Positions 1 to 64,000 of a stretch of DNA of 64,000 bases are shown one piece after another; positions within the stretch are counted from its first letter, which is position 1, and each line of letters opens with the position of its first letter. This stretch comes from Synechococcus sp. (GTDB taxonomy: Bacteria; Cyanobacteriota; Cyanobacteriia; PCC-6307; Cyanobiaceae), in the NCBI GenBank assembly GCA_047285805.1, contig JBJBCN010000002.1, positions 1,248,001 through 1,312,000 of the forward strand, in the 5' to 3' direction. Both the position numbers and the translations under genes were made by a program. Under the pieces are notes generated by a model. The model had not been told where the DNA came from, did not search any database, and worked only from the letters and a program-made list of their open reading frames with translations.

Positions 1-1
1 G

Positions 2-604
2 ATGAGGTGGATCGAGGGCGAGAGCCTGGCCCAACTGCTGCCGCCAATGTCCGGCCGTGGCCCCCGGAAGGCCCTGGATCAGATCCAGGCTCCAACTCAT
101 GAGCTCTCCCTGAGCCCGCGCCGCCTGCAACCAGGTGGCAGCCTCGATCAGATGAGCGCGGCGATGCCGGCGTCCTAGACGCTCCAGCACACCGTCATCA
201 AAACTCTGGCCGCCGAGGCTGACGCGATTGACCCCCGCCTGCAGATAGCCCTGCAGACGCGCCTGATCAAAGCTGGCGGGGTCGAGCTCCAGGCTGATCT
301 CGGCACCGGGCGCCAAGCCGAAGCGGTTCCTCAGGCTACGGAGCAGACCCTGGATTTGCGCGGCTGTGAGCATCGAGGGGGTACCGCCCCCCACATAGAC
401 CGTGGAGAGGGGCGGTCCAGGGGGTGAGGCCTCGATCTCCGCCGCGATCAACTCCAGATAGGCCTCAATCGAGCGGCTGCCGGATTGCCCGGCGGCTCCG
501 CCGGCGCGGTCCCCCAGTGGCACCACGGGAAAGTCGCAATAGAAACAACGCCGGTGACAAAAGGGGATGTGCAGGTAGGCGCTTCGGGGCGGCCTGGGCT
601 CCAT
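2..604 (-). CDS. hemW: Radical SAM heme chaperone HemW / HemN-like protein, 5' part (runs off window start)
   Basis: Not in ORF track. Manual translation from ATG at 604: MEPRPPRSAYLHIPFCHRRCFYCDF, containing the CxxxCxxC motif and the YxHIPFC signature. Confidence 0.9.
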   Translation of the reverse strand, partial: MEPRPPRSAYLHIPFCHRRCFYCDFPVVPLGDRAGGAAGQSGSRSIEAYLELIAAEIEASPPGPPLSTVYVGGGTPSMLTAAQIQGLLRSLRNRFGLAPGAEISLELDPASFDQARLQGYLQAGVNRVSLGGQSFDDGVLERLGRRHRRAHLIEAATWLQAARAQGELMSWSLDLIQGLPGATAGHWRQQLGQALALDPPH

Positions 605-683
605 CGGCCGGTTACCTCCATGGGCCAAACCCGCCGCAATAGGGCATGCTGCTTTCGAGCGACTGGCAGCCACAGCACCCGCC

Positions 684-1871
684 ATGGTGGACACCCTCAT
701 CCTGGTGCTGTTCGTGGTCTCCGGAGCCGCCGCGGGCTGGCTAGGAGTCGATCTGCTGCCCGAGCAACAGTTGATCCGCATCCAAAACCTGGAGCAGCTG
801 AGCTGGATCCTCGGCGGCGGCGGTGCTTTGGCGGGCCTCTTGGCCGGGTTTGTCTTCCAGAGGCTGCGGCGCCGGCTCATGGAGCAGGTGCGCACGATGC
901 CCACCGATCTGCTGGTGAGCCGGGCCGTGGGCTTAATCCTGGGCCTGCTCGTTGCCAACCTGCTGATCTCGCCCATCCTGTTCCTCTCTCTCCCTTGGGA
1001 GCTGGTGCTGGTGAAGCCCCTGGCGGCCATTGCCGCTAACGTTTTCTTTGGCGTCTCGGGCTACAACCTCGCCGAGGTCCACGGCCGCACCCTGCTGCGG
1101 CTGTTCAACCCCAACAGCACCGAAGCCCTGCTGGTGGCCGACGGGGTCCTGATGCCCGCCAGCGCCAAGATCCTCGACACGAGCGTGATCATCGATGGCC
1201 GCATCCGCGGCCTGCTCGAGTCAGGTCTGCTGGAAGGACAAGTGATCGTCGCCCAGGCGGTCATCGACGAGCTGCAGACCCTGGCGGACTCCTCAAACAC
1301 CGAGAAGCGCGGCAAGGGACGCCGCGGCCTCAAGCTCCTCAGCAACCTGCGCGAGCGCTACGGCCGCCGTCTTGTAGTCAACACCACCCGGTACGAAGGC
1401 AATGGGGTCGACGACAAGCTGCTCAAACTGACGGCGGACACCGGCGGCACCCTGCTCACGGCCGACTACAACCTCGCGAAGGTCGGCGAAGTGCAGGAGC
1501 TGAAGGTGATGAACCTCAGCGAACTGGTCATCGCACTGCGCCCCGAGGTGCAGCCGGGCGATGAGCTGAGCATCAAGGTGGTCCGCGACGGCAAGGAATC
1601 CCACCAGGGCGTGGGTTACCTCGAGGACGGAACGATGGTGGTCGTCGATGGCGGCCATGGCTTGAGCGGCGAGCGCCTTCAGGTCACCGTGACTGGCGCC
1701 CTGCAGACGCCAACTGGGCGGATGGTCTTCGCCAAGCGCGATGGTTGGGAGGGTAAAGAGAGTGCAGGGCCCATTCCACCCAAGGGAAGTGGTAGCAACG
1801 CACGCAATCGCGGCAAGGCCAGCGGAAAACGCGGCGGAAAACGCGATCAGGACCCCGCCAACCCCCGCTAG
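684..1871 (+). CDS. PIN/TRAM domain membrane protein (YacL-like)
   Basis: N-terminal TM helices, ILDTSVIIDGR PIN motif, C-terminal TRAM domain (GVGYLEDGTMVVV). Confidence 0.9.
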   Translation: MVDTLILVLFVVSGAAAGWLGVDLLPEQQLIRIQNLEQLSWILGGGGALAGLLAGFVFQRLRRRLMEQVRTMPTDLLVSRAVGLILGLLVANLLISPILFLSLPWELVLVKPLAAIAANVFFGVSGYNLAEVHGRTLLRLFNPNSTEALLVADGVLMPASAKILDTSVIIDGRIRGLLESGLLEGQVIVAQAVIDELQTLADSSNTEKRGKGRRGLKLLSNLRERYGRRLVVNTTRYEGNGVDDKLLKLTADTGGTLLTADYNLAKVGEVQELKVMNLSELVIALRPEVQPGDELSIKVVRDGKESHQGVGYLEDGTMVVVDGGHGLSGERLQVTVTGALQTPTGRMVFAKRDGWEGKESAGPIPPKGSGSNARNRGKASGKRGGKRDQDPANPR

Positions 1872-1903
1872 GCTCCGGCTTCAAGCCAGCAGTGGATCCG
1901 CGG

Positions 1904-2581
1904 ATGTCGGTGTCAGCCCCCTACTACGGCGATTCAGCCGTGATGCGCACCCCACCGCCTGACCTTCCCTCCCTCTTGCTGAAGGAGCGGATCGTCTACC
2001 TGGGTTTGCCCCTGTTCAGCGATGACGACGCCAAGCGTCAGATGGGCATCGATGTCACGGAGCTGATCATTGCCCAACTCCTCTATCTGGAGTTCGACAA
2101 CCCCGAGAAGCCGATCTTCTTTTACATCAACTCCACCGGCACCAGCTGGTACTCGGGTGATGCCATCGGCTTTGAGACCGAAGCCTTCGCCATCGCGGAC
2201 ACCATCCGCTACGTGAAACCCCCGGTGCACACCATCTGCATCGGCCAGGCCATGGGCACCGCGGCGATGATCCTTAGCGCGGGCACCAAAGGCCACCGTG
2301 CAGCTCTCCCCCACGCCTCGATCGTGCTGCATCAACCCCGCAGCGGTGCCCGCGGCCAAGCCAGCGACATTCAGATTCGAGCCAAAGAGGTTCTGCACAA
2401 CAAGCGCACCATGCTCGAGATGCTCTCGGCCAACACCGGCAAGAGCACTGAAGAACTCTCCAAGGCCTCCGATCGGATGACCTACCTGACCGCCGAGCAG
2501 GCGGTTGAGTACGGCCTGATCGACAGGGTCCTGACCAGCCAAAAAGACCTTCCTTCACCCGTGCCCGGCGGCATCGGCTGA
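1904..2581 (+). CDS. clpR: Clp protease non-catalytic subunit ClpR
   Basis: ClpP fold (ERIVYLG, YINSTG) with the catalytic Ser absent (GQAMGTAA); directly upstream of clpP. Confidence 0.85.
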   Translation: MSVSAPYYGDSAVMRTPPPDLPSLLLKERIVYLGLPLFSDDDAKRQMGIDVTELIIAQLLYLEFDNPEKPIFFYINSTGTSWYSGDAIGFETEAFAIADTIRYVKPPVHTICIGQAMGTAAMILSAGTKGHRAALPHASIVLHQPRSGARGQASDIQIRAKEVLHNKRTMLEMLSANTGKSTEELSKASDRMTYLTAEQAVEYGLIDRVLTSQKDLPSPVPGGIG

Positions 2582-2617
2582 TCCTTCTTTCCCCGTCCCC
2601 CACTCACCAGACCAGCC

Positions 2618-3220
2618 ATGCCTATCGGTACTCCAAGCGTTCCATACCGCCTTCCCGGCAGCCAGTATGAGCGCTGGGTTGACATCTACACCCGTCTCGG
2701 TGTGGAGCGCATCCTCTTCCTCGGCTCCGAGGTCAACGACGCCATCGCAAACAGCTTGGTGGCGCAAATGCTGTATCTCGACTCCGACGACAACAGCAAG
2801 CCCATCTATCTGTACATCAACTCCCCCGGTGGCTCGGTGACCGCAGGTCTCGCGATCTACGACACCATCCAGTACGTCAAGAGCGACGTGGTGACCATCT
2901 GCGTGGGCCTGGCCGCCTCGATGGGTGCCTTCCTGCTGGGCTCTGGCACCAAGGGCAAACGGTTGGCCCTGCCCCACAGCCGAATCATGATTCACCAACC
3001 CCTGGGCGGCACCAGCCAACGCCAGGCGAGTGACATTGAGATCGAGGCGCGGGAAATCCTGCGCATGAAGGACATGCTTAACAACAACATGGCGGGCATG
3101 ACCGGCCAACCGGTCGAGAGGATCGAAAAGGACACCGACCGGGACTACTTCATGAGTGCAGAGGAGGCCATGAACTACGGCCTAATTGACCGGGTGATTG
3201 CCCACCCCAGCGAAGCCTGA
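2618..3220 (+). CDS. clpP: ATP-dependent Clp protease proteolytic subunit (ClpP3-type)
   Basis: [18 protein letters not shown] (catalytic Ser), RIMIHQP. Confidence 0.95.
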
Positions 3221-3244
3221 GGAAGCTGACCGGCGCTTTCGTAA

Positions 3245-4276
<1,032 letters not shown>

Positions 4277-4284
4277 TTCAGGCC

Positions 4285-5313
4285 TTGTTGCTTCCAAGCG
4301 GGGTGGATGCCTTCACGGGGATCCACCCCTTTTTCTTGGTCCTGGGCGCCGCCGGACTCGATCGTTGGATCGGGGACCCTCGCTGGTGCCTGCATCCAGT
4401 CGTGGTGATGGGCTGGTTGATTACACAGCTGCGGCGGCTCGCGGAGCGCTACTGCGGAGGCTCCCCTCTTGGCCTACGGCTGGCGGGAGGCGGAATCACC
4501 CTGCTGTTGGTGCTGGGCAGCAGCGGCTTCGGCTGTTGGCTTGAGCATCGCAGCCGGGAGCTGTCCTGGCCGATGGGATCAATCCTTCTCTTGGTCGCCC
4601 TGGCCAGCGCCCTTGCCGGACGCAGCCTGGAGCAGGCGGTACAAGCCGTCCTCGAAGCCCTGAAGAACACCAGCGAGCTCGATCCGGCGCGTCAAGCCTT
4701 GAGCTTGATCGTGGGCAGAGACACCCGCACGTTGAACCGTCAGGAGATTCTGCGGGCCGCCGCGGAGACCGCGAGCGAGAACGCCGTCGATGGGCTCTTC
4801 GCGCCGCTGTTCTGGATGCTGATCGGAGCAGCACTCTGGCCGTATGGTGGGCCGGGTCCGTTGGCCCTGGCCTGGGGATTCAAGGCGGCGAGCACCCTGG
4901 ATTCAATGCTCGGCTACCGTCGCGGGACCCTGCGTTGGCTGGGAACCGCCGGAGCCAAGCTCGATGACCTGTTGGTCTGGTTGCCCTGCCGGCTTGTCAC
5001 CATCAGCCTGCCTCTCGTGCAGGTCAGCACGGCCCAACGGGTTCTGCCCCTGGCGCGGCGAGCCCTGCTGGAGGGCAAGCCCGATCCATCACCCAACGCG
5101 GGAGTCTCCCAGGCGAGCTATGCCCAGTGCCTGGAGATTCAACTGGGGGGCGTCAATCGCTACGCAGACAAGACCACCAGCAAACCCCTGCTAGCCGCTG
5201 GCGCTCGTCCTCCGGAGCCAGTCGATGTGGAACGCCTGCTCGCCTTAAGTCGCCGTCTCGAGGGTCTCTGGTTGCTGCTCGCCCTGTTAGTAGGCGCCGC
5301 GGTCCATCGGTAG
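4285..5313 (+). CDS. cobD: Adenosylcobinamide-phosphate synthase CobD/CbiB (start uncertain)
   Basis: GDP..HPVV, VGRDT, SENAVDG, TLDSMLGY, SPNAG motifs. Confidence 0.9.
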   Translation: MLLPSGVDAFTGIHPFFLVLGAAGLDRWIGDPRWCLHPVVVMGWLITQLRRLAERYCGGSPLGLRLAGGGITLLLVLGSSGFGCWLEHRSRELSWPMGSILLLVALASALAGRSLEQAVQAVLEALKNTSELDPARQALSLIVGRDTRTLNRQEILRAAAETASENAVDGLFAPLFWMLIGAALWPYGGPGPLALAWGFKAASTLDSMLGYRRGTLRWLGTAGAKLDDLLVWLPCRLVTISLPLVQVSTAQRVLPLARRALLEGKPDPSPNAGVSQASYAQCLEIQLGGVNRYADKTTSKPLLAAGARPPEPVDVERLLALSRRLEGLWLLLALLVGAAVHR

Positions 5314-6045
5314 GAGCACCACACCGATCGTGCGCAGGACGATGCCCAGATCCAACCAAAAATTGCGGTTGCGAGCGTAAAAGAGATCGAGCTTCACCCG
5401 AGTCTCATATGGCAGGTTGTTCCGGCCGGAGACCTGCCAGAGGCCGGTTAATCCGGGGCGGACCGAAAGCACCTCATCCATGGTGCGGCCGTAGCGCTCA
5501 AGTTCGTCCCAGACGATCGGGCGGGGCCCCACCACGCTCATCTCACCCTTGAGGACGTTGATGAACTGAGGCAGCTCGTCGAGGCTGGAGCGGCGCAGGA
5601 AACGGCCAATCGGCGTGATTCGCGGATCATTTTTGAGCTTGAAGTCCCGCTCAAATTCGGCCCGCAGCACCGGATCAGACGCCAGCACTTCTGCCAGAAT
5701 TCGATCGGCGTCCTTGCGCATCGTGCGGAACTTCAGGCACCCAAAGCCCCGGTAGCCGCGGCCGATGCGGCGCTGACAATAGAAGACTGATCCCTTGGAG
5801 CTCAGCTTGACCACGAGAGCCAGCACCAGCAGCAACGGCGAGCCCAGGATCAGCACCAAGAGGGAAAAGCTGATGTCACCGACGCGCTTGACGATGCGTC
5901 CTCGCTTGGATTGAGCCCTCAGCCAGAAGCTGGCCGTGGATTCAGCGGGAATCGAGTCAACGGCGGACAAACGCGCAGGGATTAGGCAAGTTCCAGCTTT
6001 AATTAAAGAAGTCGGGTGTTCAAGGCGAAACCTCGATGCGGTCAC
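5287..6045 (-). CDS. Bacterial sugar transferase (undecaprenyl-phosphate glycosylphosphotransferase family)
   Basis: KFRTM, DPRITPIGRFLRRSSLDELPQ, VGPRP, PGLTGLWQVSGR. Confidence 0.93.
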   Translation of the reverse strand: MTASRFRLEHPTSLIKAGTCLIPARLSAVDSIPAESTASFWLRAQSKRGRIVKRVGDISFSLLVLILGSPLLLVLALVVKLSSKGSVFYCQRRIGRGYRGFGCLKFRTMRKDADRILAEVLASDPVLRAEFERDFKLKNDPRITPIGRFLRRSSLDELPQFINVLKGEMSVVGPRPIVWDELERYGRTMDEVLSVRPGLTGLWQVSGRNNLPYETRVKLDLFYARNRNFWLDLGIVLRTIGVVLLPMDRGAY

Positions 6046-7242
6046 TCAAGCCATAGGCACAGGCAAGGCGCGGCCGCGCTCCTGGCGGGCCCGTTGATAT
6101 CGGCTCCAGCTGTGCTCAATCACCGCCTCCATGCGGGCGCGGAAGCGCGCGGGACTGAAGCCTTCCGCCCATTGCCGGAGTTGTTCGGCAGGGAGTTGCT
6201 GCCAGAGCCGCTGCTGCTCAAAGGTCTCCAGGGCAGCCACCAGCGAGCTGAGCTCTTGATCCGGGAACAGCAGGCCAGTGGGCTGGCGATCGCCCCGCTG
6301 GATGCAGCGGACGGTGTCCAGCAATCCGCCCTGACCCAAGGCAATCACCGGAGCCCCGGCGGCCATCGCCTCCACGGGGGCAATACCGAAGTCCTCAAGC
6401 CCGGCGTAGACGTAGGCGCGGCAACGGCTCAGCCAGGCGTTGACATCGTCCTCGGGAAGGCGGCCCAGCAGCCGAACATTGGGACCGGCCATGGCCTGCA
6501 ACCGCACACGCTCGGGGCCATCACCAATCACCACCAAGGGAAGACCGGTGCGGTTGAACGCCTCCACAACGAGATCGACCCGCTTGTAAGGCACCAGCCG
6601 GCAGAGGCAGAGGTAGACGTCATCGCGAGGCTGATCCCAACGAAAGCGATCGACGTCAACCGGCGGGTGAACAACGGTGGACTCCCGCCCCCAGTAGCGG
6701 GCGATGCGTGAGGCCGTGAAACGGGAATTCGCCAGCAACTGATCCGGACGCTGGCCGCTAAGCACATCCCATTGGCGCAGTTGATGCAACTGCGCGCGAA
6801 TCAAGGGACCGAGGCCGCGCCGGGCCAGGGAGGACTGGCGCAGGTAGGCATGCATCTGGTCCCAGGCGTAACGCACGGGGGTGTGGACGTAGCTCAGATG
6901 GCACTGATCGGGGCCGGTCAACACCCCCTTGGCCACCAGGTGATTGCTGCTGATCACTAAGGGATAGCCCGTCAGATCGAGCTGCTCGATCGCCATCGGC
7001 AGCAGCGGCAGGTACTGCTGGACATGGCTTACGCCAAAAGGCAGTCGCTGGACAAACGAGCTGGTGATCGAGCGACCCGTCAGCCAACTTCCGCGGCGAC
7101 GACTCTCCCCATCCACCAAGGCAAAGAGCTGAGGCTGCTGCAGGAGGTCATCCAACTCCTGGACCACCAGTTCAGCCCCCCCCACCGACCGGGGGGTAAA
7201 CCACTCGTGCACCAGGGCGATCGGCCCGATTCCAGGAAGCAT
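6046..7242 (-). CDS. Glycosyltransferase family 4 (mannosyltransferase-like)
   Basis: GGAE, RLVPYKRVD, EDFGIAPVEAMAAG. Confidence 0.92.
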   Translation of the reverse strand: MLPGIGPIALVHEWFTPRSVGGAELVVQELDDLLQQPQLFALVDGESRRRGSWLTGRSITSSFVQRLPFGVSHVQQYLPLLPMAIEQLDLTGYPLVISSNHLVAKGVLTGPDQCHLSYVHTPVRYAWDQMHAYLRQSSLARRGLGPLIRAQLHQLRQWDVLSGQRPDQLLANSRFTASRIARYWGRESTVVHPPVDVDRFRWDQPRDDVYLCLCRLVPYKRVDLVVEAFNRTGLPLVVIGDGPERVRLQAMAGPNVRLLGRLPEDDVNAWLSRCRAYVYAGLEDFGIAPVEAMAAGAPVIALGQGGLLDTVRCIQRGDRQPTGLLFPDQELSSLVAALETFEQQRLWQQLPAEQLRQWAEGFSPARFRARMEAVIEHSWSRYQRARQERGRALPVPMA

Positions 7243-7357
7243 GGCTCGCAGCCTAAGGGCGTTCCTTGAACTTTGATTGCCCGTCAGGTCACGAAAGTTC
7301 TCAGCTGATTGCCCTCAGACCACGAACTCTGAATCCTGAGGGAACTGCGTCTGAGCC

Positions 7358-7600
7358 ATGGCCATCCGCGAGCTACTGGAAGACGAGCTGAAGACGCCCT
7401 CCATTGGCACAACCGATTGCTTTAGCTGGCACGCCACGTCCGTCGGCATCGCGGCGCTGTGGACCGCCGGTCAGGCGCCCACACCTCTGCCTTACGACGA
7501 CGCCCTCAAAGAAGGGCTCGAAGTGGGCCTCGATCTCAGCCGCGAAGAACGGGAATTTCACCAAGTCAGCCAAGGGCTGGTCCTGGTCTTCCACAGCTGA
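7358..7600 (+). CDS. Conserved hypothetical protein
   Basis: 80-aa ORF with host-like codon usage; last core gene before the island boundary. Confidence 0.7.
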   Translation: MAIRELLEDELKTPSIGTTDCFSWHATSVGIAALWTAGQAPTPLPYDDALKEGLEVGLDLSREEREFHQVSQGLVLVFHS

Positions 7601-7608
7601 TCAATAAC

Positions 7609-7621
7609 AACGGAGAGGGTG
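7609..7621. repeat. att direct repeat, distal copy (AACGGAGAGGGTG)
   Basis: Identical to 18060-18072, which overlaps the 3' end of tRNA-Ser; base composition shifts here. Confidence 0.85.
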
Positions 7622-7816
7622 TTTGTCGATTTCATGCTCTGACGCACCTCAGCGAACCAACACGAACTTATTTTCCGAAATCGTCGGCAAACACCCTGCT
7701 ACCATTTCGCGACAGTCCACGAACGCTTGCGAACGACCCTGAGCGACCCATCTCACGACGGAAATCGGTCTGGAGCATTTTGAGTCGTGAGTAATCAGGA
7801 AGGTTCCGCAAGGCAT

Positions 7817-7847
7817 AAAAAGGCAGAGCACCGATGAGTGCCCTGCC
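7817..7847 (-). terminator. Intrinsic terminator downstream of alpA
   Basis: Minus strand GGCAGGGCAC-TCATCG-GTGCTCTGCC followed by TTTTT. Confidence 0.65.
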
Positions 7848-7889
7848 AACAGAGAGTTCTGAGGTATTTAGGTCCCCCACCCATCGGGG

Positions 7890-8087
7890 TCATCTGGATG
7901 CCATGCGGTCTGCCATCCATTTGGTGACCTCCTGTTCGTTCCAGACGACCGTGCGGGAACCCAATTGGATCTGCTTCGGGAAGGTTCCGTCCCTCATGCG
8001 GTCATAGATGGAGGTCTTGCCCATCCCCGTCATCTGAAGCACCTCTGAGATGCGGAGGAAGCGGGGTGCAGTGACTTGCTTAGGCAT
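7890..8087 (-). CDS. AlpA-family regulator / excisionase
   Basis: FLRISEVLQMTGMGKTSIY..M..G.FPKQIQLGSRTVVW, the AlpA pattern. Confidence 0.9.
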   Translation of the reverse strand: MPKQVTAPRFLRISEVLQMTGMGKTSIYDRMRDGTFPKQIQLGSRTVVWNEQEVTKWMADRMASR

Positions 8088-8229
8088 CAGACCGACACCT
8101 CCTCTGGATCAAACAGGAAGTCGGTGAAACGTCCGCCAGTCACAACGGGTGCCGGTTCAGGTTCCTGGGGGGTGGCATCTCTTGTTTATTGTTCGTATAA
8201 GGTCACAGCTTTCTGAAGCCCTTCCCCCC

Positions 8230-8506
8230 CGTCGCCAGCACCTTCTGCTGCTGCTCCGCGAAGGTGTCGGAGATGTATTTGAGGAAGATCAATCCCAGGA
8301 CAAGATGCTTGTATTCGGCGGCATCCATCTGGGCACAGAGTTTGTCCCCTGATGCCCAGAGCACTGCCTTGAAGCCCTTGGCGAGTGGTTCCTTCTTCTT
8401 TCTTGGGTTGCTCGTCTTCGCCTAAGCGGACAGATGCCAGCAACGCATCCAGGTCGGCAGGTGCTTGGACTACGCCTTGAGCGAGAGGGACAACGGGATT
8501 TGTCAT
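8230..8506 (-). pseudogene. hsdM: Type I restriction-modification HsdM N-terminal fragment, frameshifted and truncated
   Basis: After a frameshift near 8400 the alternative frame reads AVLWASGDKLCAQMDAAEYKHLVLGLIFLKYISDTF, the HsdM_N signature; the methylase domain is absent. Confidence 0.8.
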
Positions 8507-8754
8507 TTACTTATTTGATAAGTCATGAAATACCTATGAGGGCAGATCTTTAATAATCCAAACTGGTGGCGAAGAGACGAAGGAATTTCGATTTGTCCCT
8601 GGTCAAATCATTATCCATCCGTCTTCTATGCTTAATTGTGTTGCACCGGTTTTGAGTGTTGTCCGCCACGTATGTGTCGGCTTGATTGAGAGCGATGTAA
8701 AAGCAACTGACGATCTTTCAAAGTTATTCGATATTGATACAGGTGCCCGAGTTT

Positions 8755-9219
8755 TGTTATCCCTCGACAGCACACTATTACAGGTTGGTTTGATCAGACT
8801 TGGGTTAAGTATGATCGGCGCCAAAGCGCCCGAAGCATTGCTGAAAGCTGCAGATTCAGACTTGGCTGAAATTCACGTAGCCCATTTTCAGCATTGGGAG
8901 ATCAAAGACGAAAGAATGACGATTTAAGAGCACAGAATAGAGTGTTTCAAGCACTCGAGGACATCTCAGCAGAAGTCAGAGCAGAAGCGGCGACTATCAT
9001 CGTTTAATCATGCGAAGCGGAAGATGTTAAAGACATGCGCTCATCAGAGAATCAATCGAAGCAGACACTCAGGTAAGCCAGAATACAGCGGCGGGGCCGA
9101 CGAAACTCGAAGCAATCAACAGCATCTAAAGCATAGAAAAAGTAAAATCGACAGAAACAGATGAGTCAACTCAAGCAGTATTCAATGTAGCGATGAATAT
9201 TCTAAGCTGAGATTCATAG
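8755..9219 (+). pseudogene. Decayed 3' half of an E/F-clan HEAT-repeat phycobilin lyase (MpeU/CpeF/MpeV family, most like MpeU)
   Basis: Stitched frames: LQVGLIRLGLSMIGAKAPEALLKAADSD.. / SALGDQ..VFQALEDISAEVRAEAATII* / DTQVSQNTA..KLEAINSI*SIEKVK..DESTQAVFNVAMNILS*. Two frameshifts and stops at 9005, 9127 and 9208. Confidence 0.75.
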
Positions 9220-9320
9220 GAACAACAAGAATGCAGAAAGCCAAGAAGATAATTCAAAAGGAACCGGTCACCATGGAGAGAATTAAGTCAATAACACAAT
9301 CAGAGGCGCGACCTACCAAA

Positions 9321-9337
9321 CTGATAAGAAATGGATA
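9321..9337 (+). promoter_or_regulatory. 17-bp motif CTGATAAGAAATGGATA upstream of fciA (candidate AraC-type operator)
   Basis: 16/17 identical to 12962-12978. Confidence 0.5.
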
Positions 9338-9438
9338 CGAACAAGAGAAAAAGTAATCTCTCAGCAAAATGCAAAATATTAAGCTTGTCACGCACAAGCC
9401 CAGGATAACAATAGAGTATATAAATACGGAGAAGAAGT

Positions 9439-10470
9439 TTGCGAAAAAAACGATCTCGAAATTATGTGTTCTCGGATACGCTTGAGATGGAAGAGTTTTG
9501 CAAAGCACATTTTGAGGAATATCACTCAACATCCAGCTTCGGATGCAATGTAACTCAGTTGAGCACAGGTCTTCTCGAAACAAAGACAACTTGCTCACCA
9601 ATTCAAGATGTACATCTTGAGATTTTCAACTCTAACCAAACGTTACTCTATGAGGAAGAAGCGAACACAAAGTCAGTATCATTCTGCTGGCTTGATAGAT
9701 TGAGTGCTAATGACAAGGCACCACTGACAATAATCAGTGGACACCAAATGACAAGCAATAGCATTGCAGGCTTCAACCGGATAAACAAAACAGGTGGAAA
9801 TATCTGGGATATCATTGGCGCAAATGAAAAGCTCTGCTGCATGAGCTTAAAATGGAATATATTGCAAAAGAGAATCAACAAGTTAAATGCATTTAATGCC
9901 TATGCAAGGCTTGAGGAATGCATCGGCATTGACTCAGATGATGATCCGAGCGTACAGCTCAAAGAGTTATTTAACAACCATTTTTCTGGCAAGTCATCCA
10001 CGAATACAAACTCTTTTTACGATCTAGCAATCATATTCTTAGACAACGAAGACAGTGAATCAACACATGATTTTCATCGATGTGAGTCTACAGACCTAGT
10101 AGAGGATATGGTCAAACTAATTCACGAGGATAGAGCTGGTAGGCCTCCAATAACACTTGATGAAATCACTGAATACCTCAATTCAAGTACAGACTCACTG
10201 AATAGAGCATGCCAGAGAATGTTTAATATGGGTGTGCTTGAGCTTGTCAGAAGAGTACGAATAGAACAGACCCGTAAGTTTTTTTTGAATCCACATTCCA
10301 CAATAGGACTCAAGGAATTTACAAAAAAAAGAGTAGCACTTTACTATGGCTTTAAAGACTGGAAAAAGTTTGAGATGTCTTACGCTCTATATTTCGGGGA
10401 AACTCCTAGTCAAACAATAGATCGGTCAAATAAGACTTTGTATTCATTTAACGCACGGCCTGGAGATTGA
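9439..10470 (+). CDS. fciA: AraC-family chromatic acclimation regulator FciA
   Basis: C-terminal AraC double HTH (ITLDEITEYL..YGF..YFGETPSQT); tandem with fciB next to a phycobilin lyase and unk10. Confidence 0.85.
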   Translation: MRKKRSRNYVFSDTLEMEEFCKAHFEEYHSTSSFGCNVTQLSTGLLETKTTCSPIQDVHLEIFNSNQTLLYEEEANTKSVSFCWLDRLSANDKAPLTIISGHQMTSNSIAGFNRINKTGGNIWDIIGANEKLCCMSLKWNILQKRINKLNAFNAYARLEECIGIDSDDDPSVQLKELFNNHFSGKSSTNTNSFYDLAIIFLDNEDSESTHDFHRCESTDLVEDMVKLIHEDRAGRPPITLDEITEYLNSSTDSLNRACQRMFNMGVLELVRRVRIEQTRKFFLNPHSTIGLKEFTKKRVALYYGFKDWKKFEMSYALYFGETPSQTIDRSNKTLYSFNARPGD

Positions 10471-10473
10471 TAC

Positions 10474-11439
10474 ATGAAAAAATCCATTGAATATAGTGAT
10501 CCACTAGAACTTTCTGAAGAGCTTGCAAAGCTTGGTCAGCTAACGAAAATAACGCAATTAGAAGGCGGCAGTGGTTTATATACCATGCAAGCAGCAAGTG
10601 CAAATAAAGTTGCCCTGGCGGAAATATCTGCAAACAAGACATTATTGTACGAAGGGTGGGGCAATGGGATAACTATTGATTTCAATTGGATTACACCGAA
10701 AGAAAGTAATCAAGTCACCTTTGGTTTTTGTGATGGATTTCAGATGACCAAGAATAGTCTGGCTGGGTTTGGCACCATTAATTCAGTGCCAGGTAATGCA
10801 TGGGGAAAATATGGCAGTGAATGCTCGAGTACTGGTTGCATGATTGAAAAGAAGTTCCTACTTGAATTATTAGAGAGTTGCAAAGCATATGATGGACTCG
10901 AACGACTCACTGGTGATCAAGGTCTTCATTGTAATAATAAAGCTCTAAACCAGCTTAAGCAATTATCTGCGAGAGAAGTATCGTCAGGTATTCGGGACCC
11001 ACAAAAGTATTTTGATCTGGTGATCGCATGCCTTGAAGAACCAATGAATGAGCAAAGTGGTCAGGAAAAAAGACACGTCGATGAATTGAGAGAAATTATA
11101 AATCTTGCACACAGCGAAAGCGCAAGGGAATCCCCTCTATCGTTATCAGAAGTATGCCGATATATAAATACAAGCCAAGCATCTTTGTATCGGATATGTC
11201 AGGAATACTTTGGCATGGGAATTATAGAATTGATGACACATATTAGACTAGAAGAATCCAGGAGAATCATGCTCAACCAAGAAGCGCGTCAAAAACTAAG
11301 GTTGCATTCGATTCGAGATATTGCGATTAGATATGGATTCAGACATCAAGGAAGATATGCAAGGCGCTATTATACTGCATTTGGAGAACTTCCCAGTCAA
11401 ACAATAGAAAGGTCGAGAAGATATAGATTACCAATATAG
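10474..11439 (+). CDS. fciB: AraC-family chromatic acclimation regulator FciB
   Basis: AraC HTH (LSLSEVCRYIN..SIRDIAIRYGFRHQGRYARRY..FGELPSQT); 3 bp after fciA. Confidence 0.87.
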   Translation: MKKSIEYSDPLELSEELAKLGQLTKITQLEGGSGLYTMQAASANKVALAEISANKTLLYEGWGNGITIDFNWITPKESNQVTFGFCDGFQMTKNSLAGFGTINSVPGNAWGKYGSECSSTGCMIEKKFLLELLESCKAYDGLERLTGDQGLHCNNKALNQLKQLSAREVSSGIRDPQKYFDLVIACLEEPMNEQSGQEKRHVDELREIINLAHSESARESPLSLSEVCRYINTSQASLYRICQEYFGMGIIELMTHIRLEESRRIMLNQEARQKLRLHSIRDIAIRYGFRHQGRYARRYYTAFGELPSQTIERSRRYRLPI

Positions 11440-11464
11440 GTGCCTTGCAGCCAGAGAGAATGTT

Positions 11465-12658
11465 CTACAGCTCACGTAAGACTTCCGCGCATGTCCATCG
11501 CAGTGGCTCCCACGTGGATTTTAAAAGTAGTTGTTCAATATCACTACGACATTCCATTAGACCTAGAGTTAAACATCCCCAAGTCGCAGCTATTTTTGAT
11601 TTTGCATACTGCGGAGCTGGCTCCAATAATGATTCCTTTATTATGAAAGATAGTTCTTTTAAGCCGAGTTGAGACACCAAGCAATTTACCTGATAGTGAA
11701 TACCATAATCAGAGCCATGATTTTCCCAAATAGACTTGATTGCATCAGTAACAGTTGAAGCCGGCCAACTCAATAAGGTCTTTGCAGCAAAGTACTGGCG
11801 CTCTTCATCTCTATGCTTGAGGAGATCGCAAACTTTTTCTAAATCAAGTGATGCATCATATGTCTGCATAAAACATAGATTCCGAGAATCGTCCCGCAAA
11901 ATTTGATTGATTAATATTCTTTGGGATTTAGTTTTAATTTTAGGAGTAATCTTGAACGCACTTTTAGCTCTCAACGGCATTGACACCGCTGCTTTCGAAA
12001 GACTTGACAACAGAGAAGGATCTCCAGCATCACCAATATCAATGACGGACGAACGTCTATTTATGACATTCAAATCTTTGAGATGATTTTGAAGGATATG
12101 CAATTTATCCTGGCAGTCTTCAACCCTTATTGAATAAGCTATTGATGCGCCATTAACCAAAATATTTGGATTGCTCTCTTGCTCGTGAATGATGCCAGTA
12201 CACTCATGCAACTCCAAACGAGTGAAGCATTGAATGGCGACACGCTTGAGTGCATCGGAGCCATTTTGAATAATGTTCAAAAGAGATGATTTAAACTGAG
12301 CGTCAAGTGGTATACCAAATTTAATTAGCGTGTCCACAGAATTAACAATCGTCTGCTCGTCACTACTATGCATAGCTTCATAAATGGTTGGCAGAGTACT
12401 AAGGTCGCGACGACGCCCTAGCGCTTCAATAGATTTACGACGTGTAATGGAATCGTAGATATTATTTCTATCCCCGGTAGCCGCTACAACTAATGCATCC
12501 AGAGAATCTCGTGAAGAACAAGCTCCCAACCGTGTTGCAGCTATATATTTGATGCCAGGATTATCAAGAGTATTAATGTTTTGTGAAAGCATCTCAATTG
12601 CTTGCTGTTCACTCATCCATGAGAAAAGATTATCAAATCGTTGTGAACTTGGCACCAT
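11465..12658 (-). CDS. mpeW: MpeQWYZ-family phycoerythrin-II phycobilin lyase, MpeW-type
   Basis: RFDNLF, KYIAATRLG, ITRRK..ALGRR, RRSSVIDIGDAG, HRDE.RQY; residues Y318-G319-I320, Q323, A352-K353 fit the non-isomerising type as I recall it; CA4 island context. Confidence 0.8.
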   Translation of the reverse strand: MVPSSQRFDNLFSWMSEQQAIEMLSQNINTLDNPGIKYIAATRLGACSSRDSLDALVVAATGDRNNIYDSITRRKSIEALGRRRDLSTLPTIYEAMHSSDEQTIVNSVDTLIKFGIPLDAQFKSSLLNIIQNGSDALKRVAIQCFTRLELHECTGIIHEQESNPNILVNGASIAYSIRVEDCQDKLHILQNHLKDLNVINRRSSVIDIGDAGDPSLLSSLSKAAVSMPLRAKSAFKITPKIKTKSQRILINQILRDDSRNLCFMQTYDASLDLEKVCDLLKHRDEERQYFAAKTLLSWPASTVTDAIKSIWENHGSDYGIHYQVNCLVSQLGLKELSFIIKESLLEPAPQYAKSKIAATWGCLTLGLMECRSDIEQLLLKSTWEPLRWTCAEVLREL

Positions 12659-12961
12659 GCAACATGCGTATATTCAATATTTAACAGAAAAATCAATTGA
12701 CAAGTCCAATCTGGTAAGAAGTGACCCGCGCGACGGGCAGATTGATAATTAGCGGACATAGACTTTAAGAAGAATAAACCAACATATTCGGCAAGCACAG
12801 CGGGAGCAAGTTGCCTCCGTATTCAAATCACTGTGCAACTAGTAATCGTATAACTAGATACGGCTGAACTATTTATCAAGGACAAGACCTTTTACGAAAA
12901 AGCTACATTTGACATTAAGATTGCTAACAGGGTGCTGAGCTGTCGATAGGCAAAAACAACC

Positions 12962-12999
12962 CTGATAAGAAATGGACACTTGCTGATAAGATGTGGATA
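12962..12999 (+). promoter_or_regulatory. Tandem 17-bp direct repeat with 21-bp period upstream of unk10
   Basis: CTGATAAGAAATGGACA (12962-12978) and CTGATAAGATGTGGATA (12983-12999). Confidence 0.6.
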
Positions 13000-13014
13000 T
13001 TCCGCTGATGCATC

Positions 13015-13359
13015 ATGTCGCGCGCTGAGTTTATCCGCTTTCTTCAGGTTCTAGAAGAAGACTTGTCATTCAGATCTCTTTTCAAAGAAGCTGAGCCCGA
13101 GGAGATCCTGAAGCTCGCTGATCAACATGGATTTATCTTTTCCGATGAAATAAAAGGGCGTTTTCTTAATCGATGGGCAGGGGTTTACTTCTGCCCATTT
13201 GCCAATGATGTTGGGAGGCTATGCCCCAAGATGGTGCCCGAAGGATTTAGCACTCTCCTCCACTATTCACAGACGACATGCGCAAAAGACGACAAAGTAG
13301 AACGTTTTGAATTCCGGGCTGGAGGCTATTACAAAGGAGTAGAAACTGTAGCTCGATGA
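13015..13359 (+). CDS. unk10: Nif11-like domain protein Unk10 of CA4 islands
   Basis: N-terminal Nif11-like segment (MSRAEFIRFL..EEILKLADQHGFIFS); divergent from the lyase gene in a CA4 context. Confidence 0.75.
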   Translation: MSRAEFIRFLQVLEEDLSFRSLFKEAEPEEILKLADQHGFIFSDEIKGRFLNRWAGVYFCPFANDVGRLCPKMVPEGFSTLLHYSQTTCAKDDKVERFEFRAGGYYKGVETVAR

Positions 13360-13368
13360 AGGAAACAA

Positions 13369-13548
13369 ATGAAATCAAGAAGCATCTGCTTATCCATCAG
13401 CAAACGCAACCAAGACATGGTGGATGTAATCGACGAATATGCGGACATGCTTGGTATGTCAAAGGCATGTGCCGTGTTCCACATCATCAAGGACTACAAC
13501 CGACTCAAACTCAAAGAACGCATCAGAGAACTGGAAGGTGTCTCATGA
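13369..13548 (+). CDS. 59-aa ribbon-helix-helix protein, FciC-like (not in ORF track)
   Basis: MKSRSICLSISKRNQDMVDVIDEYADMLGMSKACAVFHIIKDYNRLKLKERIRELEGVS; alternating beta-strand, helix-GMSK-helix; AAGGA upstream; 9 bp after the unk10 stop. Confidence 0.7.
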   Translation: MKSRSICLSISKRNQDMVDVIDEYADMLGMSKACAVFHIIKDYNRLKLKERIRELEGVS

Positions 13549-13977
13549 GGCAGTTTCCTTGTTACTTGCAGAGGCAATGACAGAAGTATTCTCGGCAATC
13601 TTAATAATGGCAATCATGGACTCAAGAATAAACCGAGACACAAGCACAACTGCAATTGGAATAAAGATAAGACCAAGAACGCCTAGGAGTTCGGAATATC
13701 CAGAATATGGTTGAGCAATAATCAAAGCAAAAGGAAAACAAATCACCCCCATCACCACAAGGGAGACAGCAAACATTATTAAAAGGAAATAAATTGCGCT
13801 GACAAACTTCCTTAGAACAAAGAAGTTAAATCTAATATCAGTAAATAGTATCAAGAAAAGACCCTTAAATCCAGAGGGAATCGATACAGGAGAAGGACGC
13901 TTATAGGATGCGATTGTGGTCCAAATGGCAACCACAATTCCAACTATACAAGCAATGATTGCAATGCCTTCACTCAC
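13543..13977 (-). CDS. Membrane protein, DUF4282-like
   Basis: F.D..F..F, TM helices and C-terminal RFILE....IKIAENT pattern. Confidence 0.65.
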   Translation of the reverse strand: MSEGIAIIACIVGIVVAIWTTIASYKRPSPVSIPSGFKGLFLILFTDIRFNFFVLRKFVSAIYFLLIMFAVSLVVMGVICFPFALIIAQPYSGYSELLGVLGLIFIPIAVVLVSRFILESMIAIIKIAENTSVIASASNKETAS

Positions 13978-14148
13978 AGTTAGTGAATCAAACTCTCTAG
14001 GAACCTAGGAACAAGACTGCTAGGGGGAAAAATACTACAGATTCTTGTAACAAGCAGATTAAGAAATCAATACTAAATCCTAATGAATGAATTTTTTAAT
14101 TCAAACGAAAGCACCAAGAACTCTTATATATCCGTGAAATTAAACCAT

Positions 14149-14481
14149 TTAAGGTGACGATGACCTAGCATACTTAACAAATACGATAAAGCGCAAACCA
14201 GTAATTAGAGCAGACCTTACTTTACTACTATCTAATCTCTTAATAGTGACCATAGAAGACAGAAAGAGTGCTACTAAAGATATTGAAGCGCAAACTCTAT
14301 TCGTTAAGAGGAATGGTTCTCCTTGAATCGCCGCCGAAACAGATTGAAAAGGAACCCCCCACACCAAAAAGTGAGTCACTAGCATCAATAATGGACATAA
14401 AGTCAAAAGGATTAAAGAAAAGTTTTGCATTTTAGTCGTCAAATCTTCCATAATTTTAGAAAATAGCACTTCGCATGTCAA
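14149..14481 (-). CDS. Hypothetical membrane protein (paralog of 14590-14937)
   Basis: Hydrophobic; shares KMQN and VAL.LSS.VT..RLDS.K.RSAL.T with its neighbour. Confidence 0.55.
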   Translation of the reverse strand: MTCEVLFSKIMEDLTTKMQNFSLILLTLCPLLMLVTHFLVWGVPFQSVSAAIQGEPFLLTNRVCASISLVALFLSSMVTIKRLDSSKVRSALITGLRFIVFVKYARSSSP

Positions 14482-14589
14482 GTCTATTAATTAGGTGAAA
14501 TTAGTATTCCAAAAAACGCATCAATAGTCCGAATAATTCCTGAGTTCAAATCCAATACAAAACAAGAGAAATCAAGATAATAAAGAGAT

Positions 14590-14937
14590 TTACCAATTCG
14601 CTAACGGATTAGAACTCACCTTCAAATAAAAGACAAAGTTTGCAGCACAATAAGCAGTTAGTAGAGCGGACCTTATCTTTTCACTATCCAATCTATTGAC
14701 AGTTACTATAGAAGACAATACAAGTGCCACAAAAGACATCAAGGTGATGATATAATTTGACAAGTTCATTAGTTCGATTACTTTATTGGCAACAAAAGAA
14801 TCAGGATAATGGATAATTGCGCTCCATATCACATTGTAAGAAAGTATCGTGAAAAGCACTTGAGCAATCAAAATCGCAAGCGCGCAATTTTGCATTTTCT
14901 TGCCATGATTAAGGAAATCGTACCAAATGAAATTCAC
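14590..14937 (-). CDS. Hypothetical membrane protein (paralog of 14149-14481)
   Basis: Three hydrophobic segments; motif shared with the adjacent ORF. Confidence 0.6.
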   Translation of the reverse strand: MNFIWYDFLNHGKKMQNCALAILIAQVLFTILSYNVIWSAIIHYPDSFVANKVIELMNLSNYIITLMSFVALVLSSIVTVNRLDSEKIRSALLTAYCAANFVFYLKVSSNPLANW

Positions 14938-15006
14938 GTGTCAATGCTTGCCGTTCTTGTTTAAATAAACGCAGGCACAAACAAACTAAAATATTGGGGG
15001 TGCAAT

Positions 15007-15144
15007 ATGAACGGGATATTTGATTCAGTAGAGATGAAGATGCTGGAAGAACTTTCTAAGAGAGGTGCTGTTGTCGGAAAGAAGTATTCCGATAAAAAGA
15101 AGTATCTGAAAGAACTGGTCCGTCGTCTTTACCTGAACCTCTGA
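15007..15144 (+). CDS. Small basic hypothetical protein, 45 aa (not in ORF track)
   Basis: MNGIFDSVEMKMLEELSKRGAVVGKKYSDKKKYLKELVRRLYLNL; helical and protein-like. Confidence 0.5.
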   Translation: MNGIFDSVEMKMLEELSKRGAVVGKKYSDKKKYLKELVRRLYLNL

Positions 15145-15267
15145 TTCGTTCGTGAATCACCAGTTGGTTATACGAAAATCGGTTTTTATATGAGACCCAA
15201 AGTCCAATCTATATGCGGCACCTTTCGGTCAAGCAATATCAAAATCAACTTTCCGATTACAGGTCTC

Positions 15268-15304
15268 AAAAAAAATCCCCGCAGGAAAACTGGTTCCTGT
15301 GGGG
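15268..15304 (-). terminator. Intrinsic terminator, minus strand
   Basis: CCCCACAGGAA/TTCCTGCGGGG stem (one mismatch) followed by A and T8. Confidence 0.6.
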
Positions 15305-15361
15305 TCGAATACATAGAAGATGAGGGTCGAACAACGGACAACCCTTACCTTCTCAGTGAAT

Positions 15362-15395
15362 AACAGCAGGAGTTGCTGCCCTGCTGTTTTTTTTT
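15362..15395 (+). terminator. Intrinsic terminator, plus strand (possibly bidirectional)
   Basis: AACAGCAGG/CCTGCTGTT stem running into a T tract. Confidence 0.65.
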
Positions 15396-15405
15396 GGGTC
15401 AGAAC

Positions 15406-16026
15406 TCAACCGAAACCCACACCAGAGGTTTCTGTGGTCTCCTCTTCTTGCTGTCCAAAACGGAAAGCATTTAGTTCGTCCTTGCGTCGTCTCCAACCAT
15501 GTAGGAGAGCAACTCGTTCATTCGGATAGTGCTCCAGTGATTTCTCACGGGTCTGAAGTTCGAGAAGACACTTTTCCTTTGACTGCTTCCGAAGTTCGTC
15601 CTTGCGTTGTTGGACTCGGACTTTCCACTCGTCAGTGGTTTCATCTCCCTTCTTCGTGAGGGAGGGAGCAGGAGACGGACCACCTTCCTCTCCTAACCAT
15701 TCATACCCGTCATAACGATGACCAAACTGCTTAGCAGCAAGTGTGATTGTGTCGTCTTCCCACTGCTGGGTTTCTTCGTTCCAGACCTGATAAAGTTCTT
15801 CCAACTTTTTCATAGGTGTAATACGAAGACGACTGAATATAGGAACACACTTCTCTTGGTCTTCGTCGTAAATAAACGGAAGGTGATAAGCAATAAAGTC
15901 CTGAATCTCCTCTAAGGTCATATATGGAGAACGAACCCAACGAATATCCATATGGTCGGAGTAGTCAAGGAAGTAATACTCCTTGTTGGGGTCAAAGGTT
16001 GTTTCACCAGAAATAAGTTGAGACAT
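15406..16026 (-). CDS. Hypothetical protein of the integrase module
   Basis: 206-aa ORF co-oriented with alpA and the integrase; GGAGG RBS upstream. Confidence 0.75.
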   Translation of the reverse strand: MSQLISGETTFDPNKEYYFLDYSDHMDIRWVRSPYMTLEEIQDFIAYHLPFIYDEDQEKCVPIFSRLRITPMKKLEELYQVWNEETQQWEDDTITLAAKQFGHRYDGYEWLGEEGGPSPAPSLTKKGDETTDEWKVRVQQRKDELRKQSKEKCLLELQTREKSLEHYPNERVALLHGWRRRKDELNAFRFGQQEEETTETSGVGFG

Positions 16027-16119
16027 AAGGATTCCTCCTATAAAGTGAATGAAAATATGTTTGTTCTCGGTGTTCTCTCACCGATAGGGTTTTGAGTCAG
16101 TTTATTGACTATCGATTAC

Positions 16120-16311
16120 TCAACCAAGAGCAGCACATACCTTTTGAGCACACCAATCTTCGACCTGGGACTTCACCCAGACGACAGAACGAGCGCCCAA
16201 AGGAACTTGCTTTGGAAAATCTCCCTGCTCCATTAGTCGGTAAATGGAGGATTTAGAGAGACAAGTAATTTCTTTGACATGTTTCAGTCGCAGAAAATGT
16301 GAATGGACCAT
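16120..16311 (-). CDS. AlpA-family regulator / excisionase
   Basis: FLRLKHVKEITCLSKSSIYRLM..G.FPKQVPLGARSVVW. Confidence 0.9.
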   Translation of the reverse strand: MVHSHFLRLKHVKEITCLSKSSIYRLMEQGDFPKQVPLGARSVVWVKSQVEDWCAQKVCAALG

Positions 16312-16580
16312 GTGTTTGCGTGTTTCATAAGGTTTATTGATTACAACAATCTCGGAGTTAGATTAGTCAGGTAGGGGGCGTCTGACTTAGAAGACCCTTA
16401 TCGGGTTAGTGATTATTTGATTTTGAGGCAGTCGGTCGGTTTGCTCTGTTCGTTTATCTTGACTACTATAACCCTGGGGACTCGACCCGTCGGTTCCCAG
16501 TGGACACTTTGAGCAACTAACCTTCCATTCATACCAGAAGGTCTCACGAAGTCCTACTAACTCAAATACACCTCAAATCG

Positions 16581-17876
16581 TCAGACCTTCATGCCCTGAG
16601 CAAGCAAGGCATCACACCAAGCAACCATGAACAATCTTCGTTCTTTTAGGAAGTCATGTCGGTCATATATGCCCTGAATCCGGTCCTTCACCTTCCATCC
16701 TTGTTGGAGTCGAATGACCTTCTCATCGAATCCCAGTTCCTTCTGCCCATAGGTCAGAACACAAGTCCGAACTCCATGCCCCACGAAGTCCCCCTTGTAT
16801 CCGAGGTCGATGAAGTGGTTGTTGATGGATGACGGGTTGATGTGCCTGGACTGAGTGCGAGGAGAGGCAAAGACGAACTCGGTTCCTCCATTCACCTTCT
16901 CCATCTCCCAGAGCAGGTCCTTGATGGGTTGAGTCAGAGGCACCAGGTGGTTCTTCTCTCCGTCATCCCAGGTCTTCATACGGGTCGCAGGAACCTTCCA
17001 GAGTTCCTCTTCCATATCAACCTCCTCCCACTTCATCCCTGAAATCGCACCTACCCGCAGACCAGTCATGAAGGTCAGCAAGCAAGCACCACGGGTTGAG
17101 AACTGACCATTCGGTTCGTTGCGGTCGAACACCTCAAAGAACTCAGGGAGTTGTTCCCAGAAGGGGAACGGATGGTGCTGGACCTGATGGGTCTTCTTGT
17201 CCTTGGGACTGAACACCGAACGCATCAACGGGTTCTGTCCGTCCCTTATCCATCCCTTATTGACCGCATTCTCAAAGACCCCTTTCAGGACCATCTGCTG
17301 TTTGCTTGCTGAGGAGGGTGCCTTCTTCCTGACTCTCCCCAGGTATTCGGTCATTAGTTCCCGAGTGGTCTTCCCACCTGGGTGCCTGTATTCCCAGGAG
17401 AAGTGCTCCACGGGTGTCTTCGCACCGAACTCAGGCAGAACCTGATTCCAGAGGAGGTTCCTGTATTCCCTCTTCCCCCTCTCGTTTGCCGAGGTCCAGT
17501 CAGAGAGAAAGGACTCACATGCCTGTTCCAGGGTTGGAGAGGTCGTCTTCTGAACCAGGAGTGCCTGCTGCTCTCTCTTTCTCTCCCTGGGGTCTTTGCC
17601 GTTCTCTCTGCTCCATGTCCTGATTGCGGACCATTCCTCCTTTGCCTCTCTCAGAGACCACTTCCCAGTTCCCTTCCCATAAGGACCTATTCGGACCTCA
17701 ATCCACTTCCCTCCGTTGCTGGGACTACGGGGAGGGAACCGAGTGATGCCGATAAAGGACTTCCCACCCCCCTTGCTGATTGGTTCGACGACCACATACA
17801 ACGAATCACCGCAACTCTTCTTCTGTCGTTTAGTCCCAGGGGGTAGAGCACGGACTTGGGAGTCAGTAAGAGGCAT
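16581..17876 (-). CDS. Tyrosine recombinase, P4-like integrase with N-terminal arm-binding domain
   Basis: MPLTDSQVRAL N-terminus; TGLR, RMK, HGVR, QGW, IY catalytic positions; adjacent to tRNA. Confidence 0.93.
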   Translation of the reverse strand: MPLTDSQVRALPPGTKRQKKSCGDSLYVVVEPISKGGGKSFIGITRFPPRSPSNGGKWIEVRIGPYGKGTGKWSLREAKEEWSAIRTWSRENGKDPRERKREQQALLVQKTTSPTLEQACESFLSDWTSANERGKREYRNLLWNQVLPEFGAKTPVEHFSWEYRHPGGKTTRELMTEYLGRVRKKAPSSASKQQMVLKGVFENAVNKGWIRDGQNPLMRSVFSPKDKKTHQVQHHPFPFWEQLPEFFEVFDRNEPNGQFSTRGACLLTFMTGLRVGAISGMKWEEVDMEEELWKVPATRMKTWDDGEKNHLVPLTQPIKDLLWEMEKVNGGTEFVFASPRTQSRHINPSSINNHFIDLGYKGDFVGHGVRTCVLTYGQKELGFDEKVIRLQQGWKVKDRIQGIYDRHDFLKERRLFMVAWCDALLAQGMKV

Positions 17877-17884
17877 TTCAGGAT

Positions 17885-17946
17885 TCCCCCAACACGGATA
17901 TTTTCCCCCAACACACCCCCTTTATCCCCCAACATTTCCCCCAACA
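17885..17946. repeat. Four copies of TCCCCCAACA between integrase and att (putative arm-type sites)
   Basis: Exact copies at 17885, 17904, 17925 and 17937. Confidence 0.7.
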
Positions 17947-18061
17947 CTTTTTCGGAAAACCCTGGTGTCTCATGGGACGAACCAGGACCATGAACCACTA
18001 AGAAAGTCCCTCACCGCAACGGGTTTGGGACATTCAGAGACCTTTCAGGACTTTTTCAGAA

Positions 18062-18146
18062 CGGAGAGGGTGGGATTCGAACCCACGGAAGGTTGCCCTT
18101 CAAACGATTTCGAGTCGTTCGCTTTCGACCACTCAGCCACCTCTCC
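18062..18146 (-). tRNA. tRNA-Ser(CGA)
   Basis: GGAGAGGTGGCTGAGTGGTCGAAAGCG-AACGA-CT-CGA-AA-TCGTT, long variable arm, GGTTCGAATCC, CCTCTCCG. Confidence 0.97.
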
Positions 18147-18182
18147 AGGCGACCCGGCCAGTGTACGGATCAAGCCGCCAGC

Positions 18183-19505
18183 TCAGCTCTGGTGCCATCC
18201 GCTGGTGGAACCGGCAGTGGGCCACCAGACTTGGCACTCGCGCAAGACCCGGACCTCTCGGACGCTGGGAACAAACCCCAACCAGACCGCATCACCGCCA
18301 CAGCCACAGCCAACTCCACCAGACCTGCCGATCGGGCAGCACCCACCAACGCTGCCGCCCTGCCCGCAGCGATAGGCCTCGGCTATCGGGGCTAAGGCGA
18401 CGCACGGCCAGCCCCGGGCTCTGCAGCTGCTGCCTCGGCAAGAAGTGGTCGACCGTCGTGTGGGCCAGGCCCGCCCAGAAGGGGTTGGCCTCCTGCGGCA
18501 ACGGATCGAGCAACAACAGCCAATCGAAGCGGGGCACCCCCAGCCCCTGGGCCAATTGCGCGGCACGGCCTCAACTGCTCGCGTCCGCCTTCAGGCTTAC
18601 CAGAGCCGCCCGAACCTGGAGACGGAGGACCAGCCATTGGCGCGGAATCTGGCGCACCAACAGCAATTGATCCCGGCTCTGCTCCCAGCGGCGCAATCCC
18701 ACCGCCAGAGCCAGAAGCCGCCAGCCCCAGCAGCGGGGTAGCCAGCATTGCAGGCGCTCCTCCGGGGGCCGGCCGAGAGAATCAAGCCACCCGTGGCGGC
18801 CCGCTCAGCTGAAAGCCCACATCCAACAGCCAGCGGGGGCGCAGCAGCAGCAGGAGCACCTCCAGGGGAAGGGAGCGGCGGCCGCGCTCTTTAAGAACGA
18901 ACGCCAGGGCACTCATCAAGAGGGCGCAGACCATCGACGCCTGGGCGCCCGCTAAAAAGTCCAATCAGCCCCATCGCACCGAAGGCGGAAAGCCAGCGGA
19001 TGAGCGCTGGAGCGCGGCGACTCAGCAGCAGCACAACGCCCAGCAGCACGCTCAAGTGAAAGCCGCTAGCGGCCAGGGCATGGGAGAGGCTCGCCGCCCG
19101 AAAGACACCTCGAAGCGAGGCAGGCAACGGCACCATCGCCTGCCCCAAGACCAGCGCGGCCAGCAGTCCCACAGGTTCCTTCCCACCGGCCCTGCTACAG
19201 CTCCGAGCGGTCGCGGAAGCGCAGGTGCACCCGTCCCTGGGGCACATCGGCCAGGGCCTGATAAGCCGTGCCGATCGCTCGCGGATCGTGCAGCAGCCGG
19301 GCTTCCAGCTGAACGAGCTACGTCTGCTGGTGAGGGGGAATCCGGTGAACCGGATCAGCCGCTTGCCGGGTGGGGCTGGCTGGGACGGCCCCACCCGGCA
19401 AGCAGCAGCACGGCCAGCAGCCGGGGGAGGCGCCGTCGAGGGGGGGTAGGACTCTAGGAACAGGACCACTAAGGCCCCACCAAGAGCAGCAACGGAAAAC
19501 CTCAC
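18183..19505 (-). pseudogene. comEC: ComEC/Rec2 competence protein, frameshifted and internally deleted
   Basis: GLLAALVLG, LSHALAASGFHLS and LLDVGFQLS motifs lie in different reading frames; located between glyQ and tRNA-Ser. Confidence 0.8.
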
Positions 19506-19535
19506 CCAATCCGGCTGGAGTGAGCGTTCCCTTCG

Positions 19536-20423
19536 TTATGCCTCGACCGCCGCCTCTTTCTTGAGCAGCGGGAAGCCCAGGGCTTCGCGCTCCTCAAGCC
19601 AGGCCTCAGCGACTTGCCGGGCGAGGTACCGGATCCGGCCGATCGTCGCGGTGCGCTCCGTCACAGAAATCACCCCACGGGCCTCCAGCAGGTTGAAGGT
19701 GTGGCTGCACTTCAGGACAAAGTCCAGAGCCGGTGCGGGCAGCTTCTTCGCCACTAGGTCCGCGGCCTCTGACTCATAGATCGCGAACAGCTGCTTGAGG
19801 CGCTCCGGGTTGGAGGCCTCGAAGTTGTAGGTGCACTGACCCTTCTCAAACGGCAACCAGATGTCGCCGTAGGAGCGGTTACCGTCCCAGGAGAGATCCC
19901 AGATACTCTCGACGTCCTGGAGGTACATCGCCAGACGCTCCAGGCCATAGGTGATCTCGATCGAGACCGGCCTGCAATCGATGCCGCCGCACTGCTGGAA
20001 GTAGGTGAACTGGGTCACCTCCATGCCATCGAGCCAGACTTCCCAGCCCACACCCCAGGCGCCGAGGGTCGGGGACTCCCAGTTGTCCTCGACGAAGCGA
20101 ATGTCGTGGTCCTTAGCGCGAATGCCCAGGGCTTCCAGCGAAGCCAGATAGGTCTCTTGAATCGCATCCGGACTGGGCTTGACCAGCACCTGGTACTGGA
20201 AATAGTGCTGAGCCCGGTTCGGGTTATCGCCATAGCGGCCATCGGTGGGCCGGCGGCAAGGCTCCGGGTAGGCCACCGCCCAGGGCTCCGGCCCGATGGC
20301 CCGCAGCACCGTATGGGGGCTCATCGTCCCGGCACCCTTCTCCGTGTCGTAGGGCTGAAGGATCAGACAACCCCGCTCAGCCCAAAAGCGGTTTAGGGTC
20401 TGGATGATGTCCTGGAAATGCAC
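19536..20423 (-). CDS. glyQ: Glycine--tRNA ligase alpha subunit
   Basis: GTG start, [41 protein letters not shown]. Confidence 0.97.
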
Positions 20424-21256
20424 TGTTGTTGCCGGACCTGGGTTTACTGGGGTCTCGAAAGCTAGAGCAGGTTGGAATGGGTAGTTCACAAGTCGTGACC
20501 CAACTCGCTCAAAGGACTTTCAACCCAACCGAGTTGGGTAGAGGTTGGGTCGATTCTCGCTAATCGCCGACCAACCCAACTATCTGGGAGGAAGGCGGAG
20601 ACACAAAGGCAGACCCCCGTGCAGCCAAGCGAAGGCAAAACGCGGACATCAAGCGCTCCCGAAAGGGTCCTGAAGGCACGCTGGGCGCTTCACCTCAAGC
20701 AGTCCAGAAGAGCGCCCATGGGGGTTTGTCGCCCATGCACATAGCTAATACTGCTTCAGAAACTGGGGCCGGAAACCCTCTGAAGCTGAGGCTTTTCCAA
20801 TTCACAGCAATGGTCGAGAGTCAGCAAAGATTTCGTAGGTCGGTCGAATAGAGCGACTGACCTTCTCTGAGGGCTCTTGAGTTATTTCAAGACTCAGCTT
20901 AGTCGTTGCAAGCTCAACCTCTATAGCCAATTGCCCCAACCGAGCACACAGGAGTTTTTGAGTTCGTGATGATATGTTTGACATGGATATCGTGCAATTG
21001 GCGTAAAGCCATAAATATGGTTTGACGATTGCGCAAAGACTTTACCTATCCAAACATAAGCATATGGTTAGGTGAAGCATTTGCTTGGCTCAGCCTGATT
21101 GGCGGGGGGTTGTGTGGTCCTCTTCTGGGTATGGGCCTCCAGATAAAATAAATCCAACGTGCCAGAGCTAGCAAATCCCATACGTGTATGGAACAAGGCG
21201 AGCAGACGCCACAGCTCAACTCTGTCAAGATTGGAGAGGAAATGCTTCTTGGCTCA

Positions 21257-21646
21257 ATGGCAGCTTTCGACGACAGCACCCCCTTTATGCTCCTGGCCCG
21301 CATCCAAGTGAAGGAGGGACGTGTTGATGAGTACTTGGAGTTGGCACGCGTCACCGATGCCGCAGTTCAAGCGAGCGAACCCGGAATGCTGCACCACACA
21401 TTCGATCAAGATCCAGATGATCCCAAGGGATTCGTCTGGTCAGAGGTCTATGCGAACGATGCAGCCTTTGCCGCTCATGTCTCAAACCCTCCCGTTCAGG
21501 AGTATCTGCAGAAGCATGCAGAACTTGGCGATGGCTTCAGCGTTGAGGTCTATGGAACTGTCGGCGACGAGTGCAAGGCTCTGATGGAGTCATTCGGACT
21601 ACCGCTACGAATCTTCCGAACGAAGCTGGGTTACAGCAGGGTCTGA
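21257..21646 (+). CDS. Antibiotic biosynthesis monooxygenase (ABM) family protein
   Basis: ARIQVKEG, EPGMLHHTF, FVWSEVYANDAAFAAH. Confidence 0.8.
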   Translation: MAAFDDSTPFMLLARIQVKEGRVDEYLELARVTDAAVQASEPGMLHHTFDQDPDDPKGFVWSEVYANDAAFAAHVSNPPVQEYLQKHAELGDGFSVEVYGTVGDECKALMESFGLPLRIFRTKLGYSRV

Positions 21647-21879
21647 TTGAACTGCAAACAGCACCTGGATACTGTGAACTGAGCAAAGCCATAAACATTG
21701 AGGACACGCTCGAGCTTTGCTCGCCATGATCCGAGAGGGAGGAGGTCATTCCGCTCATCCTCCTCAACTCTCCCCGCTACTGAGCAGTGGGGCAGTGGGC
21801 TGTATATCGGCAAAAACGAAGCGTGTAAATCGCTGGTTCGCCATGCGCAATTGTCACCACATTGCCTCGTCAATGTCTT

Positions 21880-22134
21880 CTACTGAGGCAAAGATGTCTT
21901 TGGCTCTCTGTAGCTGCCATTGCAGTGGACGACGATTTCATCAAGCAGGTATTTGGAGTTCTCCTAGATATGAGACTTGAAGCAATGGTTGAAGTACTTA
22001 GCCTCTTCTTCAACAGCGTGCATTCTTTGATTGATCTAGATAACGTTCACCATTCCAATCGCAATATAGATGGTACCAGCCGTTGCCAGCACAGGGTAGA
22101 GGTGGGCGTTGATGAGATCACGTGCGTTGTTCAT
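21880..22134 (-). pseudogene. Small picocyanobacterial hypothetical protein with two in-frame TAG stops
   Basis: MNNARDLINAHLYPVLATAGTIYIAIGMVNVI*INQR..AKYFNHCFKSHI*ENS..VVHCNGS. Confidence 0.5.
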
Positions 22135-22606
22135 AGTTTTTTTTGTAGGCGTAATCTTTTTCTAGCCAGCTTCGGGGGATCGACCCATCTCCGTCTGTCG
22201 GGTATGACGATCAGAGGTGGATCAGCAGAAAACTGCAATAACGGGCTTACCGGCCCCCGCTTGATGGATCGCAAGCCGTAAACAGGTGTTTCTACTGATG
22301 CCAGTTCCTGATGGCCCAACTATTACGGGGTCCGACACCTAGAAGGCCTGCCTTCATTCTGACGGGTTAGGTGCCGAGGGGGCGGTGGGGACACCGCCCT
22401 TCTCGGTGCCAGCTTTCCTGGCGAAGATGGGGAGCAAATGGAATGCAATCCATGCAGTACCAATTCGCTAATCCAAGTTAGCGCCACAAATCCGATGCGC
22501 TCTGTCGTTTCTCGGCCTCAGGGAATGCCAGGCTTCAAGAAGCCACCCGTGAATTGACAGTTGCTGCAGACATGAGTGGCATTCAGGAGAAAGCTGCCTT
22601 TTCGAA

Positions 22607-22894
22607 ATGAATACATGCATCCCACTTCCAGTAATCACTACCATCATCGCCTGCATCTTTGCCATACACCTGCTTGCGAATGAGCACATGAACCCAATCC
22701 CGCGGAAACTAAAGAAAGCATTATCATGGTCATTAATTGCATTTGTCCTATTAGTAAATACTGGCACTTTTGCTGGATTTTATGTCAGCAAGCTGATTGG
22801 CTGGTGGGAGGATGATTGGCAGACAGTTGCCTTATCTATAATTGCGGGCATAGGTTCATGGTATTTCCTTTTTCTAGCATTTGGACTGCTATAG
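22607..22894 (+). CDS. Hypothetical membrane protein
   Basis: 95 aa with three hydrophobic segments. Confidence 0.55.
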   Translation: MNTCIPLPVITTIIACIFAIHLLANEHMNPIPRKLKKALSWSLIAFVLLVNTGTFAGFYVSKLIGWWEDDWQTVALSIIAGIGSWYFLFLAFGLL

Positions 22895-23338
22895 TCAATG
22901 GCAGGTAAGTCAGGACAGGTTTAAGCAGTATCCAGCTACCTGAGGATCATGTAAGCAGCGCTTCACCCCGCTCTTATCAAGTGACTGAGAAATCACCAGC
23001 GCACGACTTACTTCAGATAGGCGACATCGAACCTGTGGCTAACGGCCGCCCTTCTCAATGGGTTGGGTTGCTTCCACCCAACACTGGTTTCGAATCTCGT
23101 AGACCAGCACAGAGCCGACGCAGTCGCTGTGAGCGCAAACGTCTGTGGCTAGTCATCCCATGGAGGTTTTTCTTGGCTGGTCGCTGGTGGGTCATTTACG
23201 GCTCGCTGCTTTGAGAACCTCAGGCCGAGTGCTAAGTCCCACACACAACGCCAAAGGGGTAACCAAAGACACGTCACCGCTTAAGCCCTGACTCCACTAT
23301 TGACAGGAGACCTTCGAATGGGTTTCAAGGGAGAACCT

Positions 23339-23366
23339 GAGGCGGGGTGGAACCCGCCTCTTTTTT
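23339..23366 (+). terminator. Intrinsic terminator
   Basis: GAGGCGGG-GTGGAA-CCCGCCTC followed by T6. Confidence 0.7.
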
Positions 23367-23709
23367 ATGTCTCCCTGGCCACTGATGGTTTGCTTCAGCA
23401 GACGCTGCTGCCAATCCTGCACCAGCTAGTCCAGGCGGGTGAGCACAGCTGGGTTCAATGGAAGCCGCACAGTAACCGGCCAATGCCTAGCTGATGCCGC
23501 CAAACGGATACCCTCTATGAGACAACTGGAGTCCTTGTGAGTACGCGAAGCGGCTACGGAGATTTGGACAGGAGCCTCGCTAGAGCCAAGCGAGACAAAT
23601 GAAGCAGCCTGGTAGTGGATGCAATCGTTATGTGTTCTCAACCCGGGGAAGCAAAGTCCTGTGGTTGCCTTGTTGTGGGTAGATAGCGGAAGTATCAACC
23701 ACAAGCGCA

Positions 23710-24423
23710 TCAGGCAAAACCTCTTCCCACAGCGTTAATCTTCTCTTTTGCATCTAAGAATTCAACTTTATCTGTGGCGGGATCGTAGATTGTGAATTTA
23801 CAGCCGCTGCCAATTCCGATAATCGTTCGTTTTGGCACGCTGTGATCAGATTCATGCTTAGCAGCATGATCAACAACCTGAGAGTGCACTACCCCTCCAG
23901 AAAGTTCAATAGTGAACTGCTTGTGACTCCGCGCTGTAAATAGACGATTGACATCCAAGCGCGTAAGCCGGTCCAGAAGAATCAGAGGTGATGTCTTCTC
24001 AGTAAGCTGATCGCCAACATCGGCGGAGCTTCCATGGATCAAGGCGCAGTCTAGTTCTATAAATCCAAACTGAAGATTTGCCAACCATGAAACATGACTC
24101 TGATCAACAGAGGAAACAAGTCTATGCACAAGATCTTTACCTTTCTGTTGCCTCAGCAGGTCTGCCTTGCGATCACCTCGGTAACCAAGCTCTGCCAAAA
24201 GCTGATCCTCCCACCAGCCATAGATGCAATCAGGTGCGATGTCATTATGTTTTGGGTTTCGAATTCGTTCAAGCAATGCATTGCAGTTTGAACTTGCTCC
24301 GACTAAGTCTCCTAGAATAAAAAGATTAGCAACTCCCCTTTTGTGCTTAAGGTGACGTTGGATCTGCTCATAAGTTTCAAGGTCACCATTAAGACCGCTA
24401 ACGAGTGCCCAGCGCTCCATCAT
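23710..24423 (-). CDS. Metallophosphoesterase-like protein with degenerate metal ligands
   Basis: LGDLVG and IHGS retained, but the DxH motif reads SGLNG; paralog of the upstream gene. Confidence 0.8.
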   Translation of the reverse strand: MMERWALVSGLNGDLETYEQIQRHLKHKRGVANLFILGDLVGASSNCNALLERIRNPKHNDIAPDCIYGWWEDQLLAELGYRGDRKADLLRQQKGKDLVHRLVSSVDQSHVSWLANLQFGFIELDCALIHGSSADVGDQLTEKTSPLILLDRLTRLDVNRLFTARSHKQFTIELSGGVVHSQVVDHAAKHESDHSVPKRTIIGIGSGCKFTIYDPATDKVEFLDAKEKINAVGRGFA

Positions 24424-25235
24424 CGCTCACACACATGAGAAGCATCGTCGGCACGCTCGGCATACTCAAAGCCATGGCCAAGTCTCCATGCAAATATAGC
24501 GGGCAGGCCGGCTTCTATAATTGCCTTACAAGTCTTCTGGACGTCGTAACCAACCTCTCGAATTGTCACTGATCCAGTTTCTTCATTGTGGATCACGTAC
24601 GTGGCCTTTGTATTGCCATGTCGAGGCTCTCCAACAGAGCCGGCGTTCACTATTCGACGTAGGGGTATCTCCATCTCAGCTGTTAGCGACTCATTGTGCT
24701 CAGGCATCTGGACTTTAACTTGAATACTTCCACCACTTAACTCGCGCACATAGGGTTGATGGGTATGACCACAGAATAGAGTTTCAGCGCAAGCAGTCTC
24801 GACACGTTCAAGCGCTGCAAAAGCACTCATATCAGGCAGAAGATATTCATGCTGACTGTTTGGACTACCATGTACAAAAAGAAGCTTATTGCGACGGAAA
24901 GACATTGGCAAAGCCGCAAGATAGCTCTTGTTATCGTCGGTTAAGACTGCATCTGTCCAACGATGTGCACGATGACCTCGCCTCTCTGCCAGCTGAGATG
25001 GGTAACTGCAGTCACAAGCATTGAGGCCGTCAATAATGTCCTCATCCCAACAACCCTGGCAGGATGGTATTTTTCTCTGTCGAAGTAACTCAATCACTTC
25101 ATTGGGCTGAGGGCCATACCCAACGAGATCCCCGAGGCATGTAATTCTATTAATACCCTGGGAGTCAATGTCCTTGAGAACTGCCTCGAATGCAGCAAGG
25201 TTTGCATGTAGACAGGAAATGACAGCGTGATTCAT
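24420..25235 (-). CDS. Metallophosphoesterase family protein
   Basis: SCLHAN, CLGDLVGYGP, VHGSP, CGHTH, NAGSVG.PR. Confidence 0.9.
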   Translation of the reverse strand: MNHAVISCLHANLAAFEAVLKDIDSQGINRITCLGDLVGYGPQPNEVIELLRQRKIPSCQGCWDEDIIDGLNACDCSYPSQLAERRGHRAHRWTDAVLTDDNKSYLAALPMSFRRNKLLFVHGSPNSQHEYLLPDMSAFAALERVETACAETLFCGHTHQPYVRELSGGSIQVKVQMPEHNESLTAEMEIPLRRIVNAGSVGEPRHGNTKATYVIHNEETGSVTIREVGYDVQKTCKAIIEAGLPAIFAWRLGHGFEYAERADDASHVCER

Positions 25236-25248
25236 TGGATTCAGAATA

Positions 25249-26016
25249 CTATGAATGAGATTGTTGCCGTGTCCGCAGTTGTTGCTGTTGTACTTCTAGA
25301 GCATCGTCAGAGATAAGGCAGTCGTTAATCGTTGACTTGATACCTTCTTGATTGAGGTCTCTACCCTGAACCACAAGTTCAGATACGCAACTTGGCCTAC
25401 CATTTGGTGCAGATAACTGATTGAGTGGAAGGAATTGAGAGCCTTGCTGGCTTACCATCCAGTTGAAGTAAAAGGATCTACCGTCGGGCAGATTCATTAA
25501 TGCCTTAGCTCGGTAGACATCACCATATGCACCATTAACTAATTCAAACCAAAAGGCATTGAGACTGTCAGGATCCCAGACTTCACCGCCAAGGTCAAGG
25601 TTCAAGGATTCTAAGACACTGAATTCGAGCGTATCATTCGTTGGTAGTTCCAGGTCTCGTCCGAAATGAAGATAGGCGGTTGGCTTAACATATAGTTTAT
25701 TCAACTGATCCCTTACACCTTCACTAAATGCATCAATGCCTGTTTTCTCGGGTGGACGGAATTCTTGCAGCTCAATTATCAGAAGCTGATTATCCTCTTC
25801 CCTACACGTAAGCAATGAGGATTGAAGGTTGGGCACTTGATCTTGCAGCCAGGCTTGGTCGATCCCAGAGTCATTGCCTTGTTCAAGTTTGAGGCAGCTT
25901 TCTCCAGCAAGGCGCATATAAGCCCTGGAACCTTGGTGTTCCTGGAGAGCCTTCAGTGCCCATGCGGTTTTTCCGCAACCAGGAGGCCCTGAAAGCAATG
26001 TGACCTTAGCCCCCAA
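25249..26016 (-). CDS. CobW/COG0523-like protein (Walker A plus CobW_C-like C-terminus)
   Basis: SGPPGCGKT; VYRAKA..ELVVQGRDL; no CxCC motif seen. Confidence 0.7.
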   Translation of the reverse strand: MGAKVTLLSGPPGCGKTAWALKALQEHQGSRAYMRLAGESCLKLEQGNDSGIDQAWLQDQVPNLQSSLLTCREEDNQLLIIELQEFRPPEKTGIDAFSEGVRDQLNKLYVKPTAYLHFGRDLELPTNDTLEFSVLESLNLDLGGEVWDPDSLNAFWFELVNGAYGDVYRAKALMNLPDGRSFYFNWMVSQQGSQFLPLNQLSAPNGRPSCVSELVVQGRDLNQEGIKSTINDCLISDDALEVQQQQLRTRQQSHS

Positions 26017-26024
26017 AATCCTTC

Positions 26025-26047
26025 ACAGGAATGGTAATCGTTCCTAT
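26025..26047. promoter_or_regulatory. Zur/Fur-type inverted repeat
   Basis: ACAGGAATGGTAATCGTTCCTAT; core matches AATGATnATCATT with 2 mismatches; adjacent to a minus-strand CATAAT -10-like hexamer. Confidence 0.55.
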
Positions 26048-26159
26048 TATGGCCTAGAGTGATGATGAGCGTCTAGGGCGCAACCGCTGAGTGGCTATGA
26101 ATTTGAACAGTCCATAACGCCAACTCTCGCTAACGTTTAGGCGGTAGGGGTTTTTCGTT

Positions 26160-26429
26160 ATGCCAACTCTGGAAGAATTTACATACATTCTACTAGACCT
26201 TGCTCTAGTGGTTTTCTTGTCTCAGAAGGGATATGAGTTCTTTAGTGCTTACTACAAGCGAAAGCGTTTAGTAAATAATCATCCAGAGATGAAAGGAGTC
26301 GACCCAGACGAGGAAAGTATGTTCGTATTCGAGAGTGACGAAATACTGAAAGACTTCGTCCTCAGCAATGACGAGCCAGGTGCTGATGAGCCATTCTATG
26401 TCTCAGAGGAAGATATTGACAGCCAGTGA
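26160..26429 (+). CDS. Hypothetical protein, possibly DUF2973-like
   Basis: N-terminal TM helix, HPEM motif, acidic tail. Confidence 0.55.
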   Translation: MPTLEEFTYILLDLALVVFLSQKGYEFFSAYYKRKRLVNNHPEMKGVDPDEESMFVFESDEILKDFVLSNDEPGADEPFYVSEEDIDSQ

Positions 26430-26656
26430 CCCTCAACAATTCATACAAGAACATGGAAGAGTGGACTGAAGAATTTGTGCAGAATGCACAAACGGAGCTG
26501 ATATCAATGGTCGAAGACTGGAAATATGAATTTGGGGCTGATGACATCGAATGCTCAGCTATGCTTCTATGGATGGTATTACGTCTAGGGGCGAATCTAA
26601 AGTCATCCCAGGAAGTCATCTCAATACTTTGCAGTGAGAAGTTGTCTTCAAGTTGA
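26426..26656 (+). CDS. Hypothetical protein
   Basis: 76-aa ORF overlapping the previous stop (GTGA). Confidence 0.5.
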   Translation: MTLNNSYKNMEEWTEEFVQNAQTELISMVEDWKYEFGADDIECSAMLLWMVLRLGANLKSSQEVISILCSEKLSSS

Positions 26657-26736
26657 AATTCATCTTGCTAGAGGGTATAAGCATGCGCGCAAGGCAATAA
26701 CTAAAGATTAAATCTTTAGGTGGGACTTTCGGCTGA

Positions 26737-28110
<1,374 letters not shown>

Positions 28111-28118
28111 GCAGCCAG

Positions 28119-29012
28119 TTGTCACTTATTCTTCCAAGAGAGTACAACAAGATTAACTCTCTTCAACGAGCTGGTGTCCTTTGGATAGATCCATTCCTTG
28201 CACAGAAGCAAGACATTAGACCGCTTCGGATTGGAATAATTAATATTATGCCCCTTGGGATGCAGTATGAATACAACCTGCTGCACCCACTTGGATTATC
28301 ACCTCTCCAGATTGAGCCCATATGGATTCGCCTGTCTAGCCATGACTACAAGACATGGGATCGAGACCATTTGGACCGTACATATATTTCTTGGGAAGAA
28401 GCGAATTCTAACGACTTCGTAGATGGGCTAGTTATTACTGGTGCGCCAGTCGAGCATCTGGAATTTGAAAAAGTCAAATATTGGGAAGAGCTAGTGATGA
28501 TCATTCATGAAGCTCGTGCCCATTGCGCTAGCACACTTGGTCTTTGCTGGGCTGGTTTTGCATTGGCTTATCTAGCTGGAGTTAATAAGAGACCGTTATC
28601 ACAAAAGCTTTTCGGGGTGTTTCCTCTCAAGTCACTAGCTCCAGATAATCCAGTGATTAGCAGCCAAGATGACATCTTTGTTTGCCCACAAAGCCGGCAT
28701 GCATCACTAGATGATCAGCAGATGGAAAAAGCAGCGCTTCAAGGAAAGTTGAGGCTTCTAGCTCATGGAAAGGGTGTTGGCTACACCATCTTTGAAACAT
28801 CCGACCAAAAGCAGCTTATGCATCTCGGTCATCCAGAATATAATGCAGATAGGATTCTTGCGGAAATGGCGAGGGATCGTGGCCGAGGTGATGTTCCACC
28901 TCCGTTCAACTTTGATGAACACGAGCCTATTACAATCTGGAGATCGCACCGAAACTTGTTTTTTCAGCAATGGCTCTGGCTCTGCTATCAGAGGCTTAGC
29001 TTTAAGAGTTAG
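28119..29012 (+). CDS. metA: Homoserine O-acyltransferase, MetA family (probably acetyltransferase)
   Basis: QDIRPLRIGIINIMP, ITGAPVE, LCWAG (catalytic Cys), PQSRH, GHPEY. Confidence 0.93.
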   Translation: MSLILPREYNKINSLQRAGVLWIDPFLAQKQDIRPLRIGIINIMPLGMQYEYNLLHPLGLSPLQIEPIWIRLSSHDYKTWDRDHLDRTYISWEEANSNDFVDGLVITGAPVEHLEFEKVKYWEELVMIIHEARAHCASTLGLCWAGFALAYLAGVNKRPLSQKLFGVFPLKSLAPDNPVISSQDDIFVCPQSRHASLDDQQMEKAALQGKLRLLAHGKGVGYTIFETSDQKQLMHLGHPEYNADRILAEMARDRGRGDVPPPFNFDEHEPITIWRSHRNLFFQQWLWLCYQRLSFKS

Positions 29013-29568
29013 ATTAATGATATGAATTCATTGGTGGGATGGATCACTTTGACATCTCTTAATCAGAGCACGACAGCTTTCTTCGTCGGGCTCGGTTTCT
29101 CTCTCCCTCTAGGTTATTAAATTCGGAATCTGGGGCAGAACGGCACAGCGGTTCACCCCATGCAGCGCAGTCATTCTCGGGTTCTGCTGAATCCGATTGA
29201 CTTACAACTGAGCGCCATCTCAATGGGCTGTAGAAGCTCTTAAACGGGCCGTTGGTTTACCGTAGAGGTTCACGCAGAAGTGGGGCGTGGGGGCTTCTGG
29301 AGCCCTTGGGGGTACGAAATAGGAGTGCGGAAATTTGGGGCAGTGAACTGAGGGCGAGTGCCACTCCCCCCCCGGTGTTCCTTTCTTTAAGACCCTCAAA
29401 AGCCAAGGCTTCTCATACCAGGTCTTGGGCTACCCATCCCGGACGCCGGGAGTCCCCCGCTTGCAGATGGAGCCAATCGAGTAGAGCGCGGTTCAATTCG
29501 AGTCACTGCGACAAACAGCCCGATGAACACGATCAACACGATGAACCGGATCGCCCTGCCAGTCGCCG

Positions 29569-29784
29569 TCATTGCCCCAATCCTGAAGTCCTGTCATCAC
29601 ACTCTCCGGTTCGAAGCAGCAACAACTGCAATTCACGCTCTTGGATCGCCTGATAGGCGCGGCGCAGCCCATTTACTTCGACGCAGACTCGTTCCGGATC
29701 GCAAACGCGAAACCAGTCGTCGCCAGCGATCTCAACCGTAAAACCAGTCTCTGTCTCGAAAACTGGAGGTAGGTCTTTCTCCAT
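29569..29784 (-). CDS. Small hypothetical protein
   Basis: MEKDLPPVFETETGFTVEIAGDDWFRVCDPERVCVEV; protein-like part of the 113-aa track ORF. Confidence 0.45.
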   Translation of the reverse strand: MEKDLPPVFETETGFTVEIAGDDWFRVCDPERVCVEVNGLRRAYQAIQERELQLLLLRTGECDDRTSGLGQ

Positions 29785-30163
29785 CCAATTCAGCAAGCTC
29801 ACTCTGTTGGTAGCTGCCAAGGCAATGGGATTGGTGGGGCTTAAGGATCCCCTCGCCTCATGCTGCCGATACGCGCCTAAGTGGCCTGGGAAAGAGTGAA
29901 GATCGCGCATCCAGCGATGCTTGGCTGGTCCTTACCTCCAGGGTTCCTCTAGTGGATGCGCCACCCCCTTGCACTGCTGGCAGCACCAAGGTCATAACAG
30001 CTGAGGAAACGGCTCCCCGCAGACCCCGTAATCAGAGACAGGGGTTCCACCTACCGCGTAGCCCTCACCTCAACACTCCCCACAGCGAGCTGTGGTCAGG
30101 GGAGCTGTTGATGCTTTTTGGTTGCCGCGTGGCTAATGCAGGAGCATCCCATCTTCCCCACTC

Positions 30164-30340
30164 ATGAAAGCTCTATTACCCCTTCTTCTTCTTACGGGGC
30201 TTATTGCAGCCTGTAGCAGCAATGGACTCACGCCAGAGCGAAAAGCCTGCCTCGAGAAAGCAACCTCAGAAGCTGAGCGGATCGAGTGCAACAAGCAGTC
30301 AGCCATTGATGCTGACAAGGAAGCGGAAGCGTCGAAATAG
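30164..30340 (+). CDS. Small lipoprotein, 58 aa (not in ORF track)
   Basis: MKALLPLLLLTGLIAAC lipobox signal followed by SSNGLTPERKACLEKATSEAERIECNKQ. Confidence 0.65.
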   Translation: MKALLPLLLLTGLIAACSSNGLTPERKACLEKATSEAERIECNKQSAIDADKEAEASK

Positions 30341-31078
30341 TCCTGGCACTCCCCGCTACTGAGCAGTGGGTCGGGGAGCTCTTGTTAAGAGAGCCACGCT
30401 TGCTGTTCTCAGCATTCAATCCGGAGCTTTGTGCACTTTTTGCAGCGGCAGATGTAGTCATCGCCCTTGCTGCCAATCGCCTCCTGGCTTTCTCAAACCC
30501 ACTTCCGTATGAATAGTCAGTGGCATCCAGTTCGCAAGTTCGTCGGCACTCGGTGGTGTGTTGGTGCCATCAGTCATGCCCGAAGAATGCACTCAGGCTG
30601 AGAAGTGCACCATCGGTTACCAAGCCGCCGCGATGTAACCGCTTTTCAGCCACGATCACACTCACTTCCTGCGGAAGTAGCTGCAACTCAGAAGCCGAAA
30701 GGCATATGTGCAGCTGATGATTGGATTAGAGCCGCTGCTGGCATGCACACCTCAACAGGTGCTTGAAGCGCTCCTGCGGCGGTCCGCAGGCCCACACCAG
30801 AAGTTCAGTCGGTGACAAAAAGAACATCACTTCTGAAGCTGCTGCCGGATCATTTGCTCACGACCGCCGGGTCGGACAAGGGAGATAGAAGAGGCGGGCT
30901 GGCACCCGCATTTTCATGTCAGATTGACCGCTGCTTGGTTACATCAGCAGATGCTCCTGCCATTCCTGCTCCAGCTGGTCTTGGTAGGTAGCTCCAGCTA
31001 GCGCCATCGAGGATTTCTCTGTGCGCCAAGGCTGCCACTGGAAGCTGACAAGCAAGTTAGAAATTATGCTTTCTGTTC

Positions 31079-31261
31079 TCACCACTGAGCGTTGACAGGT
31101 TGCCATCCCAGCTGCATAAGAGAATTCCATAATTTGTGGGCATCTTCTGTTGTCATCATCGTGTGCTCTTCTACTAAGGGCAAATCCCAGCCCCGAAGAC
31201 TCGATTTTGCGACCAGGACACCGTCAGGGCCTTGAGAGCTTGCTGTCGTGAATCTGGCCAC
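31079..31261 (-). CDS. DUF1651-like protein (5' end uncertain, possibly decayed)
   Basis: C-terminal A..LW..L...GW....QW pattern typical of this picocyanobacterial family. Confidence 0.5.
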   Translation of the reverse strand: MARFTTASSQGPDGVLVAKSSLRGWDLPLVEEHTMMTTEDAHKLWNSLMQLGWQPVNAQW

Positions 31262-31342
31262 TGCCTGCCCACATGGGCTCTTGAGCCAACTCCTTTTCTG
31301 ACGAGAATCATTAGAAGATAAGAATGAGATGAGATGATCCTC

Positions 31343-32053
31343 TTACTTCTTTGCCGACCATGCATTAAGGACTTCTGGGAAATGATCTTGCATACACTTC
31401 TCGCATATTCCATGGCTAAAGTTTAAAGTAGAATGCCTTCCAAGGTATTGATCCAGGTACTCCCATCCTCCATCCAAGTCTTTAACTTTTCTGCAATATG
31501 CGCACGTCGTAATAATTTCCCCAGCACCCTTATGCTTACAAAAGCTCTCGATGAGCTTGACCGATCTTTTTCTAAGTTCGAGGAAAGCAACGACCTGCCT
31601 GGCAAGCGCTTTCATAATGAAAAGTTGATTCTCGCTGAGAACTCTTGGAACTGTATCAATGATACAAAGCGTCCCTATTCTTATGGAGTCATCAGTGCTC
31701 AATGGAAATCCTGCATAGAGCCTTATCCCTGGCTCACCACAGACCAGCGGGTTATCAGTAAATCGACGATCCTTTACGGCATCCTCGACGATCAACGGCT
31801 CTGAATCTTCTATGGCATGGGCGCAGAAAGACCAATCTCGCGGTGTTTCCTCTACGTCAGTGCCAACCTTGGACTTAAACCACTGTCGCCCAGAGTCGAC
31901 CAGGCTGATCAATGCTATAGGGGCTTCACATACTCTTGCTGCAATTTCGGTTATATCATCATAAGTTTGCTCTGGCTTAGTGCCCAGAATCCTATACTCT
32001 GTTAAAGCTTTGAGCCTCTCAGCCTCATTGCTCAGATGCGGCGGGTTGATCAA
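31343..32053 (-). CDS. GAF domain protein with C-terminal Cys cluster
   Basis: NEAERLKAL..Y.IL, RQWFKS, SFCAHAI, D.RF.DNPLV, GTLCIID; CAYC..SHGICEKC. Confidence 0.85.
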   Translation of the reverse strand: MINPPHLSNEAERLKALTEYRILGTKPEQTYDDITEIAARVCEAPIALISLVDSGRQWFKSKVGTDVEETPRDWSFCAHAIEDSEPLIVEDAVKDRRFTDNPLVCGEPGIRLYAGFPLSTDDSIRIGTLCIIDTVPRVLSENQLFIMKALARQVVAFLELRKRSVKLIESFCKHKGAGEIITTCAYCRKVKDLDGGWEYLDQYLGRHSTLNFSHGICEKCMQDHFPEVLNAWSAKK

Positions 32054-33384
32054 AGCAAACTCCTATCCAAGGTTTAACCTACATCAACAATGGCGAATAT
32101 CAACTCTTCAACATAAAGCTTAATTCAGCCTGCCTAAACTTGCGCGGGCTCATCGACGAAATAAGACTTTGACTAGTGCGCCTTTAGATACGCTCTTCTC
32201 TCGCCTTAAATTGATGATTAACTATTCCTGACCCTCACGGGTGGCTGCTTTGCCTATCTGTTGGAGTTGGTGATCGCTGAATTGTGAGAGTAGTGATTGT
32301 GATTGGTTGTTCATTTGCTTGAGTCAGTTTTTGTCGATTGTTGGTTTGTCTGACTCGAGTTCAAGCTGAATTGATGCTGTTGGAGCTGGTGAAGCTAGTT
32401 GGTCTTCGAGCCATCCAACGTGGCTTCCTCCGTTCTTGCTGATGAGTGCGAGGCGTTGGCTTCTACCTGTGGCTTTATTGTTCATTTTTGTGTGATTGAC
32501 TTTTTCTTTATCAGGTTCAGACTGGCTTTAACCGCTCAAGTGAAGTGCCTCCAATTGCTCTTCTGATCTCTACTTTTGTGTTTTGTGTGATTTACGGATC
32601 TGCTTACGGAGCAGCTCTTAACAGTAAGAATGAGAAGGTGGTCTTCCTGAACAAGGACTCTATGCTCGTTGCTATTGGCTTCTCTGCGCTTCTATTCCTT
32701 CTGAATAAGCCATTCGACTAAGCACTTATTACCGGTTAATGCCAGCTATCTCTGCCAAAAGGGCAGTGGGTATTTCACCTAGATTCGCTTGGGAAGTATT
32801 CCCGTAGGCTCCGCCTACAACACACTCCTGAAACACGAACCTAGACCCATACATAATTGGAAGAGGTTTCACAGGAGTTTTTGCTGCCGCCACTATGTCA
32901 TCGTGTCGAGATAAAGGGGTTGGAAACGGCTACTACTGACGAGTGCCTACAGCCCGTCTCTCCCAGGCGTCCAAGGAACGAACAACGACCTACTCCAACC
33001 AAGCTTTTGGTTGGCATTCAGAGTTGCACCTTTCTTTAACGACGTTCCCAATGGTCCGCTTTTATTGCCTTTTGCTGGCTTTGACTACTTTTGCAGTTGA
33101 AGGGGTTGTTTCCTCATCTATAGGGAAAGGATCAAGACCTAGTCTTTGTTCGCGTCTCTCGCCTATATAGATAAGGGATCACCAGATGCACCCAGAAGGA
33201 CCTGAAAGGCGGCTCTGGGTAGCCTGCAGGGCAGATTAAGTATATTCTGGCCCCCTTGCAGGCAATCGTGGCCGGCACAGAGATTTCATGACTGCTCTAT
33301 CGAGGCAAGTCAAAATTACTCTAAAGGGCAGATCTAGTTTATTTGCCGAATGACTTACTATCCTTAACTTACTTCACCCTTATA

Positions 33385-34842
33385 TTAAGTCCATCCGAGG
33401 GGTGATTGTGAACCAACCTTTTCCAGGTCTACCAGCTTTTCGTCAGATATTTTCCGCGCATAGCTCCTTGCTGTCGCTTCTGAACAGCGCTTCTTGACAG
33501 CACTCCGGCCATAGTGAGGAATCAAGATCTCAAGGCTGTGACCTGTGAGCTGCTTGACCAAGTAAATGTCCTTACCTTCCTCAATCTTATTAGTGATGCA
33601 GGAGGAGCGAAGGGAATAAGTTGTGTAGTCTTTATCTCCTCTTGTTGGAGTGAGTTTGACTCCGAGCTCTTGCCGCATTTGTTTCCAGGTCTCATGGAAC
33701 TGGGTATAGGTGTATGGCTTCTCCGTGTAAGGGTTGAAAAAGACATGGTCCTTCTGGATCAAAGCACGGAGTGAGTGCTTACGTCTGAACTCATCACAGA
33801 ACTGCCGCCAACAGATGAAGAAGTTTGCTGTGTTGCAGGGGACGTCTCGTGGCACTCCTGTTTTGGTGTGACGGATGTGGAGTGTTGCCTCAGGAAATTC
33901 AACAGTCTTACTGGACTCGCTTAAGTGATCCGCCATCTCAACCTTCACGTCGTCCCAGCGCAGACCAGCAAGCAGCACCTCTTTGATGGTGATCGACGCA
34001 TCAGTCTCGTACTTACGACGCTTCTCGATCTTTCCCAGCAACTCTGTCGGCCGAGTACCCGCGTTGTACGAGATCAGCACGAAGTGTCTGAACAGCTACC
34101 GCCAGTAGCCAACACGAGGGTTCCCAAACGCCTCGCCTGCCTTCGCCCAGCGCTCCAAGTACTGGTAGATCAAACGCCAATCAGGCTCCAGCGGGATTGG
34201 CGGGTTGGCATCGAGCTGGTCCTGACGAGTGACGAGCTTGGGGATCGTGGGAAGGATTTCCGTGTAACAACGAGGAATCAAGAAGTTCTGAAATCAGTCC
34301 TTCACATGGACCAGATCTTGCTTGACCGTCGATTCCTTAGGCGGCTTGCGCTCCGCCGTAGCGGAGATCAACTTCCAACCCTTAGTCAGTCTCCAGTTGG
34401 CGTAGTCAAGGAACGTGTCTCTATTGATCTCCCCGATGCTTGTGAGGCGCTTGTAGTTCAAGTGGTAGATCCGAACAGCACCAAGCAGATGGGAAGTAGT
34501 TCCCCTAACCGCGCTCTCACTGAGCTGACCAGTGGCCTGTCTCTCCTCTTTGACCTTGACCCAGGCCTTCAACAGATCGCTGATCGCATAAGTAGCCAAC
34601 GCATTCTGACCGCTCGCGTCCATCTCCTGCTGCAACGCCAGGAACAGGTGCTCTGCCTCCCGTAAAGCTACTTGCTGAGTCTTGGAGTTGAGCTGACGAC
34701 TGATGTAGCGCTTAGTGCCTTTGATCAGCTGCCTGTAAACCCAGACGCCAAGCTTCAGGTCGTACTGAACAATCTGCGCTCGACCAACCAGTATTTGATG
34801 CCTGAGCTGGTTTCCGTCAGCATCAAGACGCAAGCCACGCAT
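33385..34842 (-). pseudogene. Tyrosine recombinase/integrase with two in-frame nonsense codons
   Basis: Three track ORFs in the same frame separated by TGA (34294-34296) and TAG (34096-34098); GTRP, TKTG, YSLR, TGHS, HY catalytic motifs. Confidence 0.85.
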
Positions 34843-34981
34843 GACCCGGAGAAGCGGGGTTCAGGCCTAGGCCAGTTGGAATGAGTTGGGTGCCCCCCTA
34901 AGAACGCACTACTTGACTTACCACTTATGTCCTGGAATTACACGGATGCTCTGAACAAGGTTCGGCGTGCGGGGATTCTCG

Positions 34982-35956
34982 CTAACCGCCCGCCAGGCGA
35001 ACCTCGTGCACCCGCCGCTCTGCGTCCACCCGCAGCACGACATCAGCGGAGCGCCCGGCCACCAAGGCCGATTCCGGGATACAGACCTGAAGACTGCGCG
35101 TCATGGTGTCGAGCTCGTGCTCAGCCAGTCCAAACCCTGACTGTTGCTGCTGGCTCTGGTTCTGTTGACGCTTCCAGGCCATCACCGTGGAGAGGGTGGT
35201 CGGGCTCAGCTGCCAGAGACCGTCCAGGAGCCGCCAGACCTCCTGATAGGGGGCAAGGTTCCGTTCGATGACGGGCCGATAAGCCAATTCCGAAGGAGAA
35301 AGGGGAGTTAGGTCAGCGCTCAACTCCCCGTGACGGGACGCAGGCCAGGACCCGGCTCCGACAAACCAGCCCTCCAGGATCAACCGATCAGTGTTGAGCA
35401 GCCGAGTGCCCGCCCGATCGCCACGGCCCTGCCGCAGAGCCTTGTCAAACACGGGGACCTCGCAGGTCCCTTCATTTCGCCATTGCTGCAGAGCCCGGAG
35501 CAACAGCTCGACGTCGTGACTTCCCGGAATGCCCCGGGGCGCCTGCCACGGGTTGCCGGCCATCGCCGACTCCAGCTGCTCCCCTGGAAAATAGAAGTCG
35601 TCCAAAGAGAGAACCTCAACGACCATCCCCAAGCGGGCCGCGGCTGCCTTGATCCAGGCACAGAGGGTGGATTTGCCGCAGCCCGGCATCGCCGCCAAAC
35701 CCAGGAGAGAGCAAGGCGGGGACTGCTGGACTTGGTCCAGCAGGGGCAAGCCCACCGAGGCAATCCAGCGGGGATCCACCCCAACGGGCCAAGCCTCGCG
35801 GGCCAAGGACAGTCCATCGATGGCTGTCCAACGCGCCAGCCAATCAACCAGGGAGTCGTAGCCCAAGGCGGCGACCAGGGCCTCAAAACCACCGATCTCC
35901 CGGCAGCGATTCAGCTGCTCTGAGGCGGTCAGATCAAAGTCATGGTTGGCCGGCAT
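34982..35956 (-). CDS. P-loop kinase (D-glycerate 3-kinase / phosphoribulokinase-uridine kinase family)
   Basis: MPGCGKST, LSLDDFY, RGIPGSHD, PVFDKAL..GRGDR, ILEGW. Confidence 0.85.
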   Translation of the reverse strand: MPANHDFDLTASEQLNRCREIGGFEALVAALGYDSLVDWLARWTAIDGLSLAREAWPVGVDPRWIASVGLPLLDQVQQSPPCSLLGLAAMPGCGKSTLCAWIKAAAARLGMVVEVLSLDDFYFPGEQLESAMAGNPWQAPRGIPGSHDVELLLRALQQWRNEGTCEVPVFDKALRQGRGDRAGTRLLNTDRLILEGWFVGAGSWPASRHGELSADLTPLSPSELAYRPVIERNLAPYQEVWRLLDGLWQLSPTTLSTVMAWKRQQNQSQQQQSGFGLAEHELDTMTRSLQVCIPESALVAGRSADVVLRVDAERRVHEVRLAGG

Positions 35957-35958
35957 TG

Positions 35959-36693
35959 TTAGGCGATCAACTTCAGCAGCCCCATCTGCCCGCCCGCCAG
36001 AAGCTGATGATGAGCCTGGCTGAAGCCAGCATCCCGAGCCAACTGCTCTTGCTGGGGGCCGGTCGGGAAACGCGCGAGGCTGTCCTCCAGGTAGGCGTAC
36101 TGGGCCTCGAGGCCCGCCCGCTTGGCAAGGGGCACTACCAACTGACGCAGGTAGAAGCGTTGGAACTGAGCCGTCATCCCCTGGGGGTTGAGGGCTCGGT
36201 TGAAATCGAGAACTGCCGCCCGCCCGCCGGTACAGAGCAACCGCCGCAGTTCCCGCAGCCCTGCCGCGGGTTCCGCCAGGTTGCGCAGGCCGTAGGCCAT
36301 CACTGCACCATCGGCCCAGCCATTCGCCAGCTTCGTGGCCTGGGCATCGGCCTGGCGAAACTCGAGCGGCAACCAGGGGCAACGGGCGGCCCGCCGCCGG
36401 GCCTGCACAAGCGGCGCTGCCGCCGCATCCAATCCCAGGACGAGGCCAGCCGGCCGCACCTTCTCCGCCAGCAACAACGCCAAATCGCCGGTGCCGCAGC
36501 AGAGGTCCAGCAGCCTCAGCCCGGGGGCCGGTTGCAGCCAGGCCACCGCCTGACGCTTCCAGAGGCGATGCAAGCCCAGGCTGAGCAGGTCGTTCAGCCG
36601 GTCGTATTCGGGAGCAATCCGGTCGAACAGCTCACGGACCGCTTCGGGATTCCCGGGTGGAATCGCAGTGGAGGACTCAGGGCTCGGCGGCAT
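35959..36693 (-). CDS. menG: Demethylphylloquinol methyltransferase MenG/UbiE
   Basis: FDRIAPEYDRLNDLLSLGLHRLWK, LDLCCGTGD, YGLRN. Confidence 0.92.
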   Translation of the reverse strand: MPPSPESSTAIPPGNPEAVRELFDRIAPEYDRLNDLLSLGLHRLWKRQAVAWLQPAPGLRLLDLCCGTGDLALLLAEKVRPAGLVLGLDAAAAPLVQARRRAARCPWLPLEFRQADAQATKLANGWADGAVMAYGLRNLAEPAAGLRELRRLLCTGGRAAVLDFNRALNPQGMTAQFQRFYLRQLVVPLAKRAGLEAQYAYLEDSLARFPTGPQQEQLARDAGFSQAHHQLLAGGQMGLLKLIA

Positions 36694-36994
36694 CCCAGGG
36701 CAACGAGATCGCGTCGAGACTGACACCTGCTGCCATCAACTCGGACTGATTGGTCTCCAGCGCAGAGAAGTAGCCCTGGGCTTCGAGTCGGTCAGCAGTG
36801 GTGAAGGTCATCACCATCACCGTGGCTAAACCGATGGCCGCCGAGCAAACCATGCAACCGGCAAGCATCAAGGAGAACTCCTTACGGTCACTGGCCGCCT
36901 GCATCAACTGCAGGGCCCAAGCAACCATCGCCAGCACCACGAGAACGATGGCTCCTGCCAGCACTGGGGAATGGCTCTGGTCGAGGGCCAGCAA
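36677..36994 (-). CDS. Hypothetical membrane protein
   Basis: Two TM segments, EFSLMLAG; between hisF and menG. Confidence 0.65.
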   Translation of the reverse strand: MLALDQSHSPVLAGAIVLVVLAMVAWALQLMQAASDRKEFSLMLAGCMVCSAAIGLATVMVMTFTTADRLEAQGYFSALETNQSELMAAGVSLDAISLPWDAAEP

Positions 36995-37032
36995 TGGTGT
37001 GGTACCAAAACTGCAACAACTGTAACGGCGCG

Positions 37033-37824
37033 TTAAGCAGCGTGTGGCCCCAGCTCCAGTGGACGAATGGTGAGTCCACGGCCCAGCAGGTCGGCCTTGA
37101 TCTCCTCCACCGTCAGCACTCCGTCATGCAGCAGGGAGGCCAGCAGGGCTGCCGAGGCGTGCCCGCCACTTGCTGAGGGATCCAGGGCCTGGGCGATGTG
37201 GTCGATGCAACCGGCACCACCGCTGGCAATCACTGGCACATCCACCGCATCCGCGACCGCCCGGGTCAGATTCAGCTCGTAGCCTGACTGGGTGCCATCA
37301 CCATCCATGGAAGTCAGCAGGATCTCCCCGGCGCCGAGCTCCACCACGCGCCGGGCCCACTCGACCGCATCCAGACCGGTGTTCTCACGCCCGCCTTTGA
37401 CGTAGACGTCCCAGCCGCCCTCGCGCCGGCGAGCATCGATGGCCACAACGATGCACTGACAACCAAACCGTTCTGCGCCGCGGGCCAACAGTTCGGGATC
37501 GCGGACCGCCGATGAGTTCAGGCTCACCTTGTCGGCACCGGCACGCAGTAATTCGGTGATGCCCTCCACCGAACTGATGCCACCGCCCACGGTGAAGGGG
37601 ATCGTGACCGCCTCAGCGGTGCGCCGCACTAGGTCCACTAAGGTATCTCGCCCCTGGTGACTGGCGGCGATGTCCAGGAACACCAACTCATCGGCCCCGG
37701 AGGCGCTGTAGCGGCAGGCCAGCTCGACGGGATCGCCGGCATCACGCAGGCCGACGAAGTTCACCCCCTTGACCACCCGGCCATCAGCCACATCTAGGCA
37801 GGGAATGATCCGTTTGGCGACCAT
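37033..37824 (-). CDS. hisF: Imidazole glycerol phosphate synthase subunit HisF
   Basis: [37 protein letters not shown]. Confidence 0.98.
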
Positions 37825-37878
37825 GGGGGCAAGGCTTGCAACGGGTTAGCCTGACGCAACTTTTTCGTCGCGCCGGAC

Positions 37879-38091
37879 ATGTCCCAGGCTGCCATCACCG
37901 TCGGCTCGAAGGTGCGGGTCACCCGGGTGCGCGATCGCATCCCCGCCGACCTGGTTTCCGCCCTGCAGAGCGATTCCACAGGCACCGTCAAGGACTTCAA
38001 GGTCACCGATGGCCAGGGCATCGGTGTGGTGGTTGAGCTGAGCAACGGCACCACCATCTGGTTCTTCGACGACGAGATCACCGCCGCCTGA
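37879..38091 (+). CDS. petP: DUF2862 / cytochrome b6f subunit PetP-like protein
   Basis: G.KVRV.RVRDR, FK.TDG.GIG.VV, WFF.DE. Confidence 0.75.
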   Translation: MSQAAITVGSKVRVTRVRDRIPADLVSALQSDSTGTVKDFKVTDGQGIGVVVELSNGTTIWFFDDEITAA

Positions 38092-38102
38092 AGCCCCCGT
38101 TC

Positions 38103-39086
38103 GTGAGCGAATCCCCCAACCCCACCGCCTCCACTGGTAGCGGTGCCCGGCAACTGCTGGGCATGAAAGGTGCCAGCGGCACCGCCAACATCTGGAAGAT
38201 CCGTCTTCAGCTCATGAAGCCGGTCACCTGGATTCCCTTGATCTGGGGGGTTCTCTGTGGAGCAGCGGCCTCCGGGAACTTCCACTGGAGCATCTCTGAG
38301 GTCGGCGCTTCGATCGCCTGCATGGTGATGAGTGGTCCGCTGCTTGCTGGGTTCACCCAGACCATCAACGACTATTACGACCGCGAAATCGACGCGATCA
38401 ACGAGCCCTATCGGCCGATTCCCTCCGGAGCCATTCCCCTCTGGCAAGTGAAAGCACAGATCTTGGTCCTGCTGCTGGCCGGTCTGGGTGTGGCCTACGG
38501 CCTCGACCTCTGGGCCGGCCACGACACCCCGGTGCTCTTCCTGCTCGCCTTGGGCGGCTCGTTTGTCAGCTACATCTATTCGGCGCCCCCGCTCAAGCTC
38601 AAGCAGAACGGCTGGCTGGGGAACTACGCGCTCGGGGCCAGCTACATCGCGCTGCCCTGGTGGGCGGGCCAAGCCCTCTTTGGCCACCTGTCCTGGACCA
38701 CCGCGGTCCTGACCCTGGCCTATTCCCTGGCTGGTCTTGGCATTGCGGTGGTCAATGACTTCAAGAGCGTTGAGGGCGACCGTGCACTGGGTCTCCAGTC
38801 CCTGCCGGTGGCCTTTGGCATCGAAAAGGCCAGCTGGATCAGCGCCGGGATGATTGATGTCTTCCAGCTAGCAATGGTGGCGGTTCTGATCGCCATCGGC
38901 CAACATTTCGCTGCGGTGCTGCTGGTGCTGTTGATCGTTCCCCAGATCACTTTCCAGGACATCTGGCTGCTGCGCGATCCGGTGGCCTTTGACGTCAAGT
39001 ACCAGGCCAGTGCCCAACCCTTCCTGGTGCTCGGAATGCTCGTCACCGCTCTGGCGATCGGGCACAGCGACCTGGTGGTGATGTGA
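38103..39086 (+). CDS. chlG: Chlorophyll synthase
   Basis: RQLLGMKG, LMKPVTWIPLIWG, NDYYDREIDAINEPYRPIPSG, KYQASAQPF. Confidence 0.98.
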   Translation: MSESPNPTASTGSGARQLLGMKGASGTANIWKIRLQLMKPVTWIPLIWGVLCGAAASGNFHWSISEVGASIACMVMSGPLLAGFTQTINDYYDREIDAINEPYRPIPSGAIPLWQVKAQILVLLLAGLGVAYGLDLWAGHDTPVLFLLALGGSFVSYIYSAPPLKLKQNGWLGNYALGASYIALPWWAGQALFGHLSWTTAVLTLAYSLAGLGIAVVNDFKSVEGDRALGLQSLPVAFGIEKASWISAGMIDVFQLAMVAVLIAIGQHFAAVLLVLLIVPQITFQDIWLLRDPVAFDVKYQASAQPFLVLGMLVTALAIGHSDLVVM

Positions 39087-41152
39087 AGCAACGGCGCCAG
39101 CGGCAGCTGATCTCAGCCGGTCTCGTTGGAGCGGGCGCCGGTCTGGCCGTGGGTCTGGCCCAGACGGTCGTGACACGTGGCGTCGACAGCCTGCTGCCGA
39201 GCGTGCGCGGCGTCAGCAGCTACAACCGGCCGGGCACCTTGACCCTGCTGGCGAGCGATGGCCAGGTGATCCAGAAGCTGGGCCCCGCAACGCGAGAAAA
39301 GCTGGTCACTGGCAAGATGCCCCTGCTGGTGCAACGGGCCTTCATCGCAGCCGAGGACCGGCGCTTCTACCAACACCACGGCATCGATCCCATCGGCATC
39401 AGCCGGGCGATGGTGCGCAACATCTCCAGCGGCTCGGTCGAAGAAGGTGCGAGCACGATCACCCAGCAGCTGGCCCGGACGGTCTTCCTAAGTCAGGACC
39501 GCACGATCATCCGCAAGCTCAAGGAGGCCTTGCTTGCTGGAAAGCTCGAGCGTCAGCTGAGCAAGGAGCAGATCCTTCAGCAGTACCTGAACTACGTCTA
39601 TTTGGGAGCAGGGGCCTACGGGGTCTCCGATGCGGCCTGGATCTACTTCTCCAAGACCCCCTCGGAGCTGAACCTGCCGGAGGCTGCCTTGATCGCAGGC
39701 TTGCCGCCGGCGCCCTCGATCTACTCCCCCCTGGTCAATCCCAATCTGGCTCTGCAGCGCCGGGCAATCGTGCTGCGCCGGATGCGCGAAACCGGATTCA
39801 TTGACGACCTGCAGTTCGCGAGCGCCAAGGGCTCCCCGTTGTTGCTGAAGCCCGCGGAGCCGAAGTACTTCACCAGCCGAGCCCCCTACTTCACCAGTTG
39901 GGTGGCGCAAGAACTGCCTTCGATCCTCTCCAAGGAGCAGCTGGAAGTGGGCGGCCTCACGATTCGCACCAGCTTGAACATTGACTGGCAGGAGAAGGCC
40001 CAGAGCACGATCAACCGCCACACCCCGGGGGCGATGGAAGGGGCCGTGGTGTCGATGGAGCCCGGCACCGGTCTGGTCCGCTCAATGGTAGGGGGCAAGG
40101 ACTTCAACGACAGCCAGTTCAACCGCGCCTCCCAGGCGTTGCGCTCCCCTGGCTCCACGTTCAAGTTGTTCGTCTACCTCAGTGCCCTGAAAGAAGGATG
40201 GAGACCTGAAGACAAGATCACCGACCGCAAGGTCTGCTACCGCGGCTATTGCCCGAAGAATTTTAAGGACAAGTACTTCGGAACCGTTCCGCTCTGGAAG
40301 GCCCTGCAGAACTCCCTCAACACGGTCTCGGTGAGCCTTCTGAAGCAGGTGGGCTTTGACAAGGTGATCAGCACCACGAACAGCCTGGGTATCACAAAGG
40401 GGCTGGGTCGCTTCTACCCGCTGGGGGTGGGCGCCACCGAGCAAACCGTGCTGGACATGACCGCGGCTTATGCGGGAATATTCAACCGCGGGGTGTACAT
40501 CAAGCCAACACCGTTTGAGGAAATCCTGGGCCCGGGCGGCGAACTGCTCTGGAGCCGGCGGGTCAATGGCGATCAGGGCAAGCGCGTTGTCCCCAGCGAC
40601 ATCGCCGACTCGATGCTTTGGATGCTACAAAAAGTCGTCAGCGGCGGTACGGGCTACGGGGCTGTTCCCCCAGGGCGCCCCGCCGCCGGTAAGACAGGCA
40701 CCTCCGAGGGAGGCCGAGACCTGTGGTTCATCGGCGGCATCCCCCAGCTCGTCACCGGCCTCTGGCTCGGCTACGACGACAACAAGGAGACCAAGAGCAC
40801 CAGCTCCCGCGCCGTCATCGCTTGGTCGGAGTACATGGCTCCGATCCTCAAGGAACTACCGGTGGAGCAGTTCCCGCCAAAGCCGGTGCTGAAGGCCAAG
40901 TTCAATCCCCTCAAGGCCCTCACCGAGAACCTCAAGTTGGTAAAGCCAGAGGACGGGGAGACCCCGCTCGAGGAGACCACTGAAGAGACCACTGCACCCA
41001 CAGCCCCCAGGCAGCCCAGCATGAGCACGCCGGTCCCGGTCCGTCCCGCGAAGCGCCTGGACCCCTGCGGAAGCATGCAGACCAACCCGCGCTACGTGGA
41101 CTGCCGCTTCGATTTGCTGGACCGGCGCAGCAGACCCACGCCGACTCCTTAA
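39083..41152 (+). CDS. Class A penicillin-binding protein
   Basis: EDRRFYQHHG, GASTITQQL, SPGSTFK, SLN, GKTGT. Confidence 0.95.
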   Translation: MKQRRQRQLISAGLVGAGAGLAVGLAQTVVTRGVDSLLPSVRGVSSYNRPGTLTLLASDGQVIQKLGPATREKLVTGKMPLLVQRAFIAAEDRRFYQHHGIDPIGISRAMVRNISSGSVEEGASTITQQLARTVFLSQDRTIIRKLKEALLAGKLERQLSKEQILQQYLNYVYLGAGAYGVSDAAWIYFSKTPSELNLPEAALIAGLPPAPSIYSPLVNPNLALQRRAIVLRRMRETGFIDDLQFASAKGSPLLLKPAEPKYFTSRAPYFTSWVAQELPSILSKEQLEVGGLTIRTSLNIDWQEKAQSTINRHTPGAMEGAVVSMEPGTGLVRSMVGGKDFNDSQFNRASQALRSPGSTFKLFVYLSALKEGWRPEDKITDRKVCYRGYCPKNFKDKYFGTVPLWKALQNSLNTVSVSLLKQVGFDKVISTTNSLGITKGLGRFYPLGVGATEQTVLDMTAAYAGIFNRGVYIKPTPFEEILGPGGELLWSRRVNGDQGKRVVPSDIADSMLWMLQKVVSGGTGYGAVPPGRPAAGKTGTSEGGRDLWFIGGIPQLVTGLWLGYDDNKETKSTSSRAVIAWSEYMAPILKELPVEQFPPKPVLKAKFNPLKALTENLKLVKPEDGETPLEETTEETTAPTAPRQPSMSTPVPVRPAKRLDPCGSMQTNPRYVDCRFDLLDRRSRPTPTP

Positions 41153-42474
41153 GCCAGCGAGAGCCGCGCCGCAAAGAAGCCATCACCGGCTCCCGTCAGT
41201 TGTCCCGGCCAGAGCTGCCAGCTCTTCTCAAGCCGCAGCTGGGGGTGATCCTTCAGGAACGTCTCCAACAGCTCGCCATTCTCCTCGGGATGCACCGTGC
41301 AGGTGGCATAGACCAGGCGACCACCGGGCTTGAGCAGGGGCAGCAGCCCCTCCAGCAGCTGGCGCTGCAGGGTCACCAGCCCTGCAATGGCAGCGGGGTC
41401 GATCCGCCAGCGGGCATCGGCATGGCGCGCCAGGGTGCCTAACCCAGAGCACGGCGCATCAATCAAGAGGGCATCGAATTGACCGACCAGTTCCGGCACC
41501 TCCGACGCCAAGGCGACGGCATCCCCGTGCCGGGTCTCAATGCAGCCCAAGCCCAGGCGTTCGCTGTTGCGGGCCACCCTGCGCAAGCGCGCCTCGCCGC
41601 GGTCAAGTGCCAGCACCTGCCCTTGATCACCCATCAGTTCCGCCAGATGCGTGCTTTTACCCCCCGGGGCTGCGCAAGCATCGAGGACCCGCTCACCTGG
41701 CTTGGGATCGAGCAACGGCGCAATCCGCTGAGCCGATCGGTCTTGAACGCACCAGTGGCCTTCGTCGTAGCCGGGCAGATGGCGCAGATCACCGGAGCGG
41801 CCTTTAATGGTCAAGCCCGCCGCTAGGCCCTCGATCGGCTCAGCGACCAACCCCGCCGCGGCGAGGGCCGCCTGAACCACTTCCGGGGTGGCGCGCAGAC
41901 GATTGACCCGCAGGTCCAGGGCCGGAATGGTATTGCAGGCCAGCGCGAAGGCTTCGGCCTGCTCGGGGCTCTGCCACTGAAGCAGGCCCGCCGCGAGCCA
42001 ATCCGGCAGGGACTGGCGGATGGCCAGGGCCGCCGCGGGGTCACTCGGCAGAGGCAGGGCTTCACCGGCCTCCTGGCGACGCAGGAACGCCCGCAACATG
42101 CCGTTGACCACTGGGGCCAGTCGGCTCAAACCACCGCGCTTGGCGAGCTCCACCGTGGTGCTGACCGCCGCCGAGGCAGGAATGCGGTCACTGCTGAGCA
42201 GTTGATAGAGCCCCAGGTGCAACAGCCAGCGCAACTTGGGGGGTTGACGCTCCGCTGGCACCTTGCCTAGTTGATCCAGCCAGGCATCCAGCAGTCTCCG
42301 CTGACGGATCGCGCCGTAGGCCAGTTCAGTGGCGAGGCCCCGGTCTGGGGCAGAGAGGTCCGTCCGGCCCAGCTCCCGCTCGAGGGCGCCGTCGGCGTAG
42401 GCCCCGGCCGCGACCGCCTGCAGCACCTGCCATGCGACCTGACGGGAGGCCAATCCAGGAGGGGTGCTGCTCAT
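41149..42474 (-). CDS. rsmB: 16S rRNA m5C967 methyltransferase
   Basis: NusB-like N-terminus, DACAAPGGK, DAPCSGLG, YATCT. Confidence 0.95.
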   Translation of the reverse strand: MSSTPPGLASRQVAWQVLQAVAAGAYADGALERELGRTDLSAPDRGLATELAYGAIRQRRLLDAWLDQLGKVPAERQPPKLRWLLHLGLYQLLSSDRIPASAAVSTTVELAKRGGLSRLAPVVNGMLRAFLRRQEAGEALPLPSDPAAALAIRQSLPDWLAAGLLQWQSPEQAEAFALACNTIPALDLRVNRLRATPEVVQAALAAAGLVAEPIEGLAAGLTIKGRSGDLRHLPGYDEGHWCVQDRSAQRIAPLLDPKPGERVLDACAAPGGKSTHLAELMGDQGQVLALDRGEARLRRVARNSERLGLGCIETRHGDAVALASEVPELVGQFDALLIDAPCSGLGTLARHADARWRIDPAAIAGLVTLQRQLLEGLLPLLKPGGRLVYATCTVHPEENGELLETFLKDHPQLRLEKSWQLWPGQLTGAGDGFFAARLSLA

Positions 42475-42803
42475 CCCCCACAACTAGCGCCCGGCGACCA
42501 GCGGAACTCAGCCAAGGGGAGCCGGCCCTCGGCATCCACTGGGATGCCCTCGGCGATCAGCAAGTCCCGCTGCATCCAGTCGGAGCCCTCGCGGCTGAGG
42601 CTCAAGGCGATACAGCCCTTGGCATTGACCACCCGCTGCCAGGGGACCTCGGACGGCAGGGGCAGGCGGCGCAGGGCCCAGCCCACCTGGCGGGCGCAGC
42701 CATAGGCCCCGATCAGCTCCGCGATTTGGCCATAGGTGGCCAGCCGTCCTGGGGGAATCTGGGCCACGGCCTGCCAGACCCGCTCATCGAAGCTCCGCTC
42801 CAT
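42471..42803 (-). CDS. MGMT-family alkyltransferase-like (ATL) protein
   Basis: IPPGRLATYGQIA, ARQVG, PWQRV with Trp in place of the active Cys. Confidence 0.88.
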   Translation of the reverse strand: MERSFDERVWQAVAQIPPGRLATYGQIAELIGAYGCARQVGWALRRLPLPSEVPWQRVVNAKGCIALSLSREGSDWMQRDLLIAEGIPVDAEGRLPLAEFRWSPGASCGG

Positions 42804-42852
42804 GGGCTACGAAGCCAATCAGACACCATGGATGTTGGCCCCTGCCTCGCCG

Positions 42853-43548
42853 ATGCCGCTGCTTCCCCGCCGCTTTAAGCGCCTCCGGTCGGTGCTGAAC
42901 CACCGGATGAGCGATCTGACGGTGGTGATGGAGCAGGTTGACAAGCCGCACAACCTCTCGGCGATCCTGCGCACCTGCGACGCCGTCGGGGTGCTCGAGG
43001 CCCATGTCGTGAGCCTGCCCGGCCGACCGCGCACGTTCAACAACACCGCCAAGGGCAGCCAGAAATGGGTGCCGCTCCACCCGCACCCGAGCATCGAGGG
43101 CTGCCTGCAGGGGCTCAGGGACCAAGGCTTCCGCATCTACGGAACCCACCTGAGCGTCGACGCGGTGGACTACCGCGATTGCGATTTCACCGGTCCCAGC
43201 TGCTTCCTGATGGGGGCCGAGAAGTGGGGCATGAGCGCTGAGGCCCTGGCCCTAGTGGATCAACCGCTCTTCATCCCGATGACCGGGATGGTCCAGAGCC
43301 TGAACGTCAGCGTCGCCGCGGCCACCCTGCTCTTTGAAGCCCTGCGCCAACGGGAGCGCGCCGGCAAGGTCCCCAGCGCCGGCGAGGGCATCCCGGGGGG
43401 CGAAGACGCCTACCAGCGCATCCTCTTTGAGTGGGCCTACCCCCAAGTGGCGGACTGGTGTCGCCGCGAGGGGCGCACCTACCCGGCCCTGACCGAGGAG
43501 GGCGAGATCGCCGAGGACCTCCCCCGCACCCTGAAGCTGCGCTACTGA
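42853..43548 (+). CDS. trmH: tRNA Gm18 2'-O-methyltransferase
   Basis: KPHNLSAILRTCDAVG, GAEKWG, IPMTGMVQSLNVSVA. Confidence 0.93.
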   Translation: MPLLPRRFKRLRSVLNHRMSDLTVVMEQVDKPHNLSAILRTCDAVGVLEAHVVSLPGRPRTFNNTAKGSQKWVPLHPHPSIEGCLQGLRDQGFRIYGTHLSVDAVDYRDCDFTGPSCFLMGAEKWGMSAEALALVDQPLFIPMTGMVQSLNVSVAAATLLFEALRQRERAGKVPSAGEGIPGGEDAYQRILFEWAYPQVADWCRREGRTYPALTEEGEIAEDLPRTLKLRY

Positions 43549-44441
43549 GACGAGCGCAGGTTGTTGCTGCTGCCGCTCAACCAACTCTCAAGTCCCTCCC
43601 CAAGGAACGAGAGGCCCAGCACGAGAACAAACATCGCCACCCCGGGGTAGAGAGCCGTCCACCAGACCCCGGTGGGCAGGGCATTAAGGGCCTGCTGCAG
43701 ATCACTACCCCACTCCGGCACGGTCTCGGGCAGACCTAGGCCGAGGAAGCCCAGACCGCCGAGCACGAGCACCGCGTCAGCAGCGTTCAGGGTCAGCAGA
43801 ACCGGCACCGAGGTGATGACGTTGCGGAAGAGGTAGCGGCGCAGGATCCACCAGGGACTCGCCCCTAGGGAGCGGGCCGCTTCCACGTAGAGCTCCGCCT
43901 TGACCTGGGCGGTCTGGTTGCGGACCACCCGGAAGTACTGCGGGATGTAGACGACACAGAGGGCGGCGGCGGCATTGGGCAGGCCCTTGCCCAGCAGGAA
44001 GGCCAGCACCACCGACAAAAGCAGAACGGGCAGCGTGTACAGCGTGTCCATCAGCAGCACCAGGACCCGGTCGAGCCAACCGCCGAGGTAGCCGCTGACC
44101 ATCCCCAGGGGAACACCAATCACCAGGGCCGAGACCAGGGCCACCACCACCACCTGGAGGGCCACCCCGCTGCCCGCCAGGGTCCGGCTACAGACGTCGC
44201 GGCCGAGGCGATCGGTGCCGCACCAGTGCTGCCAGGACGGCGGCGCATAAATCGGGTTCTCCAGCCCGCCATTCACCTCGGGCAGCAGACCCAAGTGAAT
44301 GAACAGCGGCGTCAGCACCGCCACCAGGGCGTACACCAGAACGATCACCACACCCCAGCGGGCCATCCGGGCCGCCAGGCTGCGGGGGCGCCAGGCAAGA
44401 AGGCGCGATGCCGCAGATGTGGGTAAGAAAGGGGGAGTCAT
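43542..44441 (-). CDS. Peptide/nickel ABC transporter permease (DppC-like)
   Basis: GTDRLGRDV, YVEAARSLGAS, FLGLG..PEWG. Confidence 0.92.
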   Translation of the reverse strand: MTPPFLPTSAASRLLAWRPRSLAARMARWGVVIVLVYALVAVLTPLFIHLGLLPEVNGGLENPIYAPPSWQHWCGTDRLGRDVCSRTLAGSGVALQVVVVALVSALVIGVPLGMVSGYLGGWLDRVLVLLMDTLYTLPVLLLSVVLAFLLGKGLPNAAAALCVVYIPQYFRVVRNQTAQVKAELYVEAARSLGASPWWILRRYLFRNVITSVPVLLTLNAADAVLVLGGLGFLGLGLPETVPEWGSDLQQALNALPTGVWWTALYPGVAMFVLVLGLSFLGEGLESWLSGSSNNLRSSQ

Positions 44442-44452
44442 TGCGGCACACC

Positions 44453-45259
44453 ATGCCACCGATGGCTCCAGGCAGCCAAGCCACCCGCCTGCTGCTCGCG
44501 GACGACGATCCCAAGCTGCGGCAGTTCCTGGAGCTGGAGCTCAGCGAAGAGGGCTATGCGGTCCAGAGCGCCGCGAGCGGGATGGAGGCCCTACTGGAGA
44601 TTCGCCAGGAGAAGCCAGAGCTGGTGATCCTCGACTGGATGCTCCCGGACCTCAGCGGCGTCGAGGTCTGCCAGCGGCTGCGCTCCACCGGACTCGGGAT
44701 GCCGGTACTGATGCGCACCGGCCGTGATGCCGTGGCCGATCGGGTCGAGGCCCTCGACGCCGGAGCTGACGACTACCTGGTGAAGCCGTTCTCGATCGAA
44801 GAGCTCCTGGCGCGGCTACGGGCCCTGGCCCGGCGCGGGGCGAGCAGCGAGCCCGGCCTGCTGCAGATCGACGACCTAGTGCTGAACAACGCCAGCCATG
44901 AGGTCAGCCGAGGCAGGGCCGCGATCCACCTGAACCTGACGGAATTCAGCCTGCTGCCGGAGCTGATGCGCAAACCGGGGCGGGTCAAGAGCCCCGAACA
45001 GCTGCTCCACAGCGTCTGGGGCGAGGGCTTCGTCGGCGACAGCGACGTCCTGGATACCTACGTGCGCCAACTGCTCCGCAAGCTGGAGTCCGAGGGGCAG
45101 CCGACGTTGATCCAGACGGTGCGCGGCGTCGGCTTCCCACTCAAATCCGGGCCCCCGAAGGCCATGGCGGCATGCCCCCACTGTTGGCCGTGGTTGATGA
45201 CGACCCGGGCATCCGCGAGGTCTTGGCCTGCGAGCTGGAGGACAAACGGGCCGAGGTGA
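44453..45259 (+). CDS. OmpR-family response regulator with a run-on C-terminus (possibly decaying)
   Basis: LADDD, ILDWMLP, GADDYLVKPF, IQTVRGVG; about 30 extra residues after the winged helix. Confidence 0.8.
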   Translation: MPPMAPGSQATRLLLADDDPKLRQFLELELSEEGYAVQSAASGMEALLEIRQEKPELVILDWMLPDLSGVEVCQRLRSTGLGMPVLMRTGRDAVADRVEALDAGADDYLVKPFSIEELLARLRALARRGASSEPGLLQIDDLVLNNASHEVSRGRAAIHLNLTEFSLLPELMRKPGRVKSPEQLLHSVWGEGFVGDSDVLDTYVRQLLRKLESEGQPTLIQTVRGVGFPLKSGPPKAMAACPHCWPWLMTTRASARSWPASWRTNGPR

Positions 45260-45329
45260 GGCGCTGCCTCGAAGGAGGCGAGCTACTGGCGAATGCCCGG
45301 CTGAATGAGTGGAGCTAGTGCTGCTGGAT
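45172..45329 (+). pseudogene. Truncated receiver-domain gene
   Basis: MPPLLAVVDDDPGIREVLACELED.., then a frameshift to VELVLLD, ending at the phosphoacceptor Asp. Confidence 0.6.
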
Positions 45330-45711
45330 TGTGATCGTGGGCTTGCTCACGGCCCTTGCCCTACCTAATTTCACCGGTCAAGCAGCCAAAGCGAAGATGA
45401 CTGAGTCGAAAACGCTGGCTGCTTCGTCTCTGAAGCAAGCAGCAGCGGCCCACGCCGAGAACAGCGCGACTGGGGTTCTGCAATGGCAACGCAAAGAGCG
45501 CCCAGCCACAACGCGTTATTTCTCCTTTAACTGCAACGGAGCAGCTGGAACGCTGCCTCGTGTCATCGCCGTTGGCACAAACCAATCAGGCGAACTCGAA
45601 AACAAATGGCTGATGGCACAGTTGGACCTCGACACCAAGGACTCCAGCTTTGGCCAAATCAAGATGTGCGGAACCATGCCAGGGCTTCCCAGCTGCTGCC
45701 CAGGTGGCTAA
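45328..45711 (+). pseudogene. Type IV pilin-like gene lacking its prepilin leader and GFTLxE start
   Basis: IVIVGLLTALALPNF...AKAK..E alpha-1 helix; in-frame stop just upstream. Confidence 0.65.
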
Positions 45712-45720
45712 GCCAAGGTC

Positions 45721-46434
45721 ATGATGAGCGGCGGCCACGGTGGAGTGACTCGGGAGCAGCTTGCCCGCTGGGGCCTGTTTCATCAGGTGCGGCGAGAAGC
45801 TTGTATCGACCAACTCATATCGGAAGTCGAACAACCCGACTCCAACCAGCTGAAGATCTTGCAAGAGCAATGGCTCCAGGCGCATGAAATAACTAACCGG
45901 CAGGCACTACAAAACTGGCTGCAGAATGAGGGGCTCACCCAAGAGACATGGACCGAGCTGATCAGCCGCCCCTGGCGCTGGCAGCAGTGGTGCCAGCGCC
46001 ATTTCAAGGACCAACTCACGACCTACTACCTCAAGCGCAAACCGCTCCTCGATCGAGTGAGCTATTCCCTGCTACGCGTTAAAGACAAAGCGCTGGCAAC
46101 GGAGCTATACCTACGTATCAAGGAAAGGGAAGCGACCTTTGAGCAGGTGGCCTCCGAATATTCAGCCGGCCCCGAACGCAACAGCGGCGGCCAACTCGGC
46201 CCGGTCCCGATGCAGCAGCCCCACCCGGTCCTGGCCCGGCTGCTGCAGGTCAGCAGCCCCGGTCAGCTCTGGTCCCCGCAGCAGCTGGAGAACTGGTGGA
46301 TCGTGGTGCGCCTAATCCAACTCCACACGACCGAGCTCGATAGCAACACGGCCCAACAGCTCGCCCTAGAGCTAGGCGAACAGCATCTGGAGCAGATCTT
46401 GGAACTTTCAAAAACAACAACACCAAACTCCTGA
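45721..46434 (+). CDS. PpiC-type peptidylprolyl isomerase associated with T1SS
   Basis: YSLLRV, ELYLRI.E.EATF..VA.EYS.GPE...GG.LGP. Confidence 0.88.
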   Translation: MMSGGHGGVTREQLARWGLFHQVRREACIDQLISEVEQPDSNQLKILQEQWLQAHEITNRQALQNWLQNEGLTQETWTELISRPWRWQQWCQRHFKDQLTTYYLKRKPLLDRVSYSLLRVKDKALATELYLRIKEREATFEQVASEYSAGPERNSGGQLGPVPMQQPHPVLARLLQVSSPGQLWSPQQLENWWIVVRLIQLHTTELDSNTAQQLALELGEQHLEQILELSKTTTPNS

Positions 46435-46452
46435 AGCCGCCAATACCATGTA

Positions 46453-49410
46453 GTGATGGTGGATGCCCCTCCTCGACGGGTCTTTCAAGGCTGGGGGCCC
46501 CTCGAGACCCTTCCTCAAAACCTGCAGGAGCAACTGCAACCCCAGCTACAGAGCATCAGCCTGCAGCCCGGCGAGATGCTCTATGACTTTGAGCATCTCC
46601 CCCCCGGTGTTCTCTATCTCCAGCAGGGACAACTGCGTCTGCTAGGGCTGGATCAGCGCAAAGAACCCTTCACCCTGGAGCGCTACAACAGCGGTCAACT
46701 TGCCGGCGCCGAATTACTGCTCCGTGGCATCCCCGGCCAAGCCATGGCGGCCTCCACGGCGCTGCAGGCCTCCCTGCTACCGGCTGAACTCTTTATGCAG
46801 CTGATCCAGCAGCACCCGGCGCTGCTCAGCGGCTTCCGGGAGCTCCGGCCAGCTGAGCTCTACGCGGTGACGGCATCCCGCAACGATCCGCGGCTACCGG
46901 CCGCCCAGGAGCTGCTGCAATGGGCCCGCCAGGAATGCAGTCAGGCAAACGAGATTGAACTCCTTCCGCCGGGGGAACAGCAGCTCAGCGATGCCGCCGG
47001 CCGCTGGCTAATCAGCAGCGGAAATATCATGGGCGTGACCCCAGGCACCCTGCTGAAGGGCACCGCCAAGCTCACCGTGCTGGGCCGGCTTCCAGCGCGT
47101 TTATTGCCGGTCCCAGCCCACTGGCCACCCCAACGACAACAGGAACCGAGCAATCTGGCGGCGGCCCCAGCCCCAAGCGAGCCCGCCCGGAGCCTGCAGC
47201 TCCAGCGGGAGGCCCTTGAAGACTGGTATGGCCGGCTGCGTGATGACGGCACCTTCCCCCAACACAACGGCACGGGGCCCGTAGAAGAGCCCCTGGCCTG
47301 CCTGCGGATGCTCTCGCGGTACTTCGATCTGCCCTTCCGCCGTGATGTCCTGCGGCGGGTGCTCTACGACCAGGTGCAACGGGCCGAGACTGCCGGACTC
47401 GGCCTGCAACAAATGGCAGCCATCTGCGATCTGCTTGGCCTGCGCTGCACGCCGCTGCGACCCTCCGCCACCCAACTACTGGAGCGCCTGCCGCTGCCGG
47501 CCCTCTGCGTCCTCAGCGGCCACCCGGTGGTCTTCTGGCAGCAAAAGAGCAGTCAAATCCTCGTTGGCGATCCCCTGCGGGGTCAGCAGTGGGTTCCCTG
47601 TGATGAGCTCCTGGGCCAGAGCCAGGGAGAGGCCCTTCCCTTGCTCTATCTCGAGGCCAACGCCAGCACCCCCAAGGCCCGCTTTGGCCTCAGCTGGTTC
47701 ATCCCCGCCATCCGCAAGCACCGCAACAGCCTGATCCAAGTGGTGGTGGCGAGCTTCTTTGTTCAGCTGCTGGGTCTCTTCAACCCGTTGCTAATCCAGC
47801 AAATCATCGACGCGGTGATCAGCCAGGGGAATTTCGCCAGCCTCAACGTCCTCGGCACCCTGTTGGTGGCGATGGCGCTCGCCCAGGCCCTAATGGGTGC
47901 CCTGCGCACTTATCTCTTCTCGGACACCACCAACCGGATCGACATCTCGCTTGGAGCGACGATCATCCACCACCTGTTGCGGCTGCCCCTGGGCTATTTC
48001 GCCAAGCGGCCGGTGGGCGAAGTCAGCAGCCGCATTTCTGAGCTGGAGAAGATTCGCCGCTTCCTTACCGGCACCGCCCTGACAGTGCTGCTGGATGCAG
48101 TCTTCTCGATGATCTACATCGGCGTGATGCTGCTCTATTCGGTGCAGCTGACCTTCTGGGCCCTCGCCGTTCTGCCCCTCTTTGTCGCGCTAACGATAGG
48201 GGTAGCGCCGGTCATCCGCCGGCAACTGCGCCAACAGGCGGAAGCCAATGCTCGGGTCCAGAGCCATCTGGTGGAAACCCTCTCCGGCATGGAGACCGTG
48301 AAGGGCCAGGGGATGGAATTGCCCAGCGAGTGGCGCTGGGAGCAGCTCTATGGCAGCCAGATCCAGGCCGGCTTCCGCAACACCGTCACCAGCACCGCGG
48401 CGGGCTCCGCCAGCCAATTCCTCGAGCAGATCTCGGGCCTGCTCGTGATCTGGATGGGCGCAATCCTCGTGCTCAAAGGCCAACTCACCCTGGGGCAACT
48501 AATTGCCTTCCGGATCCTCTCGGGCTACGTCACCAGCCCCCTCCTGCGGCTGGCCAGCCTCTGGCAGAACTTCCAGGAAACGGCGCTTTCGCTGGAGCGG
48601 TTGTCCGACATCGTCGATCACCGCGAGGAGATCGAGATCGCCGGCGAGAACCTGCCGCCGCTGCCGCCGATTCAGGGCGCGATCACCTACGAGGGCGTCA
48701 ATTTCCGCTTCGCCAGCAGCGGGCCGCTGCAGCTGCTGAACGTCAGCTTTGAGATCAAGCCCGGTGAGTTCGTCGGCATCGTCGGCAGCAGCGGGTCCGG
48801 CAAGAGCACCCTGCTCAAGCTGCTCACCCGGCTCTTTGATCCGCTGGAAGGAACAATCCGCGTCGACGGCTACGACATCTCCAAGGTGGACCTCTACTCC
48901 CTCCGCTCCCAGATCGGCGTCGTGCCACAGGACAGCCTGCTCTTTGACGGCACCGTGCAGGCCAACATCGCCCTAACCCGGCCTGAGGCGAACTTCGAGG
49001 AGATCTGCGGCGCGGCCCAGGTGGCCTGTGCACACGACTTTATTCAGGCCCTCCCAGCTGGTTACAGCAGTTCTGTCGGTGAGCGGGGGTCAGCCCTCTC
49101 CGGCGGCCAGCGCCAACGGATTGCCATCGCCAGGATGGTACTGAAACGTCCCCGGCTGCTCGTGATGGATGAGGCCACCAGTGCCCTCGATGTGGACACT
49201 GAGCGCCAGGTCACCCGCAACCTCGCCGAGGTCTACCGCGGCAGCACCGTGCTGTTCATCACCCATCGTCTTGGCAGCCTGCGCCATGCCGATCGAATCC
49301 TCGTGATGCACCAGGGCGCCCTGGTCGAGCAGGGGACCCACAGCGAGCTCATGGCCCTGGCGGGGCGCTACGCCACCTTGTACCAACAGCAGGAGGCCGG
49401 ACTGGAATGA
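46453..49410 (+). CDS. Type I secretion ABC transporter (cNMP-like + C39-like + TMD + ATPase)
   Basis: GSSGSGKST, LSGGQRQR, MDEATSALD; C39-like region (ACLRML) without the catalytic Cys motif. Confidence 0.93.
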   Translation: MMVDAPPRRVFQGWGPLETLPQNLQEQLQPQLQSISLQPGEMLYDFEHLPPGVLYLQQGQLRLLGLDQRKEPFTLERYNSGQLAGAELLLRGIPGQAMAASTALQASLLPAELFMQLIQQHPALLSGFRELRPAELYAVTASRNDPRLPAAQELLQWARQECSQANEIELLPPGEQQLSDAAGRWLISSGNIMGVTPGTLLKGTAKLTVLGRLPARLLPVPAHWPPQRQQEPSNLAAAPAPSEPARSLQLQREALEDWYGRLRDDGTFPQHNGTGPVEEPLACLRMLSRYFDLPFRRDVLRRVLYDQVQRAETAGLGLQQMAAICDLLGLRCTPLRPSATQLLERLPLPALCVLSGHPVVFWQQKSSQILVGDPLRGQQWVPCDELLGQSQGEALPLLYLEANASTPKARFGLSWFIPAIRKHRNSLIQVVVASFFVQLLGLFNPLLIQQIIDAVISQGNFASLNVLGTLLVAMALAQALMGALRTYLFSDTTNRIDISLGATIIHHLLRLPLGYFAKRPVGEVSSRISELEKIRRFLTGTALTVLLDAVFSMIYIGVMLLYSVQLTFWALAVLPLFVALTIGVAPVIRRQLRQQAEANARVQSHLVETLSGMETVKGQGMELPSEWRWEQLYGSQIQAGFRNTVTSTAAGSASQFLEQISGLLVIWMGAILVLKGQLTLGQLIAFRILSGYVTSPLLRLASLWQNFQETALSLERLSDIVDHREEIEIAGENLPPLPPIQGAITYEGVNFRFASSGPLQLLNVSFEIKPGEFVGIVGSSGSGKSTLLKLLTRLFDPLEGTIRVDGYDISKVDLYSLRSQIGVVPQDSLLFDGTVQANIALTRPEANFEEICGAAQVACAHDFIQALPAGYSSSVGERGSALSGGQRQRIAIARMVLKRPRLLVMDEATSALDVDTERQVTRNLAEVYRGSTVLFITHRLGSLRHADRILVMHQGALVEQGTHSELMALAGRYATLYQQQEAGLE

Positions 49411-50570
49411 GCACACCAGACGACCAATCCCTCGTCCCCCAGTCCGGGGGTTCCATCTCGCCACTGGAGCACCACGAGGTCCGTTACCTGGCCTCCCCCA
49501 CCTGGGCCCGGGCCCTGCTCTGGGCGATGGTCGGCAGCGTGGGCTTTGGGATCGTCTACGCCTGCATCGCTCGGATTGACGAGGTCGTCACCGCTACCGG
49601 CGAACTCCAGGCCCTGGGGGCCGAACGGCCGATCAAGGCCCCCGCACCTGGGGTCGTGAGCACCATCCCCGTCAAGGAAGGGCAGCTGGTGGGAAAGGAC
49701 CAGGTGGTTCTCCAGTTCGATCCCGAGGTCAACGACAAGCGCCTGCGCTCTCTTGAGGAACAAGAACGGCTGGAGAAGCGCCGGCTGAGCGAGCAAAACC
49801 TAGCCTTCAAAGCGCGGGAAGAGAGCCTGGCCGCCAAGATCCGGAGCCTGAAGGCCACGGCCAACACCGAGCGGGAAATCCTCAAACGCGTCGCCCCCTT
49901 GGCCGAGCAGGGCGGGATCCAGATCGTCCAGTTCCTGCAGCAGAAAAACCGCCTACAGGAACTGCAATCAGAGATCGCCCAAACCGAGGCGAACCGCCGG
50001 GAGGTGCAATCGGAAGCCCTGAAGGCCAAGCAGGAGAGCCTCAAGGAGCTGTCCAACATCGAGCGACAGCTCACCGAAACCCGCAAAGCGAGCGAATACG
50101 AATCCCTGCGCTCCCCCCTGAAGGGCCGGGTGTTTGACCTGGTGCCAGCCAGCCCGGGCTATGCGGCCGCCAACGGAGAGACCCTGCTGAAGGTCGTCCC
50201 GGATGGGGCCGTGGAGGCCAAGGTCTTCTTGACCAACGCCGATGTGGGCTTCGTCAAACCCGACATGGCCGCACAGGTGCGGGTCGATGCCTACCCCTTC
50301 ACCCAATTCGGTGACATCCCTGGAGTTCTCAAATCAATCGGGACGGAGGTACTGCCGGCCGATCAACAGCACCCGCAACCCCGCTTTCCGGCTCTGGTGG
50401 TGCTCAAGCAGCAGTACCTCGAGCGCAACGGAAGGCGGTACGACGTGCGCCCCGGTCAAAGCGTCTCGGTGAATCTGATCGTACGCGACAAACCCGTGAT
50501 CAGCCTGCTGACCGATGCGGTGGAGAAGGCCTGGGATGCCCTGCGCGGCATCAAGTCCGATCAGAGCTGA
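49407..50570 (+). CDS. HlyD-family membrane fusion protein
   Basis: IDEVVTATGEL, coiled coil, RVDAYPFTQFG. Confidence 0.93.
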   Translation: MSTPDDQSLVPQSGGSISPLEHHEVRYLASPTWARALLWAMVGSVGFGIVYACIARIDEVVTATGELQALGAERPIKAPAPGVVSTIPVKEGQLVGKDQVVLQFDPEVNDKRLRSLEEQERLEKRRLSEQNLAFKAREESLAAKIRSLKATANTEREILKRVAPLAEQGGIQIVQFLQQKNRLQELQSEIAQTEANRREVQSEALKAKQESLKELSNIERQLTETRKASEYESLRSPLKGRVFDLVPASPGYAAANGETLLKVVPDGAVEAKVFLTNADVGFVKPDMAAQVRVDAYPFTQFGDIPGVLKSIGTEVLPADQQHPQPRFPALVVLKQQYLERNGRRYDVRPGQSVSVNLIVRDKPVISLLTDAVEKAWDALRGIKSDQS

Positions 50571-50573
50571 GCC

Positions 50574-50762
50574 TTAAGCCACCGCGAGGGCCAACTCGGT
50601 GCGATTGCTGACGTTGAGCTTGCGGAACAACTGGTGCACGTGGCTTTCGACGGTGCGCTGGGACAGACACAGGAGCTGGGCGATGGCCTTGTTACTGAGA
50701 CCCTCCTTAAGCAACTCAATCACCCGCCGTTCGGCCTTGCTGATGCTGGGGCCCTCCGCCAT
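50574..50762 (-). CDS. Stand-alone LuxR-type HTH regulator
   Basis: GLSNKAIA..L.LS.RTVESH....F.KL.V.NR. Confidence 0.82.
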   Translation of the reverse strand: MAEGPSISKAERRVIELLKEGLSNKAIAQLLCLSQRTVESHVHQLFRKLNVSNRTELALAVA

Positions 50763-50867
50763 CCGGTGTGCTGCCGGTGTTGCTGACGGTAGTCCCTGAG
50801 TTCATGGGCCAGAAGCTGCAAGGGGTGCAGCCGCCGAGACGCCCGCGTCGCTGCGCTCCGCAGGGAA

Positions 50868-51440
50868 ACCGCCGGCAGCTACAGCTGGGCCGGCAGCTCT
50901 GGCGTGCGCAGCGGCTGAGGCAACTGGAGCGGCGCCTACTCGTACAGCGGCAGCTACGGCTACCAATGGAACTGGAGTGGCCGCGCCGCCTACAGCTCGA
51001 ACTACAGCTACGACAGCGGTATGCGTGCCACGGGTGATGCCACTGGCGTCCAGAACTCCAACAACGATTCCGGCAGCGGGGATGACTAGGTTGTTCTACC
51101 GGCCGACGGCAATGCAAACCCATCGACGGCAGCGAACTCTTCTCTCCCCCCTGGATCAACCCCGCTCCTACGGCGGCAGCACCCTGAAGGCCCGCACCCA
51201 AGCGGCCCAGTGGCTCGTCTCCTACGCCGGCAACCTCGTCTGCAAAGCCGTCGGTCAGCACCGCTTCTAGTGGAACCGCAACGCCATCAAACGCGCTGAG
51301 CTCTACCTCAGCTGCACCGAGAACTTGCGCCTCGAGGCCCAGAACAACTTCAGCAAGAGCGCCCATCAACTGGGCCGCCGGGACTACTGCGCAGAAGAGC
51401 GGGCCCTGCTCGCCCGCGATCAGATCAACCGCCAGGGCTG
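50868..51440 (+). pseudogene. Fragments of a Gly/Ser/Tyr/Trp-rich, probably secreted protein gene
   Basis: Frame 50868-51089: TAGSYSWAGSSGVRSG*GNWSGAYSYSGSYGYQWNWSGRAAYSSNYSYDSG..NSNNDSGSGDD*; further broken frames downstream. Confidence 0.5.
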
Positions 51441-51441
51441 G

Positions 51442-52029
51442 TTAGCCGTTCATCGCCGCGGCCTGGAGGCAAGCCGGCAGGAAGATCCACCAGCTCAGCA
51501 CCGAGCGGCACTGCTCTTGCTTGTCGCAGGGCAGCGACGAGCAGCGCACGATCGGCGGACCGCTCATGTTGAAGGCCATCGGCACCGGCAGCTGCTTCAG
51601 GATCCCCATCGCCGAAAGCGTGCCGGACTTGGCGTTCTCGAGGATCGCGTAGCGCATCGCTTGAATCCCGACCGTGCCGCTGGCCTTAAGCGGCTTGTAG
51701 GCCTGGCTCTGCCGCACCAGAAACGCCTCGCCCGCCTTGGAGTTCAAGAGGCGCGAAAGGGCCAGGTAATCAACGCTGTAGGGCTTGGCCAGGGCCACCC
51801 GCAGGTCTTCCTCGGGCCAACCCGACCGGATCACCAGCTGCATCAAGCGCTGGTCGCTGAAGGTGCCCTCGTTGATGAACTGCTCGAGCGCGGCGTAGGG
51901 AATGCTCCAGACATCGGCTCCCTTGGTGAGCTGAAGGGCCGGGTATGGCTCCCGGGGAGCCGCCATGGCCGGAGCGAGACCGGTGGAGGCGGCGAGCAGG
52001 GCCGCCAGAGTCAGAACACGCCGCATCAC
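51442..52029 (-). CDS. Exported DUF1400 (alpha/beta hydrolase-associated) domain protein
   Basis: Signal peptide; SIP..LEQF..G, LNSKAGE..L, A.R.AI. Confidence 0.7.
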   Translation of the reverse strand: MMRRVLTLAALLAASTGLAPAMAAPREPYPALQLTKGADVWSIPYAALEQFINEGTFSDQRLMQLVIRSGWPEEDLRVALAKPYSVDYLALSRLLNSKAGEAFLVRQSQAYKPLKASGTVGIQAMRYAILENAKSGTLSAMGILKQLPVPMAFNMSGPPIVRCSSLPCDKQEQCRSVLSWWIFLPACLQAAAMNG

Positions 52030-53834
52030 TAGTTCAGCTTCAGCACAGCCATGAAGGCCTCTTGAGGCACTTCGACCTTGCCCATCGCCTTCATCCGCTT
52101 CTTGCCTTTGGCCTGCTTCTGCAGCAGCTTCTTTTTTCGGGAGATGTCACCGCCATAGCACTTGGCGAGCACGTCCTTGCGCATCGCGCTGATGCTCTCG
52201 GAGGCGATCACCCGGCTGCCGATGGAGGCCTGGATCGGGATCTTGAACTGCTGGCGGGGAATCAGCTCCTTGAGCTTCTCCACTAGAGCCTTACCGACGT
52301 TGTAGGCCTTGTCCCGGTGCACGATCGTCGTCAGGGGGTCGGCCCGTTCGGCGTTGATCAAGACATCCAGGCGCACCAGGTCGTTCTTGCGGTAGCCGAT
52401 CAGGGAGTACTCCATCGAGGCGTAGCCCTTCGTGCGCGACTTCATCTGATCGAAGAAGTCCGTCACCACCTCCGCCAGGGGCATCTCATAAAGCAGGGTC
52501 ACCCGCTCGGTGGTGATGAACTTCATGTCGATAAACTCACCTCGGCGCTCCTGGCAGAGCTCCATCAAGGTGCCGTTGTAGGTGTTAGGCGTGTAGATCT
52601 CGAGCTTCACGTAGGGCTCTTCGATCGATTCACGCTTCTGCGGATCAGGCAGGGTCGCCGGGTTGTCGACCATAACGATCTCACCGTCGAGCATGTTCAC
52701 CTGGTAGATCACCGAGGGCGCGGTGACGATCAGATCGAGGTTGTACTCGCGCTCCAGCCGCTCCTGGACGATCTCCATGTGCAGGAGGCCCAAGAAGCCG
52801 CAGCGGAAGCCAAAGCCCATGGCGCTGCTGGTTTCCGGCTCGTACTTCAGGGCCGCATCGCTCAGCTGCAGCTTATCGAGGGCTTCGCGCAGGTCCGGGT
52901 ACTGGTCGGCGTCGGTCGGGAACAGGCCGCAGAACACCATCGGCTTGGCCTCGGTGTAACCCGGCAGCGGCGCCTCAGCGGGGTTGTTCACCAGGGTGAT
53001 CGTGTCGCCAACGCGGGCATCAGCCACGGCTTTGATCGAGGCCGCCAGATACCCCACTTCACCGGCTTGGAGGCTGTCGACCTTGCGCTGGTCGGGGGCC
53101 ATCACCCCCACCTCATCGAGCTCGTATGTCTTCTTGCTGGCCATCAGCAGCACCTTGTCCTTGGTGCTGATCGAGCCCGAGATCACCCGGAAGTAGACGA
53201 TCACCCCGCGATAGGGGTCGTAATAGGAGTCAAAGATCAGGGCCTGGAGGGGCTCCTGCACACGATCCTGCGGCGGGGGAACCCGATCCACCACGGCCTG
53301 CAGGATCTCGGGGACCCCCAGGCCACTCTTGGCCGAGCAGGGGATCGCCCCAGTGCAGTCCAGGCCAATGATCGCTTCGATCTCTTCGCTAATCCGATCG
53401 GGATCGGCACCAGGCAGGTCGATCTTGTTGAGGACCGGGATGATCTCCAGGTCGTTCTCTAAAGCCAGATAAACGTTGGCCAGGGTCTGCGCTTCAACGC
53501 CCTGGCTGGCGTCAACCACCAACAGAGCCCCTTCACAGGCCTGCAGGGAGCGGCTGACCTCATAGGAGAAGTCAACGTGACCAGGGGTGTCGATCAGGTT
53601 GAGGATGTAGGTCTCGCCGTCGGCCGCCTTGTACTCCATGCGCGCGGCCTGCAGCTTGATGGTGATCCCCCGCTCCCGCTCAAGATCCATGTTGTCGAGG
53701 AACTGCTCCTGCATGTCCCGGACCGCCACCGTGCCGGTGTCCTGGAGCAGGCGATCGGCCAGGGTCGACTTCCCGTGGTCGATGTGAGCAATGATGCAGA
53801 AATTGCGGATCCGTGAAGCGGGGACGTCGGTCAT
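52029..53834 (-). CDS. lepA: Elongation factor 4
   Basis: [41 protein letters not shown]. Confidence 0.99.
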
Positions 53835-53921
53835 TCGCTGTTGAGAGTCCCGGCTCGGACGGCCTTGATCCTAGGGAGCGGCGCTGCGTTCCTAAGCTCA
53901 GTGCAACAACGTCTCAGCGCG

Positions 53922-54200
53922 ATGAGCACCGAAACCCCAGCAGCAGCGGCCACCGAGAACGCTGATCCCCGCGCCCTCACCATCGAGAATGTGGAGCGCA
54001 CCCTCGATGAGCTCCGTCCCTATCTGATGGCCGACGGCGGCAACGTTGAAGTGGTGGAAATCGACGGACCGATCGTGAAGGTGCGCCTGCAGGGCGCCTG
54101 CGGCTCCTGCCCCAGCAGCACCATGACTTTGAAGATGGGAATCGAGCGCAAGCTGCGCGAAGCCATCCCCGAAGTCAGCGAAGTCGTGCAGGTGCTCTGA
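53922..54200 (+). CDS. NifU-like / NfuA Fe-S scaffold
   Basis: [22 protein letters not shown]. Confidence 0.93.
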
Positions 54201-54243
54201 ACCCCTCCCCGTAGGCTCAGCGAACTCTTGAACCTTTGGGCCC

Positions 54244-55524
54244 GTGCTGGATCAGCGCCTGCTGCGCGAGAACCCTGAGCTGATCACCGAGCAGCTCGGG
54301 CGGCGCGGCATGAAGCTCGATCTCACGGGCCTTCAGTCGATGGCGCGCCAAGAGCGCGACCTCGAAGAAAAGCGCAGCAACCTCCAAGCCGACGGCAACC
54401 GGATCGGCAAGGAGGTGGGCCTCAAGATCAAGGGCGGCTCAGCTCCGAAAAGCCCCGAGGTCCAGGCCCTGCGGGACGAAGGCAACCGGATCAAGCAGCA
54501 GGTCGCGATCCTCGAAGAAGAAGAGAAGACCCTGGAGGCCAAGCTCCGCGAAGAGCTACTGACCCTGCCCAACCTGCCCTCAGCCCAGGCGCCCGACGGC
54601 AAGGACGAGAACGACAACGTCGAGATCAAGATCTGGGGCAGCCCCCGGGCCAAGGAGGACTGGCTCGAAGAGCACTGGCAGATCGCCGAGCGCCTGGGCC
54701 TTTTTGAAACCGAGCGCTCCGTGCGCATCGCCCAGAGCCGCTTTGTGACCCTGATGGGTCTCGGGGCGCGGCTCGAGCGCTCCTTGATCAACTTCATGCT
54801 CGACCTACACGGCGGCAAGGGCTACCGCGAGGTCCTGCCGCCGATCCTGGTCAACAGCGCCAGCCTCACCGGCTCCGGCCAGCTGCCCAAATTCGCCGAG
54901 GAGAGCTTCCGCTGCGCTGAGGACGACCTCTGGCTAACTCCCACCGCCGAGGTGCCCGTCACCTCCCTGCACCGCGGCGAGGTCATCCCCGCCGAGCAAC
55001 TTCCGCTCAAGTACGTCGCCTACACCCCCTGTTTCCGCCGCGAGGCCGGCAGCTACGGCCGCGACACTCGGGGGCTGATCCGCCTGCACCAGTTCAACAA
55101 GGTGGAGCTCTACTGGTTCTGCCACCCCGACCACTCCGCGGACGCCCACCAACAAATCACCGCGGACGCCGAAGCCGTCCTCGAAGCCCTGGAGCTGCCC
55201 TACCGCAAGATCGAGCTCTGCACAGGCGACATGGGCTTCTCCGCCACCCGCACCTATGACCTCGAGGTCTGGCTGCCCGGGGCCGGCGCCTACCGCGAGA
55301 TTTCCAGCTGCTCGGTCTGCGGCGACTTCCAGGCGCGCCGCTCCGCCATCCGCTGCAAGGAGGGCAAAACCACCCAGCTGCTGCACACCCTCAACGGCAG
55401 TGGTCTGGCAGTGGGGCGCACCATGGCCGCCCTGCTGGAGAACGGCCAGCAGATCGACGGCTCGATCGAGATCCCCGCGGCCCTCGTGCCCTACTTCGGC
55501 GCTGAGACCATCCCCGCCGCCTAG
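54244..55524 (+). CDS. serS: Serine--tRNA ligase
   Basis: GQLPKF, PTAEVP, FRREAGSYGRDTRGLIRLHQF, HTLNGSGLA. Confidence 0.98.
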   Translation: MLDQRLLRENPELITEQLGRRGMKLDLTGLQSMARQERDLEEKRSNLQADGNRIGKEVGLKIKGGSAPKSPEVQALRDEGNRIKQQVAILEEEEKTLEAKLREELLTLPNLPSAQAPDGKDENDNVEIKIWGSPRAKEDWLEEHWQIAERLGLFETERSVRIAQSRFVTLMGLGARLERSLINFMLDLHGGKGYREVLPPILVNSASLTGSGQLPKFAEESFRCAEDDLWLTPTAEVPVTSLHRGEVIPAEQLPLKYVAYTPCFRREAGSYGRDTRGLIRLHQFNKVELYWFCHPDHSADAHQQITADAEAVLEALELPYRKIELCTGDMGFSATRTYDLEVWLPGAGAYREISSCSVCGDFQARRSAIRCKEGKTTQLLHTLNGSGLAVGRTMAALLENGQQIDGSIEIPAALVPYFGAETIPAA

Positions 55525-56960
55525 GCGTTCAGCCCCAGCAGGCCGTTGCTTCGCTGACGGATCTGGGCCAGGCGCTCAGCGCTCGCCCCCAGCTCCTCAC
55601 CCCAAGAGGGAATCAGGGACTTGAGCTTCTTCTGCCAGGCCTCACTGGTGAAACGCTCTCCCATGCAGCGCTGCAGCACCTGCACCATCGTCTCCACAGC
55701 GGTCGAGGCACCGGGGGACGCCCCCAGCAGGGCCGCCAGGGAGCAATCGGCGCTGCTGACCACCTCGGTGCCCATCTGCAGGCAACCGCGGCCGTCCACC
55801 TGCTTGATGATCTGCACCCGCTGGCCCGCCACCGCCAGCTCCCAGTCGTTGGCGTTAACCTCGGGTAGGAAGTCGCGCAGGCTGTCGATCCGCTGCTTCG
55901 GGCGCTGGACGACCTGCCCGACCAGGTAGCGGACCAGATCAAAGTCATTGGCCCCCACCTGCAGGGTAGGAAGCAGGTTGTAGGGCTTGATCGAGCGCCC
56001 CAGATCCCAGAGGGAGCCCTGCCTCAAAAAGCGGGTGCTGAATCCGGCGTAGGGACCAAAGAGCAGCGCCCGCTGGCCATCGATCCAGCGGGTGTCCAGG
56101 TGGGGGACGGACATTGGCGGCGCGCCGACCGCGGCCTTGCCATAGACCTTTGCGTTGTGGGCCTTAATCACCTTGGGGTTGCGACAGACCAGCCACTGGC
56201 CGCTAACCGGGAAGGCGCCATAGACCCGGGCCTCGGGGATGCCGGAGCGCTGCAGCAGCGGCAGGCTGCCGCCCCCCGCCCCCAGGAAGACAAACGGTGC
56301 CTCCAGCTCTCCGGAGCTGGTCTGCACCCGCCAACCGGCACCGCCCCGCTCGAGCCCGAGCACGGACTGGCCCAAGCGCAGATCGACGCCCTGCAGCAAG
56401 GCCCGGGTGAGGGCCCCGAAGTTCACATCGGTACCGCGGGCCACCCGGGTGGCCGCCAAGGGTTGATGCATGCGGCGGCCGGCCATCACCAGAGGCATCC
56501 ACTCCCGCAGTTGCTCCGGATCGGTACTCCAGGCCATGTCGGCGAACTGGGGCGCCGCCTGCAGGGCGTCAAAGCGGCGGCGCAGGTAATCGACGTTGGT
56601 CTGCCCCCAGACAAAGCTCAGGTGCGGCACCGCGCGAATGAAACCGGCCGGATCACTGAGCTGCTGGCTCTCCACCAGGGAACTCCAGAACTCCAGGCTG
56701 CGCTCAAAGGAAGCGTTGATCGCCAGGGCCTTCCCGGTGGGAATGGAGCCGTCCTCGGCAGCCGGGCTGTAGTTGAGCTCGCAGTTAGCAGCGTGGCCGG
56801 TGCCGGCGTTGTTCATCGGCCCACTGCTTTCGCAGCCCAGCTGGGGGAGCCGCTCCAGCACCACCACCTTCAGGCTGGGATCAAGCTGCCTAAGCAGGTT
56901 CGCCAGGGTGGCGCCCATGATCCCGGCGCCCACCAAGAGGGCATCGCAGCGTTCACTCAT
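55521..56960 (-). CDS. mqo: Malate:quinone oxidoreductase
   Basis: GAGIMGA, NNAGTGHAANCELNY, APPMSVPHLDTR, LGASPGAST. Confidence 0.95.
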   Translation of the reverse strand: MSERCDALLVGAGIMGATLANLLRQLDPSLKVVVLERLPQLGCESSGPMNNAGTGHAANCELNYSPAAEDGSIPTGKALAINASFERSLEFWSSLVESQQLSDPAGFIRAVPHLSFVWGQTNVDYLRRRFDALQAAPQFADMAWSTDPEQLREWMPLVMAGRRMHQPLAATRVARGTDVNFGALTRALLQGVDLRLGQSVLGLERGGAGWRVQTSSGELEAPFVFLGAGGGSLPLLQRSGIPEARVYGAFPVSGQWLVCRNPKVIKAHNAKVYGKAAVGAPPMSVPHLDTRWIDGQRALLFGPYAGFSTRFLRQGSLWDLGRSIKPYNLLPTLQVGANDFDLVRYLVGQVVQRPKQRIDSLRDFLPEVNANDWELAVAGQRVQIIKQVDGRGCLQMGTEVVSSADCSLAALLGASPGASTAVETMVQVLQRCMGERFTSEAWQKKLKSLIPSWGEELGASAERLAQIRQRSNGLLGLNA

Positions 56961-57047
56961 GGAGCCGGAATCAAGCGGGGCGCACGGTCACCCAACGCTA
57001 TGGCCGTGCCTTCCCCCCCACAATGGACGCACTTTGGATCTGCAGAG

Positions 57048-58136
57048 ATGGGCGTCCTGACGGCTCTGGCGATCCTGGCCGGCCTGATCGTGGTACATGA
57101 GGCCGGGCACTTCTTTGCGGCCACCTGGCAGGGAATTCGCGTCAGTGGTTTCTCGGTTGGCTTCGGCCCGGTGCTGCTCGAGAAGCAGCGGCGGGGGGTG
57201 CAGTTCGCTCTACGGGCGATCCCACTGGGGGGCTTCGTGTCCTTCCCCGATGACGACGAGGACAGCGCGATCCCGACCGACGACCCGGACCTTCTCAGCA
57301 ATCGCCCCCTGCATCAGCGCGCCCTGGTGATTGCCGCTGGCGTGATCGCCAACCTGCTGCTGGCCTGGGCCGTGCTCCTCGCCCAAGGCGCCTTCGTTGG
57401 CATCCCGGCCGGCTTCAGCGCCACCCCCGGCGTCCTGGTCTCCGGCGTCCAGCAGGGCAATGCGGCAGCGGCCTCCGGCCTGAAGGCCGGCGACCGGATC
57501 CTGGCGGTGGACGGTCGCGACCTCGGGGGCGGACAAACCGCGGTCAGCCAACTGGTGGAGTTGGTGAAGGGGGCCCCGGATCAAACCCTGCGCCTGCGCG
57601 CCGAGCGCCAAGGCCAGCCCCTCGAACTCAAGCTGACCCCGGCGGACCTGAGCGGCATCGGCCGAATCGGCGCCCAACTGCAACCGAGCGGCATCGAGGC
57701 CTTCCGCCGGCCCCGCAGTCCGATCGAGGTGATCAAACAGGCCAACCATGACCTCGTCCTGCTGACCAAGCGGACGGTGGACGGCTTTGTGACTCTGGTG
57801 ACCCACTTCGGTGAAACCGCTGGCCAGGTCTCCGGTCCGGTGAAGATCGTCGAGATGGGGGCATCCCTGGCCAAACAGGGCGGCAGCAGCCTCTTCCTCT
57901 ACACCGCCTTGATTTCGATCAACCTGGCCGTGCTGAATTCCCTGCCCCTGCCGATGCTCGATGGCGGGCAGTTCGCCCTGCTGCTGCTGGAGGGTCTGCG
58001 CCGCAAACCCCTACCCGAGAAGTTCCAGATGGCCTTTATACAGTCGGGCTTTGTCCTGCTCGTAGGCCTCAGCGTGGTCCTGATCGTCAAGGACACGAGC
58101 CAGCTGGCGGCGGTTCAGCAGTTGCTGGGACGCTAA
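57048..58136 (+). CDS. rseP: RIP metalloprotease RseP
   Basis: HEAGH, IPLGGFV, PDZ domain, NSLPLPMLDGG; true start at 57048. Confidence 0.95.
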   Translation: MGVLTALAILAGLIVVHEAGHFFAATWQGIRVSGFSVGFGPVLLEKQRRGVQFALRAIPLGGFVSFPDDDEDSAIPTDDPDLLSNRPLHQRALVIAAGVIANLLLAWAVLLAQGAFVGIPAGFSATPGVLVSGVQQGNAAAASGLKAGDRILAVDGRDLGGGQTAVSQLVELVKGAPDQTLRLRAERQGQPLELKLTPADLSGIGRIGAQLQPSGIEAFRRPRSPIEVIKQANHDLVLLTKRTVDGFVTLVTHFGETAGQVSGPVKIVEMGASLAKQGGSSLFLYTALISINLAVLNSLPLPMLDGGQFALLLLEGLRRKPLPEKFQMAFIQSGFVLLVGLSVVLIVKDTSQLAAVQQLLGR

Positions 58137-58177
58137 GAGGTAGTCTTTCTAGTCACTGCTAACGAGATCCAGGCCGC

Positions 58178-58480
58178 ATGGCGAAGAAGTCGATGATTGC
58201 GCGCGACGTCAAGCGCCAAAAGCTTGTTGATCGCTACGCCGCGAAGCGCGCAGCTCTGATGGCCGCCTTCGAAGCCGCCGGCGATCCGATGCAGCGCCTG
58301 GAAATCCACCGCAAGATCCAGAACCTGCCCCGCAACAGCGCCCGCGTGCGTCTGCGCAACCGTTGCTGGGCCACCGGCAAGCCCCGTGGGGTGTACCGCG
58401 ATTTCGGCCTGTGCCGCAACCAGCTGCGTGAGCGCGCCCACAAAGGCGAACTGCCCGGCGTGGTCAAGTCCTCCTGGTGA
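58178..58480 (+). CDS. rpsN: 30S ribosomal protein S14
   Basis: [30 protein letters not shown]. Confidence 0.98.
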
Positions 58481-58504
58481 GCTCCACGATCCTCTGATCG
58501 ACCT

Positions 58505-58530
58505 AAAGGGCGCCTTAGGGCGCCTTTTTT
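58505..58530 (+). terminator. Intrinsic terminator after rpsN
   Basis: GGGCGCC-TTAG-GGCGCCT followed by a T tract. Confidence 0.75.
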
Positions 58531-58639
58531 GTTGCCGGCCTGCGTTGTGGCATTCCGGAAGAGATTGCGCCAGTTTTCCGCACGTCTTCGGGCTCAGATG
58601 CAAGAATTACTCTTGACAACAAACAAGACATAAGCCCAC

Positions 58640-60772
58640 GTGCAAGGTCACACTCAGTCGGTCTCCTTCGATGGTCGGGAGATCCGGCTGACCACAGGTC
58701 GGTTCGCCCCGCAAGCCGGGGGTTCCGTGATGGTCGAATGCGGAGATACCTCTGTTCTCGTCACTGCCACCCGCTCCGGCGGCCGTGAGGGCATCGATTT
58801 TCTGCCGCTGATTTGCGACTACGAGGAGCGCCTCTACGCCGCTGGCCGCATCCCCGGCAGCTTCATGCGCCGGGAGAGCCGTCCCCCTGAGCGCGCCACC
58901 TTGATCGCGCGCCTGATCGACCGCCCGATGCGTCCGCTGTTCCCCAGCTGGTTGCGGGACGACCTGCAGGTCGTCGCCACCTGCATGTCCCTCGATGAGC
59001 GGGTTCCGCCCGATGTCCTGGCAGTGACCGGCGCCTCCCTCGCCACCCTGCTGGCCAAGATCCCCTTCAACGGACCCATGGCCGCCGTGCGGGTGGGTCT
59101 GCTGGGTGATGACTTCATTCTGAACCCGAGTTACCGCGAGATCGAGCGCTCCGAGCTAGATCTGGTGGTCGCCGGCACCCCACAGGGCGTGATCATGGTC
59201 GAAGCGGGTGCCAACCAGCTGCCCGAGCAGGACGTCATCGAAGCAATCGACTTCGGCTACGAGGCCGTCTGCGAACTGATCAAGGTCCAGCAGACCCTGC
59301 TAAAGGAGCTCGGCATCGAGCAGGTCATCCCCGAGGCCCAGACCGTCGACGCCACCCTGCCCAGCTTCCTGGAGAAGGAGTGCAGCAAGGGCATCGGCGA
59401 TGTCCTCAAGCAGTTCAGCCTGACCAAGGCTGAGCGCGACGAGCAGCTCGATGCGATCAAGGCCCAGGCGGCCGAGAAGATCAGCGGCCTCAAGGACGAC
59501 GACGACGTGAAGTTGGCCGTCAGCAGCAACGGCAAGGCCCTGGGCAACAACTACAAGGCGCTCACCAAAAAGCTGATGCGCGCCCAGATCGTCCAGGACG
59601 GCAAGCGCGTCGACGGCCGCAACCTCGATGAGGTGCGTCCGATCAGCGCCGCCGCCGGTGTGCTGCCCAAACGCGTGCACGGCTCCGGTCTGTTCCAGCG
59701 CGGCATGACCCAGGTTCTCTCCTGCGCCACCCTCGGCACCCCGAGCGACGCCCAGGAGATGGATGACCTGAATCCGTCCAACGAGAAGACCTATCTCCAC
59801 CACTACAACTTTCCCCCCTACTCCGTCGGCGAAACCCGCCCGATGCGCAGCCCCGGCCGCCGCGAAATCGGCCATGGCGCCCTGGCCGAGCGGGCTCTGA
59901 TCCCCGTCCTGCCCAGCAAGGAGAGCTTCCCCTACGTGCTTCGCGTGGTGTCGGAATGCCTGAGCTCCAACGGCTCCACCTCGATGGGTTCGGTCTGCGG
60001 CAGCACCCTGGCCCTGATGGATGCCGGCGTGCCCCTGAAGGCCCCCGTGAGCGGCGCCGCCATGGGCCTGATCAAGGAGGGCTCCGAGGTGCGGATCCTG
60101 ACCGACATCCAAGGCATCGAGGACTTCCTCGGCGACATGGACTTCAAGGTGGCCGGCACCGAGAAGGGCATCACGGCCCTTCAGATGGACATGAAGATCA
60201 CCGGTCTCGAAGTGAAGACCGTGGCTGAGGCCATCAACCAGGCCCGCCCGGCCCGTCTGCACATCCTCGAGAAGATGCTCGCGGCGATCGACAAGCCCCG
60301 CGATGTCATGAGCCCCCACGCCCCTCGCCTGCTCAGCTTCCGGATCGACCCCGAGCTGATCGGCACCGTGATTGGCCCCGGCGGCCGCACCATCAAGGGC
60401 ATCACCGAGCGCACCAACACCAAGATCGACATCGAGGACGGCGGCATCGTCACGATCGCCAGCCACGACGGTGCAGCGGCTGAGGAAGCCCAGCGCATCA
60501 TCGAAGGCCTCACCCGTCGCGTTTCTGAAGGCGAAGTCTTCAGCGGTGCCGTCACCCGCGTGATCCCTATCGGCGCCTTCGTCGAGATCCTGCCCGGCAA
60601 GGAAGGCATGATCCACATCTCCCAGCTCAGCGAAGCCCGCGTGGAGAAGGTGGAAGACGTAGTCAAGGTGGGCGACCAAGTCACGGTGCGCGTCCGCGAA
60701 ATTGACAACCGCGGCCGCATCAACCTCACCCTGCGTGGGGTTCCCCAACAGGACGAGCCGGCCCAGGCCTGA
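58640..60772 (+). CDS. pnp: Polyribonucleotide nucleotidyltransferase
   Basis: [39 protein letters not shown] and S1 domains. Confidence 0.98.
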
Positions 60773-60779
60773 TCCAGCC

Positions 60780-60803
60780 AAGCCCCCGCAAGGGGGCTTT
60801 CTT
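60780..60803 (+). terminator. Intrinsic terminator after pnp
   Basis: AAGCCCCC-GCAA-GGGGGCTT-TCTT. Confidence 0.8.
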
Positions 60804-60808
60804 ATGAC

Positions 60809-61729
60809 CTAAACCGTGAAGCCCGGATCGATGCGGCCCATCGCCTCGGCCGCTTTCGCGCAGAGCTCCCTGTGACTCATGCCGTGGCTGGCGATCAGGC
60901 AGCCGGCCTGGCGCACATCACCAGTGTTGTAACGAAGGGGGGCACCGTCAGCGTGGGTGAAGGCGCCACCCGCCGCCTTGAGCACGGCCGCGGGAGCCGC
61001 CATGTCCCAGTCCTTCGGAGCGCTCTTGCCCGAGAGGGAGATGTAGACATCGGTCTCACCGCGCAGGATCGTGGCGACCTTGCCGCCGACGCTGCCGATA
61101 GCCTTGGTGTCGCCGAGGGCCAGGGCCTCCAGCAGCTTCTCGAGCCGTTGGTCCCTGTGGTTGCGGCTGGCCACCAGGACCATCTCGCCAAGGGCCTGGC
61201 GGCGGCTGAACTGGGCGGGCTGCTGGTCACCGGCGCGGTTCTCGCGCCAGGCGCGGCCCTCGGGCACGAGGCCGAACCAGAGGTCCTCCAGCAGCGGTTG
61301 CAGCACCACCCCCAAGACGGCCTCCCCGCGGTGCACGAGTGCCAGATGCACGGCGTACTCGCCAGTGCCCTGAAGAAAGTCCTTGGTGCCATCAAGGGGA
61401 TCCAGGATCCAGAGCCACTCGGCATGCAAGGGCTCCCCAGCGGTGAGCTGCTCCTTAGCGGTCTCCTCGCTGAGCAGGGTCCAACCGGCATCGGGATAGG
61501 CCTTGGCCAGCCCCTCAAGCAGCCACTGATTAACCGCAAGATCGGCCGCACTGACGGGCCCCTCGCCCCCTTCATCCACGCTCAGGGCCTTGGGAAAGCC
61601 GTAGGGGGGCTGCTCCCCGCGACCGTAGGCCAACAGGATGTCCGCGGCGCCCCAGCAGAGCCGGCGTAGATCCGCCAAGAGCTGCTCCTCCGCGATGCCA
61701 GGGGGGAAGCAAGCGGCGGCGGGCATCAT
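60809..61729 (-). CDS. cysQ: 3'(2'),5'-bisphosphate nucleotidase CysQ family
   Basis: PVSAAD, LSEE, WILDPLDGTKDF, WDMAA. Confidence 0.88.
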   Translation of the reverse strand: MMPAAACFPPGIAEEQLLADLRRLCWGAADILLAYGRGEQPPYGFPKALSVDEGGEGPVSAADLAVNQWLLEGLAKAYPDAGWTLLSEETAKEQLTAGEPLHAEWLWILDPLDGTKDFLQGTGEYAVHLALVHRGEAVLGVVLQPLLEDLWFGLVPEGRAWRENRAGDQQPAQFSRRQALGEMVLVASRNHRDQRLEKLLEALALGDTKAIGSVGGKVATILRGETDVYISLSGKSAPKDWDMAAPAAVLKAAGGAFTHADGAPLRYNTGDVRQAGCLIASHGMSHRELCAKAAEAMGRIDPGFTV

Positions 61730-61751
61730 GGAAGGGCAAAGGAGCATTGTG

Positions 61752-62609
61752 ATGCAGGGCGCTGAACCCGCTGCAGGCGTGCTCTATCTAGTAGGCACCC
61801 CGATCGGGAACACCGGGGACCTCTCCACGAGGGCCAAAACCGTTCTGGCCGGGGCGGATCGCATTGCCTGCGAAGACACCCGCCGCAGCGGCCTCCTGCT
61901 GCACAACCTGGGCATCAAGAGCCGGTTGGTGAGCTTCCACGAGCACAACCAGGCCACCCGGATCCCGGAATTGCTGGAGGCCCTAGAGAACGGCGAAGCG
62001 ATCGCGGTGATCAGCGACGCCGGCCTGCCGGGCATCTCGGACCCGGGGGAGGAGCTCGTGGCGGCAGCCCGCCAACAAGGGCGCACGGTGATCTGCGTGC
62101 CGGGCCCCTGTGCAGCGACGACAGCCCTGATCAGCAGTGGGCTGCCCTGCGGCCGCTTCTGCTTTGAAGGCTTCCTGCCGCCGAAGGCCACGGCCCGGCG
62201 AACGCGGCTGCTGGCCTTAGCCCAGGAAGAGCGCACCCTGGTCTTCTACGAGGCCCCCCACCGCCTACTGACGGTGCTCGAGGACCTGCTGGAGCTGCTC
62301 GGGGATCGCCCCATCGCGGTGACCCGCGAACTCACCAAACGCCACGAAGAGCAGGTGGGCCCGAGCGTGTCGGTGGCCCTAGAGCACTTCCGCGAGCACG
62401 CGCCCCAGGGGGAGTTCACCCTGGTGCTAGGCGGAGCGGAGGTAAAAGCGAGCGAACGCCCCAGCGATGCCGAGTTGCGGGAGCAGCTTCAGGCCCTCAT
62501 CGATGGCGGATTGAGCCGCAACGATGCCGCACGCCAACTGGCACGAAGCACGGGCATCGCCAAACGTGAGCTCTACGCTTTGCTGCATCAAGACGACAAC
62601 ACCGCCTGA
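61752..62609 (+). CDS. rsmI: 16S rRNA Cm1402 methyltransferase
   Basis: LYLVGTPIGN, ACEDTR, SDAGLPGISDPG, RELTK. Confidence 0.95.
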   Translation: MQGAEPAAGVLYLVGTPIGNTGDLSTRAKTVLAGADRIACEDTRRSGLLLHNLGIKSRLVSFHEHNQATRIPELLEALENGEAIAVISDAGLPGISDPGEELVAAARQQGRTVICVPGPCAATTALISSGLPCGRFCFEGFLPPKATARRTRLLALAQEERTLVFYEAPHRLLTVLEDLLELLGDRPIAVTRELTKRHEEQVGPSVSVALEHFREHAPQGEFTLVLGGAEVKASERPSDAELREQLQALIDGGLSRNDAARQLARSTGIAKRELYALLHQDDNTA

Positions 62610-62851
62610 TGCTGCTGCGCCTGCGCCTACTTCTGGCCAGCCTGGGTGGTGGGGTGCTGCTGTTATTCATCCTCTGTCTGGGCGCCCAGAACCTCGACCA
62701 ACGCACCCGGCTCAACCTGGGGGTTGGCCGCACGGGTGAGCTCCCCACCGGCTTTCTGTTGGGGGTCTCCCTGGTGATTGGAGTGATCAGCGGCGGTGCC
62801 GCGAGCGCCCTACTGATCCCCGGCCGTGATCAGGCTTCGGGCAGGGAATAA
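62609..62851 (+). CDS. Small membrane protein
   Basis: Two TM segments around LGAQN; overlaps the rsmI stop. Confidence 0.7.
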   Translation: MLLRLRLLLASLGGGVLLLFILCLGAQNLDQRTRLNLGVGRTGELPTGFLLGVSLVIGVISGGAASALLIPGRDQASGRE

Positions 62852-63561
62852 AGCAGGCCGCCTTCCACCACTAGGCGGGTAATGCCCTGGGCCACCAGGT
62901 AGGAGGAGCGGCGCTGGAGCACGTCGCTATCTGGCACCTTGATCACCCGCTGGCTGCGGCCGCACTGGCGCTTGGCCTGGCGGGGGTTCGTGAAGAGCAT
63001 CAGGGCCTGGCGGGCCTGCTCGGTCTCCGGTAAGGAGCCGAGCTCCGGGAATTCGTTTAGGGGCTTGGCCTGAAGCTCCACGACTTTGTCCACGAGCATG
63101 TAGACGCTGCTGGGCAGCAGGCCGGGGAGCAAGGGGATCGGGTCGATCAGCTCAGCCGCTAATGCCGCGCCAGAGGCGGTCGCATCGGAGCTGTCATCGC
63201 AGTCCTCGAAGTTCTCCTCATCGCCGTCATCGCCGAAGTCATCAGCGTCATCGATCGCCAAAATGCCGGCGTCCTCGCCCGCCTCGTCGTCTGACTGGTC
63301 GACCTCATCGACGATGGGGGCCGCGGCTGGCTCGTCAGCTGGGGGCTCGACCTTCACCTCGATCGGCTTGGCGGCCGAGCGGCTGCGGGATTGCTTTTTG
63401 AGCGTGGCAAGCTCTTCCGGATCGATCCCAGCCTTGAGCACACGGCTCACCGTGTTGGGGCTACAGCCGTAGCTCGCGGCAAGGGCCTGGGCGGTCTCGC
63501 CCTGGCGGTAACGAGCGACCAGCTCCTCTTTTTGGCTTTCGCTCAGCCGTGGAGCGGGCAT
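62830..63561 (-). CDS. N-terminal HTH domain protein with acidic linker
   Basis: RLSESQKEELVARYRQGET...LA..YGCS.NTVSR; YMLVDK.VEL. Confidence 0.8.
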   Translation of the reverse strand: MPAPRLSESQKEELVARYRQGETAQALAASYGCSPNTVSRVLKAGIDPEELATLKKQSRSRSAAKPIEVKVEPPADEPAAAPIVDEVDQSDDEAGEDAGILAIDDADDFGDDGDEENFEDCDDSSDATASGAALAAELIDPIPLLPGLLPSSVYMLVDKVVELQAKPLNEFPELGSLPETEQARQALMLFTNPRQAKRQCGRSQRVIKVPDSDVLQRRSSYLVAQGITRLVVEGGLLYSLPEA

Positions 63562-63629
63562 GACGACATTGATGTCCAGCACACCACAATAGAAGCCTTG
63601 GTTCACCTGGCAAAATGCGTCAGATCCAA

Positions 63630-63703
63630 GCTCCCTTAGCTCAGTTGGATAGAGCAGCTGCCTTCTAAGCAGCCGGTCGTTGGTTCGAATCCAACAGGGG
63701 GCG
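63630..63703 (+). tRNA. tRNA-Arg(TCT)
   Basis: GCTCCCT/AGGGGGC acceptor stem, TAGCTCAGTTGGATAGAGC, GCTGC-CT-TCT-AA-GCAGC, GGTTCGAATCC. Confidence 0.97.
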
Positions 63704-63704
63704 T

Positions 63705-63977
63705 CTAGAGCTCGTATTCCTCTTCAAAACGCGCCATCAGGCCGTTGTAGAGGGCGAGGGTGCCTTCGGTTTCGTCGCAGAAGCCCTTGACGCGATACGT
63801 CCCAATCAGATGGGTCAAGGAGGCGTGCACCTGGGCAAACGCCTGGGCAAATTCATTCTGAATATCTTCGTCGCGGATGTCGCGGATCTTGGCTGTCATC
63901 AGCTCAACCTTTCGCTGAGCGACGACCATCTCCGCCTCCATCTCCTTGTTGAGTTTCCGGCGCTTGGCAGCCATCAA
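63705..63977 (-). CDS. Conserved hypothetical protein
   Basis: 90-aa helical ORF with host-like codon usage. Confidence 0.7.
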   Translation of the reverse strand: MMAAKRRKLNKEMEAEMVVAQRKVELMTAKIRDIRDEDIQNEFAQAFAQVHASLTHLIGTYRVKGFCDETEGTLALYNGLMARFEEEYEL

Positions 63978-64000
63978 TCCCGCTCTTATTGAGCCCCACA

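Follow-up and report, generated by a model that had tools for sequence, protein, structure and literature searches.

A complete CA4-B island for light-colour acclimation was found at a tRNA-Ser gene of a pigment type 3a picocyanobacterium, carried on an integrative element of 10.45 kb. The gene block itself is already known as CA4-B; the novelty is its position at tRNA-Ser instead of in the phycobilisome rod region. The CA4-B element is quite probably a domesticated import, in which MpeW replaces MpeY and from which excision is rare or no longer occurs. The element lies within the window, the whole stretch of 64,000 nucleotides that was analysed.

Borders and import of the element

The element is bracketed by two 13-bp copies of the tRNA-Ser(CGA) 3' end, AACGGAGAGGGTG, namely the distal att core (attL, 7609-7621) and the proximal att core (attR, 18060-18072), which overlaps the 3' end of the target gene identified by the tRNA call (18061-18147, minus strand). 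Both repeats had been seen in the preliminary description of this DNA, and a genome-wide repeat search revealed no further copies in the 2.37-Mb genome; a 13-bp repeat would recur by chance within 20 kb with a probability of about 2e-4. The inspection of relatives, which had been proposed as a check, showed the tRNA-Ser site to be empty in two close relatives (G009, a complete genome, and G016) and filled by other elements in G019 and G004. The distal core copy of other elements at this site measures 13 bp in G004 and L026 and 19 bp in G019, and the junctions of the CA4-B element coincide exactly with the att core of relatives. Among genome matches to the integrase family, 13 of 15 adjoin tRNA-Ser(CGA), and FciA was found in none of the 44 other genomes of the host genus. 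The integrase, the att repeats derived from a tRNA 3' end and the empty site in relatives are those of a tRNA-targeting tyrosine-integrase element. As had been described, the cargo is AT-richer than the host: GC content falls from 63.5-64.9% in the host flanks to 43.7% in the element and 40.7% in the CA4-B block; this argues weakly for import, since canonical CA4 islands likewise have about 40.6% GC (PMC3877281).

The cargo and its capture from a rod region

On gene content and phylogeny, the cargo is a true CA4-B island, and the earlier assignment to this type was borne out with the full set fciA-fciB-mpeW-unk10. The regulators fciA (9439-10470, plus strand; 81-83% identity to canonical CA4-B FciA) and fciB (10474-11439, plus; 79-85% to the main CA4-B clade, inside which it falls in the tree) form an intact tandem with AraC-type HTH domains. 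On the opposite strand, mpeW (11465-12658, minus) encodes an intact HEAT-repeat phycoerythrobilin (PEB) lyase with the HRDE motif, Y318 and G319, which falls in the MpeW clade. Downstream of fciAB lies unk10 (13015-13359, plus), intact and with a Nif11 domain according to Pfam and donor alignment, and the block includes neither fciC nor mpeZ. G319 has been described as the lyase marker and V319 as the isomerase marker (PMC9705338); an identity as MpeZ, MpeY or MpeQ was excluded by the tree and by G319.

In the trees the cargo alleles nest among marine Synechococcus, and they differ by 9-20% from all known copies; the DNA of the block is 77-85% identical to canonical mpeU-fciA-fciB-mpeW-unk10. 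The dS to known alleles is 0.2-0.5 for mpeW and unk10 and 0.7-0.9 for fciAB to the same references. The dN/dS is 0.10-0.13 for fciA and 0.09-0.12 for fciB; such pairwise values of cargo genes mostly record the time before capture. Constraint on mpeW is somewhat relaxed (private pN/pS of 0.30 versus 0.10-0.18 among references), with seven changes among the 252 columns that are invariant in 12 canonical MpeW, Y318 and G319 being retained.

A 16-bp box, TGRTAA-N5-GGAYA, is conserved in both types of CA4 island and is a candidate FciA/FciB site. One copy lies upstream of fciA (9322-9337, plus), and three further boxes lie in the mpeW-unk10 spacer (12743-12999, plus), one at 12743 and two at 12963 and 12984, 21 bp apart; all four are intact in the element. 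A sigma-70 scan gave matches at chance level (15 versus 12.4). No earlier description of the box was found in the portions of the literature consulted; the PNAS work on MpeQ/MpeW and FciA/FciB, or its supplements, may contain one. The box provides a direct DNA target for tests of FciA and FciB.

To the left of the island, alignment to donors identified the decayed 3' half of mpeU (8766-9231, plus), with two frameshifts and three premature stops. Fused to it at the left capture junction is a fragment of a Fe(II)/2OG dioxygenase (8628-8765, plus; NF003974, E 1e-6) with a paralogue at C2:916495. On the right, donor homology stops at about 13364, past unk10, where the donors run on into cpeZ. In all 13 other CA4-B loci inspected, mpeU adjoins fciA in the usual phycobilisome-rod location, and published islands always lie between mpeU and cpeZ/unk10 (Humily 2013, PMC3877281; Grebert 2022, PMC8995045). 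The block described here lies at tRNA-Ser, with only the mpeU remnant beside it, and this decayed 3' half indicates that it was excised from the usual location. An element of a tyrosine-integrase family that targets tRNA-Ser(CGA) thus captured a segment that starts in the middle of mpeU and ends with unk10 from the rod region of a type-3dB marine Synechococcus, and it is now found at tRNA-Ser in a Vulcanococcus-like type-3a host. The mpeU piece has decayed, while fciA, fciB, mpeW, unk10 and the upstream boxes have remained intact. Five lesions were counted in 481 bp of the remnant versus none in the 3,537 bp of the four cargo genes, in which about 37 would be expected at the remnant's rate, and CA4-B is apparently kept under selection in this host.

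The host and the proposed replacement of MpeY

The host is a coastal-type picocyanobacterium with Vulcanococcus-like kin (subcluster 5.2), a lineage assigned through the named cluster members of one 80-aa marker and PMC5902973; an IlvC scan gave no placement. The preliminary description had found no phycoerythrin rod genes in the window, and the phycobiliprotein genes were indeed located outside it, in a rod region of pigment type 3a. The native mpeY is a pseudogene in place, with five in-frame stops and at least two frameshifts, and is intact at the same place in G009. An intact mpeQ with V319 occurs at C2:191592-195018, on a separate integrase-bearing insertion. It is 94% identical to MIT S9452 MpeQ, upstream DNA included, with 62 synonymous and 26 non-synonymous codon differences, retains its catalytic residues and upstream region, and is missing from all four closest relatives; it came from a second donor, separate from that of CA4-B. 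Since mpeY is a pseudogene and mpeQ has V319, MpeW is the host's only intact PEB lyase of its family, and both members of the MpeQ/MpeW pair are present. The dead mpeY and the imported mpeQ, both outside the window, shift the interpretation from a passenger to a domesticated replacement. A fused two-Nif11 ORF, a CpeF-like lyase and a relic CA4-A island (fciC and a dead unk10, C2:781184-782017) were also found, and mpeY may already have died before the element arrived, for example while the now-relic island was present.

At Cys-83 of alpha-PE-II, MpeW and MpeZ are competitors of a rod-region enzyme (PMC10904595). In the domesticated import, MpeW would take over from MpeY in attaching phycoerythrobilin to MpeA Cys83, FciA/FciB would drive mpeW via the conserved boxes, and MpeQ, inserted elsewhere from its own donor, would compete for Cys83, so that the parts of a one-site, low-amplitude blue/green switch would be present. 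That such a switch works and the cells acclimate is conceivable, with the odds leaning somewhat against it. The strain may thus have put together its response to light colour from acquired components. Acclimation of the full 3dB kind is not expected, as the genome is without intact mpeU and without mpeC and has His141 in both CpeB and MpeB; type 3dB has mpeQ in place of mpeY, mpeC together with mpeU, and Leu141 in CpeB.

The strongest competitor, which stands only a little short of an even chance and differs from the domesticated import solely in phenotype, holds that MpeW substitutes for MpeY and gives fixed green-specialist pigmentation, with mpeQ silent, too weak or unfit for a 3a-type MpeA. 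The same lack of mpeU and mpeC and the two His141 residues agree with it, as does a host MpeA merely 82-85% identical to 3c/3dB MpeA, and acclimation is absent from the published type 3a strains in which CA4-A has been acquired (PMC8995045). Nor does WH8109 acclimate, although its CA4-B is intact (bioRxiv 10.64898/2026.10.21.760676). What speaks against fixed pigmentation is the intact state of mpeQ, including its upstream region and catalytic residues, and the maintenance of the paired boxes before unk10 and of both regulators, neither of which a constitutive replacement would need.

A wider reading, tentative and rather unlikely as a whole, joins these elements. A subcluster 5.2 type-3a cell would have become a chromatic acclimater by separate imports of CA4-B and mpeQ from two Synechococcus lineages, with mpeY discarded, as a minimal one-site CA4; the element family would be the missing carrier that gives CA4-B to 3c cells by homologous recombination via the mpeU/unk10 flanks, and the box would be the FciA/FciB operator. 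The carrier role is suggested by the 3c loci, in which mpeU lies directly beside unk10 (L113, L116-L118).

Mobility of the element

The tyrosine integrase (16581-17876, minus) is open, as had been described, and its 431 aa include the Phage_integrase and Arm-DNA-bind_3 domains (Pfam, PHROG). R274, H367, R370, W393 and Y404 are present at the catalytic positions. The AlpA genes reported earlier are two excisionase/regulators of that family, at 7890-8087 (minus; Pfam PF05930, E 2.6e-21; PHROG excisionase) and 16120-16311 (minus; Pfam, PHROG). Upstream of the integrase, repeat comparison identified four copies of the word TGTTGGGGGA (17885-17946, minus), whose position suggests a role as arm sites. 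Matching repeats are kept at the distal end of all six complete related elements, while in the CA4-B element the corresponding region (7684-7705, minus) is degenerate, the closest sequence there to the arm word of the element itself having three mismatches and lying 72 bp from the core, versus 80-93. Tandem accretion that left an att copy inside found no support, no third core or arm word being found within the element.

The preliminary description had proposed a vehicle for the horizontal spread of light-colour acclimation. Import on a tRNA-Ser element stands, given the empty sites, the lack of FciA matches in the 44 other genomes of the host genus and the marine Synechococcus alleles; a vehicle working at present is not supported, as the distal arm repeats are lost and the genomes, metagenomes, viral contigs and plasmids searched yielded no further element with CA4-B. 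The element is probably grounded: with a valuable cargo and dispensable ends, the distal arm sites would have eroded until excision became rare or ceased.

It is improbable that the full 10.45-kb element is still excised and passes CA4-B on from one picocyanobacterium to another. Its open integrase, two AlpA genes and perfect 13-bp cores would allow it, and the integrase belongs to a cluster of 191 members. Two marine metagenomes contain pieces that match at about 99% identity, and in one of them the host flanks are hardly covered, depth being a rough guide; JGI contig L142 contains a 97% identical piece of 1.4 kb. Against this stand the degenerate distal arms and the clusters of MpeW and FciB, which have one member each. 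The CA4-B pieces in the two metagenomes end at 13364 and continue as cpeZ-type DNA. No relatives of the integrase, MpeW or FciB were found in viral contigs, nor of MpeW in phages, and plasmid matches to FciB were distant AraC proteins only. Apart from the integrase and the excisionases, searches with Pfam, NCBIfam and PHROGs gave no hallmark of replication or packaging such as a primase, helicase, terS or MCP gene. No excision joint occurs in the contigs of X1 and X2, possibly the source runs, although contigs drop rare variants. With metagenomic copies about 99% identical to it, the integrase seems more recent than the decay of mpeU and mpeY; the element may accordingly be a mosaic whose modules differ in age.

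A neutral passenger, or an arrival too recent for decay, is considerably less probable still: the near-identical wild integrase suggests recent movement and the lower dS of mpeW and unk10 allows that parts are recent, yet the adjoining mpeU piece is heavily damaged beside four intact genes and four intact boxes, and the host's own paralogue is a pseudogene. An assembly artefact or contamination by a co-cultured Synechococcus, which cargo alleles of another genus might suggest, is scarcely credible given a single contig that covers 6000-20000 without differences in each of the two runs, junctions exactly on the att core, alleles distinct from any known copy and a contamination score of 0.11.

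Comparison with known systems

In the published view, the CA4-B site is invariant, its mode of movement is unknown and an island gained by a 3a host is not put to use. Here site-specific integration has moved CA4-B between genera, and mpeW occurs outside type 3dB, for which it has served as a specific marker. No CA4 has been reported in subcluster 5.2 (Humily 2013, PMC3877281), and in the literature searched, seen in part, no prior report of CA4-B in this subcluster or on an integrative element was found. In Tara Oceans, 41.5% of the Synechococcus reads come from CA4 cells (bioRxiv 10.64898/2026.07.10.737521).

The block shares with the marine Synechococcus island its gene set, order and orientation (fciA and fciB forward, mpeW reversed, unk10 forward), MpeW G319, the lack of fciC and mpeZ, a GC content of about 40% and main-clade alleles, but it differs in its location, away from the rod region and on an element bordered by att repeats, in a type 3a host with Vulcanococcus kin (5.2) and without mpeU, mpeC or a native mpeQ. 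Type 3aA strains (MVIR-18-1, WH8016 and KORDI-49) similarly combine a 3a rod region with a CA4 island acquired outside it; theirs is CA4-A and non-acclimating, whereas here a complete CA4-B accompanies a dead mpeY and an imported MpeQ. The strain offers a natural system for asking which genes suffice for acclimation and whether 3a-type MpeA is a substrate of MpeW and MpeQ.

Prochlorococcus tycheposons and cryptic integrase-excisionase elements (Hackl, bioRxiv 10.1101/2020.12.28.424599) resemble the element in having a tyrosine integrase beside a tRNA, part of which is repeated at the opposite end; excisionase-like genes, an adaptive cargo and a patchy occurrence among relatives are likewise shared. 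Unlike them, it targets tRNA-Ser(CGA), outside the seven listed tRNAs (the Ser there being TGA), and has a light-colour cargo and decayed distal arms. With no hallmark genes found by Pfam, NCBIfam or PHROGs and a target other than the seven tRNAs, it is no tycheposon in the strict sense; as these searches gave no replication or packaging hallmark, it is cryptic in Hackl's terms. A link between integrative elements and pigment-gene traffic has also been proposed for insertions of the tycheposon kind at tRNA-Phe and for CA4-A, which lies at the rod region's 5' end (PMC8995045), but for CA4 it was inferred there from position, whereas here a whole island lies inside an att-bounded element, with a scar of the donor mpeU.

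Other genes of the element

A 106-aa ORF (8186-8506, minus) overlaps an N-terminal fragment of HsdM (8203-8364; Pfam), and homologues of both occur in a related element of G299. The 206-aa ORF at 15406-16026 (minus) was left without a family by Pfam and PHROGs, showing no primase, helicase or capsid similarity and no usable Atlas match. A backbone ORF of 59 aa (13369-13548, plus) is RHH-like by eye only and had no Pfam match; it has 39 homologues, and a homologue occurs in the element of G197. It is followed by a second cargo of 36% GC (13545-15006, minus), which encodes a DUF4282 protein (Pfam) and two paralogous small hydrophobic ORFs. This cargo is absent from the wild copies of the backbone, and in two metagenomes the 59-aa ORF abuts position 15007.

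The integrative element and its cargo

The DNA between 7609 and 18072 is a real feature, in which two known things are joined anew: a CA4-B gene set, for blue/green chromatic acclimation, that a tRNA-Ser integrative element has brought from one genus into another. The repeat AACGGAGAGGGTG is present at 7609–7621 and 18060–18072, with no third copy in the 2.37-Mb genome, and the latter copy constitutes the 3' end of tRNA-Ser(CGA). The interval between both cores contains two AlpA genes and two AraC-type genes, together with an open tyrosine integrase, an E/F-type lyase and a Nif11-domain gene. Its GC content is 43.7%, in comparison with 63.5%–64.9% in the flanks. The preliminary description had thus placed the repeats, the intact integrase and AlpA genes, and the AT-richer cargo correctly. 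It had also proposed a comparison with relatives, and in the complete genome G009 and in G016 the site is empty, with a conserved 80-aa gene followed by a single core and the tRNA. The 10.45 kb absent from these genomes is therefore an inserted element. Different elements occupy the site in G019 and G004.

By alignment, positions 8766–13364 are 77%–85% identical at the DNA level to the mpeU-fciA-fciB-mpeW-unk10 stretch in marine Synechococcus. In trees, the lyase nests within the MpeW clade (nearest relative 91%) and FciB groups in the main CA4-B clade; the lyase also harbours Y318-G319, a PEB-lyase signature in the accessible part of PMC9705338. Judged from these alignments and trees, the cargo is CA4-B, as initially identified. 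A search of 400 other genomes of the host's family recovered FciB in 33, and 29 of these loci were inspected (13 CA4-B, 16 CA4-A). FciA was detected in none of the 44 further genomes searched within the host genus, a set that includes many incomplete assemblies. The block begins inside mpeU and ends 5 bp past unk10, where the donors run on into cpeZ. Since mpeU adjoins fciA in 13/13 inspected CA4-B loci, these edges show that transfer ran from the rod region to the element. The accessible text of two papers places CA4-B always inside the rod region, reached by an unknown route (PMC3877281; PMC8995045). A CA4-B rod region and a Synechococcus-type integrase were also seen in MAGs labelled Crocinitomicaceae and Methanobacteriota (L010 and L078), on contigs that are probably mis-binned.

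The mpeU remnant has accumulated two frameshifts and three premature stops in 481 bp, while the four island genes have no lesions in 3,537 bp, against approximately 37 expected at that rate. Pairwise dN/dS values were 0.10–0.13 for fciA, 0.09–0.12 for fciB, 0.12–0.23 for mpeW, which shows some relaxation, and 0.03–0.07 for unk10, with much of the divergence being older than the capture. The fciAB pair is distant from all sampled alleles (dS 0.7–1.3) and mpeW with unk10 lies near one subgroup (dS 0.2–0.5), so the block is either a mosaic or derived from an unsampled donor.

Delivery and present mobility

The integrase family was found in 15 of 400 other genomes of the host's family, adjoining tRNA-Ser(CGA) in 13 of the 15 loci, and named relatives at 86%–93% include marine Synechococcus. 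Two marine metagenomes contain pieces approximately 99% identical over the integrase together with a joint from 13544 to 15007, that is, the backbone without the second cargo, which argues that the backbone circulates and swaps cargo. The clusters of MpeW and FciB have one member each, and that of the integrase has 191. Neither replication nor capsid genes were recognised on the element.

Related integrases each have 3–4 copies of their own 10-bp word upstream of the gene. Eleven related loci were examined, and in the five whose distal att lay within the retrieved DNA, two copies of the word (0–1 mismatch) occur at 80–81 and 92–93 bp from the distal core; by eye, G004 also has two at this end. 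The distal end in the window is alignable to those of the relatives, and its best match has three mismatches, at 72 bp. Arm-dependent integrases need arm sites for excision; by analogy, excision should be impaired here, and the element is probably grounded. Of the earlier proposal of a vehicle for horizontal spread, delivery of CA4-B across genera is well supported by the empty sites and the CA4-B alleles, but present mobility is doubtful.

Elements of the same kind are described in the available part of the tycheposon preprint on Prochlorococcus, whose "cryptic" class this one matches; it uses a different tRNA from those presented there. No report of CA4-B on a tRNA-Ser element in such a host came up in literature searches that covered mainly the main texts of open-access papers. 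Other tRNA-Ser elements (in G004, G019 and G299) carry restriction-modification-like genes, and G299 has a second integrase directly behind the distal att, a tandem integration. In a marine Synechococcus MAG, a broken MpeZ/MpeQ-like lyase fragment (L077:5593–6069) lies past glyQ, near but outside its tRNA-Ser element.

Pigment genes of the host

Named members of one flanking protein's cluster are Vulcanococcus, and the host is placed on this one marker; the genus belongs to subcluster 5.2 in the accessible text of PMC5902973, and CA4 had not been reported there as of 2013, according to the part available of PMC3877281. The rod region (C3:112961–137997) comprises mpeBA, cpeBA, a fused two-Nif11 ORF and a CpeF-like lyase (63% to that of G009, 52% to MpeU), with His141 in both CpeB and MpeB, and lacks mpeC and mpeU. 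By the criteria accessible in PMC8995045, it classifies as type 3a. A ferrochelatase-like gene (by-eye label) at C3:116228–117403, between rpcB and pebB, aligns with G009 DNA. Two extra phycoerythrin-type linker genes lie outside the core region: C3:111766–112626, mpeE-like by our label, shares 64%–68% identity with stand-alone linkers from two marine genomes, and no G009 orthologue of it was identified; C2:1319659–1320600 has at most 45% identity to anything in five genomes searched.

Native mpeY, of G319 type and upstream of mpeB (C3:126419–127607), is a pseudogene with five in-frame stops and at least two frameshifts; it is intact in G009. A second intact lyase, at C2:193028–194242, scores 632 bits to the MpeQ structure 7MC4 versus 280 for the window lyase, and contains Y318-V319-T320. 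Of the genes sought elsewhere in the genome, mpeBA and an intact mpeQ were located, and mpeU was missing from the rod region. This mpeQ sits in a 3.43-kb insertion (C2:191592–195018), directly upstream of era and absent in all four closest relatives, beside a 382-aa tyrosine recombinase with relatives in only 2 of 300 genomes of the host's family. Its nearest relative is MpeQ of MIT S9452 (94%; 91% for DNA including approximately 265 bp upstream), a strain whose FciA and FciB are just 51% and 57% identical to those in the window, which indicates different donors for mpeQ and CA4-B. As read from its genes, a type-3a host has kept CA4-B, imported mpeQ and lost mpeY. At C2:781184–782017, an intact FciC orthologue (59%–72% to CA4-A FciC) is divergent from a decayed unk10, with fciAB and mpeZ missing nearby; this locus, unmatched in the four closest relatives, is a CA4-A-like relic.

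Possible phenotype and a candidate operator

In other pigment types the PEB task is performed by MpeY. With MpeY dead and MpeW the sole intact G319 enzyme, MpeW most likely replaced it, and would act as the PEB enzyme for MpeA Cys83. In CA4-B, as far as the available text goes, MpeQ attaches PUB and green-induced MpeW attaches PEB to this residue (bioRxiv 10.64898/2026.10.21.760676; PMC10904595); the presence of both would make a Cys83 switch possible. Two further CA4 sites exist (PMC3877281), which may stay unchanged without mpeU and mpeC, so any colour shift should be small. Real acclimation by this host is rated somewhat short of an even chance, given the known failures of 3aA strains and WH8109.

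A repeat in the window is conserved across the donor alignments. The motif TGRTAA-N5-GGAYA has four matches in the host genome, against approximately 1.9 expected at random, all within the block: at 9322 before fciA, 12743 in the mpeW promoter region, and 12963 and 12984 before unk10. As the motif was defined on CA4-B, CA4-A loci served as an independent test set, and it matched 16/16, exactly once each, between fciB and fciC (shuffles, mean 0.1/16; the loci are related and not fully independent). It also matched 12 of 13 related CA4-B loci, being conserved in both island types, and had no match in three type-3c-like loci or in the G009 rod region. The motif is a candidate FciA/FciB binding site.

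Two further regions were observed. A second low-GC island follows glyQ at approximately 20450–34930, absent from G009 and G019, with two metallophosphoesterase-like ORFs, a metY/metA-like pair, a GAF-domain ORF and integrase fragments (by-eye labels). The small contig C1:1–6832, of 45% GC, contains long TPR/glycosyltransferase-like ORFs, also labelled by eye.

Follow-up and report, generated by a model that had tools for sequence, protein, structure and literature searches.

Genomic organization of the CA4-B island

The window analyzed here, a 64,000-nucleotide stretch of Synechococcus sp. DNA, harbors an island of the CA4-B type that comprises fciA followed by fciB, an opposed mpeW, and unk10 downstream, with no fciC (Table 1). 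The gene calls of fciA, fciB, mpeW, and unk10 were upheld. The island is 79-97% identical to typical CA4-B members, and its mpeW shares 79-91% identity with its positional counterparts in typical CA4-B islands. CA4-B islands are described as always lying between mpeU and cpeZ (PMC3877281, PMC8995045), whereas the present island is part of an element integrated at tRNA-Ser on C2; the phycobilisome genes reside on C3. The element also contains a broken remnant of mpeU, brought along from a phycobilisome region. A search of Rfam found only the tRNA, and a sigma-70 scan performed at chance level (16 vs 11.4 +/- 3.3) and was set aside.

Table 1. Positions of genes, boxes, and mobile-element features in the window.
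Feature	Position	Strand	Basis or remark
10.5-kb low-GC element holding the island	7610..18072	.	direct repeat, integrase, alpA genes
12-bp direct repeat of tRNA-Ser 3' end	7610 and 18061		ends of element
alpA genes	7890-8087 and 16120-16311		in 10.5-kb element
mpeU broken 3' remnant	8751..9213	+	three out-of-frame tblastn pieces, 66-76% identity, plus stops
TAACA element	9292..9296	+	exactly 24 nt 5' of fciA box
fciA box (single)	9321..9337	+	exact match; kept in 13/13 typical CA4-B islands
fciA, AraC-family	9439..10470	+	Pfam HTH_18
fciB, XylS-like AraC regulator	10474..11439	+	helix conservation, model and fold search
mpeW, green-light PEB lyase gene	11465..12658	-	HEAT/CpeY family
putative weak extended -10 of mpeW (TG-T-TAAATA)	12678..12686	-	assigned by sequence
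W1, variant box	12711..12727	+	A-half intact, B-half GACCY
W2, variant box	12742..12758	+	both halves present, linker changed
T1, distal tandem box	12962..12978	+	14/17 columns invariant
T2, proximal tandem box	12983..12999	+	contains putative extended -10 of unk10
putative extended -10 of unk10 (TG-A-TAAGAT)	12984-12992	+	inside T2
unk10 (Nif11-domain gene)	13015..13359	+	Pfam Nif11
59-aa ORF 3' of unk10	13369..13548	+	not conserved in other CA4 islands
tyrosine integrase	16581-17876		in 10.5-kb element

A 17-bp box recurs within the island

The first-pass annotation had reported a recurring 17-bp motif at three places, with weaker copies on the mpeW side, and this description was borne out. 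Exact copies lie on the + strand at 9321, 12962, and 12983, the latter two in tandem with a 4-bp spacer (21 bp from start to start), and the 2.37-Mb genome contains no other site with 0-1 mismatch; its sole 2-mismatch site is coding. The weaker copies proposed at 12711 and 12742 are likewise present on the + strand. Each has four mismatches to the 17-bp motif, and they score 2-4 and 10-14 bits, respectively, against the matrix. These mpeW-side sites are the poorest matches of the box, and W1 lacks the B-half.

The box has the asymmetric consensus YT-GRTA-N6-GGAYA. As a half-site of the form GRTA-N6-GGAYA it has 26.6 bits over 25 distinct sites, of which 20 have GGATA and 5 have GGACA as B-box; GGCTA occurs in L161 and in W2 of L045. 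Every box starts TG(A/G)TA. A Fur-like or palindromic reading was ruled out on sequence. The commonest gapped 14-letter word of the box shape occurs three times in the 4.2-kb island and never more than twice in 300/300 dinucleotide shuffles of the island; the exact recurrence is not due to chance. At 3 mismatches the count in the window is not by itself significant (3 vs 1.8 expected); the case for the box rests on exactness, placement, and conservation. A 2022 paper described the cis-elements of CA4 as 'still unidentified' (PMC8995045), and no description of the box was found in the literature searched, Sanfilippo 2016/2019 and Grebert 2021 lying outside it.

Conservation and promoter placement in CA4-B islands

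All five sites are present in the 13 typical CA4-B islands. Among these islands, 10/17 columns are invariant in the fciA box, 12/17 in W1, and 11/17 in W2, compared with 18% of columns in the remainder of the spacer around W1 and W2. The AraC-like spacing noted earlier also held, the T1-T2 period being 21 bp in 13/13 typical islands as well as in L157, L158, and L161. In L048 and L049 the period is 20 bp, the 145-bp spacer lacks W2, and the site before fciA is absent; its 5' end is degenerate in the metagenome loci L160 and L162. A box before mpeQ/mpeY is not a general feature: one occurs in 3/13 CA4-B (G104, G023, and G000) and in 0/9 island-less and 0/7 CA4-A genomes examined.

With start sites assigned by sequence, T1 covers about -37..-21 and T2 about -16..+1 of the unk10 promoter (Punk10). 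TGnTAnnAT lies within T2 in 15/15 CA4-B islands, and the 3' end of T2 is 15 nt before the unk10 ATG. W1 and W2 are reversed relative to the mpeW promoter (PmpeW), at about -56..-40 and -87..-71 of similarly assigned starts. CTGT(T/A)A occupies the mpeW -10 place in 15/15 CA4-B islands; this putative -10 is weak in that its final T is missing in most islands.

The box in CA4-A islands and elsewhere in the genomes

The regulators of CA4-A islands are approximately 50% identical to those of CA4-B. Unseeded expectation maximization on 16 non-redundant CA4-A spacers returned TTGaTAAGAAnnGGATA first, with a log-likelihood of 189.7 compared with 51.5-57.6 for shuffles; the motif discovery across islands suggested by the first-pass annotation recovered the same box, on the fciC(-mpeZ) promoter. 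In 19/19 loci the -10-like TAnnAT of fciC is preceded, at a distance of exactly 6 nt, by a single reversed box, which covers about -35..-19 of this promoter (PfciC) if the start is placed by sequence. Matrices built from either island type predict the sites of the other: under a CA4-B-only matrix the PfciC box ranks first of ~26,000 positions in 19/19 CA4-A loci, and under a CA4-A-only matrix the three exact window sites rank first genome-wide, W2 is the sixth best genome site, and W1 is in the top 9 of each locus (16/16 loci).

No box precedes fciA or unk10 in CA4-A (best <=0.9 bits in 19/19) or mpeZ (best <=-3.3 in the 17/17 loci with mpeZ). Conservation across orthologous CA4 islands thus extends to CA4-B and PfciC but not to fciA and unk10 of CA4-A, and the fciAB autoregulation proposed earlier can apply to typical CA4-B islands only, since L048, L049, and CA4-A have no site before fciA. 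Transcription of CA4-A unk10 is blue-induced and FciAB-dependent. Its promoter having no box, a relay is needed, perhaps FciC.

These counts require qualification: the degenerate pattern was derived from the same islands, which renders its 33/33 hit rate partly circular, and the genomes are related, so that counts overstate independence. Excluded were L002-L006, whose contigs were already represented in the counts, the seven A-type unk10 loci that have no fciC (L114-L116, L118-L120, and L122), and L159 and L165, which lack the relevant spacer; L069-L072 (broken or distant) served as controls only, outside the counts.

Outside the islands, exact hits occur at the rate of reversed controls (20/368 unexplained vs about 28/401). 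We found no conserved out-of-island regulon, and exact out-of-island hits in fciB genomes (4 in 33) are near background. In two CA4-A genomes a box lies before a LysR gene (2/24 homologue loci scored, 2/5 closest). The distant single AraC genes of G354 and G378 have other helices and no box.

Decay of the box where fciAB has been lost

The box decays where fciAB is lost or fciB is broken, while the overlapping -10 usually persists. Both boxes are kept in 0/10 island-less unk10 loci, and the unk10 tree, from which L112 (partial gene) was omitted, shows at least three label changes. At T2, 8/10 of these loci retain TGnTAnnAT, whereas the B-half has lost its GG in all 10; four near-identical island-less genomes (L104-L107) retain T1 intact. 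Six fciC remnants without fciAB still have fciC and none has an intact box (decayed or absent in 6/6); three boxes have decayed in place with the -10 preserved. L065, which has a stop in fciA and an intact fciB, retains the box, whereas L069, in which fciB is frameshifted, has a change at one invariant box base; with one case each, this contrast is anecdotal.

FciB is the likely reader of the box

The reading of the motif as an operator of AraC/XylS type that serves the CA4 regulators is strongly supported by its conservation in two island types, its decay without fciAB, its confinement to islands, and its likeness to XylS sites. The first-pass annotation had named both FciA and FciB as candidate readers; the analysis favors FciB and not FciA. 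FciB has an N-terminal cupin-type domain, and its Q235, A236, S237, H291, G293, R294, R297, and R298 are invariant in 34/34 sequences. G293 and R294 correspond to the XylS B-box residues G295 and R296 (bioRxiv 10.1101/400788). The commonest residue at these two positions of FciA occurs in only 12/33 and 13/34 sequences, and neither of its two recognition helices is conserved. The XylS profile matches FciB with a probability of 97.9 and FciA with 74.2; a model of FciA matches the full-length AraC proteins CuxR and ToxT. Taken together, the sequences make the XylS-type AraC regulator FciB the likely reader of this operator half-site, and suggest that FciA is a non-reader or antagonist. The 59-aa ORF after unk10 was dropped as reader: it was found in 0 of 37 other loci searched and gave no RHH hit.

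A proposed model in which operator position sets the sign of control

Sanfilippo and colleagues reportedly found in 2016 that fciA mutants are green-locked, that those of fciB are blue-locked, and that the response is confined to island genes. Expression is 6.7-333x higher in blue light for mpeZ and 35.9-1150x higher in green light for mpeW; a strain that has no fciAB is blue-locked, and its authors infer that repression takes place under green light (PMC3877281). Because mpeY is missing from this strain as well (PMC9705338), its phenotype is weaker evidence for such repression.

We propose a model in which the promoter position of an FciB half-site operator determines whether control is positive or negative. 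Each box would be read by a single FciB DNA-binding domain, with helix 3 on GRTA and helix 6 on GGAYA, 11 bp apart, and an FciB dimer would take tandem boxes 21 bp apart. In green light FciB would occupy the fciC(-mpeZ) promoter of CA4-A at about -35..-19 and the unk10 promoter of CA4-B at about -37..+1, and by covering these promoters would shut both; on the reversed upstream W1 and W2 of CA4-B it would activate the weak PmpeW in the style of class I AraC-family sites. In blue light FciA would neutralize FciB by pairing or competition, such that mpeZ and unk10 are released and mpeW is silenced. The differing position of the box on each promoter would explain the opposite light switching of CA4-A and CA4-B. 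We infer binding, start sites, signs, and the role of FciA in this model, which as a whole we consider somewhat better than an even prospect.

Alternatively, the box may be read by FciA, or by an FciA-FciB heterodimer with two DNA-contacting partners, that activates fciC-mpeZ and unk10 in blue and represses mpeW. FciA is predicted to keep a folded AraC-type C-terminal domain, the reported fciA-mutant phenotype fits an activator too, and GACCY in the 3' half of W1 could be a second protein's site. We find this quite unlikely, as the base-facing helix positions of FciA are free to vary despite the constancy of the box, the strain without fciAB is blue-locked, L065 retains the box despite its fciA stop, and both the reversed CA4-A box in the spacer and T2 over the -10 are poor activator positions for an AraC-type protein.

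AraC-style looping, which the first-pass annotation had raised, underlies a further reading: FciB would remain bound in both lights as an AraC-like switch between a W2/W1-T1/T2 loop and adjacent sites, and mpeW would be induced by relief from the blue-light loop and not by class I activation. Typical CA4-B islands do have several sites of the same orientation, separated by about 220 bp, and AraC looping provides a precedent (mentioned in PMC4225500). However, the spacing between W2 (12742) and T1 (12962) is 205, 217-220, or 224-226 bp in 16 loci and varies out of helical phase, which leaves looping unsupported; with the single site of CA4-A and the short, W2-less spacer of L048 and L049, this reading is improbable.

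It is very doubtful that the box is simply a promoter element for RNA polymerase (TG-n-TAAGA plus downstream GGATA) that serves unk10 and fciA mRNAs and a CA4-A antisense RNA into fciB with no regulator. The extended -10 in T2 and the common TG(A/G)TA start agree with this, but all CA4-A boxes and T1 end the would-be -10 in A rather than in the T that is nearly obligatory there, W1 and W2 would point at nothing nearby, and without fciAB the GG half decays while the -10 half stays.

GATA/GAYA returns at 10-11 bp steps in the box region, reminiscent of a host OmpR/PhoB-type response regulator on 11-bp GATA repeats, as with CcaR and RcaC in CA2 and CA3 (PMC5737509), with FciA and FciB upstream; we hold this to be highly improbable given no further strong site in the host genome (G000), the control-level rate of exact hits outside islands, and box decay that tracks fciAB loss. 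Hardly credible is a box read by the ribbon-helix-helix protein FciC (or the 59-aa ORF) to autoregulate its own promoter: the CA4-A box does lie on the fciC promoter, and in G277 a second fciC-like gene is preceded by an exact box at a distance of 248 bp, but fciC was not found in 13/13 other CA4-B genomes, the carriers of most boxes, and survives the loss of fciAB while its box decays; the box itself has no palindromic symmetry, and the ORF is not conserved.

Comparison with known regulatory systems

AraC half-sites are 17 bp long with a 21-bp period. The closest likeness to the box is found in XylS/BenR at Pm/Pben, where direct repeats of A-box, 6 bp, and B-box have a GGATA B-box and a 21-bp period (PMC4225500, PMC5481539, PMC1360089). 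The Pm operators of pWW0 repeat with a 21-bp period, and their distal copy is 14/17 identical to the commonest T1 form. The XylS site is TGCA-N6-GGNTA (PMC4225500, PMC5481539); the B-box found here agrees with GGNTA, but the A-box is GRTA rather than TGCA. Thus, the box is not a XylS site proper, in agreement with the replacement of XylS R242/N246 in helix 3 by FciB A236/R240. The proximal Pm repeat is forward and overlaps the -35 (class II activation), whereas T2 holds the -10 and the lyase-promoter sites are reversed (starts placed as above); the tandem covers the core promoter of unk10 and is not positioned for activation of the Pm kind. The island also involves a second paralogue, FciA, with degenerate helices.

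MarA/SoxS marboxes similarly consist of one asymmetric AraC-family site, of different sequence; reversed sites upstream of the -35 activate (class I) and spacer sites repress, as at pbpG (PMC12052159). The center of W2 (-79) falls inside the class I window of -56..-85 and that of W1 (-48) outside it (PMC12052159). RhaR/RhaS and AraC at araI1-araI2/araO2, analogies drawn by the first-pass annotation and by Humily 2013, share the 17-bp half-sites, the 21-bp period, and the tandem AraC-family gene pair. Unlike AraC, the island has no phase-conserved loop distance and only one partner seems to read DNA, and CA4-A without a box before fciAB precludes a RhaR-type cascade. The G-box (CcaR, CA2) and L-box (RcaC, CA3) are also short repeats that act as cis-elements of chromatic acclimation, and RcaC activates some promoters and represses others (PMC5737509). 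Their readers are phosphorylated response regulators below cyanobacteriochromes, whereas the present box is island-confined and accompanied by AraC-family genes.

Implications for CA4

The CA4 island allows marine Synechococcus to alter its pigment color. CA4 cells exceed 40% of marine Synechococcus (PMC10904595), the CA4 light sensor is described as unknown (PMC11559484), and the rise of mpeZ in blue and of mpeW in green under the same two regulators is tentatively ascribed to fciC (PMC10904595, PMC3877281). A defined 17-mer, a named candidate reader and residue (FciB R294), and a proposed rule by which position sets sign render the FciB model directly testable. The box may also help to tell functional islands from dead ones in metagenomes, and decayed boxes suggest that many blue specialists (3c) arose through island loss.

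It is tempting to speculate, although we consider it unlikely in full, that one operator and a reader/anti-reader AraC pair run all of CA4. FciB would bind and FciA, as a pseudo-DNA-binding protein, would switch it off in blue; the CA4-A/CA4-B inversion would reflect relocation of the same box from atop the promoter to a place two helical turns further upstream. This box would reach beyond the known island genes, to mpeQ in one CA4-B lineage and LysR in two CA4-A genomes, and together with TAACA might give rise to a green-light antisense RNA into mpeU, a hint at the basis of the Cys-139/Cys-140 chromophore switch.

The TAACA located 24 nt before two sites is not accounted for by the FciB model. 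It precedes the fciA box at this distance in 13/13 typical CA4-B islands and 4/6 metagenome loci, with TAGCA in a fifth. The + strand reading of the mpeW -10 region likewise includes TAACA, 24 nt before W1, and TWACA precedes W1 in 13/13 typical CA4-B islands.

Box copies and their conservation

The first-pass annotation had read a recurring 17-bp box as an operator of the island, and all five copies it listed are present; the consensus is YT-GRTA-N6-GGAYA (A-half GRTA, B-half GGAYA). The surroundings are a CA4-B island, one of two chromatic acclimation island types. With fewer than two mismatches, the box occurs only at 9321, 12962 and 12983 in the entire 2.37-Mb genome (G000), and the 4.2-kb island holds three instances of a gapped 14-letter word of its shape, versus at most two in 300/300 shuffles. 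Downstream of the fciA box and ahead of the fciA start, a 7-bp duplication (9360-9377) is found only in the window among 13 islands.

CA4-B island genes and box copies in the window
Feature	Position	Strand	Remark
fciA box	9321	+	exact
fciA	9439-10470	+	CA4-B island gene call
fciB	10474-11439	+	CA4-B island gene call
mpeW	12658-11465	-	CA4-B island gene call
W1	12711	+	mpeW side, four mismatches
W2	12742	+	mpeW side, four mismatches
T1	12962	+	tandem before unk10, exact
T2	12983	+	tandem before unk10, exact
unk10	13015-13359	+	CA4-B island gene call

An FciB search of 401 family genomes gave a match in 37, with intact fciB adjoining fciA in 33 including G000. The island set, 13 kb around fciB from 36 other genomes plus locus L001, comprised 13 typical CA4-B islands (the window, L037-L047 and L001), two divergent CA4-B islands (L048, L049), 19 CA4-A islands (L050-L068) and four further loci that are broken or distant. 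L001, a canonical CA4-B island, comes from a contig assigned to a non-cyanobacterial bin, probably through misbinning; in L043 and L001 the usual mpeW ATG is altered and an adjacent GTG would have to serve.

Conservation in orthologous islands was borne out. All five sites are kept in 13/13 typical CA4-B islands, with 10-14 of 17 columns invariant per site versus 18-25% of the flanking spacer. The box is likewise kept in 19/19 CA4-A islands, as a single copy between fciB and fciC that is reversed relative to fciC and is followed by exactly 6 nt, TAnnAT and 50-64 nt to the fciC ATG. In these CA4-A islands no box stands upstream of fciA or unk10 (19/19) or of mpeZ (17/17 with that gene). L048 and L049 have a strong T2, weaker upstream copies at 20/21-bp steps and no fciA site. 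Eight of ten metagenome loci, some of them near-copies of genomes already counted, include the relevant spacer, six with full boxes and two with a 5'-degenerate fciA site; one with full boxes (L161) encodes an FciB only 72% identical.

EM run unseeded on spacers from 16 non-redundant CA4-A islands recovered the box as its best 17-mer, TTGaTAAGAAnnGGATA, scoring 189.7 versus 51.5-57.6 in three shuffles. A CA4-A-only matrix placed 9321, 12962 and 12983 at the top of G000 (24.8, 22.7 and 19.6 bits), ahead of the next site at 15.0 bits; 12742 came sixth. The same matrix ranked T1, T2, W1 and W2 among the top nine in 16/16 B loci. A CA4-B-only matrix ranked the fciC site first in 19/19 CA4-A loci. 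A degenerate pattern matched 33/33 intact-fciB genomes, a figure that is partly circular because the pattern derives from the islands themselves, and 24 of the remaining 368, four of these at unk10 remnants; a reversed-pattern control matched about 28/401 genomes (counted by eye).

The box is a real and apparently undescribed cis-element common to CA4-A and CA4-B. No description of a CA4 operator was found in the searched literature; Sanfilippo 2016/2019, Grebert 2021, supplements and theses lie outside that scope and may bear on novelty. Grebert 2022 calls CA4 regulatory elements 'still unidentified' (PMC8995045), and Dufour 2024 suggests that opposite responses are perhaps explained by fciC (PMC10904595). 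The accessible part of a 2026 preprint (10.64898/2026.10.21.760676) lists only coding sequences and does not mention 'promoter'.

Loci without the regulators

Ten genomes (L103-L112) carry a CA4-B-type unk10 without the island, nine of them with unk10 directly adjoining mpeU. Both boxes are kept in 0/10; the GG of T2 is missing in 10/10, TG-n-TAnnnT within T2 is kept in 8/10, and T1 is retained in four near-identical genomes. Island and island-less loci interleave on the unk10 tree, forcing at least three changes, and box decay was therefore repeated, a pattern that suggests island loss. These decayed tandem boxes lie in 3c-type genomes and suggest that loss of the island from 3dB often gave rise to 3c, opposite to the direction that PMC8995045 draws.

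None of six fciC loci without intact fciB has an intact box; in three, the box has decayed where it stood and the -10 is still there. L065 has a perfect box despite a stop at fciA codon 122, and L069, with frameshifted fciB, has lost one invariant box base. Judged from these sequences, selection on the box follows fciAB. Decay of the box with retention of the -10 in regulator-less loci implies separate selection on the overlapping -10 elements, which supports their being real promoters.

The candidate reader

The box is almost certainly a real element tied to fciAB. It is very probably read by FciA or FciB, both AraC-family proteins, and the comparisons make FciB the most likely reader, a designation we consider probable. 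The recognition helices of FciB (QASLYR; GF.H.GR..RRY) are fixed in both island types, whereas those of FciA are not. The best NCBIfam matches of FciB (AndR, EutR and FeaR) all fall below cut-offs. The two XylS operators on pWW0 have a 21-bp period, and 14/17 positions of the distal operator, CTTGCAAGAAGCGGATA, agree with the T1 form seen most often. XylS recognises TGCA-N6-GGNTA (PMC4225500, PMC5481539, PMC1360089), with G295/R296 contacting the B-box and R242/N246 the A-box (bioRxiv 10.1101/400788). FciB has G293/R294 at the B-box positions in 34/34 and A236/R240 at the A-box positions, which matches the kept B-box and changed A-box. The commonest FciA residues at the Gly/Arg positions reach only 12/33 and 13/34. 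XylS aligns at a median of 37 bits with FciB versus 9 with FciA, and profile comparison gives 97.9 and 74.2, respectively. By analogy, the box would work like a XylS-type operator and is not a XylS site proper. FciC, a ribbon-helix-helix protein, was not found in 13/13 other CA4-B genomes, and a 59-aa ORF is private to the window.

Models of FciA and FciB (pLDDT 83) match full-length AraC proteins, e.g. CuxR and ToxT, and each protein likely contains an effector/dimerisation cupin domain, although no family is apparent from sequence. The predicted N-terminal domains of the two proteins (genes at 9439-11439), elsewhere described as unlike any known protein, align with cupin domains of full-length CuxR, ToxT and Rns. 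They are rich in conserved Cys, Trp and aromatic positions, which make a candidate ligand pocket.

Proposed control of the promoters

With putative -10 hexamers set as -12..-7, the CA4-A box lies at -35..-19 of PfciC and T1/T2 at -37..+1 of Punk10, while W1 covers -56..-40 and W2 covers -87..-71 of PmpeW, both in reverse orientation. The distances from box to putative -10 (6 in CA4-A; 27 and 58 in typical CA4-B; 27, 48 and 68 in L048/L049) would place the boxes on one helical face.

In the model that we propose, FciB would bind the box in green light, repressing fciC-mpeZ in CA4-A and unk10 in CA4-B and activating mpeW, and FciA would antagonize FciB in blue light. Because unk10 of CA4-A has no box, the signal would have to reach it through a relay, perhaps FciC. 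The mpeZ and mpeW light responses, a blue-locked strain and mutant phenotypes all fit this model. Mutants of fciA are reportedly green-locked and those of fciB blue-locked, and control, reportedly post-transcriptional, is said to be confined to island genes. The mpeZ gene is blue-induced, mpeW is green-induced and a strain without fciAB is blue-locked (PMC3877281); that strain also lacks mpeY (PMC9705338). Among MarA-type AraC proteins, a reversed site upstream leads to activation and a site in the spacer to repression (PMC12052159). Sequence and analogy lead us to lean modestly toward the whole sign model. Activation of mpeW is its weakest arm because W1 lacks a B-half, the W2 linker is changed and the mpeW -10 is poor.

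The suggested fciAB autoregulation is possible in typical CA4-B islands, through the fciA site, and only there. Looping, also suggested, is not supported by the geometry: W2-T1 spacing is 205-226 bp and its phase is not conserved. TAACA/TWACA lies exactly 24 nt before the fciA box (9292-9296) and W1 (12682-12686) in 13/13 islands each. Possible readings are a rightward -10 whose leader would contain the box, a weak leftward promoter, which in canonical islands may run antisense to mpeU, or the contact of a second protein.

Other occurrences of the box

A T2-like box with an embedded extended -10 lies 86-108 nt before mpeQ in L186, L187 and L188 (18.7, 12.6 and 6.5 bits), which represent the divergent CA4-B lineage and the borrowed, separate mpeQ of G000 (G000:C2:194367; weak box). 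It is absent in 10 typical CA4-B genomes; where present, it predicts green-light repression of mpeQ. Two CA4-A genomes (L131, L132; G277, G374) have exact boxes at the same place upstream of orthologous LysR genes, at a distance of 137-143 nt; these boxes are missing in the G390, G358 and G000 homologues, making the LysR gene a possible lineage-specific target. At L124:2065 (G277:C1:674664), an exact box precedes a second fciC-like gene by 248 bp and lies immediately upstream of a divergent 234-aa ORF.

Genomic setting

CA4-B islands are described as always residing in the phycobilisome region (PMC3877281, PMC8995045); this one lies outside it, within a 10.5-kb low-GC element (7610-18072). A 12-bp att-like repeat of the tRNA-Ser end marks the borders, and the element contains an integrase, two alpA and a broken mpeU tail. 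FciB and unk10 are absent in 29/29 same-genus genomes. The island's position within an integrative element at tRNA-Ser is a direct sign of CA4-B mobility, and the boxes travelled intact with the element. At G000:C2:781193-781990, unk10 and fciC lie back to back with fciAB gone and no box. This is a remnant CA4-A island, and the genome therefore holds parts of both island types. The element's cargo at 14149-14937 includes a DUF4282 gene and two membrane ORFs of ~110 aa that are related to each other, with 75% likeness across 88 nt.

Follow-up and report, generated by a model that had tools for sequence, protein, structure and literature searches.

A 14.5-kb mobile island was found within the first codons of glyQ, the gene for glycine-tRNA synthetase, in a Synechococcus sp. 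(the window, i.e. the whole stretch of DNA analysed, comprises 64 000 nucleotides). It was probably inserted by a glyQ-specific integrase at the heptamer CAGGACA; a stop codon in the leftover host start is likely to be a later decay product and would make precise excision lethal. The integrase family and its hotspot are the interesting part of the finding; the stop codon is neat and probably accidental. Island building in Prochlorococcus/Synechococcus-type cyanobacteria has so far been tied to tRNA-targeting elements, and the present site is a non-tRNA hotspot in such cells that has an integrase family of its own and a crossover mapped to 7 bp. It exemplifies how an essential gene may come to be expressed from mobile-element DNA, and the conserved attachment site (attB), together with intact integrase homologs, offers a landing pad that could be tested for use in engineering such cells.

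Integration site and junctions

The glycine-tRNA ligase alpha-subunit gene glyQ (19536–20423, minus strand; Pfam PF02091, TIGR00388 above cut-off) starts at an element-supplied GTG and is present in a single copy; neither a dimeric nor any other second GlyRS was found in the genome. Its first 17 nucleotides, GTG CAT TTC CAG GAC AT (20423–20407, minus strand), recur at 34943–34927 on the same strand as GTG TAA TTC CAG GAC AT, with 15 of 17 positions identical. These copies, 14.5 kb apart, had been pointed out in a preliminary description of this DNA; they were confirmed in the sequence as attR and attL of the island, respectively. Searched against the whole 2.37-Mb genome, the glyQ-start 17-mer matched only the attL copy at up to two mismatches and seven scattered positions at three. 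The GC content is 49% between the 17-mers and 65–66% in the flanks, and an Rfam search of 7000–36000 returned tRNA-Ser only.

Both junctions were recovered in contigs of three runs that are possibly the genome's source, so the TAA and the integrase stops (see below) are not assembly errors; 19000–21918 was spanned with 0 differences and 30351–36000 with 0–1 differences, the one listed difference lying at 35243, outside the island. In the contigs of four runs, no sequence joined the two cores directly with the island left out; contigs drop rare variants and are thus silent on excision.

The attR core (20399–20423, minus strand), as delimited by matched att sets, consists of an element-side 9-bp arm formed by codons 1–3 (20423–20415), the overlap CAGGACA (20414–20408) and a host-side arm (20407–20399), with a dyad centred on glyQ nt 13. 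The attL core (34919–34943, minus strand) consists of the orphaned host start GTG TAA TTC (34943–34935; TAA at 34940–34938), the overlap (34934–34928) and a damaged element-side arm. The P' arm inside attL (34843–34927, minus strand) bears arm-type repeats at 34884–34890 and 34874–34880 and, immediately to the right of the core, a deletion of 5 bp. Outside the island lies the orphaned native upstream spacer of glyQ (34944–34985, minus strand), which follows the stop of the upstream nucleoside-kinase-like gene, contains a −10-like GAGAAT (34980–34975) and now points into the integrase.

Empty sites and crossover interval

Island-free relatives with glyQ directly after the kinase gene and the same spacer, as anticipated in the preliminary description, were found in G023, G033 and G036, where glyQ begins GTG CAY. 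Empty sites with a precise join were also found for locus L041 (in G219) and for G446 (in G381). These empty sites, together with the glyQ-start motif at integrase homolog loci (see below), bear out the glyQ 5' end as the att site, as proposed earlier.

As judged from matched attB, attL, attR and junction sets, the crossover interval is the 7-bp CAGGACA, glyQ nt 10–16. The shared 11-bp core originally proposed was thereby narrowed to a functional one of 7 bp. By nt 17, four att sets have different letters in attL and attR. In five sets attL carries host letters and attR non-host letters up to nt 6 or 9. The attL of G311 has the host letters at nt 1, 4, 6 and 9 and its attR the element's letters, like junction L045; the sets G219/L041, G335, G127 and G446 agree. 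The attR codons are element-specific (TTG TAC TTC or GTG CAC), whereas those in attL are the host's. Of the six comparison sets, one (G273) is better fitted by a crossover left of codon 2; the host taken as reference there and the junction are from other strains, and the wobble positions concerned are variable in its genus.

Across 21 element junctions, inverted symmetry was strongest when centred on nt 13 (0.56 and 0.51; the median for 77 settings was 0.28). DTG-HAY-TTY is kept in all 21, a coding signature. Of 27 other sites, 25 had the first arm motif at +41/+42 by script; L038 was mis-called at +28 (42 by alignment) and L132 had none. The elements thus combine inverted core arms flanking a short overlap, regularly spaced arm-type repeats, a tyrosine recombinase beside one att site and an empty site with a precise join, as in lambda-type site-specific elements, and the element supplies a new 5' coding end. 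Junctions of P to P' were seen 21 times, as circles or tandem arrays would both give. The attP of this exact element was not found, and its P arm had no blastn match in the loci compared.

Integrase

The tyrosine integrase gene (33385–34842, minus strand; profile matches PF00589 and phrog_1) is, as had been described, a pseudogene. In-frame stops occur at codons 183 (34296–34294) and 249 (34098–34096), the corresponding residues in P0002, a homolog with 84% identity, being W and Q; nine further conserved residues are changed, and amino-acid changes are in excess (pN/pS of 0.30, compared with 0.09 and 0.10 in two sister genes). Its start lies 101 nt from attL nt 1. Intact forms occur among the homologs; the window copy is broken.

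Of the integrase homolog loci examined for glyQ adjacency, 30 had 125 nt or more of upstream DNA; 29 of these carried the glyQ-start motif, compared with 1 of 2268 control windows; the best match lay 96–122 nt before int across the 30 loci. By this evidence the integrase is a member of a picocyanobacterial, glyQ-targeting tyrosine-integrase family. None of 46 homolog loci had a tRNA beside the integrase, the only one found (L041) lying beyond glyQ. No related integrase was detected in viral contigs and 50,697 phage records, and a prophage origin is unsupported. A quick tree with long branches gave three changes, is also compatible with one and does not show a single origin of glyQ targeting; in it the tRNA-Ser integrase of the window stands far off on a long branch.

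The published literature searched contained nothing relevant on glyQ or glycyl-tRNA synthetase as an integration target; TIGER/Islander, the tycheposon supplements and the journal version lay outside that search and could list the site. In the part available, one supplement of PMC12884075 is without glyQ. No published account of the integrase family was found, and of the protein-coding 5'-end targets only glyQ had no precedent in the literature searched.

The 5' end of glyQ

As read from the att sets, the element supplies glyQ codons 1–3, including the start codon. The adjoining P arm (20424–20580, minus strand), now the predicted glyQ 5' leader, contains CCAAC/GTTGG repeats at 20470–20476, 20499–20504, 20524–20529, 20532–20538, 20543–20549 and 20575–20580, which by analogy with lambda-type integrases are likely arm sites; homolog arms have similar arrays. 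A promoter-like box in the arm (20552–20568, minus strand) is a 16-of-17 copy of the host's own glyQ box, places a −10-like GAGAAT 135 nt before the GTG and is the predicted replacement promoter. The 12-mer core of this box occurs exactly twice in the genome, in the P arm and at 34974–34985. Of 24 P arms, 14 have a similar hexamer between −124 and −142 (shuffle mean 4.9, maximum 11; the motif was defined from the same sequences), and a GAGAAT-type hexamer is present in 24 of 27 empty sites. A scan with the standard sigma-70 consensus gave no promoter in the P arm. Of the earlier suggestion that the island supplies both the glyQ start and its upstream signals, the start codon is therefore borne out by the att sets, and the motif copies make the promoter only probable.

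The course of events would have been as follows. A glyQ-specific tyrosine integrase would have recombined the island in at the 7-bp CAGGACA, stranding the host promoter and codons 1–3 at the integrase end (attL). The P arm would have brought a valid start, two compatible codons and the predicted −10 promoter to the rest of glyQ, which would have survived integration because these were supplied. The stranded host codons would then have ceased to encode anything; death of the integrase would have been followed by decay of attL, comprising the 5-bp deletion by the core, arm changes and CAT to TAA. Excision would now be doubly blocked, by the loss of the enzyme and by the damaged site, and is predicted to be lethal if it occurred. 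An excised circle would not carry the TAA, and the trapped part would be the short P arm driving glyQ, not the cargo.

The stop codon and decay of attL

The crossover maps 3' of codon 3 and precise excision would therefore rebuild glyQ as GTG TAA, with a stop at codon 2. The map in nt 10–16 upholds this claim of the preliminary description, and such excision would likely be lethal.

The TAA is private to the window: a stop at codon 2 is present in 1 of 20 attL sites and absent from the 19 others, including all nine with an intact integrase. Changes in attL were found at 7 of 11 sites without an intact integrase and 0 of 9 with one (Fisher p 0.005, overstated because the sites are related). In the window the 5-bp deletion cuts the core-to-arm spacing to 37 from 41–42 (alignment to L037 and L038), and 13 of 76 shared P'-arm sites are changed; elsewhere, G413 has a +1 frameshift and G385 a stop at codon 4. 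An ATT in the attL of L041, considered as a decayed start, was dropped, the empty G219 having the same ATT. Two changes, of which one belongs to a rare type, separate CAT from TAA, with a chance of ~3 × 10−4 at the integrase's own private rates and, by our own estimate, perhaps ten times higher at the 17% divergence just inside attL. The TAA is thus improbable a priori, though many other lesions would lock the site equally. Most likely it is incidental, redundant decay and not a mechanism or designed lock.

A broader reading is a one-way ratchet across picocyanobacteria, in which the host start would decay, excision would become lethal and element DNA would permanently own the promoter and start of glyQ. 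The apparent copying of the host's promoter box into the element's arm would belong to it in this lineage, and recurrent host-lethal attL lesions leave room for selection; we hold it only tentatively and think it rather doubtful.

That the TAA is itself a selected lock, a recombination-coupled addiction killing cells that lose the island, is improbable. Two specific changes do give a stop exactly at codon 2, other grounded copies (G413 and G385) have host-lethal-looking attL lesions, and the genome's only metY and metA are on the island. The lesion is, however, on the host side and so cannot travel with the element; none of the nine integrase-intact elements has any attL lesion, and the killing determinant is thus neither element-borne nor conserved in active copies, as it would be in an addiction module. 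With the integrase dead and attL shortened by half a turn there is no excision to punish, and a lethal-on-excision allele would give its carrier no gain. Nor is metA core: it was found in only 2 of 45 genomes of the genus (two of the 21 near-complete ones), and the idea that metY/metA make the island indispensable was rejected on this ground.

Slightly less probable still is arrival of the TAA with attP through a crossover left of codon 2, after which precise excision would restore GTG CAT and there would be no lock. TAY, one step from TAA, is frequent at codon 2 where elements join (9 of the 21 junctions have T at nt 4), the first attL of L037 reads GTG TAT while the nearest empty host has GTG CAT, and the G273 set is ambiguous. 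Against this stand the five sets with host letters in attL, the valid start and sense codons with wobble-only variation in all 21 junctions, and the host's CAC at the attL of L038, the closest intact relative. Least probable of all is a non-lethal excision of the mapped geometry through downstream restart: ATC, a weak alternative start codon, occurs in frame at codons 6 and 7, downstream of the stop, and codon 1 is ATC in G268 and ATT in G219, but the first in-frame ATG and GTG are codons 34 and 39, the Pfam model begins at residue 3, the alignment of solved GlyQ chains begins at residues 1–3, G219 has an in-frame ATG six codons upstream, and no second GlyRS was found.

Cargo

The cargo region (21188–32053) is a mosaic with pieces repeated elsewhere in the genome. 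It encodes an ABM-family protein (21188–21646, plus strand), a calcineurin-like phosphoesterase (24420–25235, minus) with an unassigned neighbour (23710–24423, minus), a CobW_C-like protein (25249–26016, minus), MetY (26746–28110, plus) and MetA (28119–29012, plus), both single-copy in the genome, and a GAF protein (31343–32053, minus). In G273, G226, G327, G357, G385 and G311 the cargo is eroded to 0.3–2.3 kb and the glyQ-proximal arm kept. The preliminary view that excision lethality and a dead integrase fix the cargo is not supported by these relatives, which lost nearly all of it; the protected part is only the ~150-bp arm feeding glyQ. Among 25 genomes of one marine genus the site is occupied, or an element arm kept before glyQ, in ten (11 with one inverted locus). 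One locus (L037) holds two elements.

Comparison with known systems

A protein-coding 5'-end target had been called unusual, but dusA, prfC and rbgA are already known as such, one of them essential. SXT reportedly provides a new 5' end and promoter for prfC. In the passages available, SXT/R391 elements integrate at the prfC 5' end and form tandem arrays at one site (PMC5812530); the glyQ elements likewise use the 5' end of a translation gene and show tandem-type junctions and the two-element locus, whereas SXT/R391 are large ICEs of gammaproteobacteria. According to the parts available of Farrugia et al. (2015; PMC4482086), the dusA islands have tyrosine integrases of one family, whose single target is the 5' end of a protein-coding gene related to tRNA; they supply a replacement 5' end and putative promoter and carry diverse cargo, the integrase being the sole common gene; dusA is dispensable in deletion libraries and the hosts are proteobacterial. 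The glyQ elements are like them in using a single target, in the replaced 5' end, putative promoter and diverse cargo and in having the integrase as the one gene in common, but differ in targeting glyQ, not dusA/dusB/dusC, and in replacing only codons 1–3.

Tn5253 integrates after nt 20 of the essential translation-related Streptococcus rbgA, with the coding sequence restored; it is conjugative and gives a 17–84-bp duplication, and its attL matches attB exactly, as attR does the site on the element (Santoro et al., 2021; PMC8571831, available passages). Insertion near the start of an essential translation gene and restoration of its coding sequence by the element are common to both; unlike Tn5253, the glyQ elements have a 7-bp overlap with 9-bp arms, and no conjugation genes were seen in their ORF lists.

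Closest in host are the Prochlorococcus tycheposons and cryptic elements, described in the available passages of Hackl et al. (bioRxiv 10.1101/2020.12.28.424599) as having an inward-facing tyrosine integrase at one end and nutrient-type cargo, with serial integration and degenerate remnants building islands at seven tRNA/tmRNA genes. The glyQ elements resemble them in these features apart from the target, which is not a tRNA/tmRNA gene with a partial tRNA repeat; the homolog loci lack a tRNA beside the integrase. The terms 'glyQ', 'glycyl' and 'synthetase' are absent from the main text of that preprint. Integrases not associated with tRNA genes are mentioned in the legend of its Fig. 3, the available passages naming no target for them, and the glyQ-targeting family may be among them.

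Island, attachment sites and integrase

The genome holding the window is complete (2.37 Mb, ~61% GC) and, judged by its gene content and by homologous loci that include Prochlorococcus ones, probably that of a picocyanobacterium. The 17-mers reported in the preliminary description at 20423-20407 (attR, at the glyQ start, minus strand) and 34943-34927 (attL, at the integrase end) were confirmed; they match at 15 of 17 positions, and in a scan of the whole genome attL was the sole other site within two mismatches of the glyQ-start sequence. The 14.5 kb between them has 49% GC compared with 65-66% in the flanking DNA. The feature is real: both junctions are real sequence, because contigs of three runs cross them without differences there, although these runs are possibly the genome's own source and are not independent support. 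The integrase frame (34842-33385) is interrupted by stops at codons 183 and 249 (W and Q in a relative of 84% identity) and is changed at nine more conserved residues. Its pN/pS is 0.30 versus 0.09 and 0.10 in sister genes, and the changes are estimated to represent ~3% neutral drift since the integrase died.

A genus search for glyQ returned 30 loci (29 relatives plus the window). Island-free relatives had been expected to carry glyQ right after the kinase gene; this is so in three of the 30 loci (G023, G033 and G036), with 41, 41 and 50 nt, respectively, between the last codon of the same kinase and a glyQ beginning GTG CAT or GTG CAC. The 34944-34981 spacer is therefore the orphaned native upstream region, and codon 2 was a sense codon in the original host.

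Crossover interval and excision

The crossover was mapped by comparing the empty site, attL, attR and element junction (the P-to-P' join), with nucleotides numbered from the glyQ start codon. In genome G311 attL is host GTG CAT TTT and attR is TTG TAC TTC, which is joined to the same P arm (the arm now 5' of glyQ) in junction L045; the G335 set agrees with this pattern. At locus L041 attL is host ATT CAT, identical to empty G219, and attR has the element GTG; in G446, nt 6 and 9 of attL are still those of the host. attL and attR differ already at nt 17 in G127, G335, G446 and G273. These alignments place the crossover at nt 10-16, CAGGACA. A leftward crossover better fits the G273 set alone; its references are other strains, and its genus varies at the relevant wobble sites. 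Two other observations agree with the interval: inverted symmetry over 21 junctions peaks at a centre at nt 13, and all 21 keep a DTG start followed by HAY-TTY with wobble-only variation, which fits an element that has to supply functional codons. Codons 1-3 double as the left core arm, with a presumed role in binding.

With the crossover at nt 10-16, excision in the window's genome would therefore give glyQ GTG TAA TTC; the recombination logic proposed earlier, in which excision rebuilds glyQ with a stop at codon 2, is right. The first ATG downstream in this frame comes at codon 34, and a rescue start could come only from ATC at codons 6-7. glyQ is single-copy, a search of the genome found no dimeric GlyRS, and glyQS is essential in E. 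coli according to the available text of PMC10123097.

Loci L217 (G219) and L218 (G268) have ATT or ATC at the usual glyQ start and an in-frame ATG a few codons upstream; at L041 the element swaps this longer type of N-terminus for a GTG start.

Lesions in attL

Besides the TAA, the window attL has a 5-bp deletion on the right of the core when aligned with the homolog loci L037 and L038; the core-to-arm spacing is 37 rather than the 41-42 seen elsewhere, a shift of about half a helical turn, and 13 of 76 shared sites just inside attL are changed. Of 20 attL sites, nine belong to elements whose integrase is intact (likely so in G446), and none of these shows a lesion; of the 11 without an intact integrase, seven do (nominal p 0.005, inflated by kinship): TAA in the window, a frameshift of +1 in G413, a stop at codon 4 in G385, the substitutions F3L in G276 and H2Y in L037, and changes within the overlap in G327 and G357. 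At the integrase's rates the exact double change giving TAA has a probability of ~3e-4, which counts against pure chance; many other single lesions would be expected to lock the element too. Most likely the stop is a scar peculiar to this one grounded element. It sits in the host half of the recombined site, and the excised circle would therefore not carry it.

Cargo and putative promoter

The claim that the cargo is fixed was not borne out: attL-attR spans among genomes are 0.3, 0.9, 1.1, 1.7, 2.3, 3.9, 5.6, 6.2, 8.9, 9.3, 10.8, 14.5 and 39.7 kb, and in G161 and G350 attL was not found and an element-type arm still heads glyQ. Presumably only the arm feeding glyQ must stay, and the lock would also be undone if an empty allele replaced the region by homologous recombination. 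The window cargo is mosaic: parts of it recur at other places in the genome, and it holds the genome's only metY and metA. metA was found in two of 45 genus genomes, in G023 near tRNA-Ala.

A -10-like hexamer, defined from the same sequences in which it was counted, is present in 24 of 27 empty sites (shuffle mean 0.5), 27-58 nt 5' of glyQ. It also occurs in 14 of 24 P arms, there 124-142 nt ahead of the gene (shuffle mean 4.9, maximum 11); a sigma-70 scan did not report it. The window arm carries a 16/17 copy of the host's own box, the 12-mer core of which occurs at only two places in the genome, the arm and the native spacer. These matches suggest a putative promoter hand-over from host to element arm.

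Window 29093-29908 is 96.8% identical to positions 783631-784449 of the same genome (G000:C2), the mark of a recent exchange between its islands. A hairpin-forming repeat of ~35 nt (30347-30384 and 21770-21791), usually preceded by a second hairpin, has ~15 clustered genome copies and no Rfam match here.

Integrase family and hotspot

The finding of lasting value is an integrase family, apparently undescribed, with a hotspot at the glyQ start. A protein search gave 44 integrase homologs (43-84% identity). Profile scans led to 46 fetched loci, 16 without enough upstream DNA and 30 usable; as had been anticipated, homologs adjoin the glyQ-start motif, which lies just 5' of the integrase in 29 of the 30 (L052 has a diverged version) and in one of 2268 control windows, the scoring consensus having been built from the same sites. 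No tRNA was found beside glyQ-family integrases in the fetched homolog loci. A second integrase group (34-38% identity; G335, G315, G072 and G475) and a distant integrase in G446 are also located at the glyQ site. Of 401 genomes drawn from the family, 13 had a match at E 1e-40, and in seven it was at a glyQ-type site (window included); the six most distant matches lie elsewhere, at least four at ends of other protein-coding genes. In a quick tree glyQ targeting appears clustered (three changes versus a shuffled mean of 10.2), which does not prove a single origin.

A sister clade at ends of other protein-coding genes (L032, L033, L088, L091, L090 and L093) hints at a broader range of non-tRNA hotspots; from sequence likeness we take the targets to be lnt (L032), rsmE (L088 and L091), the ychF 3' end (L090) and an iscA/hesB-like 3' end (L093).

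In the available text of their sources, dusA islands (PMC4482086), Tn5253 in essential rbgA (PMC8571831) and SXT in prfC (PMC5812530) have the same mode of action but different targets, and by target the glyQ element belongs to none of these systems. Tycheposons, as described in the portion available (bioRxiv 10.1101/2020.12.28.424599), share its hosts and life history, but their tRNA target is absent here. The available portions of a marine satellite paper (PMC9618062) and a cyanophage preprint (10.1101/325100) make no mention of the glyQ site, and no paper on a glyQ att site was found within an open-access literature collection.

Several intact glyQ elements encode a phage-type, single-subunit RNA polymerase close to the integrase (phrog_414 at L094:15438-17876 and L052:12-1523; candidates with similar ORF starts only at L036, L058, L064 and L072); no capsid genes were noticed in them, and they are possibly satellite-like. 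At L098:8625 (G315) and L099:11278 (G072) attL, unlike in the main family, runs on as a longer mimic of the glyQ N-terminus, ending at a stop after ~14 codons.

Neighbourhood of glyQ

A second, independent low-GC island (7610-18147), absent from G033, lies on tRNA-Ser(cga) (18061-18147). Its integrase is intact (16581-17876; PF00589 and an arm-binding domain), and 12 bp of the tRNA 3' end are repeated at 7610-7621. The two islands flank the glyQ-comEC-tRNA block. The comEC-like gene downstream of glyQ (18392-19505) is fragmented both here and in G023 and forms a long open frame in G022. At locus L207 (G392:C1:1484500-1501000) glyQ is flipped with respect to the gene normally upstream of it and is preceded by element-like DNA, a possible rearrangement at the hotspot.
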